Shown here in pieces: positions 1 to 64,000 of a stretch of DNA of 64,000 bases. Position 1 is the first letter of the stretch, and each line of letters begins with the position of its first letter. The notes beneath the pieces were generated by a model. The model was not told the DNA's origin and made no database searches. It saw nothing but the letters and a program-made list of their open reading frames with translations. The DNA comes from Podarcis filfolensis. Lineage: Eukaryota. The stretch lies in the NCBI GenBank assembly GCA_964270895.1, contig OZ185441.1. One strand, written 5' to 3'. A program made the translations under genes and the position numbers.

Positions 1-2699
1 AATAAAATGCCAATAATAATTCCTTTATAGATACAGAATCTGAGCATTATTGTCCCATTATACTGCTTTCATTAAATATATTTCAAGTCTCTAATAATTC
101 TTTTCCTTGTTTGCCAGATAAACTAAATCAATTCAATTTCATTTATAGTTTTGGATACACAAGAGTATTATTTATACAAAATGATAATGTGGAGCTATAT
201 GAGAATCATTAATTCAGGGAATCAGGAAATACTCTGCTTTTTAAAATTAGATTTCACTATTGCCTTCAAATAAAAAAGAAAGAATAGATTTAAATGTAAA
301 CTAAGCAAAAGTATAATCTTTCCCACAAAACCTTCTTCCAAATCTTTTCAAATGGCAATAGAAAAATGTACAGTGTTTTAATAGCTCTTACGCATTGAAA
401 ATGTAACATGTTTATTTAGTAATGTTGAAAGAATTTTGAAATGGCAGACAGAGGGGGCACAGGGTTATTTATAATCCCTTTGCAATTCTGCGAGAATATA
501 TGAATATGTTTCTTTTTAAACAAAGGATCATAAATATATAAATAAAATGAGCTATTTAATAGCTTCCCTCTTTCAATGATATGAAATTCACTAATGTAGG
601 TTGGTTCTTTTACCATGTTCTCTTTTCTTTCTTTTTTGCTGACATAATATTCCGGATTATAATGGTAATTATTGCTATTTAAAGTTTACGTATATTCCGA
701 CGTATTCTTGTAAACTGTGCAATTATGGTTTGGATGTAAAAGGAAAAATAAAAAGAATAAAAAACTATATATTTATTCTGTGAAACTGCACTCAGGGATA
801 AGTTCCTTGTTTGTATTCACACCATCGAACATACATTCTAAACTACACTGTTCCTTTGCCAATTACACCCACACATCTGCAGACCTCCCCACTGATGCCA
901 GTTTCTGCTTTAGTTAGTAATATATATTAGATGTGTTGGAGATTTCTTGTTAGAGCAGAATGCAACCAAAACATTTTTTTTTAAACTATGATTACAAATA
1001 AAATGCTATCTAGTAGAAGAAGCAGGATATGAAGGGTTTTAAAAAACGATAGGTAAAAATTCAGTACTGGGTTCAGATGTATAATATACATTTGAATCCT
1101 GATTGAGATTTCTAGCAGTTACAAAAACCTTCCATGTATTTTTGAATAATTTGCTGCTTAAAAACTTTCCTGGACCTCCCAACCACGAAGCAAGCAGGAA
1201 CAAGGCAGGAATTTATTGCTGTTAAAATCACTACCACCACCCTCCCAAGAACTCTCAATACATATTACTTAATTAATTATTCAAATAGAGGTTAACAAAC
1301 AATCTAACTTTATTCTGTAGTTATCAGCAATGAAATTGGTCTATAAAAGGAAAGTCTTATTCATACACATGAAAGAAGGATGCTGAAGTTTATCGCCCAT
1401 CGATTATAGTCTCAACTACATAGGGTTCACTAAACCAAGAATGTCTTCAGCCCTTCCACCCATCAGTTATAGAATATAAATTGTAGCAATGTTTTTACAA
1501 ACCATACTGAGGTTTGTTTCTGGCTTGGTGAAGCACATAATGAATCTCTGTCAGGGAAACTAAAACTTAATATAAAGCAAAAGCTTTCTTGGAAGAAGTG
1601 CTGATGAGTTCATAGATAAATTCCTCCTTTTAAAAAATAAAAGTTTTTAGTAACAGCAAACACAATACTTGCAGTACAAGCAAGCAAAACTTCACAGATG
1701 GCAAGTTGCTTGCCATCTCTCTCATAATTTAAGCATTTGGGGCCATCCACTTATGCTGAATGTTGGAAGATTCAGGACAGGCAAAAGAAAATACACTTTT
1801 ATACAGAGCATATTTAAACAAACAGCAGCATTCACACCCACCCAAAATAGTGATGACCATCAACTTGGATGTGGTTGGTCAAGGGAGCAGTGGACTCAAA
1901 AAGGTTGAAAACCTCTGGATTAGACAAATGCATGGAGAAAGCTATCAACAGCTACAACCCACAATGACGATATTTTTCCTCCACTATTGGAGTCAGTATC
2001 CCCATGAATCCCAGTTGCTGGGAATCAGAAGTGAGCAGTGCTGCTTTCATTATACAACACCAACCAAAACACAATGGTGATTTCAAAGTCCTCTAACACT
2101 AGTTGGTCTTCAGCTAGTGGGTCAGGTCCTACAACCAGGATGTGGTCCAATCTATTATGGGTCACAACAGCAGCACTACCACCATACGAATATACGGTAA
2201 AGAAAAAATAAGAAATGGGTCATGGGTCTGAGAAAGCTGAAGACTACTCACAACAAAGGCTTCTTCTTGATTCAGGTCCTACAAGAACTATGGTCTGAAA
2301 TTTGGCAAAAGATGCACAAATTTGGTAGCCCAGGTGGACACCAAAACAACTATTTATTCAGAAAAAAATTGCAAGCATATTAAAAGCACACTATATCATC
2401 TACTTACTGTTGCTCAAGTTCTGCATAGCAGGGATGGGAAACCTGTGGCTCTGCAGTGGTTGTGGGACTCCAGCTTCTATCAACTCCAGCCAGCATGGCC
2501 CATGGTCAGAGATGATGAAAGCTGTGGTCTCACTGGTACTGGTTGGCCAGTTGGGGACTCGTAAGATGGAATGGTAGGTTTAGCTGCACAGATTCCATGT
2601 GTCCATTCCAGGAAACAGGAAAATCTGGGACTTCTATCTACCACTCTGCCTCTGCCAGCCATCCAATTCCATCTGTTGAAGCAGAAACTAACCACAGTA

Positions 2700-2933
2700 C
2701 AGTGGTACCTCGGGTTACAGACGCTTCAGGTTATGGACGCTTCAGGTTACAGACTCCACTAACCCAGAAATAGTACCTCGGGTTAAGATCTTTGCTTCAG
2801 GATGAGAACAGAAATTGCGTGGCAGCAGCAGCGGGAGACCCCATTAGCTAAAGTGGTACCTCAGGTTAAGAACAGTTTCAGGTTAAGAACAGACCTCCAG
2901 AACGTATTAAGTTCTTAACCCAAGGTACCACTG
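2700..2933. mobile_element. Tc1/mariner-type MITE
   Basis: TIR CAGTGGTACCT...GGTACCACTG flanked by TA at both ends. Confidence 0.9.
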
Positions 2934-3001
2934 TATAGGATACCCCAAACCATAGCAACATTGCCTAAATAACTAATCTGTCAAGGGTGTGGCCCTTAAT
3001 A

Positions 3002-3124
3002 TAAGGTTACCAGACGTCCCTGTTTCCTGGGGACAGTCCCCGGATTTACAAATCAGTCCCCATACAAAATCCATTGAAGTTGAAAAGTGTTCCCGGATTC
3101 ATTGAAAAAAATCTGGCAACCTTA
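3002..3124. mobile_element. hAT-type MITE
   Basis: TIR TAAGGTTACCAGA / TCTGGCAACCTTA; 8-bp TSD CCTTAATA at 2994-3001 and 3125-3132. Confidence 0.88.
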
Positions 3125-5984
3125 CCTTAATAGCTTGAATTAGCATTTTGGAGCTTGAGTAAACAGGAAAAGCCCTCAACACAACATGTTAAAACCTAAT
3201 TGAATTATCTATTTAAGTTCTCTGAATTTAAGAAGTTGTGCAGGAAATAAAGGAGTGTGGCAGCAGCATTTCCAGGGTAATCAAGATCTGCGCTATATAT
3301 TTAATGCACATTTAAAACACGTGTCTCCCTTCAAATAATCCTCACAGAGCTATAATTCCCAGCACCCTTAGCAAATCTCAATTCCTAGGATTATTTGGGG
3401 GAAGCCATGTGTTTTAAATATGCTTTGAATGCATGGTGTGGCTATAACTACCATCTTGTCTACAAGCTGCAGTTGATCTACTGGTTGCCAGCCGAGTTCT
3501 TAGGATTCTTCAAATCCTAAATTTCTTACTGTGTAACTGACAAGCATTTGTCAAACATGCTTTGAGAGGCTGAAGGATTTGGATTATTTCTCTCCGTATG
3601 ATTCATGTCATCAAAATGCTGGATTTTGGTTTGGGTAAAGTAGCTCCATTGTGTAGCTCTGTAACTGTAAGGCAAGAATTAGCAGTAGGGTCTGTTTCTT
3701 CCCTGTTCCCATGTGAGTCATTTGCTAACATGGCATCTTAGACTGGCCTGAGGCATTTTGGAAGTGGAGAGCAAACAAAATGGGTTTTAATGCACTTGTA
3801 AGAGGGCACTTCAGTTTAAAACTTTTTTTCTCCCCCCCTTTGTCTTTTAGCTATTAGGTGGCTAAATGGGAACTCCTGTGGGCTTTTGTCTGCAAACCAT
3901 ATGAGAGCATAAAAGCTTGGAAAACTTGGAGGAATTTTGAAGCGGGTTCACACTGCTTCATTGAAAGCGTGGGTGGTTTTGAAGTTCAAATGGCTCTCGT
4001 CACCAGGAGCTAAAAACGGGGGGGGGGGGGGTAGCCAATTTGAAACAACAACAAAGGCAGCTTTAAAAGCCTAATAATGCATTGTGGTGAAAATATATGA
4101 AATTGAAGCCTGACACATGAAATTTCTCCAAAAGTTCTGTACGGAATCAATAGTGAAAAAGAGGTGGATTTGCTATTTTTTATTGAGTCCCAAAGGTATG
4201 CTGGATCCTAGTTTGCCTGCATCTGTGTTTTTCCAATCATATCGGGCTAATATATTTCACAATACCCTTCAGAAAAAGGAGGAAAACCACCGGGGGGGGG
4301 GGGGGGAAATAGCATGAATTTTAATTCACATCAAGTGGTGCCAAGCCAAGAAATGATGCCTCGCTGGTCTTAGAAACCTTCACAGACTTTACAATGAGAC
4401 GTCAATTTTTGCCTTTGAGAAAGCTAATGCACAGTGCCCACCAGGACCAGCTCTACAACATTCCGGCTGCCAATCATTACAATAACCAAAGAGAGCTGTG
4501 TGTGAAATCCTGCCATTGATTTTTACATTAATCGCTGGCACACTCTGCTCTTGTGTTTCGCTCTGATGACTGCAGCCCTAATGGGCAGAGGTGGTAAGAA
4601 TGAAAAGGTGCTGATCTGCAGAGGTCAGCCAGAACGGAGGACTTAGGTTATACTGCTTGTGAATCCAGGGCCTGAGAAGTATGAAACCACCTATGAAATT
4701 ATGAACCAGATTACAAGTAAATCGTATCCTCCACCGCCACTCAAGGGAAATTCCTTGAATGCCTCAAATACAATGTAGTACACTTGGGCTAATGTGATCC
4801 AATGCATTTAGCTCAGAAACAAGGCTTCCACCCACCACCTTAATGTCCCTCATCGTCTTGGTTTAGATATGCCACTGGGGTTAACTGCCTCGCCATCCCC
4901 CACCTTCAGGAGGATGCAGCACTGTCTTGTGTTGACAGGCTCCAACAGAAGAGGAAAAAACAGAGGCGAGAAGCTAAACAGGAGGCAGCAGTGACTGAAC
5001 AGCAGCCTGCACAGGAGGGTGCATTATTATAATATAGAACCAGGTGCCGCCTTAACAGATGGATCCGGACCCACCTGCCCAGACAGCACACATTTGCAAT
5101 CACGATCATCGCACAAGGTGCAAGAATCCCACGCAGGGCTGGCCCAATACATTTTGGCACTTGAAGCAAACCACAAAATGGTGCCTCCCGCCTCCCTCCG
5201 CTGGGGCCAGGGAAACTTTACATCAGAAACAAGGGGGTGGGGAAGACCAACAGCACCTTCTATTTGCCAAGAGGCCACTGTAGAAATGGCACAGGGGTAG
5301 GGCCTGCCAAGGAGACACCACCACAGCTATTGCTGCCACCATTCCTGTGAAGCCCAATCTGCTGCCCTTGCGTGACGGTGGAGGGTCCTATTTACTTGGA
5401 ATCTGGTTCATAATTTCATAGGTAGTTTCATACCTCTCAAGCCCTGGTTGCCTCAGCTTGCCTCATGGGTGGGTCGGTCCTGGTACCACAATTGACTGCA
5501 CCACACCTCATCTTTAAAAACTCCCGAGTACCGAGTCTGTTGCCAAGCCTTTACCATTAATAGCCTGTGCAAATAGATTTGTCTAAGGTTACACAAGAAC
5601 TAACAGTTTCTGTTAGTTATGTGTGGCTCCATCTTACAGCTGTCTGGTATGCATAGTTGCACTTTAAGCATTTTCCCAACAACCTGTGAGCCACTTACCT
5701 GTATGCTTATCCCACAATACGGGGGGGGGGGGGCAGGCCTGAAGAGCCCAACCACGTGGGAAATTCTGATTAAATGGGTCTGTTATTAATATAGAGTGTC
5801 AACTGCATCAGCATTTGCAATGTATACCATGCACATTTGACTGACAGGCTAAAACAGGTGAGATGTGTCTTCAATCCTTGGTGAGTTAGGGACTTCCCCT
5901 GCTTGTGAAGCTCTGGCAGATTCAGATGTGGCCAATAGTGGGTCAAATGGTCAAGAAAGCAGTTTCTGCATGTGCTGTAGAGGG

Positions 5985-6367
5985 AAGTGAGGGGCGAGTG
6001 GGGCCTGTCAACCTGGGAAGATAGCCCAACTATGAGAAGGAAAACTCTGATCTTAAACCTCCACTGCCTTGCAGAATATCATCGAGAGAAGAAAAGGCTA
6101 AGGAGTAAACCTACACAAATCCAGAGAGAAGTCCCTAAGATGGTTGGATGGCACCTTGTACACCTCCTTCTGGCAACTCCTGCAGCTAAGCTGGTTTCCT
6201 TTGGACCGCATCAGTGAGGCTGAGAGGGGGCACTTGTTGTCTGGGCAGCCCAGAATCTCCATATACACCGCCCAGGCTTACGCCCAACACTTAGGTGTTG
6301 CTATCGCAGTAGTTTGACTTCACCCCCAGAGGTGAACTCCATTGTCTCGAGACAAGTGGATGCCAAC
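5985..6367 (+). mobile_element. Interspersed lizard repeat, probably non-LTR-derived, family uncertain
   Basis: Recalled as a recurrent lacertid repeat (GAAGGAAAACTCTGATCTTAAACCTCC...GGATGCCAACAA); not verified. Confidence 0.45.
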
Positions 6368-8231
6368 AATGGTTACACCCACAGCATACGTTTTGACATA
6401 CACACACCCCAAATCCTGCTAACTGTATTTTGTTAAGGGTACTGAAAATTGTAAACTACAGTTCCCAATATTATTTGGGGGGAGCCATGTGCTTTAAATG
6501 TGTGCTAACTGTGCTTTAAATGTACAGTGTGAATGTGACTTTCAACCACCAGTTGTGTGTGATTCACTTATGTGTAAGTTGCTCTGACATGACTGAAAGT
6601 AGTGTTTAAAGAAAACAAGAGGATACCTGGAAGGGAGTGCGGAAAGTATCCACTGCTGCTAAACTCCCTAGAATAGAGAAAGTATAGCATCTGATTGTTT
6701 TATTAGTACTGGCAAAAGAAAATGGTTTGAGTTCATCTGCATTATGCATTGCAATGCCTTTCCAGTTCAGTTCGTGGGAATTTTCAACAGAAAAGTCTGC
6801 ATCGGTTGTTCCTTCATCCAATACCAGGAATCCAAAGGTAGTGAACTAAATCCTTTATCAAACTGCATACAAGCAAATGGAATATTTCCTTCTGGTAAAT
6901 GGAGTGACAGGTGATTAGCTGCTAAACTACAAAGGAAAACTTGATAGGCTCTGCACAGTGACAAGGCCTTAATAATTCCATTCTGTGTATGCAGTGTGCC
7001 TAACCCCACAAGGCATCCTGTTTGGTTAGAGGAAACAGTGCTGAGAATTTGACCCAACTGAATTTGCTACTAGATATTTCTCACTGCAGAGCCATTTAAG
7101 GCTTGAATGGATTTTCCAAGGAAACTTTTGTGAAAACGTATTTTTGCGACTCCATTTAGCACAAATATTCCTTGTGGGCTTATAAAACTGTTCCTAACAT
7201 TTCCTGGCAGTAGATTTTAAATGTTCTGAAAAGAATTGTATTTCACTTTGAATGGGTTATCTGGCACTCGCAACACAAAATAAGCATTTGAATATTTATT
7301 GCAAGTATGCAGCATTTTGCAGAGAACACCCAAAGATCTCCACAATTATCTTGTTCCAGCTGTAATATATTAGCAGTAACCTCCTGAACAGACCTTTTGA
7401 TAAAACAGTTTCTTTAACTTTTCCCCCCCTCCTGAACGCAATTTACTCCCTCATTCACAGCTCTTTGTAGCCATCTAATCTCTCTGTTTATGTCTCTGAC
7501 ACAGCCACAATACTCCATGACTGACATACCTGACAGCTCTGACTAGTGACAGAATGCTCACAATGAAACAGAACTCTATGCAGGATGAGTTTTACCTACC
7601 GCTAGTCTGGTGGAAATTGGAAATGAAGGTAAGAAAAGAAAGGGACTAGTTTAACCCCCTGCTGTTTTTTCTGCATTGGAGAGGACTATTTTATTATAAT
7701 TACTTACCTAATGAACCAATTGTTTATTGAAGACACAGTGCGCTCCTTAGCATTTCAATTTGGATTTTTTAAAAAACGAGCACAATAAAGTTTGAAGACT
7801 TGTTTCAAAAGCATATTCTGAGGCACAATTTTCTCCTTTCTTTGGCTTTCCAGCCACCTTACAGTTTTTGCCAGATGGAGCTCAGGTTTACACAGGTGGC
7901 AAAGAACCTTTCCAGAACTGATTGAGGAGAGGGCCAACTTCAGGCTTAATAATTATACTTTGTTTTTGACTTGAACCTTGCGACCCACCAACCAGAGCCA
8001 GACACAGAATGATGGCACTGTGACAGCGGGGTGGGGGGATGGACTTCTGTACACTTAGAATTAAGAACCATCTTTGATGCTTCCACCAGGAATTTGTTTT
8101 TAGGAACAGAACGGATCTCTTAGTCACTGCCTACATAAAGAAACACTTAATTTTCCTCCAAGCTTTCTTTGTTTCAGCAGCCTAATCTTTTTTCTTTCGT
8201 TTTTGAGGACGTGTCTTTTTTATTGATGCTA

Positions 8232-8474
8232 CAGTGGTACCTCGGGTTAAGTACTTAAATCGTTCCGGAGATCCGTTCTTAACCTGAAACTGTTCTTAAC
8301 CTGAAGCACCACTTTAGCTAATGGGGCCTCCTGCTGCCGCTGCACCGCCACTGCACGATTTCTGTTCTCATCCTGAAGCAAATTTCTTAACCCGAGGTAA
8401 TATTTCTGGGTTAGCGGAGTTTGTAATCTGAAGCGTCTGTAACCTGAAGCGTATGTAACCCCGAGGTACCACTG
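8232..8474. mobile_element. Tc1/mariner-type MITE, same family as 2700-2933, opposite orientation
   Basis: TIR CAGTGGTACCTCGG, TA TSD, internal sequence is the reverse complement of the 2700 copy. Confidence 0.9.
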
Positions 8475-9994
8475 TACTGAAAACCACTCCAATATCTACC
8501 AGGATATCCTGATTTATCTTCTGCCCATCCCTGGATTGGGACATCGGAAAACAGCACAGGTCTGTAACCTGAAGGAAAGCCACTAATAGCCATCCAGTTC
8601 CATCCGCAACAGTAATTAAAACAGGCTCCCATCCAGATGAAAAGCAAAAAGAGCCCAGTATTCTGACCACTGTTTTAGCTGTGAATCTCTGGAACACAAA
8701 CAACTCAGGTCCCTAAAAGTGTTACATATATACATTCATACCAAGACATATTCAAAATACTATGAAAGTATTTTGCAGACAATAAGCTATGTGGCACATT
8801 TTGTGTGTGTGTGTGTTTTATATAATAAAGCAGAGTCTGACAGTCAATTCTAACCTAACCATTTCTAGCCTTCATAAAGCACAGAATTGCTCCAGCCTTT
8901 TATGCAAGCTATGCTGAGGGGTCTTCAACTGTCTACCTCCATAACCACTTGCATGGGCTGAAAATGACTGAAGCCCCACCAACCACAAAATAGTGGTGCA
9001 GGAGTGGAACAAGTAACAAAATGGGAGTGGATGGAGGTGGAGTTTAGCAAAACAACTTGGCAATGGGTGACTTTATTCTCTCTTATCAAGTCCTTCTTTT
9101 GGCCCAGTGATTTCCTTGTCACATGTAAATTTGTGAACAGTTCCATACTGCTTCTTTATTATGAGCTGCATTGAGGTTATTGCTTTTAAGCATTTGTGTT
9201 GCATGGTTGCTACGTTATTATCCCGCACACCACTTGGTGGCCTTCTGGTGTAGGGTGGTCTATACAGTTCTTCATCTGATCTGTTCATCCCATAGCCTAA
9301 ACCCAGCTGCTGTGCGCTAATGGGTGAATAAAGGAACATTTATTTAGAACGAAATGGCGGCAGCAGAGATGAAAGGAACAGAAAAAGCAGATACCTTCAA
9401 CATGTAAGGGTCAGAGACAACCAAAGGGCCCCACTAACAAAAGCTTCTGCAAGGGAGCTGTGCCTGTGTGTGTTTGCAAACGCACATAATTGAACGTACT
9501 TACAAGTCTCCTCACAGTCAACATTCCTTCATAACACAGGGTTTCTGATCTCTTCCTCCTTCTTGTTCAGTGAATGAGAATTGGAAGTGTTGTGAGCATA
9601 CATGCACCCATCTCCTCTTTCCCAGTTTAGGTCCTCATGCATTTTTCTGAATGCCTTAATAGGCCTAGTGACAACACTGTCATCATTTCCTGGTTTGCTT
9701 GTCATAGTTGCTTGGAGCAGTTTCAGCTGTATTGCCTGATAGTGGGAACAGAATGCTCAGAGAAGTGTAAATTACTGCACTTTTGACCCCTATGCAAACA
9801 CTACTAGCAAAAACTAGCTCGAGAATATGGCCCTGGACCTGAGCGCTATTATAAATAAATAGCTTGCTACAATGTGATTACTTTCTGTTGCTCTGAAGGA
9901 GGTGTTATAGCTGAAAGCATTCATGGGATCTTGAAAAATTGTTCATTTCAAGCATGCAGTTATTGGCCAAATTAACGAGAGGTTGCTTACCATT

Positions 9995-10105
9995 CATAGA
10001 ATCATAGAGTTGGCAGGGACCCCGAGGGTTATCTAGTCCAACCCTCTGCAATGCGGGAATCCTAACTAAATCATCCATGACAGATGACCATCTAACCTCT
10101 GTTTA
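9995..10105 (-). mobile_element. CR1-type LINE 3' end fragment
   Basis: CATAGAATCATAGAGTTGG is the reverse complement of the CR1 terminal (ATTCTATG)-type repeat. Confidence 0.75.
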
Positions 10106-10252
10106 TGAGTTGTATTTCTTAGTTCAATTCCCATTAGGCTGAAGTCACAGCGTGTTTCCTGAACTCAGTAGGCAAACCAGAAACTATACCTCAGTAGTTT
10201 TTGAGCTCTAAGCAGCTTTAAACAATATTCATCATAACAAACCTAGTGCAAA

Positions 10253-10563
10253 TTTATTAAAACACACCAGGATTCACTTCTGAGCTACGCAATAGAGGAA
10301 GGGATTTGCAGAAACTTGTAACTCTTTTTCTACTGGAATATAGAGCTGGATAGAAACAGGTAAGCCACACGATGTTTAGTGATAGGTGCTGTAAAGCGGA
10401 CAAGAATTCAGTGGAAAACTTTATTTTTTTAAAAAAAAACATGTTTAAAAACACAGTGTCATTTGTAAAGTCATAATCAATACAAAAATAAGACACAGTG
10501 CTGCTTTCAACAGCCAAAGTGCAGTAGTGTAAGTTGCATGATAACATACAAAATTACTTTATT
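10253..10563 (-). terminator. CEP192: CEP192 3' UTR poly(A) signal cluster
   Basis: Minus-strand AATAAA at 10558-10563, 10420-10425 and 10253-10258, 120-430 nt past the stop; the site actually used is unknown. Confidence 0.65.
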
Positions 10564-10685
10564 TAAATTTACAAGCACCTCCATTTCCTACAAAATAGTC
10601 TGTCTACAACAACAAAAAAGAACCTGTCATTCAATAATTTAGTTGTGAATTCATCGCGTACTGAAAACAGTAGCTCTTTAAACTA

Positions 10686-10821
10686 CTATTCTGCCAAACC
10701 CACACCAATGAGCTGAATGGTAAGAGTGCCACTTTTGTCTGTCTCTACCATCAATAAGCCTTTGAAAGTGCCTGCTGATACTGGCTTGAACTGTACTGGT
10801 AAGTTGCAGTAGTGGTGACAT
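10686..10821 (-). CDS. CEP192: CEP192 coding exon 46 (terminal, to stop)
   Basis: CHHYCNLPVQFKPVSAGTFKGLLMVETDKSGTLTIQLIGVGLAE followed by TAG TAG. Confidence 0.96.
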
Positions 10822-13800
10822 CTGCAAGAGACAAGTTTACAATAGTTAGACAATTCCTTAACAGGCTGCTTCAGTTTGAGATTTCAAGAGAAAAGTACTG
10901 TAGCTCTTTACCATCTTTTTAGGAGCTCTGTAGGTCTGCAAGAGCCAGCAGAAAGTTCACTTGCTAACTGGCCAGAATACTGCAGTCAGTGGCATAATAT
11001 TGTGTGTGGAGTTCAAACTGGTTTATCAATCATTATGGATTATTAACTGTTATCAGTAATTACATTTCTATCCCACTTACCTCCCAAAGGAGGCCAGGGC
11101 AACAAATAACAAAGCAGCAAAACAATACAACTAAAATAAACAATATTTAAGTATTTACAAACTTTTTGAATATGTAAGAACATTTAAAAGTCTCTTTGTG
11201 CCTTTGATCTTTGACATCAGCATAACCAAGAAACTTAAGCCATTCTAGAAAATGTGTGTACAGGACATAACTCAGGCATTTACTTTGAGTTTCTCCAGTG
11301 CCACAACCACATGGGCTATGCAGGGGTATCAAGACAAATGTTCTAGAGCAGCCTTTCTCAACGTGTGGGTCCCCAGATGTTGTTGAACTACAACTCCCAT
11401 CACCCCTAGCTAGCAAGGCCAGAGCTCAGGGATAATGGGAGTTGTAGTCCAACAACATCTGGGGACCCACAGGCTGAGAACTGCTGTTCTAGAGACAGTC
11501 AACATGGTGCTCCCCAGATGTTGTTTAATGACAACTCCCATTCACACCAGCATGGCCAATACTCATCCTCCTAATCCAGGTAAAAGTTGAAGCTTTAGAA
11601 CATTTGAGTTCACTTACCTCAAAGTATAATGGGAATGTTTGATGTAAAAAGGCTCTCTGGGACATCTGAACTTCAGCTGAAATTTAACAAGAAATGGTTA
11701 AGATAATTCAGGTTACTATATTCATTAACAACTAAGCACATAGTTCCCCAGAGTTCAGCAATAAGATAAAAGATATACTGGGATGAAGGTTTAGCAAAAA
11801 GGTCTGCATCCAAAACAGTTAAGCTTGCTTAAACCCACTCCCAACTTTGTTGGATTTAGACCAGAAAAGGTTTGTAGTGTTTAAGCTTTTAATATTTGTT
11901 CAACAATCAATCCACAGCACAAGTTCCAAGATTGGGATTTACATTCAATATAGTGTACAATTTTAAAATGAAAGTTAATTGGTGTTCAGCTGAAAATGAG
12001 ATGAATGTTGGGAAGTGAATGACCAGAAAACAAACATTGGTAGAAAGAAATTTAGCCCGAGACCTACTATCAGGAATTAGATGCTAAGGAGTAAGAGTTA
12101 TTATATAAACACATCTTGAAATAATACTATTAATTCTATATATACCTTGTTTGAAAAGGAAGAATAATTCCTCACAGTAATTTTCAGTGTACTGGATTCA
12201 CCAATTCTAGTTGGAGGGAATTTATAAATGTCTTCCTGGGCATGTACCCCCTTCCTGTTTTTGAAAGAGAAAGGTAAAAGTACAGTCGAACAATCATGTA
12301 TATTATTATATCTGTGTTAGTAATATTCTTGTAGTGTATTTCTTTGAAAGCAAAGAATCAACATTTGGCACATTGTTGGAACCGCAACTGGATAGTATCT
12401 TTCCTAGAATCCCACCAAACCCACTTTACTGTTTAGTTTTAGGAATCCTATGAAAATGCATTTTGCAAACATTCTGTAATATTGTTGGGTGTGGGGTCTT
12501 TGATAACCCATTGTTGCTAAAATTTTTGGTCTGAAGCTATTCACTGTAAAAATAAGCGAACCATCTGCTAGCCATCTAAGCCAGCTGGAGTTCCTTGGAA
12601 GAGGGTGGGATAAAAAGGAAATAAAATGGATTTCACTTCAGCATAGGAAAGAATATCACTCCTTTGAAGCTGAATCACCTTATGTCACGTAAGCAACAAT
12701 GATCAAGTTTTACTTTGTTGATGATGAAAGAGTAGACATATGGCTTATAAAAAAAATCATTTTCACATACCACATTTTGTGTTCAGAGCTATTAGGGTAA
12801 TCTCTTCTTAGGGTCACATCTCGAACGCTGACTTTTACTAAAGCAGCTGTAGAATCTTCATTTTTAAAATCTTCATTACCTAAGATACCCTGATGCAAGA
12901 AACACCTGAAGTTATACATTAATATTAGCTCCCTGAACATCTTTACATGGATGTGAAAAATTAAATCCATTACTTTGAGAGGGACTACTTTTGTTGTCAA
13001 AAACAATTCTAGTGTTGAGGCAGATACACTACTAAGTGAAGATTTCACTTACTACATATGTCACTTGTAGGCTGACAATATTACAAAACTCTTCAGGCCA
13101 TTGTACTCAGTAGGAAAAATGTACCACTGAAGAATCAGGAGTGCAGAAGCAGGTTCAAAGTAGCACAGTTCAGCACTTATTATTGTTATCTTGTTGTTTT
13201 TCCTTCTCTGTCTGACTTGTAAGGGAGGACTTGCTCAAACAGAATGGAAGTAGCAGAATAAAGAACAGGAACCTGTGACCATTCGCTAACTAGGCAGAAG
13301 CAAGACTGACTTTTAGGAGGTATTTTCTAACTTAACATCTAGCTGAATCATCTAATGCAGAGGGGGAGAAAGCTGACATCCTCCAGATGTTACATTTCAA
13401 CTATCATCAACTACTAGATGGGGATGAGGTAATCCAACAACATTTGAAGGACCACAGATTCTCCAATCCTGTTCTTGGACCTGCCCATAAAAAGCAAGTC
13501 TAGAGTGAGAGACTAGGGTGTTGTCCACTGTTTCAAGGAACTCTTCTCGTGAGAGTTTTGCGGGTAAACAGAGTTTGTTTAGACCCTGGGTGAGAACCCA
13601 AAAGCTAAGGGGAGGGTGTGTCAGAAGGAAAATGTGCATAGATAGATAGCTAGACAGAATAGATAAAACTTTATTTTAATGTAACATTTTAATATGTATT
13701 TTTGCAATATTTGCTTAAGATGTCTGTTGTTACTTCTTTTTTGTCTACCGCTTAGATATATTTTTAATATATTAAGTGATACAGAAATTAAATAATCAAT

Positions 13801-16800
13801 CTAATCTAATCTAGTGGCTGGAGACAAAAGCACCTAGTGCTTTGGGAGCTTTTTGCTATGTGTATGTCTCCTCAGAGATACTTTGTCTGGAAACAGGTAC
13901 AAAGTATTTAGTATAAAGCTACAAAAGTTGTTTAAATCCTGTATGCTTTAAGCATTTAGATTAGACAAGAATATTATTATTATGGGGGTTCTTTTGTATG
14001 GAGGAGGCTAGACAAATGATGAGACTACACAAATGATGAAATGACAATGTTTCACATTACATCTAAACAAGGAATGAAACCTTGTTGAGTATTAATCTCT
14101 AATAAATAAAATAATGATCTCATTCATATACTCACCATTCCACAAAACTGAAGTCTGTGTTTGTCTTTCAAGCGAGATTCGTGAAGTGGGTGACACTCGA
14201 GATCCCAGAACTGAGAATAGTGTCCTCTGTCTCTAGGTAAAAAGGTGACTACAACCTATGAAGAAAGTAAGTTAGAGAATAAATTCTTTTCCAAATTTGA
14301 CTGAATCGACAGCCATTTCTTTTGTGTTCATCAGAGTTGGCGAAAGTGCTATTCCAATCTATGTAATGTCACTGACACTACCTGGACTGCTGATACAAGA
14401 CCAACCCCAGGGGCCAATATTAACAAGGTGTAAGTTCCTTATCCAATTTATGTAGGTCCCCAATGATCCTGAATGATTAGTTCTACCCATGGGCCTCTAG
14501 AAGGAGGGCAGTTGCTCCCTCCAGAGGAACCATAATTCCTGGATTTCTATTACTGTCTGCTTTCATATTGAAAAATACAGTTTCTAGAATTTGTAAAGCC
14601 TGATATACTATTTTTTCCTAATTTTTGTGAGAAACTAGCCTGCACCCCTCTTTCAATATTTCACTTTGTGCCCTCTCACCTTGCCCCCTTCCACAAATCC
14701 TGAGGATGCCCATGGTTGTACCCATTTAACCATAACCCTTTTGATTATGTATGACCACTTAGGTAATATCTGGTGCAGCACAACATCTGGGAAAGGGGAG
14801 GTCTTTACTAAAATTCCCAAAGAGAAGCATTAATTCCTGTTAAGGAGGGCAGAAAAAAGATACTATCCTTCAGCAGATACCAGCCCATGAGCTCAGAGGA
14901 ATGGTCAATAACTAGTAGATTCCTCCTTCAATTTCTGGGGAAGCTGGAAGATGAACCTTCATTAAGACAGCTCTATCAGTGTCTTAATGAAGACACTGCC
15001 TCTAGGTTCATGTGACGAGATTTTCTGAAGCACAGTGACTGTCCTCACTCAGAGGAAAGAAGTTTGCCATGCGAAATATAAGGGGAGAATCGAGGGACAA
15101 TTTATCCTTCACCTTTCCATTAAAAAAATTCCAAACTAAGGATAACAATAAGATCAGATAAACACACGAGACAAAAGTTGATTAAAATGTCAGCTAGTTA
15201 CAAACATCAATTAGAAATGCATATTAAAACATAGAACAGCTGAGCAAAACAATTCAGCCCAGAATGCCAATTGCCTGTTTAAATAAAAAGGTGTTTGCCT
15301 GTTTATGGCAGGCCATCAACCAGTGTGGGGAGGGAAAAGGCAGACAAGGGTTCTTATTAGTGTTTTATGAATGATTTTCAAGGTACAAAGAGAGAGAATA
15401 TTGAATGTTAACTTTTGCTTTGTAAATAAGCAGCTTTTTAATTTTTATTTCACTGTATTTAGTAACTGGTTCATCAGGTAAGGCCAGAAATAATGTGAGA
15501 GACACCATGTTCTTGGCATGCCAGCAATGGGGTGTGTGTGAGGGGGAGCAAAGGCAATGGGATAGCAGCACAAAGTAAAGTAAAAATTAGATTGATTAGA
15601 GGATCAACTTTCTGTTCAGCAAATTCCTTGAGATTACAGCTATAGGACTAATGCAGCCTTCAACATCCATCTGACAACCATTCTTGTTACTGGAGTTTGT
15701 AGTTTACCTGCTTTTGCAATCATCCTCGCAAGCAGTATGAGTCACTAGTATGTCCTTTTTTCCTATGAAAAGTGTCACTTTCTAGCTCAGGAAGTAATTC
15801 ACAATTGTGAGGGGAGTGTGGAAGAGATGCTCCATGCCACATGAGGATCCTGAATGATCTGATAAGCCCCCCTCCTGCCTTGTATGACTACAAACTCAAA
15901 TGAACTAGGTCTACAAATTTATGTCATGTGACACTGCACATGCAGAGTAGGTGAAGTCAACCCGTATCTCAAAGTTAATTCTTCACAGTAGACTCTGAGA
16001 AAAGCAAGTTTCTTCACGCAGAACTGAACAGTATTGTGTAATCTTGATGCTACTTTTTCAATTTCTTTAGATTTTTCAAGATGGATTCTTGAGTAGAAGC
16101 CTGACTTCATTTCACAAAAATGCTGTTGTTATAGCCTAGAACTTTTGAAGCATTAACTGATTTTTCTTTGATGGAAGACAAACAGAAGTGCATTGTATTA
16201 AGATGAAAACACAGTCAATGTGACTTACCTTTTCTTCCCCATGAGCTTTAAGAATACCAGAAAGCAATGAACATCGAAAAGCAGTATATGTGGCCCTGTA
16301 AACCTCTCCACTGTCATCTAAGCCCTGAAAGGAAATTATTAAACAGAAACACTAGTTTTACAAAGCAGCCTTGGAACATGTGCAAGTGAAGTGGGTTTTG
16401 ATTGGAAATTGGGTGGTGTTCAATTAGGTTTTTCTCAGAGTAGACCCATTTGAATTAATGATCATGACTCAGTTAGGTCCCTTAACTCAGCAGGGCTACT
16501 CCAAGTAAAACTTAGATGAATACCACCCATTAACATGGAAGTTGTTAATTTCAGTATCTAATGATTTCATAAAAATGATTTTCCAGTTTGTTCTCCAACA
16601 CCTCCATTGTGAATCTACAGTTGAGATCATTCGAAATTTTAAGTGTTTACCTATGTCCAGCACTTGTCTATCTATACAATCTGATTAAAAACCAGAGTAT
16701 GCACATTTGTCTATCTACTACAAGTTGAGGGTGAGCAACCAGATCAGAAACAGATTAATTCTTTAAAAATGTTTGAATTTTCGGTGTTGCTTTTGAAACC

Positions 16801-19800
16801 TATTTTCCAATACTTTTCTTCCGTCAGAAGAGCTCTATTTGCGTGTTCTTGTCAGGCCAGGTCTGTTTAGATGCAAAGATTACAGAATATATAACCTGAT
16901 CTTTTAAAGACAGTGTGTGTTTGTTTTTCCAGATTTTCTACGCACCTTGATATAAGGCGGTGCAAAAGATGACAATAGCCACTTCACATTTGCATCTCCA
17001 TTATTTTCAATCTCTATGTACTTTTCTGGAAGAAGAAGTGCAGGCAAGTAATGTAAGTAACAGTTATTTATCATCATCATCAAACCTTTTATTGGCATCA
17101 CATACAAACATCCATAGCAAGTAACAGTTATTCTTATAAGGGCCTGTGAAGGATTTGGACCTTGTTTGCATGAACTGTGAGATAGTATATGGGAATGATT
17201 ATCTTCCTTGTCTATTCATTTGCGGGTTATATAATTAACTTGTGAAGCCTGGCACTGCCCTGGGGCTTAGCTAGGAAAGCGAGAATTTCTTTACAGACAA
17301 GGAGTATGGCAGGTCTCTTGGCTGAGAGGCTCCATGAGGTCCTATAACCTGGAATGGAAGAAGCTGTGACTGGTAGTCAGGCTAGAGGTTTCTTAGATCA
17401 AGGGGATTTCTGTGTGACGACGCAAAGACTTTTTAACCTGGGAAAGACATGCTACTCAAGAGTAGCATTCTTCTGAGAGCCCAGTGAGTTGAGGAGCTTC
17501 TTAAGTTCAGAGACAGTGGAAGACATACTAATCTACTTTATTTTGGTCCAAAAGGAACATATTAATTAGCAATTACTTATAACATTTGGTCAGGAGTGAT
17601 CATATTTATAGTCTTCTATAAAAAGGACTTTAAAGTGCTGCAAGATTGAGATGAATTACATGGAAAATAATGAAATTAATACAACTTCAGTTTGGAAACC
17701 TGCACACTTTCCAATTTGTTATTGGTTTAGTGTTATGTGTGAACTGTGTGAATGTGAATTTCAAGACTGTGAGTAGCTTTCATGCATGGCCAGTCATGCT
17801 TGTGTCACTGAAGTAATACATGTTTCATTTTCACCATTAGAAAACATTTTACTCAAAAAGATACCAGTCATACGCAAGACCGACGTTACCTGAGCTTTCC
17901 CCAGACTTTGTTTCAGGAAAAAACACAGTCCGATTCTTTACTTCAAGTTTTGTCGAAGATGGCTTTTGAAGTGGCCTTATGTGCATAATAGGAAGCTCAG
18001 GCTGTTGATGATGAACACCTACTTTGGCAACTGGTGAAACCGTTTCAGATTGCTTCTCAGAGATATTTTCCCGAATTTGGACCCTAACAAGCTATGCACA
18101 AGAAAGAAACAAAATCATAGTCAGTCAGTTTTATTGCACATAGCCAAAGGCTGCCGCAATGTACACAGAATTATTTGACAATTAAAAGAAAATATACTGA
18201 ATTGGTAAAAAAAGACTTAAAACATTTATATTATTAAAACATTACGTACTCTAAACAAAGCTATAAAAGTACCCCAATGTACAAATAAAAACATTAAACA
18301 GTAAAATTCATAAGCTAAAATCATCACATGGTCACGAATGTTAAAAACAATATCAATTAATACAGTGTGCAATTTATACTCAGAGTTTGGTGACAAAGAT
18401 AGAGCATAGCCTGAGGTAGATAGATAGGATCAAATAAATTCATCTCCTTTACAGTTAATGGCTACCTTGGCTATATAATTTGCTCTAATTTTCCTAGCAG
18501 CAGTTGCAAAAAGTGCTACCCGCCAGGTCACATACTTATCTGTGTCTGCAAGGAGATATAACATCATATCAAGGGGGTTCTGGTCAGGGGACCCTGTCAT
18601 TATAGGTACCAAAAATCTTTTTCTTGCATCATTATATAACGGACAGTGCAAGATATAATGCATAAGGTCCTCTACTTCAGAACATCCCCTAATACAAACA
18701 CGTTCGTTTTTTGGTATGCCTCTATGTCTCCCATCTCTATAAGCAGAGCTTATTGTATTTAGTCGTAGCTCTGTAAAAGCTTTTCGAAGCTGTGCAAAAG
18801 TCAATTCATTAAAATAAGAGATGTGTTCATTGACCTCTCTAAGTTTAAAATACAATGGGGCGCATGTGGATGTGCACATAGAGTTTAGATCGTTTTTAGT
18901 TGCCACTGCCCTTATGGTTCGTTTAAAAATATTTTTCTGTGAATATAAGGGGAGTTCTTTAATCTCAGTCACTGAGAGATCATATTTGCCCATCAGTTGG
19001 GCAGCATGATGTACCCAGTTTTTAAGGGGTAATCCATTTGAGAGCTCAATCAGGCATTTTTTTGGTAGCCTAGTGTTATCCATCTGTTGAACTCTAAACC
19101 AGTAGCAGAGAATTCTTTTATCTATTTGGCTCTCTATGCTCAACATGCGAGTTTCCAGCCTGACCATGGCAGATTGCACGTCTTTGGGTAAACCTAAAAG
19201 AACTCTTAAAAAATAATTCTGTGGGGGTTCCAGACCGGAGACCTTTGAGGTACCCCAAACCTCTGCACCATATAAAATCTGGGCCATTGTTTTTGCTTTA
19301 TACACAGATAGAGCCGGGTTGACCAGATTTCCACCTTTACATGCAGCAAATTTCAGAATGGCTTTTGCTGATTTAAAGGCTTGCAATTTAATATTGGATA
19401 GCTGTGTATTCCAAGATGCCGTTTCTGAATAAATCAATCCCAGATATTTAAACGTATTTACTTGGTTTATAATGTGTTCATCCAGGTGCCAAACATGCTT
19501 TTTAGAACGCTTCCCAAATACAATGACCTGCGTCTTATCATAGTTTATAGATAAAGCATTCCTCTTGCAATATGAACTTAATTTTGCAAGCAGCCGTCTC
19601 AGGCCCACCTGGGTTCTAGATACCAGTACTAGGTCATCAGCATACATTAAAACTGAAAGTTTTTGGTCGAGAATTGTGACAGGGGCAAACTGTAGGCCCT
19701 CCAGTTCTTTAACCATGTCATTAATATAAAAATTGAACAAGAAAGGTGCCAAAATGCATCCCTGTTTGACTCCAGTAGTGGTCTTAATTCTAGCGGTGAG

Positions 19801-22800
19801 GTGGCCAGCCAGATCCACCTTTACTTGTATTGATGTGTCAGTATATAATGTTTTGATGAGAAATAATAGACGGAGGTCTATATTTGTCTTTTCCAATTTT
19901 TGCCACAATGCGTGTCTTGGGACCGTATCAAAAGCTGACTTTAGATCGATAAAAGCAACATATAATTTTTGCTTCAAATTATGGATGTATTTACATAGCA
20001 GAAAGTTCAGCACAAAGCACTGGTCCAATGTGGATTTCCCTCTTTGGAAACCTGCCTGGACTTCAGAAATCACCTTATTTGTTTCTGCCCATTCTTCTAG
20101 TCTCCCAAGAAGGAGCCTGGCATATAGTTTGGAGGCTACATCTAACAAACTAATGGGTCTATAATTGGCAGGGTTTTTCTTATCGCCCTTTTTATATATT
20201 GGGGCAATTATACTTAACTTCCACCCTTCAGGTATACGACCTGAGCTGTTAATGTATGAAAACAATTTTGCAAATATGGGTGACCAGAAATCAGGTCTTA
20301 TCTTATAGATTTCCATTGGGATCATGTCTTCTCCTGGAGCTTTATTAGTATTTTGCAGTTACTGGTCTCAAGTTAATCCTACAGTTATCTCCCAGACTGG
20401 CTGGCCAGTGCATATGCTCAAAGCTGTTTTGTAACCAAGGACTCAAAAGCAAGGTGAAAATACTAAATGTAACACAGAAAATGTAACACATACATCTCTT
20501 AAACTTTTAAAACAACTTCCATACAAGAGCATAAGTTGTCCAACACTTGAAGAAATGCATTTCCCACTTTTCAACACATTTCCAAGACAGCTTACAATTA
20601 TTAAACAGAAATATTAGCACACACAATTTAAAAGAGCAAAAGTGACCAGAGATAAAATAAATATTTAACTGGACATGCCTTCAATAGAAACTACCAATGG
20701 ATTTGAGTTCTGCTGGCAAATATAGTTGGACACATACAATAAGGGAGCAGACTACTATTATATTAAGGTATTTTGCTATTTTATGCAAATAAAATAAGAA
20801 AAAATAATTAACCAACCAATCAACCAACAAAAGAGAAAGAGATGGAACACACACTTATGCCTGCCTAATATCATGTATGGGAGGCACAAAGAGAAAACCC
20901 GCTGAGGCCAGGTACAATCCTATAGAAGCAGGTTATTCCTCAGGTAAACTGACCCCAAGCAATTCTTCATTTACTCCCATAACTGCAAACTTCATCTAGG
21001 AAATGCAAACTACTCCCTTTAAAGCAATAGATGAAAGCTTAACTGACAAGATGAAATTAGTTTTCTAAAACCAAGGCATTTGGCAGAATTTTCATAACCA
21101 TAGACACTTATTTAAGCCACTTACTTTTTGTCCATTATCACAATGTACATAAATAAGGCCACTCCATGGAAAGATGGATTTCTTTTCTGCGAGTGATGGA
21201 TTTGGACTCACATAAATTGAAATGTTGCTTCTAGAAATAAGACGTCCAGTGCATTAATTTTAATATGCTAAATGAAATCAATGTTTCATTATTAGATCTG
21301 GTTACTGTTCTTCTTGACTTTTTTGTACACAATAGATGAAATTTTAGTATTCTATTAATTTAATATGAGGAATTGCAAACCCACGCCTATCTACAAGTCT
21401 AGCTTCATAAGGACAAGGAAAAACTCACATAGTGATGTTTCAATCACCAATGCATCTGCCATGTACACAGGGCTAGAATTATTAGGTCTATGATACAACA
21501 CTATCAGAAGCAAAATATCAAGCGGGGTGACAATATCCTTGCCAACTGTATAACTATTATTGTGACAGGTGCAATATATCAGCTTCAGATCATATGGTTG
21601 CAGCATTTTTCATAGAAGACTATGAAGTCATGTGTGAGAGAGGCTCTAACTTTAAGTTATTTAAATGTATCATAGTACTGTCAGCTCATAAAAAAACTGA
21701 AATACACTGCTAACTCAATCTGAATCATATATCTTGTATACATACAGTATTAATTTTTTCTGTGCTAACCACAAATACTTTAGGTTATCCTTAAGAATTA
21801 AAGGTTTTTCTCAGCATAAATAAAAACAAGGCTGTTTATTTTTTTAGGAAAGAAAAGCTTGACACTATGGACATAGCCAGAAACTCTTTTCACAACTGTA
21901 CAAAGATTCCTTCCCTTTCACCTTCATGCTATCTCAAGAGCTGGATGTAATCAGACTGACAGCGCAATCCCATACAATGGCACTGAGATGTAAGTCCCAT
22001 TGAATTCTACAGAAACTAGTTGTGCATGAGTGGATATAGGATTGCAACCTTAGTTACAGCAAAGGACAGTTTTCAAATTAATGGAATCATGGGGAAAAGT
22101 AATGAACAATGGAAGTACTTACCCTGGTTCAATAGTTCCATGCTGAGGTGTTACTGTCAGACAGTGAGCAGGCCACGATAGCTCAAATGTCAATGACCTG
22201 TTTGAGTTGTTACTTATTTGTGCATGTTTAGTAATCGCAGCTCCACCTTTTGAGATAAGAATTGCATGAATTCTCAGTTATCTTATAAGACATTTAAGTG
22301 CTATTTACAAAGCATTAACAACCGTATCAATTATGCAAATGTTACTTCCAAACTTACGCATGCAGTAATGAATCAAAGGCTTTTACATAATACAGCTATA
22401 GGAAAAAAGCATGTATTACTTTATTGATATCTAAATAGTGGGTTGGGAGTTATTTTGGAAAGTGGAAACTTTACAACCATTGACTAGGCTGCCAGCAACT
22501 GATTTGTTACCAACACTGAAACAAGGATCTTTTACTTCCTTGTAACAAATTAGAACTACAGTCATACCTTGGTTCTTGAACGGAATTGGTTCCAGAATTC
22601 GGATCAACTTCTGAAAACATTCAAAAACCAAGACGCGGCCTCTGATTGGCTGCAGGAGCTTCCTGCACTCAATCAGAAGCCGTGTCGGACGTTTGGCTTC
22701 CAAAAAATGTTCACAAACCAGAACACTCACTTCCAGGTTTGTGGCATTCAGGAGCCAAAACGTTCAAGTCACAAGGCATTCCAGAACCAAGGTATGACTG

Positions 22801-25800
22801 TAACAAGGAGATCTGTAAAACACAGAAAATTCCACTTAAAGTTTCTAGGTAAGCTTTTGAAGTCATCTCTGCTACAGAAATAAATTCTCTTAATTCCAGA
22901 ATTTATGCATCATGATTAATTTAACAACAGAGTTCTATATACATGGAGAAATATTCCCAATCCCAAACAAATTCAGTTTATTATTGTGTCTCACAGTAAT
23001 ACTATCTATCACATAATAATCCTAAGCAATGTATAGGTACAAATATGATGGTGAATATTTTTAACAGTTCTTGAAACATGTGGAAATAACATACTTTGAG
23101 AAGGAGCAGTGAGAATTAGAAATTCAGGCTGAAGAGTCCAGTTTTCCTTAGAAACAAGCTTATTTTCATCAATGCTATTAGCATTTGATGACAATGAACA
23201 ACCATGAGGTCCTTTAACAGGTAGTACATCCAAAGTCATATTGGATTTCTCAGGAACACCAGGTCTATGAAACAGAGAAAGAGCAGTTCAACACCAAATA
23301 CTAGGAAACGAGACAAGAGAAGCAAATATCAGAGTATAAAACTTGCCTTCTAAAGGAAAATAAAAAACCCTTGCCTTACTTAGCATTAGCCAGAGTTTCA
23401 GACAGATAAAAACTGATAAAAAGCAATTAAAAGTTAGCAGATGAATTTAGTATTCTGAAAATGATTTTCAGTTCCAACATAACCTTTCCCCTATTTATTA
23501 CTCCACAGGAATCATATCAACACCCACAACCACCAAGAAAGATTATATACAGACCCCAGTCACTGAAGTAGTCCAGTCAGGTAACTACACATTATGACCT
23601 AATTTCAGAGTCTTTTAATTCTTATTTTTGTTGGAATATTAAAAGTTTACCAAGGTAGAGGAACTGCTTACCAGTATTTCAGAAAATACTAAAAAATGAC
23701 AAATAAAATTACCTTTCTAGTGCTACACGATGCACTGAAGATGGCTTGATATCGAAAGCAGAACTACTGAAGGCATTAACCGCCGAAACAATAATCCTTC
23801 TCATGTTCATGAAAAAGTACTGGATATCAAACGAATGTTGCGGAAGATCATATACTAGAGAAGACATTTAAAAATCAAAAGCAAAGCTGGATTAATGAAA
23901 CAAACTGCAGTATTTACTGAAGATTGGGGACTGATGACAGACTAATCAACTGGGTTATTACCGTCTTTACAGACAGTAATTGCATTCCTGGACCTTTTCA
24001 AATTCTTTAGAAGTTAAAAGAGAAAATGGACATAGTCCATCACCAGCCTCCCAGCAGATACACAAGGTAAGTAATTCCCACTGATTTCAAATGGAACTTC
24101 CAAATATGTACATTTAGCATAAACGCTAATGTTGTAAAGGTGACATGAATGATGCAAGCTTCAGAAAAGTATTAAAAAGTTATAGCTAGAATTAGAGCAA
24201 GATCAAGCAACTACTGCTGCCAAAGGCAGATGAAAAGGGAATCCTAAATAGCATTGGAGGAATGACAATGGGAGATGGGAGGGAGGAGAGATTTGCTATG
24301 GAGAAGACAGAGATGGCTGCATGGTTGATTTCTCAACCAGTATTGGACAGTGAGATGGGCTGCTCACTTGACTTCCAGCAGGTCGCATAGGTGTTGCTTC
24401 CTGGGAGGGTAAGGAGGCTGTGAGGTCTGGGGACATAAACAGCAGCAACGTGATGGACTAGAGGTCAGGTGAGAAGCACTGCGCCACCACAATATCCCCT
24501 ACTATCAACCATGTTAAAAACAACCCAGCTGCACTAGCACCTGCATTATGATAACCAGATTGCAAGAATATAATCATAGGAATAAGGGAATGTGGTAAAG
24601 GTAAAGGCATGTTCCCTCAGCAGGGCAAGAGAGCAGCAGGGCAGCTGTGGCAGCATGCGCACTAGCCTTCACATCGCTTCATCTCATACTCTTTAAAGTT
24701 TTGGTAGCTCGGTTTTCACAGAGGCACAAATCCTGACCCTGCGGAAAAAGGGCAGGTGAGCTGAACACAGAGCCAGGCTAGGCCACCTCCCTCAGGAAAG
24801 AAACAAACCTGCCAACTAAATACACAACGCGGGAAAAGGACATCAACAGCTAAAAGCAAAGTTAAAAAGGTGAAGGGACCCTTGACCGTTAGGTCCAGTT
24901 GCGGATGACTCTGGGGTTGCGGAGCTCATCTCGCTTTACTGACCGAGGGAGCCGGCGTACAGCTTCTGGGTCATGTGGACAGCATGACTAAGCCGCTTCT
25001 GGCGAACCAGAGCAGCGCACGGAAACGCCGTTTACCTTCCTGCCGTAGCTGTACCTATTTATCTACTTGCACTTCGTGCTTTCGAACTGCTAGGTTGGCA
25101 GGAGCAGGGACCGAGCAACGGGAGCTCACCCCGTCGCGGGGCTTCGGACCACCGAACTTCTGATCAGCAGGGAAAGTGGTAGTGAAAGCTAAATTTGAAA
25201 TACATCTAAAGAATGGCGAGAAATCAAATATACAAACAAGTAGATATTCTCAGGGTGGTCAAGCTTACCTTCAGTCACCAGCTCTTCCCCAGGGAATTCT
25301 TCATCAAACTTTACATTTATCACAGGATTATTAGCAGGAAGCATTTTTTGCACTTGCTCTGGATTTTGCTGTACAGCTCTGAGTAGACAATTGAGAGTTT
25401 TCAGGTCTCATTAACGTTATGAAGAAGCATTTAACAAAGACACTAAAATACTCTGTAAAGCATTCAATCCAATTACCCCACTTTAAAAGCATTTATGCAC
25501 TGCAGTGTGCTTAGGGACTACATCTGATCAGCTTCTTATTCCCAATGAGAAACATAACAAACATAACTCAATCATCCTTCCACAAATGTGTCCAAAAGTT
25601 TCCTTCCAGCAATCATCTGCCCCAGATGTCCAGTATGCTGGTTAAAGAACCACACAGAGTTAGAACTCTGGAAGTATAATCTTGCCTTCCACTGTGGAGA
25701 GTCCAACTACTACTGATTTGTCTGCACATAACAGAGGACAAAGGGGAGGGGAGAAGCAGCACTGACAATGACCACATATAATGGCCTGCTACTAACAACA

Positions 25801-28800
25801 GAGAATGTTTATTGGCCCACAAACATTGTGCCCAGCAAGCCCAAATTAGGCCAGATAATAGGAACTACTTTGGTTATGTTGCAGGGAAGAGGGAAACACC
25901 TACATATGTCTGTTTCCTAGATGTACTGCTCTTACATGTTCATTGTGGGATTGTTGGAAGTTAGCAACTTGTTACGAAGCATTTGACTACCATGCACAAG
26001 GGGGGAGGGAGCAGGACAAAAAGCAAAGGCATTCTAGCACCCTCAAGTGCTAACCTGCCATAGCCAGAAAATGAAGCAAATCTGAGTGCTGAACACAGCT
26101 GCATACTCCAGTCTTTTCCAAACCTTTTGCAAACGTATTTTACAATAAGGGATTTTATAATCCAAAAAAGTGAACTTGTTCCTGTTCTTGATACCAGTGA
26201 CTGTTGATCTTTGAACACAGACAGAGTTGGCTATGTTATTTAATAACCACTAATACAGAGTTTTCCAAACTTTTCATGTTGGTGACACCCATTTTAGACA
26301 TGCATCCTTTCACGACACAGTAATTCAGTTTTACTAGCAAATGGAGGTTAAACTAACCCCTTTCTAGCCCCGGGAGCAGTGTGGGGAGCATTTGCATGAC
26401 ACAGCCAACACACCAATGTTTCACGACACACAGTTTGAAAAGCTCTGTAGTAATATTTAACAGCCAATATAAAAAAAACTTTTATTCTTTAAATATCCAT
26501 TCTAACCATCTGCTTCTTATTTCTTAAGAACAGATAGTAATGAATATACTTGTTATTTCCCAAAAAACATTTAGCCTTACCTGCGATACTGCTGTCTCAA
26601 AATTTCATCTCCATAGACAAAACAAATTGTAGACAACACTGGTGAATTACTTTGATCTTCAGTTGAATTAAATGTTACTGTAACTTTCTGAGAGGAAACA
26701 GTCAAATTTTGGTAAATTAATTTGTGGCACAATTGTTTGAATTATATGTAAGATTCACAAAGCAAGATTTTATGACACATTTTTGGGTGGGTGGGGGGAA
26801 TGTTAACAGCTTACACATTTTATAGGTCTTGCGTAATATATATATATTGTGACTTTCATATTACCTGCTGTGAACTTTCCTGAAGAACAAACTTTTCTGG
26901 GGAAACTCTCATCACATTTGGATCCATAACAATTATTTCACTTGAGTTCTTAAAGCACAGTGCTTTCACGTATGCAGCCCGACTCCCTGTATTTTGTACA
27001 GAAAAGGAAGCCTGTCTTGTTTTACCATTCAGCCCCGCTATATCATTCAGCCCCACTATGTATCTATTACAGTGTTTTTTAACATCTTCTAATCTCAGAT
27101 TGCTATTTCCTCCATATCCATACAATGGTATCTGAAAGGAAGAAAAACGTACATTTAGAAAAACAGGAATTGAAATAACCTTGCTCCCAGTTTCATTATC
27201 CCCAACTTTAATATTCAAAACAATCAAAGGATTCTCAAATTCTTTAAAATGTTCATATGTAGCACACCCTAAAGACCAAATGATGGAAAAGCAGGGTAAA
27301 AGTAGCTTAAGTAAGCAGAATAATGACTGGTTTCTGATGTGTACAAGTAACAGGATCTTTACAGGCAGGAAGATGCAAGTTGAAGGAAGTTGGCTGTGTT
27401 GGGAACAGCTAATTCATGGTGCCCTGAAATGGTTCTTCAAAAGGGTGCCCCTCACCTTCACCACTGAGAAAAGTGAGGAAAGCAAGCTTCTTTGGGAGCT
27501 ACTGACGTGCTTTTGAACTGCTAGGTTGGCAGGAGCTGGGATAGAGCAACGGGCGCTTACTCTGTCACAGGGATTCAAACTGCCGACCTTCTGATTGGCA
27601 AGCCCAATGGTTTAGACCGCAGCGCCATGCGCAGAGTACAACAAAATCAGGGGGGGCACCAGGTTGGTTACCCCTGACTTAAGACACTGAAAGGCCCAGA
27701 ACACGAAGAAAAAGATAATCCAAAGTGCATGGCAAGGGAGTTACTGAGATGTGGAGAGACTCTGTATCACTCTTAATATCAAGAAAACTACTGGAGTACA
27801 AAAAATAAAATCCAAGGAGGTTATAGTGGTCAATTTCTTGTCTGGCTTACAGTCAGAAAGTGTGAAGATGTTTCAAAACATCCTGAAGGACTTACTGCAA
27901 AAATGAACATAATAAATTCAGAAACATCCCATGAAATAGGATCAGTGTAAAAAGTAACTTACAGTGAACTTGATTCCTAGTTGAGATAGAAGACCAAGCT
28001 GTTTCATTTCAAGCTTTGCATACATACAAGTTAATCGAGTTGGTGTAAACATTAGACAGACAGAATAATCATGTTTTGGACGGATCTTGATTTCACAATT
28101 ATTGTACACATGTTCTCCAAGTTTCAACTGCAAATACACAAGAAAATCCACACAGCAAATTAATTTAATTCAGAAAATTATTTTAGAAGAGTTAAGATTT
28201 TAATGAACAGTTTAAACCCAAATAATTTGCTCCCATAATTCTATGACCTCTGAAGTATGCCACTCTATGGAAATGCTGACACAGTAAGAAGAAGTGTTTT
28301 TTATTCATTACTATTTTGCAACATTTTCCATGCACAGAGATAAATCTCAGTGCAGGAAAAATGTGTAAATGGCTGAACTGATCGCTCCATTCAAACTGGC
28401 ATCCTCTCTAACTTTCTTTGCACTTCCTTCTCTCCCCACCCACCCACATGAAATCAGGATGATCGCCTCATCCTGTTCTCCATCCCTAGTTATAAGAATC
28501 TTAAATTTGTTTCAAATTTGTGGTTTTAAAAGCCACTGAATATAATAATATTCCCCGCCCATCTGGCTGCGTCTCCCCAGCCACTCTGGGCCGCTTCCAA
28601 TCAAGTGTTAAAAACAATACAGCATTAAATATTAAAAACTTCCCTAAACAGGGCTGCCTTCAGATGTCTTTTATTTTCTACTATAACATTGCTCTGTGAA
28701 ATGCAGAGTATGTTAAAGAAAAATTCAAGATTCTTAAGTCTGATACAACAAAACTAGCAGCAAGCACTGCTGTAAGAGGGACACTGGCATAACAAAACCA

Positions 28801-31800
28801 ACATTTCAGAAATTTAAAATTTGAAATCATGTCCACTGTACTATCCTATATGTGCTGATAAAGTCCCACTGAATTTGATGAGATTTACTCTGAGGTAACT
28901 GTGTATAGGATGGCAGACTAAGAATATACCATTTGAAGGCTTATTTCAGTGAGAAGATTAAAATAAAACCTAGCTTCAGTTTCAAATACCAAGTATATTT
29001 GAATCTGAATTTATATAAACAGTTTCAGTTTTGCATTACTTACTTGAAAACAGTCCTGATCTTGACCCCTTATCAGCAATCTTAACTGCTGAGTAATAGA
29101 TGGAGAGTTATTTCTCAGGATTAGTTTCTGTTGGCTGAAAAAATATAGAAATCTTTAACGTTTCATAGTAATTTCCTTATATTTATGAACAGCTGCCCTG
29201 ATAATCCACCAAGAATTACAGCATGGTAAATCCAAGGTGATCTAGTGAAGAATTAGTTAGTCTAGCTGTACACCTGTGATTTTACTCAGTTATAGGAGTG
29301 TTATTTTTCATCATAAGACATATTTAGAACCTTATTGACAGCCTAAAGTTTTGGCTATTTATGTACAGCATGTGCTTGCTTCTAAATGTACAGCAAAGGG
29401 TACAATACTGAGAAGGCAGGCATATCCAACAGTAAATTTTGTGTGCCATTAAGGGGTCGCTTTTTCTTTCTTTTAAAAAGGGTTGCCAGCTGCCAGGTAT
29501 TTTATCTGTTTACCGTGGTACTTGCCCACAGGAATATACTGGATGAAGACCAATATACTGAAGCTCGGTAAGGACAAGACAGTGACACTGTAGTCTCTCA
29601 CACATCCCTAAATGCTGCTTCTGATGGTCATTTGGAATAGTGAGGGATATCAGCAAACCTGACTGTGGACATGGCAAAGACAGTTCTGCTTATGCAGGGA
29701 CTTCCTGGATCCAAGCATCACCATGTTTGAACAATACATTGCCAGCAACCCTGATTTGAATGGGGGTTGCATTCTAGGTCATCGAGTATGTTGGCAGAGC
29801 GTGCATAAGCGCACCCCGCTCTCTTCCGGGTCTGAAAATGGCGCGTGCTTTCAATGCACGCAAGATGGGAGTTGCCTGTTTTTTATACTCCTGAATGAAA
29901 AATTGATTCACGCCAGCAATGTACCACCAGCAATCATGAACAGCATATCTTTTTTTCTTGGTACTTACACTGTTCTGCCAAGCTGTATACCTCCCCATGT
30001 CAGAAACTGCTTGTTAGCTAGGATGGGGGGAACTTCTGAACTGGGGTATTTCTGTACCAAAGGTTTGCTCTCCACCGCAGTCACTTCGCCTTTTACAGTC
30101 ACTTTATATTCTGGCCCAGATGGCAGTACCAAGATTTTTAAAACACTATTAAAATAAAGCATCAAGTTAGAAGTTCTGTAAAAAGAAATTCTACTTAATA
30201 TCATTGGGCCAATTAGGTTGCATTACCTTTCAGCATTTCTATAGTCCTTTGGAGAAAACACAACTGTCACTTCTTGTTCTTCCCCAGGTATAAGAACCAG
30301 GTCCTCTGGATTGACAGATATGCCGCTATCTGGCTCAAGTGCCTAGAAATGAATAGTGTTACTTCAAGGTGTCATCCTTTGATGCTCAGGTGACAATGGT
30401 AGCCAGGAATACTCTTCGTCTCCACTGGCTGCTACACAAGATATGATATTTCCTAGAGAAACTGAATTTTGTCCCATACAACAATGCCCTAGTTGTATCC
30501 AAATTACAACATATAAGTTACCCTTCACGGAGCTGCCTTTGAAGAAAATTTAGAAGCTCCAAGTGGTGCAAATGTGAATTACAGTGTTGTAACCAACGTC
30601 CTTAATTAGATCAAATTATATGACAATTATTCTGTTCTTATCAGTTATAGTTTCTGAGCTCAATTCAAAATGCTGACTTTAAACCACTTCATAGATATCA
30701 GTTAAGATACATGCATAGTTACCATGATTTCCTAAGCTGTACCTCACAGGGAGGATCTTAGCAGGAATGCTGATATTTTCACCAGGAAGTGTGGAGGGTT
30801 AAGTAGCATCTGCATAGTGCAAGAGCTTCCTAGTGGCCAACCATGTGGCTTTAGAAATAAAATCACATTATTAACCCAGCCCCCTACACACATAAGTAGA
30901 TAATGCTATTCCAGAACAACTTGAGCAGCTGTCTTCCTTCTGCCCTGCATAGCAGCAACATGGAAACAGTGTCTACTATTTCTCTTGTCTCAGAAGCAGG
31001 CACCAGGGGATTAGGCCCTATACTCCACTTTCCACTGTGGGTGAGTCCAGTTGACTAAACACTGACAAAAGCAAGATGGAAACAATGACCCCCTCTGAAA
31101 TTGTGGGTAAGAGTGCAATATCATTTTGTACTTTAAAATTTTTGCCAGGAAAGAGTGGATTGGACTCTCTTTCTATTATGTACTGATTAAGTTAGACTGA
31201 TTTGGTTGACCGTAATTTCAGAACTATTCCTTGGAAAAGTAAGGTAACCTACCAGGATTTTCAAGTCAACTTTAATATTCCCAGCGTTCTTTAATGGCAA
31301 CTGCTGCCTTGTTGATAATCCCATCCTCGCAGACATATATAAAGTCTAGAAAAAATAGGTTTCAAGTGATAGTTAGAAGTGAAATATAGAAAGAAATAAG
31401 CTGCATCACAAAAGATGGTTTTGGGAAATGTACCTGTAGGCCTTTTGGAGCATATATCCTAGGAGTTCCAGATCTTGCATGCAGAGGTATACTTAAAATT
31501 TTAGCAGGCTCTGGACAATCAACCTCCACATCAATTCTTGCAAAATACTCATCTGCAGGGCCCAAAGAATCTGAATAAAGTAAGTGCAAAGAATAAGATT
31601 GATCCTCAAGTGTAAAATGTTATGATTTGTTCTAGAATGAGCTTTGACACCAAGTATTATCAACATTTAATCACCCAACTGTGATGTCAAATTAGAATGT
31701 GTCTAGTGCTATGGTAGTATTTTACATCAATATTGGTCTGTTTAAGCAAGGCTCTTCATTTTGAAATGTTTTAGTGTTATAACTGGCCTTCAAAGCAGCA

Positions 31801-34800
31801 AATGAATGGAAACAGCAACAATGAAGTGCATCCTAAAAGATATGTTGAAGCAGGTGTTCAAAGGTGTTTCAGCATGCAGAGTACATCGTACAACTGGTTG
31901 GCTTCCAGCCTCAACAAAAGATAGTGACACAAGGTAAAATGGACCAGCTTTTCTACAAAGCTTAATGCATGCTTGACATGCCTCACATTAAAAGGCATGC
32001 ATTACACTGAATGCAAGGGACAGAACAGCTTATGGCACATGCTTATATACATTTCATAAGTGCTTGCCCATTACTGCCTTGCCCAGAACATCCAGGAAAC
32101 TTGAAATCCTAGCACATTGTCTTCTTTAACCTAGATATGACGCGAGTCAGACCTAAGTATGCAATTCTGCAAACAGGGATTTGGTATGCTAACGTTTATG
32201 CAGAGGTTCAAACATTTTAATGTTTCTTGAATATCTAATGTGAGAGCTATTCATCATATGGCATGATATCAAATATCACAGACCTTAATTTGCTAAGTAG
32301 GTGTAACTCTGTTACTAAAAGCAAACTTTCAGCTAAGCATTTAATGATAAATACTATTTTGGCTCTTTTCTGCCTGGGTCTCCAAACACATGAGCCTTAT
32401 TCACATGATACTTTGTTCATTTAAATCTTAAAAAAAAATAACTGTGAAGAGGATTGAAAGTTCTGAGTAGCAAAAGCTCTGCATACTAGATTTTGAATAT
32501 TGGTTGGACTCATGAATATTATTTCAAGCAGAATTCTGGTCTGCTGGACTAACACAGATTCTTAATACTGTACAGTGGTACCTTGGTTGTCAAACGGCTT
32601 GGCTCCCGAACAAATCGGCTCCCGAATGCAGCAAACCCGGAAGTAAGTGTTCTGGTTTGTGAACATTTTTTGGAAGCTGAACTTCCGACGCAGCTTCCAC
32701 GGCATCCAATTGAGTGCAGGAATCTCCTGCATCCAATCAGAAGCCACACCTTGGTTTTCAAACAGTTCCAGGAGTCGAATGGACTTCCGGAACGGATTAA
32801 GTTTGACAACCAAGGTACCACTGTACATCGATTTCATAAGATAGCAGATCTATACCTGAAGTGATGCATTTGCTCGGTGCATGGAACTGAACCCACACTA
32901 CTAGAACATCAGGATCCTGGAAAGAAAGACATATGTGTAGAATGAAACATTTTTAACTTTAAGAACTGATTATGGTTGAAACATTGATCAGCTACAATCT
33001 TCACACAGAATCATATTTTAAAGGACCTTGGCTTTAAGTCTTTACTACCCTAAACTACAGATACAGTAGGAAGAGAATGGTGTGAATGGTTCTGTGCTCA
33101 CCTGAACACAACTGATCATGACTGGCAAAGAAAAGCACACCACCAATTTAAGTGAAAGACAGATGTCCCCAATACTAGGGCTCCCATACGTCCAGATTTT
33201 CCCAGAAACTACCGGGATTTCAAAGGCAGAATTGACATACGGGGGAATTTTTGAAAGGTGGTGCTTTGTCCTAGATCTTAGGCAAACACTTCCCAAATAA
33301 AAACTCTGTTACTAAAAGCAAACTTTCAGCTAAGCATTTAAGGATAAAGACTATTTTGGTTAATTCAACTATATTCCTTTGGTTTATAGTGACTTACTTG
33401 CCCATCACTTCTTGCATTCATTACATGGGATATCACCGAAGGAGCTGCTCGCTGGGAAATGTCACAAGTAGGGAGCAAACTAACAGAAGTGTTAACTGGT
33501 TCCTTAGAAAATGTGAAACACCGCCATGCTACAGCATTCTGTAATAAAGATATTTTTTACATTTTAAAAGCAGAACATTACTGCCAACCCCTAAATTACC
33601 CAGCATTTCAGGTTACTGACTGTCGTCAGGATATGCTAAATAGAGCCCTGCTGTTTTGCCAACTGAGTAAGATTTTCAAGCAAGAGGTGGTGGTACCACA
33701 CGGGTTCTGGGAGAGCACTCCAAGCATATGGGGCGCTGAGCAGAATAGATGCCTTTTAGAAGCCAGATTAAATAAACCTTTGACTGAAAGAAGGGCTGTA
33801 GCTCAGTAACACAGCACACGTTTTGCATGCAAAAACTCCTAATTTCAGTCTCCGGAATCTCAAGGTAAAGCTGGGAAAAGACTCCTGTCGGTAACCCCGA
33901 ATTGCTGCCGCCACTATAGGCAATACTAAATGGATCCTATGGACTTGATTTATGGATGCTTCCAGTGTTTCAAGTTGAGCGAGCAAGAGATCTTTGAAAC
34001 AGCTAAAGGTAGTGGAACATGTCACAAGTGCATTGAGCTACAAGTAGTGGATAATTAGAGGGGGTGCAGCTGTGTAAGGCAGCAATGAGGAGTTTGTGCT
34101 GCATCCAGGAGTTGATAGGATCCCAATGTAAGAGTTTAGGGAGAGGTGCTATGCAGTCTAAGGGGCCATAAATTATTTTGTTAGCCAAGTTCTGGAAAGC
34201 TGGGGGGAACTGCAGGCCAGAAAAAGAAAAGGCTGCAGTAATGGTGGGTGGCAACTGGAGTTTACATTAAGGGGCAGAAAATAAGCGTGCTGTATTTAGC
34301 AAAGTTAGACAAGGGGTAGCAACATGACATGGAGATGAAGAGTAGAAAGAGGAATCCAAGAAAGTCAAGACTTTCCTTGATCAAGAAGGTAAATAACTAT
34401 GTTACGTTATGTACATACACTTAGAAAGCCAGGAGGAAGGGAGGATGAATATAGTAGGGAACCAAAAATAGATAATTGAGGGTGCTGATCTGGGAGAAGT
34501 ATTGGAAAAGCTTTCCTTGCCAGAAACATTGAATGAGTGATTGGACAGGTAGGAAGAAAGTGACCTGGTCAACGGTTTCACAGGCAGAAGAGACAAGGGC
34601 AGAAGTGAATATTTCAACCTCTTTAATGAAACATTTGCAGGTTGAAGTAGACTTCCAGAAATAGAGCGAGGATTTACTTTGCTAAATCAATGGAAGTCAA
34701 AACTACAGTGCAGTCAGCCTCACAACTGCATTGCCATGCAATAAGGTTCATCAGCTGCAATCCCTCTGCTTCAGCTTCTTAGAACATCTGCTTCTGACAG

Positions 34801-37800
34801 CTGATGTGGGAATAGCATAATGAAATCCTGCTACACAACCAACATTCCCATTGTAGAGAAACATGTCAGGATGCAAAGAAAGTATCTCAAGTGATATCAA
34901 CACACTACAACAAGGGTAATCCGTTACCATTGGCTCTCTGCTTCTCTGGGAGTAAAACCAAGCTGCTGGTTACCCATACTGTAGAACCAATGTAGCAGTC
35001 ACTTACAAGTTGCTGCTTCTCAAGAGATCACTATACAAGTTGCTATACTGGGAGGGGGTTGTTGGTGTGTGCATTTTTTTGTTCTTGTTTTTGTGAAGTA
35101 TTTTGTGTTGCAAACTATGGATAAAGGCTTGTATATAAGTTTAAATAAATGAATGAATACTTACGGCATAAATAACAAGTCTGACAGGCACTCTAGCACA
35201 TGTCTTGTTTGTTAGTTTCAGTGGAAGAGCTTTCCAGCTGCCAGATGGCATATCACCAAAGTCAAGATGGTTTGTCGTTCCTGCTTCCACCTAATATTAG
35301 AAAAGGGGGGAGGGAAATAATATCTTTAAGAACTGAAGCACACAAAGTCATATTTATTTGTATGAAGAAGCAAACAGGTGTCACTAAAAGATAACTAGAC
35401 AAGAGATTCTAGCTGTGCCCCCTCCTGGAGAAGCATTCTGACTGTTACTATTACAGATTAGCCAAAACGAAGAAACAAAAAAGTTTCACCAACATCTGAA
35501 GTTATTAAAAATTGCTCATCGTGTAGATCGGGATGGGGAAAACTGGACCTAGGTGCCAAATGTGGCCCCACCTCTTTCTATCTGGCCCGCAGGACTCTCC
35601 CCAAGTCACAACTCCTCTTTGGCCCAACTTTATACCCTTCTTAAATGTTTTTCCCTGGCTGGAATGTGCTCTTGAATTCTGATAATGCCTCTTGCTTGCC
35701 AGGATGGAGAATATAAAGGAGTGTGTGACTGTGGACAGAAACGTACCTACTGTACAGAGGTCCATCCATACTTCGGCCTCTGGAAGACTGCAGCCCTCAG
35801 GATGAACATGTAAATCTGATATACATGGGTAACTGACAAATTTTGGTAGATTTGGAGAGACCAAGTATCGTATAGTAAAATTATTGAAAATCGGACTATT
35901 TTTTATAGTGTAGTGAAATACGAAGTTTCAAGACTCAGTATTGTCATTTGGAATTCAGGTAACGATTTGTGGAATGATATAGCTGATAACATAGCAGTGG
36001 GGGCCCAGTTAGGGGGGCCCAGTCACAGAATACCATCTGCAGGGATGTTTATTTGGTGCAAACTTTGTACTGTAGGTGACTGGCAAAAACATTTATTGAA
36101 TCAGGCACTGAGTATTTACAACTCTACTTTGCTTTTATTTCCCACTTATTTCTGTATTTTGTGTTTTTAATTTTTGGAAACAATTAAACCTTTTGGATAT
36201 TGCATTGGGGCCCCCCTTATGAATTGCCCTCCCTCAGGGAGTGTGCCTAGCATGGAATCTGTTGACAATCCAGAATCTAATTTGGTTAAGACTCCTGTTT
36301 TCCCAGGCCTTTTCAGGTTGCTAGCATTAGTTTCTGTATGCTGCTGTAAGGAGCTGTGTTGGCTCTATAAGAACTTATAAAATTATTTGTCTTCAGTTGA
36401 TTTAAGGTACCTTTTAACCTGCTCTGTCTTTTTTGGATTGTTTGTACTTTGCTTTATTTGTAGCTTATTATGAGATTGTAAGATGAAGGGCAGGATAAAT
36501 GTACCAAATACATTAATAAAAGCGAGCTAGGATACCTTATAGCAAGTCAGACTATTAGCCTATCTAGCTCAGTACTGTTCACAATGACTGGCAATGGCAC
36601 TCTACACCCCTTCCCCAACTATGTATTTATCAGAACTATGCATTATGCACTCATATGGATTTTTACCTCAATATCGGGAATCTCAGCAACTGCATTCACA
36701 ATCACTCTAGCTGCTAAGGCCTGTGCCTGGACTATTGTATCTGCATCTGCAGTAAATGGCCAAGAGGCAATACTAAGCACGCACTGAAAGACTCCTGCTT
36801 GACAGGGTAGAAACAGCATTTTTAGATCTTCTGTAGTACGAGGTCCTATGACAGTTTTGTTTTTAAACAGGAAGCACCTGTGCTTCAGAGGGTCCATCTG
36901 CAAAAAAAGAAGCACACACACAATCAGAGGTTCAGGACAAAGCAAGTAATTCTCAATAGAGAGGTGTAAAATAGATGCAAAGAATTAGGATGGCATTTAA
37001 AGGTTCTGCGTTGACCGTATCCAAATCCTTTCTACTGCTGTGCTGCCCCCCTTCCCCACGGTACATTGGTGAATACTTTTGAAATGGAACATAGATATGG
37101 AAGTTTCATCACAATGACTTTTGTGTTTGAAAAACAGGGATTGCTATCAATAGGAGGAAGAGTGTTGAAGTCCATCATAGTTTATGGTCGAATGATACTA
37201 AAAAGTACAGAGCTTCAACCAAATTTCAAGTTAATAATTTTCTAGCCCTTTGGGGGAGGGCTGGCAAGCAGGCCACCATCTCTAGTTTAAAACACGGTTT
37301 ACTTCACTAGAGAAAAAAGTAAAATATTAAAAGATGCATAATACATATCAAGATTTGGTACATACCTTTTCGCCATCAAGCATAATACTAAGAAGGCCGA
37401 TGCTGACCTGTAGCCACCGTTCAGATGGGTTAAGAATACTAAGGACTGTGTGTGATGTCAGCCCCACACAACAAGCATTAGGGAATGTTACTTCTTCTGG
37501 GACTTTTACACGTTCTAGGAAAGAGAAAACAACCAATAAATTGTTTCAACTGCAAATTTTGGACAACATAAAACAGGGCTAAAATGTATTTTATCCAACT
37601 GTTGGATAAAATGGATTTTATACAACAGCCTGCAGGCAGAGTTCTGCTCATGCAACAGGATTTCTCCTTTCAAATCTGCTCTGAAGGGTTCATCAACCTC
37701 TTGGAGCAGACAAAGGGAGCAGGAGAAAAAATTGTTCACTGGCTGCTTTACATATAATGAAGAACAAATAAAGATGGTACATGATGCTCATTTAAATTTT

Positions 37801-40800
37801 AAATATATAAAAGAATGACCAAGAGTCCAAGTAAATGTCTTCCTGACCACAAAGGGCATTAGATAAGGCTGCTGGAAGAAAAACGAATAACTTACCAAGT
37901 CCAAATGGCACAGATTCCTCCAGCTGTCTAGGTCCACCAGCATCAGCTACTTGTACTGTATGTGAAGTGCTACTAAAGACATTTTGGCTGGATATGAAGT
38001 TGCACTGTGGAGCTGCACCCAACATTCCAGATCCAACTTCTGAACCTGGTGTCATTCCAGCAGTCAGGGAGCTTGGAACATGACCCACAGGGATGGTAGA
38101 ATAAATCAGTCCTGGTGGAACACCAAAAACTGGAGGACATCCAACTTGATACTGAGGCAGAGCTATATTTGTTTGAGATGGCAAGCTTCTCAGATATTGT
38201 TGGGCAAATGGTGTTGTTCTAAGGGAACACCCTGTTAGCAGTGTTGGAACTTGAGAAGATATGGCTGGAATTTCTGAAACAGGAACATGTGATTTAAAGT
38301 TTGCTCTATTTTGACTTAATGAAATACAGTCACCTAAACCGTCATGAGCAGGCACATCTTTTTGAGAGTCTAAGCCTGGTCCATGTGCTGTGGTTGTACA
38401 CCCATGCTCTGTTACTGGTACTTCAACATTTCCCAGTTCATTACTATTTAAACATTTCTGTGCAGACTGATCTTTGCTCTTTGATGGTTGCTCTCCAGTT
38501 GATTTCTGGTGTTCTGGTAGGCTGGAAGCATCTGCAGAGTTGTTTATTTCTCGCTTCTTATTATGGTTTCTCACACTAGTGCTTGCACTGCTTAGTGATG
38601 GATGTTTGTTATTTTGCAAATCAATGTTTTTTTTAGTTTCTTCTTCCAATGCTGAAGTTGGGCTGGTCCAAACTATTGTTGTGCCCCAGCCACTAGCACG
38701 ATTATTCTGAATAGAAGATATTAAAATTCTGATTAGCATTTATAATTTGTAATAAGCTTATGATTAGTACATATTAAAAGCCTCTACACACAGAAAGTGA
38801 GCCTACTATACTTGCCTACCAAGTAGACAAAACACCACAATTAATTCACAAAATAAATTAATATTATAGCCTAAACTGATTATCCTCTTCAATGGAAAAA
38901 AACAAGGCTTTTAAATGCAGAAACAATACTTACTGGCCCTGTTCGCATGTTATACTAAACCACAGTTAGAAACAAACTATGGCTCACTGTGAATGAACAG
39001 CGTGCTCCTCAAATTGCACCTACTCTGCTCCTCCATTTCCTGAGCCAAAGGTAAAACCACAGTGAAAGCTTAGCATGGTGTGCAAGGCTCAATGTGTGGT
39101 TTCTCTCCAGGCAGGTGCAGTTTGAGCAGCATTCATCAGCACACCATAGCATGGGCTTAACGTGATGTGTGAAACAGACGACTATGTTAAATAAATTCAT
39201 CATAGCTAATTTTTAAAAGCCACACAACGCTGGTACAAGGTGAGTATTTACTGCAATCTTTTCATATAAAGTCAGCAATCTCATGATGCTTCCAGGCGGC
39301 TGCTTCCCCAGGAATGAAGCAAAAAGTAATTCTTAAGAAGTATCAAGGTGTATTAAGTGAGCAAGTGTGTATGTGCAACTAAAGGTTAGGTGCAATATTT
39401 GCCGTGTCACCAGTACTAGCCCTGCTGGTACAGCATAGTAGTTGGCATGAGGCAAGGCAGGGATGGGAAACATTTTTGACCCAGCAGAGCAGATCTTTAT
39501 CTTCTTCCACTCCCCACAGGTCAACTTTGATAGGTGGGGCCACCTACCTGTCACTCACCTGATGTCATAATGATGTCAGGTGTCTGGCAGGTGGCTTGTC
39601 CCACCCACCTGCCAAATTGGTCCATGGACGTGGGAAATACAGCCCAAGCAGGACAGAACTCCTTGTGTATCAGTGTTCAACCCTACTTTCTAGAGGTTTG
39701 GGATGTACTAGACAATTCCCTGTGGGAACTTGCTGGAATGCCTAAATTAGGATTAGAGCTAATGCGTGGAGGATTAATCCTGCTTCCTCCATGCTGTCTA
39801 CACCTGCCCCACACCTGACATCACAGACTATGCCAGTTATGGGGCAGGTGGGCATACCTTTGAGAAAAACATTCTGGCATGCCACATGGGGAGGCCTGGC
39901 AGGTCAAGTTTGGTCCACAGGCCAGAGGTTCTCCTCTCCTGTGGCACTGCACAAATGAGTTTTCATAGTCCACTGTGTTATTAATTCATATTAGCTCATG
40001 TTCACAAGTGTCCTAAGAATATTTGCTTTGATTTTGCCATTTTGTTTTTCATATCACTGATCTGAATTCCAGAGCAGCAGGTTCATGAACATGGTAAGTT
40101 TACAATGTGGCAGTGGGGGAGGTTAACTCTACCACTTACAGTGCATTTTGACCAGAACATTAAATTAGTTCTCCTTACTCATCCAATCCCTTATATGTAT
40201 GTTCCACTGTACTTAAGGGGACAAGAAACATTAGCGAAAGAGCACCTCAGGATAAGAGCAGTTTCAGCTTAAGAACGGACCTCCGGAACAAATTAAGTTC
40301 ATAACCAGAGGTACCACTGTACAGAGTAAGTCAGAGTCCTGGCTAAAGTGTAACAATGTCAGCTTGGGTAATACAAGTCAAAATTTAGTACACCATCCAC
40401 TATACTACACTGATCCTTGACTAATATTTTATACTTCTGGGAAGGTAGTTCTTCATAAAATGTACCTAAGATCAAACTACAACTTGAAACTTGGTGTATA
40501 AAAATATTTTGCATCTAACAAGCTACTTACCTGACATGTTTCTGGACTAGACAGAGTTAGATTCTGAAGGGTTTTTTCAGTGGCAGAGACAAAGGTCAAT
40601 CGTCCCAAGCTATGATCAGTATACAGCACCTGAGGTAAGCTATCATTGCAAGATGATTCCTTAGAATTTGATGTTGTAGCAGGACAGTCAGCATCAGCTC
40701 TAAAACACAAAGAATGCTGACTTTTAAAAAAATGTACCCACATACAAACTGCCTACATAACCATTTAATAATATCCGGCTTTTCATTTCATGAGTAATGT

Positions 40801-43800
40801 GATTTGCCCCTCATCTGTTTCCACGGTAAGAGTAGTGGTTGCCACCAGACCAGCACTGTGTTTCCAATGTTCCACCTCCCACCTTCTGGTCTTAGTGTGA
40901 CCTAGCAGACCCATGGTTGCTACCAGCTTAGTGCTACTAGCCTTTAAAGGAGGCCATATCTGAGCCAATCCTTTAAGAAGTGTTTCTAGATCTCAGTTGC
41001 ATGAAGCAAAATGACATAGTAACTGCTAAAACTACATGATCTAGAAAGAGGCTAGATGCAGCTTTTGAGTTTGCTTTTGCTCATTTCACTCCACAGGCCA
41101 GTAATAGACACAGTATAGACCCTGACACAGCCTTGGCTTAATAATCAAGTGATTGAACACTCATGCTTTTTCACCTTTCTTTTATTATCCAATTGCTCTG
41201 CCTCCCCACTCTATCACCTTAGCTGCCCTTCAGTGTCATGTTTGACCATAATCTCAAAAAACATAGTTTGGGGGTAGCCTCCTGATGCTGGTAAGACTAA
41301 CGTTCCCATCATCCATGACACTGGTTAGTGCTGGCTTAAGCTAATGGAAATGTAGTCTCAAAACATCTGGAGGGCACCATGTTGGCTACCTGTTCAACAG
41401 TCAGTGAACTTGGATTTAGGAGCACCATGGGTAATTTGTTTGTGTAGCATCACATCTGCATGAGGCTTGTCTTTCGTTTTTCCTGTATCACCACAGTATT
41501 TCATAAACAAATGTATACCGCTTAATAAAAATAAGCAGTTTACATAAATAATGGAATATTGATAATAACATTTAACAAAATTCCTAAAAGTGAAGAGAAA
41601 CAATAACACAAAGTGATGCACCACAGGTAACATTGAGCATCGTACTAAACAGATAATTAAAAATTAAGAGTCCAGGAAAGCTTGGGTAAAAGTATATTTT
41701 AAGAGGCATTACCCAAGAGGATGGGTGACAATGCAGGAAGCAGGCCTTCTTGGTGATGTCACAAAGTGACAATTGTCTGGTTGTGGAACGGCCAGCAGTG
41801 TCTCTGTGGAAGATCTTAAAGATCAGGTTTGGATCCTGGTGCCAGGTTGTGTAGGTTTTAAATTCCAGCAACGAAAGCCTGAACGTAGCTCAGTAGCTAA
41901 TAGGCAGCTACATTAATTTCTGGAGTATCCTTACTACTTGAGCGAGTCACATAATTTATAAGAATAAATTAATGATGCTGGCTCTTTGATTTGACACTGA
42001 ATACTGCAATATTGTTCACTTGGCAAGAATGCTAAGCAGCAGCAGTGTCCTCATTTCTAGTTCACACTTAAATATGTAAAATTGACTGCCATTTTATATT
42101 ATGACAACTGTCTTGAAGAGGTTTATATTGACTGAAGAGTGCTTAAAAATTAGGGCCTCATGTACAGAGGTCAAAAGTAATATTTGCCAATGATTAGTTA
42201 ATGTGCATATTCAACTGAGAGATTATCTCTCAAAGACAGAGAGCATGCTTTGCACAAAGGAAATCCCAGGAATCTCATTTTAAAAAGGGCTGTCAGGTGA
42301 TGGGGAAGACCGACTGTGACCTGAGGGAGCTGTACCAATACAGTAGGCAATAATGGATTGTATGGCTCAGACCATGCAATCTAACCATCTAACCATATTC
42401 AGCTACTAACTCCCACCCACATTTGGGCTTTTCATGTTCCCACACAATAGTTACCCTAAAAGAGCAGTTCCAGTAGCTTCATTTGGAGATGAATGAATAA
42501 GTGGAGACGTTGAAGGTCTGAAACTGTATTGTTCATCATCTGAAATCTGTATACAAGGCATAGGAGTTGTAGGTGTCTGTTCTGTTACTCCAACAGCATT
42601 ACCTGAATATTTTAAAAAGGAGATGTTGAAATTAATCCTCCTAGCGATGGAAAGAATGACTTCAGATTATCAGTGACTATCCACCTCAGGAGGCAGTACT
42701 TCTCAACAGAAATTTGCCTACGTTTAGGGATTTCATATTTAGCTATGAAATACCTAGACATAAAAATGGTAAAACAGTGAAGTATATGATAGAAGGATAT
42801 CCTTGAGATGTAGCATTCTGACTGTGCACAGCCCCACCTTTTTACTATACATAAAATGCAGGTGTCAGCCCAGATGCCAACCTCTTAATGATCAGAAAGA
42901 ACTATGGCAGTTTATGTCCCATGTTTGTCATGAGATGACATCCTATAAAGATATATTTAGCAATTGTGCTCAAATTCTTCAGATGGGCATTTCTTCAACA
43001 GTGAAGCGGTTGCTGAAGCTTGCCTCCTTTCAAGTGCCAGTAGAAAGGGCAGACTGTATAATCAATAATAAATTATTTATTTAGAATAAATAAGAAATTA
43101 TTATTATTAGCCCTGTTTAGGGAAGTTTTTAATATTTAATGCTGTATTGTTTTTAACACTCGATTGGCCGCCGCCCAGAGTGGCTGGGGAGACGCAGCCA
43201 GATGGGCGGGGTATAAATAATAAATTATTATTATTATATAAATTATAGAATGTGGCAACCAAAATCATTGGGATTCTTTCCAGGCATTGCTTTCAAAACG
43301 ATGGCAAACGGGAGAAATACACAGCAGAGGTGTCTTGGCTACTAATAAACCAAGTTGTGGCCAGCTCAAAATCTGTCCCCTTTGTCTGAAACAATCACTT
43401 CCTTATCCCAGGGGAAATTGGTAGAGTTTTCTGGCCATGCCTGAAATACCCTTACCCGATTCTGGACAACCCAATTCAATGAATCTGTCAAAAACTGCAG
43501 GAAATGAGAATGTTTATAAATGGAAGGTCTAGCCCTGAAGCTAGTCACGCTGATACCCTTCTGCTTTGACTTAGTTATCAAAAGAACACGTTTTTAACCA
43601 CAATACTTAGAGAGTCTTACTCAGAGGGACAAAATATTCTGTGTGAATCAACCCATGGCTGCTTGAAAACAGCTATGCACCAAAGGCTACCATGGCCACT
43701 TTACTGCATGACCATTATTAGACTGATGCTCCATGAGCCACAAGTTATGAGAACTAGGTGAAAAGAATAAAGTCATACAGAATACCCATGAGGCTAGTAC

Positions 43801-46800
43801 TCCCACTTTCAGAGTGGCTGCAACTCCAAGTAATAAGGGCCAGGGAACATTTGGGTGAGATTTCTGCAGAGCTTGAACATGTTAGAGAGCGACTCAGTAA
43901 GATGCTTAAGACAAATGTATTTTGCCACATTTTAGTCCAGATTGAAATTGCTTCTGCTGAAAATCACATGCAAACACTACAATAAATTGGGAAAAATTAT
44001 GGTTTCAAATCTTGCTATCAAGCAATGTGAGAGTTGATGGAAAGAAGTGTGCTCCTTTTGTCCTTTACAATTCCATTTAAATCCAGGGGGTATAGATCTT
44101 AACAAAATTTTGGGGCAAGCCAACATAATGTTGAACTAGGTCCTGGTCTGTTAGAATAAGTGAGATCATTTCAGAAATCCAAGTAATGTCAACTGGGTGC
44201 CCTTAGTACCTGGTTACAGGCCTAGAAAAAGGACAAGTGACCTAGATTCCTGCGAACAATTTGGAGACATAATACCTCTTCTTGCCTTGTTCTGAAGACT
44301 AGGGTTCTCTGCCCAGAAGCCCAAAACCAAGCCCACCTAACTAAACTAAAACTAAGGAAGAAATAATGTTCTGTAAAAGCAACCATGCCTCAGAGGAAAG
44401 CAGCTCTCTTCCAATGGAGGCCAAGAAACAGCCTCCAGAGGTGGATGAGAGCAGTTATCAAGCACAGGAATGAAGAATAAACTTTATAAACCTATAAATA
44501 ACAAACTATTTCAGCTTACTTTCAAAGCAGGCTTCGGCAGAAATCAATATACCGATACTCTACTCACCAACATCTTTCTGATTATCAGCAGATATATTTT
44601 CAAAAGCTATACGTTTTTCATTGTTGCCGGCAGCATTCTCTTCCATTATCTTCTCATCTTGTTTCTCTTGGTATTTAATATTGGATGTAGTTTTTTCCTT
44701 ATTAGGGTGTACAGGAAGAGGGGAAAGCAATATTGGAACAGATTTTAAACTGAGGGGCAGAGTGTTCTTGCTGGTTCTTCCTTCTGATTCAGAGTAAGCT
44801 GGATAAAGAAAAAAGTGTTCACAATCCAATTATACATTTTTGACTTTACACCAGAGATGCAGGGTTTTCCACTCTTATAAATGCGTTGCAAACTTCCTCC
44901 CACACAGACCAACGGAAATTACTTATGATCTTGGCAGACCACATAATTATTTTTCTGCCTATTGTAGCATTTACAACACACTGTGATAGAAGCTGTATGA
45001 ATGTTAATTGTATTCTTATTGCATCTTTAATTGCTTATATTGTATTTTATTGTACCATAATTTGCATCCCATAGCATTCAAACCATAATGCAACATAATA
45101 CAATGTAATATGTGTGAATGCAGACACACTGTAGACCACCTGAATGCTGCTCACAGACCAGAGTTTGGGAACCTTGTTGTATACAAAATAAATAATTTAG
45201 ATAAACACATATGGGCATCAAAAGCTGATATGTGAGCTTTCTGGCTGCACATGCAGTACCTTCATGCAAGCCAGCAAACAAACCACAAACTCTTCCATTA
45301 ATTAGAGTTTGCATTTCATCTAAACTGGAAAATTATGGTTAGCAGCTTTCAAACACACCAGGATATTATGGCATGGCTGGAAGTTGGATTTGTATCCTGA
45401 TTTGTTCTGAAACTATCAAGCACAGCTGCCCAACGCAAACAAAAATAAGAAACCACAGTGCAGATTTCCTGAATTGTTTGCAGGCCCATATGAAGAGCGG
45501 TGCAAAGAGTTATGCGTGTGGTCAAAAGATCTATTCCACTGCAAAAGAGCATTTCTCTCATTACAAGCCATACTGACCCAAAGTTTTCATTAAGCTGCAT
45601 TGAAATAATTGCCATTTTGTGAATGTCAGTTGTAAATGTTCTTTTTAAAATTGCACAGCTACCGAACAGTTTATAAGACATGTTAAAGACTTACTGGGAA
45701 GTGTTTTTTCACTATCCTCCAAAGATATGGTGGTAGTTTCTGATGGTCTCTTTTCTGAATCTGGTACAGAAGAAGTCAGGTTTTTTGGAAGAAAGTCTTC
45801 ACCTATGTTAGATGCTGCTTTTAAACATTCCATTTCCTTTTTCTCAAAACTTGTTTTACAAGATGAGTCTCTGTAACTGTTTTCCTCATGTATTATGCTT
45901 AGATTAAGCTTCTCTTCTCCATGCCTGATAGACAAATTACTTTTGGACAAGTCTCTTGGAGAAGGCATTTCAGATTCCTGTTTGTACAAAACTGTACGCA
46001 AGTCCCTGGCAGTTGCTTCATCTTTAATTACGCTTTCGGATTCACCGTCATTCTCAACTTCATCAGTTTTTCTGAGATATTTCTCTATGTCAAATGTGCT
46101 ATTTTCTACATTGTTGACATAGGACTGACTTGCGGCAGAAAAGTCTGTGAGTTTGACACCTCCAGGGATGTTAGTTACTTCTCTATTTTTATTTGAGGCT
46201 TTCGTCATCAAAGCAGCGAGTTGTGCTGGATCAGTACTAACAGAAGCATTTGCAATAGCATATGCAATTGTGCTTATACTTAATATAGATGGCTCATGCT
46301 GCTTACATTCAACTTTTCTGTCTTCACATTTCTCCTAGAAGTTGGAAAAATGAAAAGTTGACATTTTTAACATCTTGTAGCAAAGCTGAACTCGTGTCAT
46401 AACGGTTATATTGCCTCCAATATCAGAGGCAGTATAGTTCTGAATACCAGTTATTGAGCATTTTAAACAGGAACTGCATCATCGCGCTCATGTCCTGCTT
46501 GTGGCCTTCCCATTGTCATTTTGGCTGGCTACTGAGAATAGAATGTGGGACTAGACAGACCTTTGGTCTGATCCAGTAGTAGTTCTGCTACTCAGACAAT
46601 TTATTCAGAAAAATTGACCAGGTTTTCCACTCGTGAGACAGTGTTTTAACTTCCAGCTTCAGGTTTAACTGTACCATATTTTTCCATGTATAAGACAATG
46701 CTTTTTGCTAAAAAAAAAAATAAGGCAAAAATTGGGTGTCATCTTATACACAGATAGTGAATATAGAGGGGGGACATGTGATTAATGGCAGCAGCAAGCA

Positions 46801-49800
46801 GGAGATTGGCAGCAGCAATTGGGCAGGCGATTGGCGCTGTGGCAAGGCAGGCAGGTGACTGGCGGCTGCGGCAAATAGGTGGGTGGGTGGGCTGTCGGTG
46901 GCAGCAAGCGGGCAGACAATTGGTGGCTGGGGCGTGGTGTGTAATTAGCAATGGCTGTGGCAAGCAATCGGCAGTGGCAGGCAGGCGAGTGAGCAATTGG
47001 TGGAAGTGACCTCCCCCACCCCCCAAAAAGCTAAACAACTTAAATTTCTGGTTAAAAAAAATAGGGGTCGTCTTACACATGGGGGCATCTTATACATGGA
47101 AAAATACAGTATTTTAGACACACTGAAATATTTGTTTCAGAATTCTTAAAAGAAATGAAATACTTTTTAACAGATATCTATTTTGCTTTTGATATCTAAA
47201 TACTTACCCTTCCTCCCTCTCTGTCTTTTGCACTCACTTCACAAAGGGTAAATGTAGCAGATGCAAAGTGCGAGTCTTCCTTAATGCTTTCTTCTACATC
47301 CCCTAAGACAAGAAAAGTTAGCTTGTGTTCGCTAGAATACTGCTTACAATAAGCCAATAAAAGAAATGTATATTGCAAAGAACAAATTGCAAAGGTTAAT
47401 GCTGCGCCTAGCCATATTCAGATCATTATCCATGTTTTCATGCTGCTGTTCCTCCTCTTTCTGTTGTATACTTGCTTTGGCACAGATACTTCTATTAACC
47501 TGATTTGTTAACTCACATTAATGTAGAGTTCCCTGGCTTGGATGCAATGGGGAATTCTGGATTAATGCAAGGCAGGAGATCCAAGTCATTGGCCAATGTG
47601 AAAAGGGGAGAGAAATGTGTTTTATGACACTATGAATGATTGTCTGAACATGGCCATTCTAAGTGTAAACACCACACAAATGTAATTAAGCACACATCTA
47701 AGATCTATTTGGAATAACAAAAATCCTATGTAAAAGCAATTTAATTCTATCTGTACTCTAACTGCTTATTTTCATACCAAGCACAGTGTGTGAGGATAAT
47801 ACTAAGCTGCATAAGGAAACCTATGATTTCTAAGCCATCCTTCATGAAAAGATTCTGGGGTGATTTACATATCTGTACCATTAAATACCACACATAATAA
47901 AGCATTAAAACCAAAATTTTAAAATCCGTTAAAAAAACCTCTTGGCCTGCATATAGCCCCAACAGGGTTTTTGACCCACAGCCCAAAATGACTTTTAAAA
48001 GTTCAAACAAAAAAAAATTTTTTCTTTCCAGTAGCACCTTAAAGACCAACTAAGTTAGTTCTTGGTATGAGCTTTCGTGTGCATGCACACTTCGTCAGAC
48101 ACTTCGCGTGCATGCACACGAAAGCTCATACCAAGAACTAACTTAGTTGGTCTTTAAGGTGCTACTGGAAAGAAAAATTTTTTTTTTGTTTTGACTATGG
48201 CAGACCAACACGGCTACCTATCTGTAACTTTTAAAAGTTCCTATGCATCCCCAGTGTTACGATACCAAAAGCTTTTTGCGATACCTCTGTGTCTTTTTTT
48301 TTTTAAAAGAAATTTAAAATTAGCTATCCTCACTTTTAGACTTCAGCCATGCCCACTTTGACATGTTGCCCCTGGAGGGGTTGGCCATGAGTCAATCCTG
48401 CCCTCTGCATGAAAAATATGAGCTGCTCCTTACATTAATATGAAACAGCATGAAACCCTGCAGGACCCTGCAGCATGGTTGCCAGGGGGCAGAGCAGTCC
48501 TCTAATGCCATTTTGGAATATGCTCAATATAAAACACAGACCCCAATTTCTTGCCCTCACTTAAACTCTGTTGGCAGGCTAGCAGCATAGTCTGCAACTG
48601 TATGCTATATAGCGTTATCAGACTCGGCCCAATACATAATCAGGTTTTGGAAATGAAGTGAACAATTGGCTAACATCATGCGTGGCCAGCGTGATGCCCT
48701 TCAGGTGTTGTGAACAGTCCATTAGCCATGCTAGTGGGAAGTATGAGAAACTGTAGTTCACAATCTTTGGAGGCCACTAGGTTGGCTTCGCCTGATAAAA
48801 CAGCTACTTGCACAGAATTCTTAGGTTTCGGGAAATTATTAGGTTTACAAGAAATTACCTTGAAGAGTAGATGTCTGAGAATTCTGTTCATCAGTGTTTG
48901 TTCTAGATACATCAGATTGCCTCCACAAAGGAAGAGGTTGTCTCTTTTCCGGTGAAGTAATGTGATAACCAAAAGATGGCTGTAAGAGGAAACAACGTTC
49001 GTGATAAATGCTTTGAGAAACATGTAGTAATAGAAGCTGGCCAACACAGCGTCTAGATCTGGAAGATGTCAAACTTGCCTTCAAATATTTGCTTCTTTGC
49101 CCATGTTTCACAGTCCATTGTAGAAAATAACTCAACAGGTGTTTACAGGCACATGAGACTACCTCATGGACAAGTCAGTAATGGGCTACATAAAATGCAG
49201 TAGTTCTCCGGGGTCTCAGGCATATATCTCTTTCAGTCCTTCTATCAGAGATATTTTAATGAATTTGGACGGCACTAAACCTGCATTCTCTGTATGCAAA
49301 GCATATGCTCTATTACTCAGCGATGAGCCTGCTCATTTACTTATTTCTATTTTGTAGTCTGAGAGGAATCTTGTCAAAAACCAAGTATGTACATATAGTG
49401 GTAAAAGTATGTGGACAAGACAGCTACGTACCCGTTTCACATCACCTCCTCCTCCGAGACAACCAAGAGCCTCAGACCTCTGACCAAAGAACTCTCCTAG
49501 AGAGAGCCGTAGGTAACTAGCATCTTTGCTAAAGTCAGTTTGTGAACCTCTTAGTGGGTTGCCATTATTAACACATTTCCATGAAGAGTCCTCTAATCCA
49601 GAGGTATTTTGCAGTTCCATTTTCTCTTCCTGAAAATGTAGCAAACAAAAACGTCAAGAATTATCATTACCTATAGACAAAAGGATCATAATAGCCTCTT
49701 TACGATGTTTCCTACCTGAATAAATCTGTGTTCCCTTTCAAATTCTTCTTGATCTTGGTCAATCACAGCCATTGCTTCAGCTTTTCAAAGAGTAAGAGGG

Positions 49801-52800
49801 AAGAAAAGGAAACGATTAAACTCTTAGCATATCCCACATTCCCTAGGCAGAATGGATGAATGAGTGAAAGGTAAAGTAAACGTGAAGTAAAAATTACATT
49901 AAAAATTAGGCATATTTTATATACTGAGCCTAGTTTCCTGTAAGGTCATGTAATGTTAATATGCAATTTGCTTAGCTCCATCAGCTGAATGTTTTAAGTC
50001 AGCTAAAAGCCTATTTGCTTACTCAGGCTTCTTGAGTTGTTTAAGCCAGTTCAGCTACTGGCTATGATGTTTTTAATTGATGGATTTAAAAAAATAATTT
50101 AGTTATTATTTCCTGATTTCTATTTGTAATTTCGTGATACTTGTAGCTACTTAAAGAGATTTTTTTCTAAAAATGTCACCAGTGTATAAATCCAAAGAAA
50201 TAAATAAAATTTAAAAGTTTTGTGTGGTTTTGTGATATTAGGGTAATACCAACTGTAAGAAAAGACCGATATTTATTATTCAAGGAGAACGGCTTTGAAT
50301 AAAAACAAGCTTTTGTATCATCTGAAGCCCTGGTCTTCTGTGCTGCTGTCTTTGTAAGGAGCAGAGCTATCAGCAAGGAAATCTGAAAGCCATGCCAGCC
50401 CCTTTCCTCTACCATTATTTAATTTCAGCAGTTTTGTAAGTAATACTACAATTGAAGTCTATCACAACTAATATCCTAAGTTTAGAGAAGTCAGGTTACT
50501 TATGCTGTTAATTGTTTTAACACTGAAGTTTCAGTTACCCAAAGAAGTATTTTTGTTTCACTGTCATGCAATTGGCATCTGCATTACATTACCTACAAAT
50601 ATGTGGAGAATCTTGGTGACCCATGTCCTAACATATAATTAATCTTGTAGTACAAACTTACTCAAGGCAGGTCAAAGGAAAGCTTTGCAAGACCCCTGCT
50701 ATGTTTCCTACTTATCTTTGTGGAAAGGGGTAATTTAAAACAGAAGTGAAAAAAATAATCTCGAGAAATCAAGGGAGCTCCGACAAAACTCCTTCTGATA
50801 CTGACATATTTTGTAAATGCAGGTGTCTGTTCTTTTAAGATTAGGACGTGATATGCAACCAAGACATTTCCAAAGATTTAAAAGTATAATAAGACTTACA
50901 TCCAGCTACAAAGTCTCCACTTAAGTTTGAGAAATTGGATACTTGTTCTTTATTAAATGACGTGTAGTAAGCAAGATCTGTCACCCATCTACCATCTTCA
51001 TTTTGATACACAACATCATGTGGTGGGTCCTCTAAAAAAGGAATCACATGTTGTCTTTAGCTTCCTCCACTTTCAGTCATGATACGCATGTACATGAATG
51101 AGTACATTACAATATAGCACAAATAAGGTTCCTAATCCAAAGGATGTTACTACCTAGACTTTGACCATTGGGGGAAGGAAAGGAAAGCTAACAATGAGTT
51201 GATTTAAAAAAACAACAACAAGAAGCAATACATGCATGCTTTAACTTAGTGGTTAAATCAAAACTGAACCGGGATATTCAAAAGCTACTTTTGTTCCACT
51301 CTCATTTTCAAGTAAGCTACAGTATTTCATCTGTATAGACTAAAGCCATGTGCTGTTTACATCAGGCATAACACAAAAGCATTCAAAGCAGCCACCCACC
51401 AAATCAGCAACATCTCAAAATCAATCCAGAAGCACACAGGAGCTAGCATTTAACTAACCTTCTGCTGTACATTCATATTGCTCTGAACCTTTGTAAGCAC
51501 TTGGAGACAGGTATGCATCAGCCAGAGGAACATAATTTTCATTAGCAAGCTGCGACAGATCAGGAAATTGGGTTTGCTGTTCTGTGTGCCATATCTCAGA
51601 AGCAGCATTACTGTCAGCAATGCATTTAAAGTAGAGAGAATCTAGCTTTAATTCACAGTTGGTTACGTTTGTGGCATCCTTTTATAAAAAGCAAAAGGAA
51701 AGAGAGAGAGTTACTTTATTAACTGGACAAAAATGTTCATTTTCTTTTTAATGTCAATTAAGAGATACTTTCCCAGACCAATTTTAAATAACCTCATGTA
51801 GTAAGGTTTTCTATAATTGCTCAAGGACTTTCATTGAGTATGGTTTTAGCAAGCAATTTAAAGTGTTTATTGCTGTTAAGTAGTGTATGCCATTTGGGCA
51901 ATTTTACCGGGAAAGCTCCCTCCAGCTTGCATATAGGATCATCAGCTAGGTACTGTTAACTATAGTGCTCATTGTGGTGATGGGGAGAGGAGGAAGGGAC
52001 AAAAGGAACAAGTTAATGTTGCCTACTCAAGGTATTGGCATGAGACAGATGACTACTGGTTGGAAAAAAATAATAGGGATTTGCATGTGTGATTGATTCA
52101 TAAACTCTTGAGAAGCTTTGGAAATTCAGACTACTCAGAATGTTTTCCTTAAAAAACAGAAACAAAAAGTATCCCCAACACTTGCTCAAAAAGAAGTCTG
52201 GTTTATTTAAAAAAGAGATGATCCCCTGTTAAAAGAAACTGGTGATATCCAACTCATACTCAGAGTAGACCCATGAACAAGTTACTTAAGATTATTTATT
52301 TCAATGGGTCTACTCTAGGAGATACCCAACATTAGGTCAAACTCAGTATCTTGAGCCAGAATACATGGATTCTGATTTTCAGTCCTCTACTTACATTTCT
52401 GCTGCTGCTGACTGCTTTCGTCTTTACAGATATTCCATCTTCCTCACTACAGTCATGACAACCTGCAGTGATACAGCTATTTAGCATTGATTTTAAATGA
52501 TATGAAAGAAATGTTGTAATAGAAAAAAACATTTAATAGGTAACACATCTAGGCATCAACATGTTATTCCCACAGTACTTTGGGCTTCATTACTATACCA
52601 TATTTTCCTCATTATATTCATTTTTATTCAATATGCATTTTTTAAAAGATGCTTAAAATTTGTCATGACACGATTGTGCCTTTTAAGGAGGCACAGAATA
52701 AACTCAGTTGTACCAAATTGATATGCACATTCAGTACATTAAAATGTCACCATCAATAACAGAGCTGCTACCTAGGGCATCTGAAGAAGCGTGTTGATAA

Positions 52801-55800
52801 TCTGTTGTTCTACTGCATACTTCAGATGTGTAAACTACCATTTCAGCAGGAAACGTTTCAGAACTATCGCTGAGTCCGGAGTTTAGACTAGGTTTACCGC
52901 ATTCTACCTGTTGCAAATAAAAAAGAAAAGATAAGCAAATGCATTTCAATTAAAAATAAATAAATCTTAAAATGTATTTGAGTATAGGCAACCCACGTTC
53001 AGCAACCCCCAAACTATATTGGTTAAAGGTTTGTGTCTTCTCTAGAAATTTAGCCAAGCTTAATTATGACGCACCTCTTGCCTTGCTGTCACGGGCAGCA
53101 TAAATTGCTTGTCTTTTTCGTTGTGCCCAGCTTCCTTAAATTCATACAGTTCTTCGTCGCTAGCAACAGGTGAACCAGTTCTTGCTGCCTGGCAAATGTT
53201 AGGTATCTGGAACTTTTCCTGAAGAATTTTAAATGTTAGTTTTCAGCCAAAATGCCTTCAATGTGCTCTAGAGTTGGGGAGGCCTGCGGCTTTGCAAGGA
53301 GCATCATACAATGTGTCAGGATGAGCCCTGCACACCTCTACAGCTTCCAAGTTGGGAGGTTGGCTAGCTGCTCATCACGCTCAGAGCAGGTGAAACTCAA
53401 GTACCCAAGAACTCTTGCGCAACGGCAGAAGATTATTTATGTAATTTGTTAGAGCATGATCCACTTGCACCGCAAGTGTAGTGCTTATGAAGCATCCCAG
53501 AAAGTCTGAACAGAACCATTTCTTTTCACCAACCAGCAAGGGCGTACGAACACAAGTACACAACATTAGAGAGAATGTCTAGTCTCTGTGTGCTGCCTTA
53601 TCTCCATCTATTGCTCATTCTCTATTCTTTTGTAGTTCTTGTGTAGAAGGTGGGGAGAGAAAAGGGAAATGGAGCATTATTGCTATTAGGATCCTCTGCA
53701 GAAGATGCAGCTTTGGGGCAAGTGAACTGTGCCTCATTTCAGCTCCCTTAAGTTACCAACATTATCTACCCCCCCCAACCACCTTTTACAAAATTGTTCA
53801 TGCAGACTGAACAATGTCATAGTGTGCCTACAAACCCCCAATACTAGAATAACTGAATTTTCACTTACAGTTTTCCTATTCGAAGGCAGTTCCATGGCTT
53901 TAACATGTTCTCCAAATTCATGCTCTTCAACATCTTCCATCTGCATTTCTGGTAGTACCAGCTGCTCAAAATAGGTCTCCAGTTGGCCATCACAGAACTC
54001 TTCATCTCCAATTTCATATTCTAATTCAGCAAAAAGCAGCTTGCCATTAGTTCAGATATTAAGTATGAACCACGTGCATTCTTCCACAGTTCCCCAGATA
54101 TATATGCACACAGGTGTTTTAAGGACATTTGTATATCATCTGCACTTCACATGTTCACTGCAGGAAGCATATGCATCGCATGAAACAGCAGTGCACAAAT
54201 AATCTGGCTTGCTGTTGGCAGTGTGGAGCCATCCTTAGCAAAAATAAACTGGAAGTATACCAAACAATTCGAATTTTAAAGCAATACCTGTAGAATGTCC
54301 TTCTAAGCTTGCAAAGCTCAGTGGTTGTTCATTTTCTATAAATCTGGAAAAGCCGATCCTGGTGTTGTTGTCTATTTCATTTGTTATCCTCTTCTGACCA
54401 TGTTCTAATGAAACAGCCTACAAACGAAAGTCAATACAGGAATTTGAATTACTTATTGTTGAATCTCCTCCATAATTTCACTTTTTACTGGCTGGATCAA
54501 TCAAAGTCTCTAGTGTTCATCAAATGCCCCCAAGGAAAGCAGAACATGATGTTATTTTATCCCACGTTTAAGTCGCATACGTTTTAAAAAATAGAAGGGA
54601 TTCAAGAAATTACAGACAAGTTAACTTAATGTTTGTTCCAGTTAAATTGGTGGAAAGCTTTAAAGATAAAATGGTAAAGTATAAAAGAGAAGAAGTCTTG
54701 CTGATGAAAGAACAGCATGGCTTCTGCAAAGATAAAGCCTGCCTTAGTACTACTTTGGATTCTTTGAGAGTGTGGCCAAGCATATGGAGAGTGATGCTTC
54801 AGAAGACATTATCTACTTAAGACTTTTTGCTAGAAAAAAGTACATTAGTTCTTTGTAAAGTCTACATCGATCATACTGCAGAAAAGTTACCTTGTAGTCT
54901 TCATTGTCTTTTTCAAATGAAGCAAATATTCTAGCTGTCAAATCTGAAAGTTAAAAAAAAAAGTTTTTTTTTCCTACTGCATTAGCAGCCCACTTTACAA
55001 AGGCAGAGCAAAGAATTTGCCAGGAATTTCTTAACAACAGTGGTACATGGAATATATTGCTTGCAAATTTTATGTAAATGCTCTTGCTTTGCAAATATCA
55101 CTAGTTTATTTTTTTGGGGGGGGTCACTGTCTCCCACTTAGCACTGTGCATAAAAATTGAACACTATCAAGAACCTTTAGCAAATGTAAACTAATCAAGT
55201 ATGGAATCATTCAAGAATATTATTTTTTAATTAAATGCACCCTTCAAGTACATTCACATAAGAGCTCAGGTGCAGAGAAATTTGGGTTTCGTTTGCCCAA
55301 AATTACTTTAAACCACTTTGAGGTTTTTTACAATCAAGCGGTGCATAAATTTTATGAAATAAAAGTAAAGAAATAAAATTGTCTGGCAGGCCTAATTAGG
55401 TCTGTAGATCAACAGCTCCCCACTCCTGCTCTACTCCATTCTCCCCCATCATCCAAGTTTGTCTATTCCCACCAAGTCAGCCAGCCAAATTATGTAGATG
55501 CCAGCTACTACCTTATTTTTGGTAGCTCCAGTTCATTTCCAAACTGATGGGAAACTCATAGTGGGTGACTATTAGCAGGAAAGCTATTACACTTGAAGTA
55601 TCACAAATGAGGATACCACACTTAGCAGAACTTCAGAATACATTGTAGAATGCTTAATAGTATTCCTACAGACACTGTGAAAACTGCCTACCTTCCAAGT
55701 GTTGAAGTGAAAGCCTCTCATGCAAAGAATGCCACTGGTTCCCAGAGCTTTCATTAGAAAAATGCTGGTGCTTTTGCTGCAAAACATTAGATCCTTGCTG

Positions 55801-58630
55801 GTTTGACTCCAACTGATTGTCTGCAGCTTTGTTACAGCATTCCCTGAGAAAGTAAAAATGAAGGTTTTAATCTTAATTTTACAACTGCTTAGTAGCAGTT
55901 TAATATACTTAATGTCAGACAGCTCCACTTGCATTGTTTAGCTGAACCACACTAAGCTATATATTCCAGAATAACTTCCCTAGTGGTATCTTGTAGATTG
56001 GATCACACCCTGGATATTGTAGGCAGGAAGCTGCAACCGGCTGCATTTTATTTAAAAATATAATATAATAAAAGGCATGTTTATAAAACATATACAGTCA
56101 TTGTCAATTCTTAATAAGAGGTTTCCAACTCAAATTTAATTTGTGTTTAACATGTATAAATATTTTTATAGTTAAGTTTGCATATTAGCCTATAGCTTGC
56201 TGTTCCAAAATTTTACAAACTAAGTACATCTTTCCATAAACCAATTCTCATGTGTTTTCCTTCTAGCTTCAACATAGTAGGTGTATTTGAATAAAAGTTT
56301 TATTTCTCATGATCATTCTGAAATGGGAGGCAAGTTTAGCTTTCCAGCAACATATAAAGATTTTCTAGTGCTTCTCAACTGGTAATATCAATATTAGACT
56401 AACTTAAATGAAAAAGTTAACTAAGGCTAAAATCTGAAAAATATATTAGGATCTTACAGGTACTTTTTAACAAGCTAAGCCAGGAAGTAGTTATCTACTT
56501 CAACACTTAAAAAAAACCAACCACACCCAAGCTACGTTTATTAGCAGCATCCACCTAAACCTTTTTAACAGGAAACTTATGTTCCTTCAACAGGTCATAA
56601 TTTGGAAAAAAATGATATACACCATGCAAGCAAAAGATAGAACTTAATAGGGAGTACATAAGATTTGCTTCTAGAGTCATAAGTGGCCTTGAGTGGGTGA
56701 GTTTGCTAGATACAATCTGACCACAGGTTCTCTTGTGAGACAACTCCACATGTCACAGAAATTAGTCTAAGGAACAACCGAGTTGGGCTTTCATTACTAT
56801 CCGTAGGTTAATCTTAACATACATTTTAGGATTTAAAACATAAGGAGTATATTTCATGGTCTTAGCAGTCTAGAACAGGAATGAACCTTTGGACCTTCAG
56901 ATGTTGGACTGCAATTCTCATCAGCATGACCAATAGTCAGGTATTATGAAAGCTTAGGTCCAACATCTGGGGGACTATAGTATTATTATATTTATTAAAT
57001 TTATATACCACTTTTCACAGGGCAGTTTACAGTATAAAAGCACAAAAATACATAACAAATAACAAACAAAACAATAAAAAACAGAGTTTAAAAGACCATA
57101 GGTTCTTTAATTAGCTGAAGGCTGGAAGAAGAGGAATGTTGTTTTTTCTGTTGGCAAAAGATATATAATGAAATTACACCCCCATCTCTGCTGTTAAAAG
57201 TGATAAGACATGCAGCAACATTTAAATCAGGCATTCATGAAACCTATTTGTCAGAGAATATCTCTTGAAAGTTAATTTTAAAGTTGAATCAAAAAGTTCT
57301 AATCTATAAGCAGAAGGGAGTCTTCTGTGAGCAGAAATGTATCTTTGGATCCAACACAAGATATAACATTAAATTATATAATCTACTTCTTACACAGTAT
57401 CCTGAAAGTTAAGATTCTTTCTTGGATCAGAATCAGATTCACCACTACAGGAAGATGCTAATGGAGCAGGGAATCTATTGTCCATGTAAGACACTTCATC
57501 ATATTGTCTGTAATACAGAGAAAACAAAACCATTATTTTGCAAGTTCTCAGCTCTGTTGTTTAGAAGACCATTTCAGTGATCAGGAATGTCTTATGATGT
57601 GGCACTACCTCCTCACATTAACCACACGATAAATTTGTCTCCAGTAGTAATCCAAGGTAAAATCAAATGAGGAAGGTACTCTAGTCCTTAGTGTCTCATA
57701 GTTAGAGCAGTCCTCTTCTTCTTCTTCTTTTGAAAAAGGAACATATTTGCTTCCCCTCCCCCCACCATAGTCTTCAGCTTTCAGCATCTTGCCTAATAAT
57801 AGCAGCTTATGAGGTGGCTCACTAAATGATACTGCTGATGTCAATGGCCATTGCTAGGAACAACTATATGTCTTCATAGTGCTAAGCCAGCAGCCCCCAA
57901 GCTGCTTCACAACTCCGCCTGGAAAGGGTACTGGAGTGTTCTTCCCCATAAAGCAGTGGTCAGCAGCAGTTACTAGTAGTCTCCACCTAACTGCCTCAAG
58001 AGCAGCTACTGTTACTCAACCCTGTATATTACAGCTACTAGCAAAAATGGCTTTAATATCTAGGGATTCAGGTATTCACCTCTACACACAAGAGGGTGAC
58101 TTAGATAATATGCTAATATGTCTGGGACCTGCTCCAGATCTCACCACTTGGGAGGAGAGGAAGCAGTCTTCAAACAGCCCCTTGCCAGTACCTGCTTTAC
58201 TTGCCTCCAAGTTACTACACAATGTCTGACAGTTCAGCACATAATGATGAGCTTGCTGAATTCCGTTTCAACAAATTTTATGTAAGATTTCCAATTATCT
58301 AGATTCTATTTTTATCATGAATCATACACTGATGGAAGTAGAAAGCCATGCCTGGAAATAGTTTCAGATTTAGAAATTACCAGCCATGAGCAATCCTTCA
58401 GTCAATACATTCTTCCCTACACTCACCTACGAATTTCTAGTCATGAACTAACAAACGTCTTACCCGTCATGAGAGCCAGTTTTCCGTCTGGCTTCAGTTG
58501 AAGCAGCAACTGGTATACCAAGAGTTGATGAAATTGTGATATTGTCAAAAATGTCACTGGTGCAGCCAGTTACAGAGTTGAGCAAAACACTTGGAAACGT
58601 TTCATCTGCAATACATTTGAAGTCTTCCAT
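10686..58630 (-). CDS. CEP192: Centrosomal protein 192 (CEP192), complete 46-coding-exon model, ~2475 aa
   Basis: Manually spliced exons (listed individually) total 7428 nt, all GT-AG with matching phases. Recognised motifs: MEDF..IA.E.FPS N-terminus, PLK4-binding acidic YFEQL segment, Aurora-A-binding VVYQNEDGRWVTDLAYYTSFN, YLRLSLGEFFGQRSEALGCLGGG, FRPSTSPL, C-terminal Spd2/ASH-type domains. Confidence 0.96.
11349..11486. mobile_element. hAT-type palindromic MITE
   Basis: Long internal inverted repeat; 8-bp TSD TTCTAGAG at 11341-11348 and 11487-11494. Confidence 0.88.
11618..11676 (-). CDS. CEP192: CEP192 coding exon 45
   Basis: LKFRCPREPFYIKHSHYTL; 59 nt. Confidence 0.96.
12146..12254 (-). 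CDS. CEP192: CEP192 coding exon 44
   Basis: KGVHAQEDIYKFPPTRIGESSTLKITVRNYSSFSNK; 109 nt. Confidence 0.95.
12771..12889 (-). CDS. CEP192: CEP192 coding exon 43
   Basis: GILGNEDFKNEDSTAALVKVSVRDVTLRRDYPNSSEHKM; 119 nt, phase 0-2. Confidence 0.87.
14136..14255 (-). CDS. CEP192: CEP192 coding exon 42
   Basis: VVVTFLPRDRGHYSQFWDLECHPLHESRLKDKHRLQFCGM; 120 nt. Confidence 0.96.
16229..16324 (-). CDS. CEP192: CEP192 coding exon 41
   Basis: GLDDSGEVYRATYTAFRCSLLSGILKAHGEEK; 96 nt. Confidence 0.96.
16946..17025 (-). CDS. CEP192: CEP192 coding exon 40
   Basis: KYIEIENNGDANVKWLLSSFAPPYIK; 80 nt. Confidence 0.96.
17069..17118 (-). mobile_element. 50-bp LINE 3'-end footprint with 14-bp TSD
   Basis: AAGTAACAGTTATT at 17055-17068 and 17119-17132; insert reads ...GCCAATAAAAGGTT(TGA)n on minus. 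Confidence 0.8.
17890..18091 (-). CDS. CEP192: CEP192 coding exon 39
   Basis: LVRVQIRENISEKQ...KPSSTKLEVKNRTVFFPETKSGESS; 202 nt. Confidence 0.94.
18119..20343 (-). mobile_element. 5'-truncated non-LTR retrotransposon (LINE; RTE-X-like, clade unconfirmed) in the intron between coding exons 38 and 39
   Basis: RT ORF2 remnant starting KAPGED; ~310-nt 3' UTR; AATAAA at 18130-18135; (ACTG)n tail. No endonuclease domain, no clear TSD. Confidence 0.93.
18430..20325 (-). CDS. LINE ORF2 reverse transcriptase plus C-terminal Cys/His knuckle (631-aa uninterrupted remnant)
   Basis: Motifs PIYKKGD..NYRPISLL, QAGF, AFIDLKSAFD, GVKQGCILAPFLF, YADD, FKYLG; C-terminal RVCIRGCSEVEDLMHYILHCPLY. Confidence 0.93.
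   Translation of the reverse strand: MIPMEIYKIRPDFWSPIFAKLFSYINSSGRIPEGWKLSIIAPIYKKGDKKNPANYRPISLLDVASKLYARLLLGRLEEWAETNKVISEVQAGFQRGKSTLDQCFVLNFLLCKYIHNLKQKLYVAFIDLKSAFDTVPRHALWQKLEKTNIDLRLLFLIKTLYTDTSIQVKVDLAGHLTARIKTTTGVKQGCILAPFLFNFYINDMVKELEGLQFAPVTILDQKLSVLMYADDLVLVSRTQVGLRRLLAKLSSYCKRNALSINYDKTQVIVFGKRSKKHVWHLDEHIINQVNTFKYLGLIYSETASWNTQLSNIKLQAFKSAKAILKFAACKGGNLVNPALSVYKAKTMAQILYGAEVWGTSKVSGLEPPQNYFLRVLLGLPKDVQSAMVRLETRMLSIESQIDKRILCYWFRVQQMDNTRLPKKCLIELSNGLPLKNWVHHAAQLMGKYDLSVTEIKELPLYSQKNIFKRTIRAVATKNDLNSMCTSTCAPLYFKLREVNEHISYFNELTFAQLRKAFTELRLNTISSAYRDGRHRGIPKNERVCIRGCSEVEDLMHYILHCPLYNDARKRFLVPIMTGSPDQNPLDMMLYLLADTDKYVTWRVALFATAARKIRANYIAKVAINCKGDEFI
21125..21230 (-). CDS. CEP192: CEP192 coding exon 38
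   Basis: SNISIYVSPNPSLAEKKSIFPWSGLIYVHCDNGQK; 106 nt. Confidence 0.96.
22123..22246 (-). CDS. CEP192: CEP192 coding exon 37
   Basis: GAAITKHAQISNNSNRSLTFELSWPAHCLTVTPQHGTIEP; 124 nt. Confidence 0.96.
22559..22800. mobile_element. Tc1/mariner-type MITE, second family
   Basis: Perfect 18-bp TIR CAGTCATACCTTGGTTCT, TA TSD. Confidence 0.9.
23095..23264 (-). CDS. CEP192: CEP192 coding exon 36
   Basis: PGVPEKSNMTLDVLPVKGPHG...ENWTLQPEFLILTAPSQ; 170 nt. Confidence 0.95.
23713..23854 (-). CDS. CEP192: CEP192 coding exon 35
   Basis: VYDLPQHSFDIQYFFMNMRRIIVSAV...VALE; 142 nt. Confidence 0.93.
24864..25170 (-). mobile_element. Sauria SINE
   Basis: Recognised CpG-rich body (GGAAACGCCGTTTACCTTCC, TTTCGAACTGCTAGGTTGGCAGGAGC) with an ACCTTT-type tail at the left end. 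Confidence 0.88.
25269..25378 (-). CDS. CEP192: CEP192 coding exon 34
   Basis: AVQQNPEQVQKMLPANNPVINVKFDEEFPGEELVTE; 110 nt. Confidence 0.94.
26581..26687 (-). CDS. CEP192: CEP192 coding exon 33
   Basis: KVTVTFNSTEDQSNSPVLSTICFVYGDEILRQQYR; 107 nt. Confidence 0.94.
26865..27131 (-). CDS. CEP192: CEP192 coding exon 32
   Basis: IPLYGYGGNSNLRLEDVKK...FSVQNTGSRAAYVKALCF...PEKFVLQESSQQ; 267 nt. Confidence 0.96.
27503..27627 (-). mobile_element. Sauria SINE, partial 5' portion
   Basis: Shares GTGCTTT.GAACTGCTAGGTTGGCAGGAGC.GGG...GAGCAACGGG with the 24864 copy. Confidence 0.8.
27963..28127 (-). CDS. CEP192: CEP192 coding exon 31
   Basis: LKLGEHVYNNCEIKIRPK...FTPTRLTCMYAKLEMKQLG...GIKFT; 165 nt. 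Confidence 0.96.
28541..28670 (-). mobile_element. LINE (L2-like) 3' end fragment
   Basis: Near-identical reverse complement of 43111-43236, ending in an (ATT/AAT)n tail. Confidence 0.7.
29044..29134 (-). CDS. CEP192: CEP192 coding exon 30
   Basis: QQKLILRNNSPSITQQLRLLIRGQDQDCFQ; 91 nt. Confidence 0.96.
29969..30145 (-). CDS. CEP192: CEP192 coding exon 29
   Basis: VLKILVLPSGPEYKVTVKGEV...PILANKQFLTWGGIQLGRT; 177 nt. Confidence 0.96.
30227..30342 (-). CDS. CEP192: CEP192 coding exon 28
   Basis: ALEPDSGISVNPEDLVLIPGEEQEVTVVFSPKDYRNAE; 116 nt. Confidence 0.94.
31253..31345 (-). CDS. CEP192: CEP192 coding exon 27
   Basis: TLYMSARMGLSTRQQLPLKNAGNIKVDLKIL; 93 nt. Confidence 0.95.
31434..31570 (-). 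CDS. CEP192: CEP192 coding exon 26
   Basis: DSLGPADEYFARIDVEVDCPEPAKILSIPLHARSGTPRIYAPKGLQ; 137 nt. Confidence 0.95.
32573..32823. mobile_element. Tc1/mariner-type MITE related to 22559-22800, opposite orientation
   Basis: TIR CAGTGGTACCTTGGTTGTCAAAC, TA TSD; shares internal GTGTTCTGGTTTGTGAACATTTTTTGGAAGC with the reverse complement of the 22559 copy. Confidence 0.9.
32856..32916 (-). CDS. CEP192: CEP192 coding exon 25
   Basis: DPDVLVVWVQFHAPSKCITS; 61 nt. Confidence 0.93.
33398..33538 (-). CDS. CEP192: CEP192 coding exon 24
   Basis: NAVAWRCFTFSKEPV...APSVISHVMNARSDGQ; 141 nt. Confidence 0.95.
33793..33962 (+). mobile_element. tRNA-derived squamate SINE (Squam-like), degenerate
   Basis: Head GGGCTGTAGCTCAGT (A box), TTTGCATGC, then AGCTGGGAAAAGACTCCTG body. 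Confidence 0.65.
35165..35290 (-). CDS. CEP192: CEP192 coding exon 23
   Basis: VEAGTTNHLDFGDMPSGSWKALPLKLTNKTCARVPVRLVIYA; 126 nt. Confidence 0.95.
36667..36897 (-). CDS. CEP192: CEP192 coding exon 22
   Basis: MDPLKHRCFLFKNK...SIASWPFTADADTIVQAQALA...PDIE; 231 nt. Confidence 0.96.
37366..37514 (-). CDS. CEP192: CEP192 coding exon 21
   Basis: RVKVPEEVTFPNACCVGLTSHTVLSILNPSERWLQVSIGLLSIMLDGEK; 149 nt. Confidence 0.96.
37896..38706 (-). CDS. CEP192: CEP192 coding exon 20
   Basis: NNRASGWGTTIVWTSPTSALEE...TTPFAQQYLRSLPS...VPFGL; 811 nt. Confidence 0.93.
39458..39941. mobile_element. Older hAT-type non-autonomous element
   Basis: Degenerate CAGGG...CCTG termini and GGCC-containing subterminal motif; TSD degenerate. 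Confidence 0.55.
40229..40319. mobile_element. Partial copy (one end) of the 2700-family MITE
   Basis: ...CAGTTTCAGCTTAAGAACGGACCTCCGGAAC..ATTAAGTTC..AACC.GAGGTACCACTG|TA. Confidence 0.75.
40531..40699 (-). CDS. CEP192: CEP192 coding exon 19
   Basis: ADADCPATTS...HSLGRLTFVSATEKTLQNLTLSSPETCQ; 169 nt. Confidence 0.88.
42455..42602 (-). CDS. CEP192: CEP192 coding exon 18
   Basis: SDDEQYSFRPSTSPLIHSSPNEATGTALL (PLK1-docking ST motif region); 148 nt. Confidence 0.93.
43111..43236 (+). mobile_element. LINE (L2-like) 3' end fragment
   Basis: CCGCCCAGAGTGGCTGGGGAGACGCAGCCAGATGGGCGGGGTATAAATAATAAATTATTATT terminus. Confidence 0.7.
44568..44798 (-). CDS. CEP192: CEP192 coding exon 17
   Basis: YSESEGRTSK...NNEKRIAFENISADNQKDV; 231 nt, phase 1-1. 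Confidence 0.85.
45695..46334 (-). CDS. CEP192: CEP192 coding exon 16
   Basis: EKCEDRK...ILSISTIAYAIANASVSTDPAQLAALMTKASNKNRE...FDIEKYLRKT; 640 nt. Confidence 0.94.
46674..47109. mobile_element. TA-flanked non-autonomous DNA transposon (mariner/pogo-type) with degenerate GC-rich internal repeats
   Basis: Ends CCATATTTTTCCATGTATAAGA / TCTTATACATGGAAAAATACAG, TA on both sides; GGCA/GGCGG-rich core at ~46786-47005. Confidence 0.85.
47208..47302 (-). CDS. CEP192: CEP192 coding exon 15
   Basis: DVEESIKEDSHFASATFTLCEVSAKDREGGR; 95 nt, phase 1-0, donor GTAAGT. Confidence 0.78.
48005..48226. mobile_element. Penelope-like retroelement terminal-repeat insertion in inverted configuration, 14-bp TSD
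   Basis: TSD ACTTTTAAAAGTTC at 47991-48004 and 48227-48240; ~85-bp inverted arms (~48005-48088 / ~48108-48190); hammerhead motif typical of PLE terminal repeats. Confidence 0.8.
48065..48102 (-). ncRNA. Minimal type-I hammerhead ribozyme motif
   Basis: GUGU-CUGACGA-A-GUGUG(CAUG)CACAC-GAAA-GC-UC^AUAC: complete core, 5-bp stem II, palindromic AGCU in place of stem III, 4-bp stem I with one G-U, predicted cleavage between 48069 and 48068. Confidence 0.8.
48859..48979 (-). CDS. CEP192: CEP192 coding exon 14
   Basis: PSFGYHITSPEKRQPLPLWRQSDVSR; 121 nt. Confidence 0.94.
49432..49629 (-). CDS. CEP192: CEP192 coding exon 13
   Basis: EEKMELQN...KDASYLRLSLGEFFGQRSEALGCLGGGGDVKR; 198 nt. Confidence 0.96.
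49716..49780 (-). CDS. CEP192: CEP192 coding exon 12
   Basis: SEAMAVIDQDQEEFEREHRFIQ; 65 nt. Confidence 0.94.
50900..51031 (-). CDS. CEP192: CEP192 coding exon 11 (Aurora A-binding region)
   Basis: DPPHDVVYQNEDGRWVTDLAYYTSFNKEQ; 132 nt. Confidence 0.95.
51459..51678 (-). CDS. CEP192: CEP192 coding exon 10
   Basis: DATNVTNCELKLDSLYF...LADAYLSPSAYKGSEQYECTAE; 220 nt, phase 0-1. Confidence 0.85.
52395..52476 (-). CDS. CEP192: CEP192 coding exon 9
   Basis: CITAGCHDCSEEDGISVKTKAVSSSRN; 82 nt, phase 2-0, donor GTAAGT. Confidence 0.72.
52738..52907 (-). CDS. CEP192: CEP192 coding exon 8
   Basis: VECGKPSLNSGLSDSSETFPAE...VIDGDIL; 170 nt; weak donor AT|GTACTG, but its phase 2 matches the next exon. 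Confidence 0.68.
53075..53218 (-). CDS. CEP192: CEP192 coding exon 7
   Basis: EKFQIPNICQAARTGSPVASDEELYEF...TARQE; 144 nt, phase 0-0. Confidence 0.8.
53869..54020 (-). CDS. CEP192: CEP192 coding exon 6 (PLK4-binding acidic region)
   Basis: YEIGDEEFCDGQLETYFEQLVLPEMQMEDVEE, matching human DDIDDEMFYDDHLEAYFEQLAIPGM as recalled; 152 nt. Confidence 0.92.
54288..54417 (-). CDS. CEP192: CEP192 coding exon 5
   Basis: AVSLEHGQKRI...FIENEQPLSFASLEGHST; 130 nt, phase 0-1. Confidence 0.83.
54640..54830 (+). mobile_element. Degenerate CR1 LINE ORF2 (RT) fragment
   Basis: KDKMVKYKREEVLLMKEQHGFCKDKACLST resembles CR1 (QHGFCKGKSCLTN). Confidence 0.7.
54891..54943 (-). CDS. CEP192: CEP192 coding exon 4
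   Basis: DLTARIFASFEKDNEDYK; 53 nt, phase 1-0; supplies the phase change needed between its neighbours. Confidence 0.72.
55692..55843 (-). CDS. CEP192: CEP192 coding exon 3
   Basis: ECCNKAADNQLESNQQGSNVLQQK...LQHLE; 152 nt, phase 2-1, open frame, good splice sites; divergent sequence. Confidence 0.78.
57394..57507 (-). CDS. CEP192: CEP192 coding exon 2
   Basis: QYDEVSYMDNRFPAPLASSCSGESDSDPRKNLNFQDT; 114 nt, phase 2-2. Confidence 0.88.
58464..58630 (-). CDS. CEP192: CEP192 coding exon 1 (exon starts 58653; ATG at 58630)
   Basis: MEDFKCIADETFPSVLLNSVTGCTSDIFDNITISSTLGIPVAASTEARRKTGSHD; acceptor TTTAG, donor GG|GTAAG. Confidence 0.95.
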
Positions 58631-59619
58631 TATACTGTTTTCTCATAGCTGCCCTAAAGGGTAAGAGAGAGAGGTTACACATAGGCAGCAAGATAATAGT
58701 CAAGAAATGTTCTATTTTATCAGTACTTTTAAGTCACATTGTCTAATCTTTGTTTCCTAGATGGTAAGTGTACAGTCAGAGACTGACCTGTCATCAAGCT
58801 CCTAAATTGCTACAGGAGCTCAATAACTGAGAAACAAAACTGAAAAGCTGTGCAGTTGTTTGCTATGACTGCCAACACAAGCGTAGCACAGTATCCCTAC
58901 ATCTTCCACAAAGACAGACACTGAGTAAATTCTTTCACAATACGCTCTAGAAATTCCAAACGCAAAAGGAACACACATTTGAAGGACTGGAACAGGTACA
59001 AGCTCTTTGAAAGCAAAATGCCAGAGCAGTCCAAGATTAGAGTTACATCAATCACAATTGCAGAACGCAACTTTTACTGTATTTTTATTTTCAAAATCAA
59101 GTTATACAAAGCACCAAAACACACATGCATGTTGTCAATCATTTAACAAAATAAATTCTTTTCAGGAACACAGCTCATTAGATTGCTGACTACACACAGT
59201 GCAGGTGCTATATTTAGCTGTTTAAGCCGATTGGCATGAGTTTATTGCTGTTTCTAGAGGCTGCCAGCACCTGAAGTGGGGTACAGCAGAGAGAATGGTG
59301 TATGTACTCAATTTTTCATTAATGCTCTTTCAACCAAAACCTTTACTATGGGAGTGGGGGAATGTAAGAAGCACCATCAACTCTCCTGCGTACAAAATAA
59401 TTCTGAATCACAACTAAGTTTTGGTCAGCTCCAAATATATTTTTTCACACCAAGGCAAGTACTTCACAAATCTGCAAGATAAATTAAGACTATTTCTTTT
59501 ACGACAATTAACTGCCTTGTTGAATTCACAGGAATTACTTTTTAAAAGAAAAGGGCTCTTTTCTGCAACTGTTCCGGAGCCATATGGGTCAGTGTTGCTA
59601 GCTTCAAAGTAGTCTTCCA

Positions 59620-60660
59620 TAGCACATTAGCAGGGCACGGGGCCGGAGCAGCCCTCTACACATGCTCAGAAACACTCCCTGACACCAGCACCGTCTAGCA
59701 TCGCATTCATTCACAGTTTGCTGCGGAGCCGAGATGTGGCTCAGCTTTATCCCCGTTATCGACCTTCTTATGGGCAACTTATAGGAAAGGAGTATGGACA
59801 CTTCCGAGGCAGAGCAGAAGGAGGAAAGGAAGAGGAACTCTGTCCCCACCGCGGAATATAAATAACTGCGCCAGGCACACGTGGAGGGCGCCGATTTCTA
59901 GCGTTTTTCCTGCTAAGGACGGCGCTGGGCTGAAGCGAAGCGCCGCGAGGGAAGCAAAGGGGCGCGCCTTTTTTCCCCCAAGTTCCCCCTGAAATGGGCT
60001 CCCGCCCCTCCGTCCTCTCTTCTCGGGACACCCGTCAAAAAAAGCTTCCCCGACACTCGCTTTAGGCGCCGACACAGGAGGGAGGGGAAGCGGGAAACAA
60101 GACAGAATGGAAACCGCCTCTAAAACCACCTAAAACGGCCGCTTCCGAGTGAGAAAAACATGCCCCCCTCAAAAAAAAAAAAACACCCAACCCCCTCCCC
60201 CTTCCCCACAAACCGCTCACCCAAAGCAAAAGCGAGCGCTGGAACGGCAGCTCTCGGGCGCCTCCGGGCACGCGCATTGATGCGCGAGGACACCGTTCGG
60301 AAACGTCACGGCAACCCCAACAAGCGTCGAACTCTGGAAGGAGGAGGGAGGGAGGGGGAAAGAGAGAGAAACGTCCCCCTCCTCTATTTTCTTGTAAGTG
60401 CGCACGCGCACGCCCCTTACCTGGCGCCTAGGAAACTCGCTTTTGGATTTCGGCGGGCGGGGTGGGGTGGGGGCAGGCGGAGGGCGGGATCGGGGAGGAA
60501 ACACATGCGAATTCTATTGGTTTACGAGAACGGAACGAAGGAAAAGCGCAGCGCTTCTCTGATTGGACGAAAGGGCGGTGACACGCTACTTTCAAACAGT
60601 CCGGGAAAGAGAGCTGTGGTGGAGTTTGCGGAGGTGACTTATAACGATCTCGCTGCGAGT
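59620..60660. promoter_or_regulatory. CEP192: CpG island / CEP192 promoter
   Basis: GC- and CpG-rich against a CpG-poor background. GGGCGG boxes at ~60455-60490 and ~60572; minus-strand CCAAT at 60516-60520 and 60562-60566; TTTGAA (CHR-like) at 60591-60596; TTTCCCGG (E2F-like) at 60601-60608; NRF1-like GCGCACGCGCA at ~60400-60410. Confidence 0.85.
60421..60510 (-). other. CEP192: Probable non-coding exon 1 of CEP192 (5' end approximate)
   Basis: Consensus donor CAG|GTAAGG at 60421/60420 inside the CpG island, downstream of two CCAAT boxes; TSS cannot be fixed from sequence. Confidence 0.65.
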
Positions 60661-61890
60661 CTGCTTACTTGTTATTTTATTTACAAAAACACCCAGGTTT
60701 CCCGGTCCTGTAGGTTTTTTTTTTAATACACTATATCATATACATAAAGTCACAAAGCGTTAGGCGACAGACTTACTCTCAATTTATCCTGCCAATAGGA
60801 AGGGGGGTACTGATTTGCTGTTTCATTTGTTTTACCCTTTATTTTATTCTGTCAACGGCCCTGAGATCTTATGATGAAGGGTGGTATATAAATTTAATAA
60901 ATAAAAATAATAGGTGATGCTGAGAATTATTTGTTCAAGACCACCCCCTGAAATGTCTCCTGCAGCTCCGTTCTAATGAATTACTGTAATTGGAATAGTT
61001 CAGTAATGATTACTGTAAATCAGCCTCATGACAGGAAGTGTGGCATGGGAACAGAATCAGCTGCTTAAACAAATTATTTTTTTTTTAAATCACTGAGGTC
61101 ATATGAAGCCTTTTGGGATTACTCAAGACAGCTCTTTGGACACACCCACCTTATCCAAGAGGGCAGAGGCTTTAAGGCAATTATACTGGATGTTCTTTGA
61201 TGACCATGGTATTGGAAGCATAATTTTATGCAGATTTATGTAGAAATCAAACAGCATCCTGCCCACAGCACACAGTGGGACTTCTGAGTCGCTGATGGAC
61301 TCACTATTAAGACCGTGTTCATGAAAGACAATCTTACCTTATCACCTTCGAGCGATAACCAAAACAGCAGTAGCAGCAGCATAGGATTTTGCCACATTAA
61401 TATTACTGCTTAGCTGCATCCAAAGCTGTAATCCTTACCCTTTACCTCAGACTTACTTCTGAACAGACATTGTGAAGACTGCAGGACGAGTTGTCTTTTT
61501 GCACCAAGGCAAATTGGGTAATTCTTTCATATTTCTACTTTACCTGAAAACATTTCTACAAGAAACATTCAATATTGTCAGCCTACAGAAAAGTCTGCAG
61601 TGCACTATTGTTGTTTACTGCCCACTGTAGGGTTCAAACCCATGACCCTGATATTAAGAGTCTCATGCTCTACAAATTATGCTACCTCTCTCTGTGGATG
61701 ATGTTATTTCAGATGCCGCATGCTATACCCAAGGTGGCTCAGGCCAGAAACAGAACAGGTTAAGGTGCACAGCATAAACCTATGGTCATAGGTGAAGTCT
61801 GACAGCTCCCTCTCCCCAATATTCACTTTTATACATTTAGAAATAAGTGCAACTTAAATAAAACCACCACGCGACATAATTTTCAATTTT

Positions 61891-62146
61891 TTTATTAACC
61901 TACAATTATAAAATAACGTAGTGTAAATATTTTTATGCAAGAAAGTGAAAATGTTTGCAAGTGACTAAACACACTACCCATTCTATACTGCTGCAGAATG
62001 CACAAATACTGCATTTTTACTTTAGCATTCCATTTCAGTACCAATGTCCAGGGCTGGAAAAAGCCTCAAGAATCTGGTTACTTAGAAGTTTGATGCTGGA
62101 GATTAAGATACCCCCCCCCCCCGCCACACAGTAGAACAGTTTTATT
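61891..62146 (-). terminator. SEH1L: SEH1L poly(A) signals
   Basis: Minus-strand AATAAA at 62141-62146 and 61891-61896 in AU-rich sequence downstream of the stop. Confidence 0.6.
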
Positions 62147-62495
62147 CAAGTTCTATTTAGTTTTAAGGACACATTTCCAAAAACAATGCAGGATACAAAC
62201 AAAATCTATTAAAATGAAAATAGCACAGTAGATTGAATACAAAAAAAATACAAAATTAAAAAATGGTGGAACAAGCACTTTGAACTTATCTGTTGTGTAT
62301 GACCCATACCTAATACTGCTTATTTGTTTCATCGTGGTTGAAAATGGATTGGATAGCAGAGCTAGCATTTGGTGCATAAGCGCTAGCACAGTGAATTCTG
62401 GTGGGAGAAAGTATGCAAAATAATAATAAGCAGACAGAAACGCAAGCATTTTACAAGCATCTGATTGAGGCCCTTAATACAGTTTTAAATGTGCA

Positions 62496-62685
62496 TTAAA
62501 CCCCTTCATGTTCCCGTAATAGGTTAAGAGGTCGAGAGATATATCGTCTGCGAGGGTGAGGATACTGGAGATTGGCAGTGGCAGCATCGCAAGAGTGCTC
62601 TATCAGAGGAGCAGGAGGTAGGAGCTGGGCATAACTGGACCATCTTGATCCAGCCCGTGGGGAATCCAGAGGGGGAAAGAAATAC
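62496..62685 (-). CDS. SEH1L: SEH1-like nucleoporin, alternative terminal coding exon of the long isoform
   Basis: (R)YFFPPLDSPRAGSRWSSYAQLLPPAPLIEHSCDAATANLQYPHPRRRYISRPLNLLREHEGV*, matching the recalled human long-isoform C-terminus. Preceded by a very long polypyrimidine tract and TTTTCAG; SEH1L-CEP192 order matches human. Confidence 0.92.
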
Positions 62686-64000
62686 CTGAAAACAATGAAG
62701 ACAGGAACACCAAAAAAGAAAAAAGGAAAAACAAGAAAAAAGAGAATAGTAGTAAATATGAGGAGAACCAAAGGGGAAGAGAAAAGACATGCTGGGGGGA
62801 GGCGGTGAAGGCTTTAGTAAATCCATGCCAAAAATAAAATATAATGGCCAAAATCATGTTTGCAATCAAAACAAAAATGGTTATGGCAGTCTGGAAACTA
62901 TTTGGTTTGAATACAATATCTCTAAATTAAGATATGCCTTATGTGCATTTTGCAAAATAATAAATTATCTGTAAATTAAATGAGTTCCTAACTATCAACA
63001 CGTTTGCTCTCTCCTTAAAACCATGTACTGTAACTCAATGTTTTTAGTAAACACTTGCAGAAAAACAGGCACACATTAATTATGCAGATATATTTATGCT
63101 GTATTTGCATCCACATTAACTTTAATGCAGATTTTATAGGACAGATGTGAAAAAAAACCTGTTTTTACAGTGCTTAGATTTCCACAATATACAATAAGTG
63201 ACTCCTTTTCCACTGAAATACAGTCTGGGTGCATATATACATAATTCTGGAGAAAATGTAGGATAAAACCAAATACATCTGGTAAATTAAAGGCTTAAAG
63301 AACTATTACATGTCACTTTTTATGACTTACCCGTAATATTAAAGACACCACTTTGTAATCTTTACAATCTTTGGAAATGTAGACAAATTTACAGAACAGA
63401 ATGGCAAAGTTAGTAGAATCTGGAGACAGGACATATTTAGAGCTACATTGACATGCCGCTATATAAAACAAGGCATTTTCTTGCCATGTCCTGATGAATG
63501 TTTGCAATAGGACACTGCTTCAGTCTGTTCCAGAGCAGTAACTCAACTGCACAGAAGCAGTGTGTGTCCTCACTATGTAATGCATGAAGCATCTTAAAGG
63601 CAATGGACAATAATTCCAGAGCAACTTGTCAATGCCACATGACAAACATTCATATGGATATGGTTCTCCACTACAATATTGTGACCAAAAGAAGTCTTGC
63701 TAATTATTCCATGGAATCATGCCACAGGAACATGCAACTATCAGGTAAGATCATTCTCACTAAAAGTATGACATTAATTAGTGTGGGGGCTTCTGGTGAT
63801 TTTTTTGTTTGTTTACTCTGAAATAGTATTTAATTAATTGTGAAGCAATTCCAAATTAAGATACTAACTGTACAACTGTCAAGGTACAACAATGCTTACA
63901 TTGCTTAGTTAAGTTTGCACACTGCAAATCCATTAACAAAAATGTAATGGTTAAGACTCATCTGAACAAAATGTAGAACAAAATCAATTATTCAAAGCAA

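Follow-up and report, generated by a model that had tools for sequence, protein, structure and literature searches.

Minimal hammerhead ribozymes (min-HHRs) are known companions of Penelope-like elements (PLEs). In metazoan PLEs, helix I of these motifs is short (4-5 bp) and helix II is longer (Cervera & de la Pena 2014, PMC4209133). Their further traits are one unpaired nucleotide that separates A9 from G10.1, pairing of G10.1 with C11.1, the lack of loop 3, palindromic positions 15.2/16.2 and the requirement for a dimer (PMC4209133). Min-HHRs are present in reptiles, and both dispersed single motifs (many) and nearby pairs on opposite strands have been described; Schistosoma has dual min-HHRs on opposite strands (PMC4209133). 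For single minimal motifs, cleavage is undetectable. Dimers and trimers show low activity, the dimers being weak even at high Mg2+ (PMC4209133). The minimal type-I hammerheads of PLEs are also treated by Lunse et al. 2016 (as cited in PMC6765202).

PLEs encode a telomerase-like reverse transcriptase and a GIY-YIG endonuclease. The insertions left by PLEs have a characteristic layout. They are heavily 5'-truncated, are adjoined by an inverted 5'-truncated copy and have a tail of 30-40 bp at one end (Craig et al. 2021, PMC8557442). The enzyme of Poseidon_Ac, a PLE from the anole Anolis carolinensis, acts in vitro on both DNA strands, which it cleaves and extends, and prefers AT-rich targets (Frangieh et al. 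2024, PMC11167929). Reverse transcription starts from two internal sites of the RNA, and the spacing of these sites equals a tail of roughly 34 nt. The Poseidon hammerhead depends on the element's own protein for cleavage, and RNA-seq shows no reads that end at its cleavage site (PMC11167929). Penelope elements have been annotated in a lacertid genome. A 2026 preprint discusses non-autonomous PLE derivatives, of which about 43% are located in introns in Xenopus.

The locus described here is a 222-bp insert (48005-48226) in the window, which is the whole 64-kb stretch of DNA that was analysed. Very probably, a PLE, or a non-autonomous derivative dependent on the PLE machinery, inserted here and was dead on arrival. 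This assignment is based on architecture and published hallmarks, not on homology. The insert is bracketed by an exact 14-bp direct repeat, ACTTTTAAAAGTTC, with plus-strand copies at 47991-48004 (left) and 48227-48240 (right), so that both the insert length and the exact target-site duplication given in an earlier note on this DNA are correct. The duplicated target is AT-rich (11/14 A or T), and positions 1-12 of ACTTTTAAAAGTTC form a perfect palindrome.

The insert consists of two copies of the same element, arranged head to head. Arm A (48005-48107, minus strand; 103 nt) is a 5'-truncated copy that carries a complete hammerhead and ends at a proximal, tail-less 3' boundary. Arm B (48108-48192, plus strand) is the inverted second copy. 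It is cut off inside helix II and contains no CUGANGA. It continues into an AC-rich tail of 34 nt (48193-48226, plus strand), and the length of arm B plus tail is 119 nt. The tail is unique in the window and has no counterpart on the left, so that the ends of the insert are asymmetric. An adjacent inverted 5'-truncated copy, a tail of 30-40 bp restricted to one end and the duplication of an AT-rich target are hallmarks of a PLE insertion, and all of them are present here. Measured from the predicted cleavage site of the hammerhead, the ends of the arms are 64 and 98 nt away.

The two arms are nearly identical. As an inverted repeat, 48000-48088 and 48108-48196 are 97% complementary over 89 nt and lie 19 nt apart; aligned in sense orientation, arm A and arm B agree at 83/84 positions (98.8%, blastn). 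We place the junction at 48107/48108, although the palindrome of helix II makes its position there ambiguous. With this setting, the arms differ by just one base, located at the boundary of an A/T homopolymer. The left element boundary is uncertain by up to 5 nt because the inverted repeat extends into the target-site duplication (48000-48004 vs 48192-48196). Since the arms differ by one base and the duplication is exact, the sequence points to a single, fairly recent insertion event. No further copy of the arms, the tail or the ribozyme region was found anywhere in the 64-kb window. Exact-pattern scans of metagenome and viral contigs, in which the patterns were a 23-mer of the hammerhead region and a 20-mer of the tail, gave no genuine copy. 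The lone match, on a GC-rich TARA ocean contig, shares only the 20-mer and was rejected as chance. In the centre of the insert, a pseudo-tandem of 29 nt (76%) might hint at a tandem source, which was considered; it probably stems from the palindrome of helix II.

Two minus-strand open reading frames with coding exons of CEP192 flank the insert. The one upstream in the direction of transcription (50844-51047) matches PDB 8pr7_C, a CEP192 fragment (E 3.3e-12), and the one downstream (26859-27227) matches PDB 7ptb_A, CEP192 (E 4.7e-23). The insert thus lies within the CEP192 transcription unit. As these minus-strand exons are found on both sides, the hammerhead is on the sense (pre-mRNA) strand, which agrees with the earlier note. 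The insert is intronic, because it is located between CEP192 exons, is a repeat insertion and has stop codons in every frame (within about 32 codons). Arm B occupies the higher coordinates and transcription proceeds along the minus strand, so arm B comes first in the CEP192 RNA. There, it is antisense to GAAA and the cleavage site of arm A and to the 64 nt downstream. A second copy without the CUGA core, complementary to GAAA and the cleavage site and transcribed first, is just what had been reported. The insert would be transcribed within the CEP192 intron, and its RNA would most likely leave with that intron.

The hammerhead motif occupies 48102-48065 on the minus strand, and the earlier description of its core and cleavage site can be followed letter by letter. 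It starts with GUGU, the 5' strand of helix I, which is followed by CUGACGA and an additional A. Helix II has 5 bp (GUGUG paired to CACAC) and is closed by a CAUG loop, a length that conforms to min-HHRs. Then follow GAAA, the dinucleotide GC and UC^AUAC, in which AUAC is the 3' strand of helix I. C17 is at 48069, and cleavage is predicted between 48069 and 48068. In the core proper (CUGACGA, GAAA and UC; 48098-48069, minus strand), all conserved min-HHR positions are as they should be (C3 U4 G5 A6 N7 G8 A9, G12 A13 A14, A15.1/U16.1 and H17). The additional A (48091) is the unpaired nucleotide between A9 and G10.1, and the G that follows it (48090) pairs with the C at 48077 (G10.1-C11.1). Helix I is short and open; its 4 bp include one G-U pair, and mismatches are found beyond. 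Loop 3 is missing. In its place, AGCU at 48073-48070 (minus strand) forms a 4-nt palindrome that provides the self-complementary positions 15.2/16.2. Finally, helix II with its loop (GUGUGCAUGCACAC) is a perfect palindrome over all 14 nt, as noted before. The Penelope-type character of the motif, its extra A, the AGCU palindrome and the requirement for a dimer had been named as well, and they are published traits of the family (PMC4209133).

The definition of min-HHRs in the literature was turned into a strict descriptor. Its elements are a helix I with 4 bp or more, CUGANGA, optionally a bulge of 1 nt, a helix II with 4 bp or more and a G-C closing pair, GAAA, complementary positions 15.2/16.2 and UH. 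On both strands of the 64-kb window it has this one match, and it had none in any of 200 dinucleotide shuffles. A much looser descriptor hits the same single site, the mean being 0.035 per shuffled window. Given this sole match, the 0/200 shuffles and the result with the looser descriptor, the motif is not a chance string. According to the descriptor scans, neither the plus strand nor arm B (which lacks CUGANGA) has a hammerhead motif, and the window contains no second complete hammerhead on the RNA of the insert. The search with hammerhead models that the earlier note had suggested was negative: the Rfam models (type I, type II, type III, HH9 and HH10) do not match at the gathering score (whole window) or at E<=10 (431 nt and 73 nt). 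We read this miss as a consequence of the stem III that is included in these models and is missing from the minimal class, and we do not count it against the core. Below the thresholds, the Rfam matches are to microRNA, snoRNA and sRNA models of the long-hairpin type, all far below their gathering scores. Identity of the insert with any of these was dismissed, the matches being generic for long hairpins.

The hammerhead is a genuine Penelope-type minimal type-I motif and very probably a passenger in the insert. Its helix III can be built only with a second copy. A partner copy is required for this because the A15.1-U16.1 pair cannot close over a GC loop of 2 nt. When the monomer is folded in isolation, helices I and II both form in the minimum free energy structure. 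Its stability is at the level of shuffled sequences (z = 0.18). For two copies of the motif, an intermolecular helix II duplex is predicted (-33.2 vs 2 x -8.1 kcal/mol), and it is preferred to a contact via AGCU.

The folding of the complete insert is dominated by the complementarity of its arms. For the 222-nt insert RNA, the predicted energy is -155.8 kcal/mol vs -114.1 kcal/mol when the RNA is forced to be hammerhead-competent (helices I and II, open core), so that the hairpin is preferred over the active fold by 41.7 kcal/mol. In thermodynamic terms, and by these predicted energies, the antisense "lock" which the earlier note had postulated is real: arm B out-competes the active fold. The "built-in" lock is, however, the usual inverted 5'-truncated copy of a PLE insertion (PMC8557442) and no special feature of CEP192. 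In the folded RNA of the insert, a hairpin of about 86-90 bp would form and enclose GAAA, C17 and, from helix I, the 3' strand. As there is just one complete motif, helix III has no stable form and the hairpin competes, we infer that self-cleavage of the CEP192 pre-mRNA should be negligible. There is probably also little for the antisense arm to lock, because a partner copy is missing, the monomer has a z of only 0.18, published monomers are inactive and dimers weak, and the anole motif depends on a protein.

Three other explanations have to be weighed against a PLE relic with a passenger hammerhead. The first concerns the double-stranded RNA. The present-day relevance of the locus might be the hairpin of roughly 86 bp, as a target of ADAR editing or a source of small RNAs, possibly with an effect on the processing of the CEP192 pre-mRNA. 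The RNA of the insert plus flank (261 nt) forms a near-perfect hairpin of -167 kcal/mol (z = -26), and Rfam microRNA-precursor models match with E around 1e-7, which is far below gathering and shows a long hairpin, nothing more specific. It is plausible that such a long duplex is a substrate for ADAR or for small-RNA processing, but this would be a side effect generic to intronic inverted repeats. As the microRNA matches are equally generic to hairpins and an effect on CEP192 is pure conjecture, we regard relevance of this kind as tentative and rather unlikely. It is compatible with the PLE explanation, of which it would be a side effect.

Much less probable is a functional role, by which a self-cleaving element acts in the CEP192 pre-mRNA and the inverted arm is a selected lock that silences or regulates it and thereby explains why CEP192 tolerates the insert. 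The core is indeed intact on the sense strand, and transcription reaches the inverted arm first, whose pairing works against the active fold by the margin given above. Yet inverted arms arise generically when PLEs insert, and the two arms here are identical at 83/84 positions; for these two reasons, we see no sign of selection at the CEP192 locus. Moreover, the motif cannot form helix III alone, and a second complete motif is absent from the RNA. A lock is also needless as the reason for tolerance, which had been proposed in the earlier note: there is one lone motif, published monomers are inactive (PMC4209133), and the anole motif needs the PLE protein (PMC11167929), so that tolerance is explained without it. 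In short, this is an ordinary repeat relic, and a regulatory role for CEP192 is not likely.

It is tempting to imagine special conditions under which the pre-mRNA would nevertheless be cut and the arm would be a genuine conditional lock. The hairpin might be opened (e.g., by ADAR editing or helicases), a PLE protein or the RNA of another copy might act as partner for helix III, or a dimer with domain-swapped helix II might form. We attach hardly any credence to this. If it were true, the inverted arm would be a conditional lock on an essential centrosome gene.

It is barely conceivable that the insert is a MITE or foldback DNA transposon with a coincidental hammerhead-like string between terminal inverted repeats: the near-perfect inverted repeat is flanked by a direct duplication and no reverse transcriptase is linked to the insert within the window, but the ends are asymmetric instead of symmetric (34 nt extra on the right only), the duplication has 14 bp instead of a short family-specific length (cut-and-paste transposon families are not known for target duplications as long as 14 bp), every additional min-HHR trait is present, and a strict-descriptor match that is expected <0.005 times per window sits at the exact centre of the insert.

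For a PLE insertion, in contrast, a coherent sequence of steps can be proposed from the architecture of the insert. We infer that the enzyme of the element would have nicked both strands of the AT-rich palindromic target, 14 bp apart. The target palindrome of 12 nt would suit symmetric cutting by a dimeric enzyme. Reverse transcription would then have begun at internal positions of the element RNA, with each of the two free 3'-OH ends as a primer. Initiation at the proximal start site would have produced the tail-less arm A, and initiation at a site about 34 nt farther downstream would have given arm B with the tail. Both cDNAs would have aborted after about 100-120 nt, near the hammerhead. 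Their 3' ends may have been joined head to head at or beside helix II, which can pair two identical cDNAs because it is a palindrome of 14 nt. Subsequent repair would yield the 14-bp duplication. The possibility that a single cDNA had snapped back on itself was considered and rejected, as arm A has the core without the tail and arm B the tail without the core. With core and tail on different arms, two independent initiations are needed.

Twin priming of L1 elements, which is reportedly the origin of L1 inversions with an inverted segment within one target-site duplication, resembles this mechanism in that both nicked target strands prime reverse transcription. The two segments of an L1 inversion are, however, derived from distinct, non-overlapping parts of the RNA. 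Here, both copies start at nearly the same RNA position, and for this reason a true inverted repeat results.

Hammerheads on the sense strand in introns of protein-coding genes have a precedent in HH9 and HH10. These conserved amniote motifs are said to be canonical, to possess a stable helix III as well as loop-loop contacts and to occupy orthologous positions. The CEP192 hammerhead shares with them the strand and the intronic location in a protein-coding gene. It differs in being a minimal motif in a young copy of a repeat and in having no match to the Rfam models.

Another parallel is found in the min-HHRs of PLEs. The CUGANGA/GAAA/UH core, the bulge, the G10.1-C11.1 pair, the open helix I of 4 bp, the lack of loop 3 and the palindromic positions 15.2/16.2 (AGCU), which imply dimeric action, are all shared. 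Differences are seen in helix II, which here has 5 bp plus CAUG and is palindromic over its entire 14 nt, so that dimers in silico favour an intermolecular helix II. In addition, no PLE ORF is linked to the motif in the CEP192 intron.

The ribozyme of Poseidon_Ac has the same layout, as judged by eye: its consensus has CUGAGGA, a bulged U, helix II, GAAA, CG and UC^A. In both, the 3' ends also lie similarly far from the cleavage site (64/98 nt here vs roughly 55/89 nt in Poseidon_Ac). Both have a tail of about 34 nt and an AT-rich target, and the extension of two strands by the anole enzyme predicts head-to-head copies. Beyond the core, no sequence likeness was seen in this comparison, which was made by eye. 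The ORF of Poseidon_Ac starts at helix II, whereas here the frame of the AUG in loop II closes with a stop after 9 codons, and downstream of the hammerhead there is no ORF. Because an ORF after the motif is missing, unlike in Poseidon_Ac, the source may be another PLE family or clade, or a non-autonomous derivative.

With respect to the general layout of PLE insertions, the adjoining inverted 5'-truncated copy, the one-sided tail and the heavy 5' truncation are all found in the CEP192 intron. Both copies are very short, which distinguishes the insert from the described cases (PMC8557442). Being this short (103 and 119 nt), the copies amount to just two 3' ends of an element.

By its architecture, the locus belongs with the PLE minimal hammerheads and with the inverted, tailed PLE insertions. 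The literature already covers hammerheads, tails and inverted copies of this sort, and taken alone the locus matters little, being another relic of a known kind of repeat. It should be noted that an intact sense-strand ribozyme combined with an antisense lock is expected to recur across the genome, for mechanistic and not for functional reasons. The modest value of the locus is that of a clean footprint, left in vivo, of the behaviour that the anole PLE shows in vitro: both strands would have been primed, from start sites that are 34 nt apart, and in this case the two-strand priming would have occurred at a palindromic target.

The RNA of the minimal type-I hammerhead in the CEP192 intron (minus strand, 48102-48065) was folded over 48055-48110 as one and as two molecules. 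The two-molecule fold reaches -33.2 kcal/mol, compared with -16.2 kcal/mol for two monomers. Here helix II, a 14-nt palindrome, pairs intermolecularly, and this pairing is favored over the AGCU contact (putative dimeric helix III), which makes a domain-swapped dimer the one preferred in silico for this hammerhead variant. At the insert center (plus strand), two adjoining 29-nt stretches (48061-48118) share 76% identity. When read on the minus strand, "helix II - CGAA - GUGUCUGACGAAG" is similar to "helix II - CGAAAGCUCAUACCAAG". This near-repeat may reflect a tandem source or may be a mere effect of the palindromic helix II.

The single match to the 20-mer from the insert tail, in a TARA ocean metagenome contig (L001, 3323-3342), was rejected as an unrelated chance match, because only the 20-mer is shared and the surroundings are GC-rich, coding-like sequence. 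CEP192 contains an intact 631-aa reverse-transcriptase ORF in the same sense as the gene (18433-20325, minus strand; Pfam RVT_1, E 1.1e-41), which is probably a remnant of a LINE ORF2. It lacks a GIY-YIG domain and is thus ruled out as the parent of the 222-bp insert. Read along the minus strand, a GC-rich island (59500-60500; 52-61% GC versus ~39% across the window) directly precedes an ORF (58460-58630) that begins with MEDFKCIADETF. These are probably the promoter and first coding exon of CEP192.

The target-site duplication opens with a perfect 12-nt palindrome (ACTTTTAAAAGT; 47991-48002 and 48227-48238). A dimeric enzyme of a Penelope-like element, cutting both strands, would fit both this symmetric target and the symmetric head-to-head insert.
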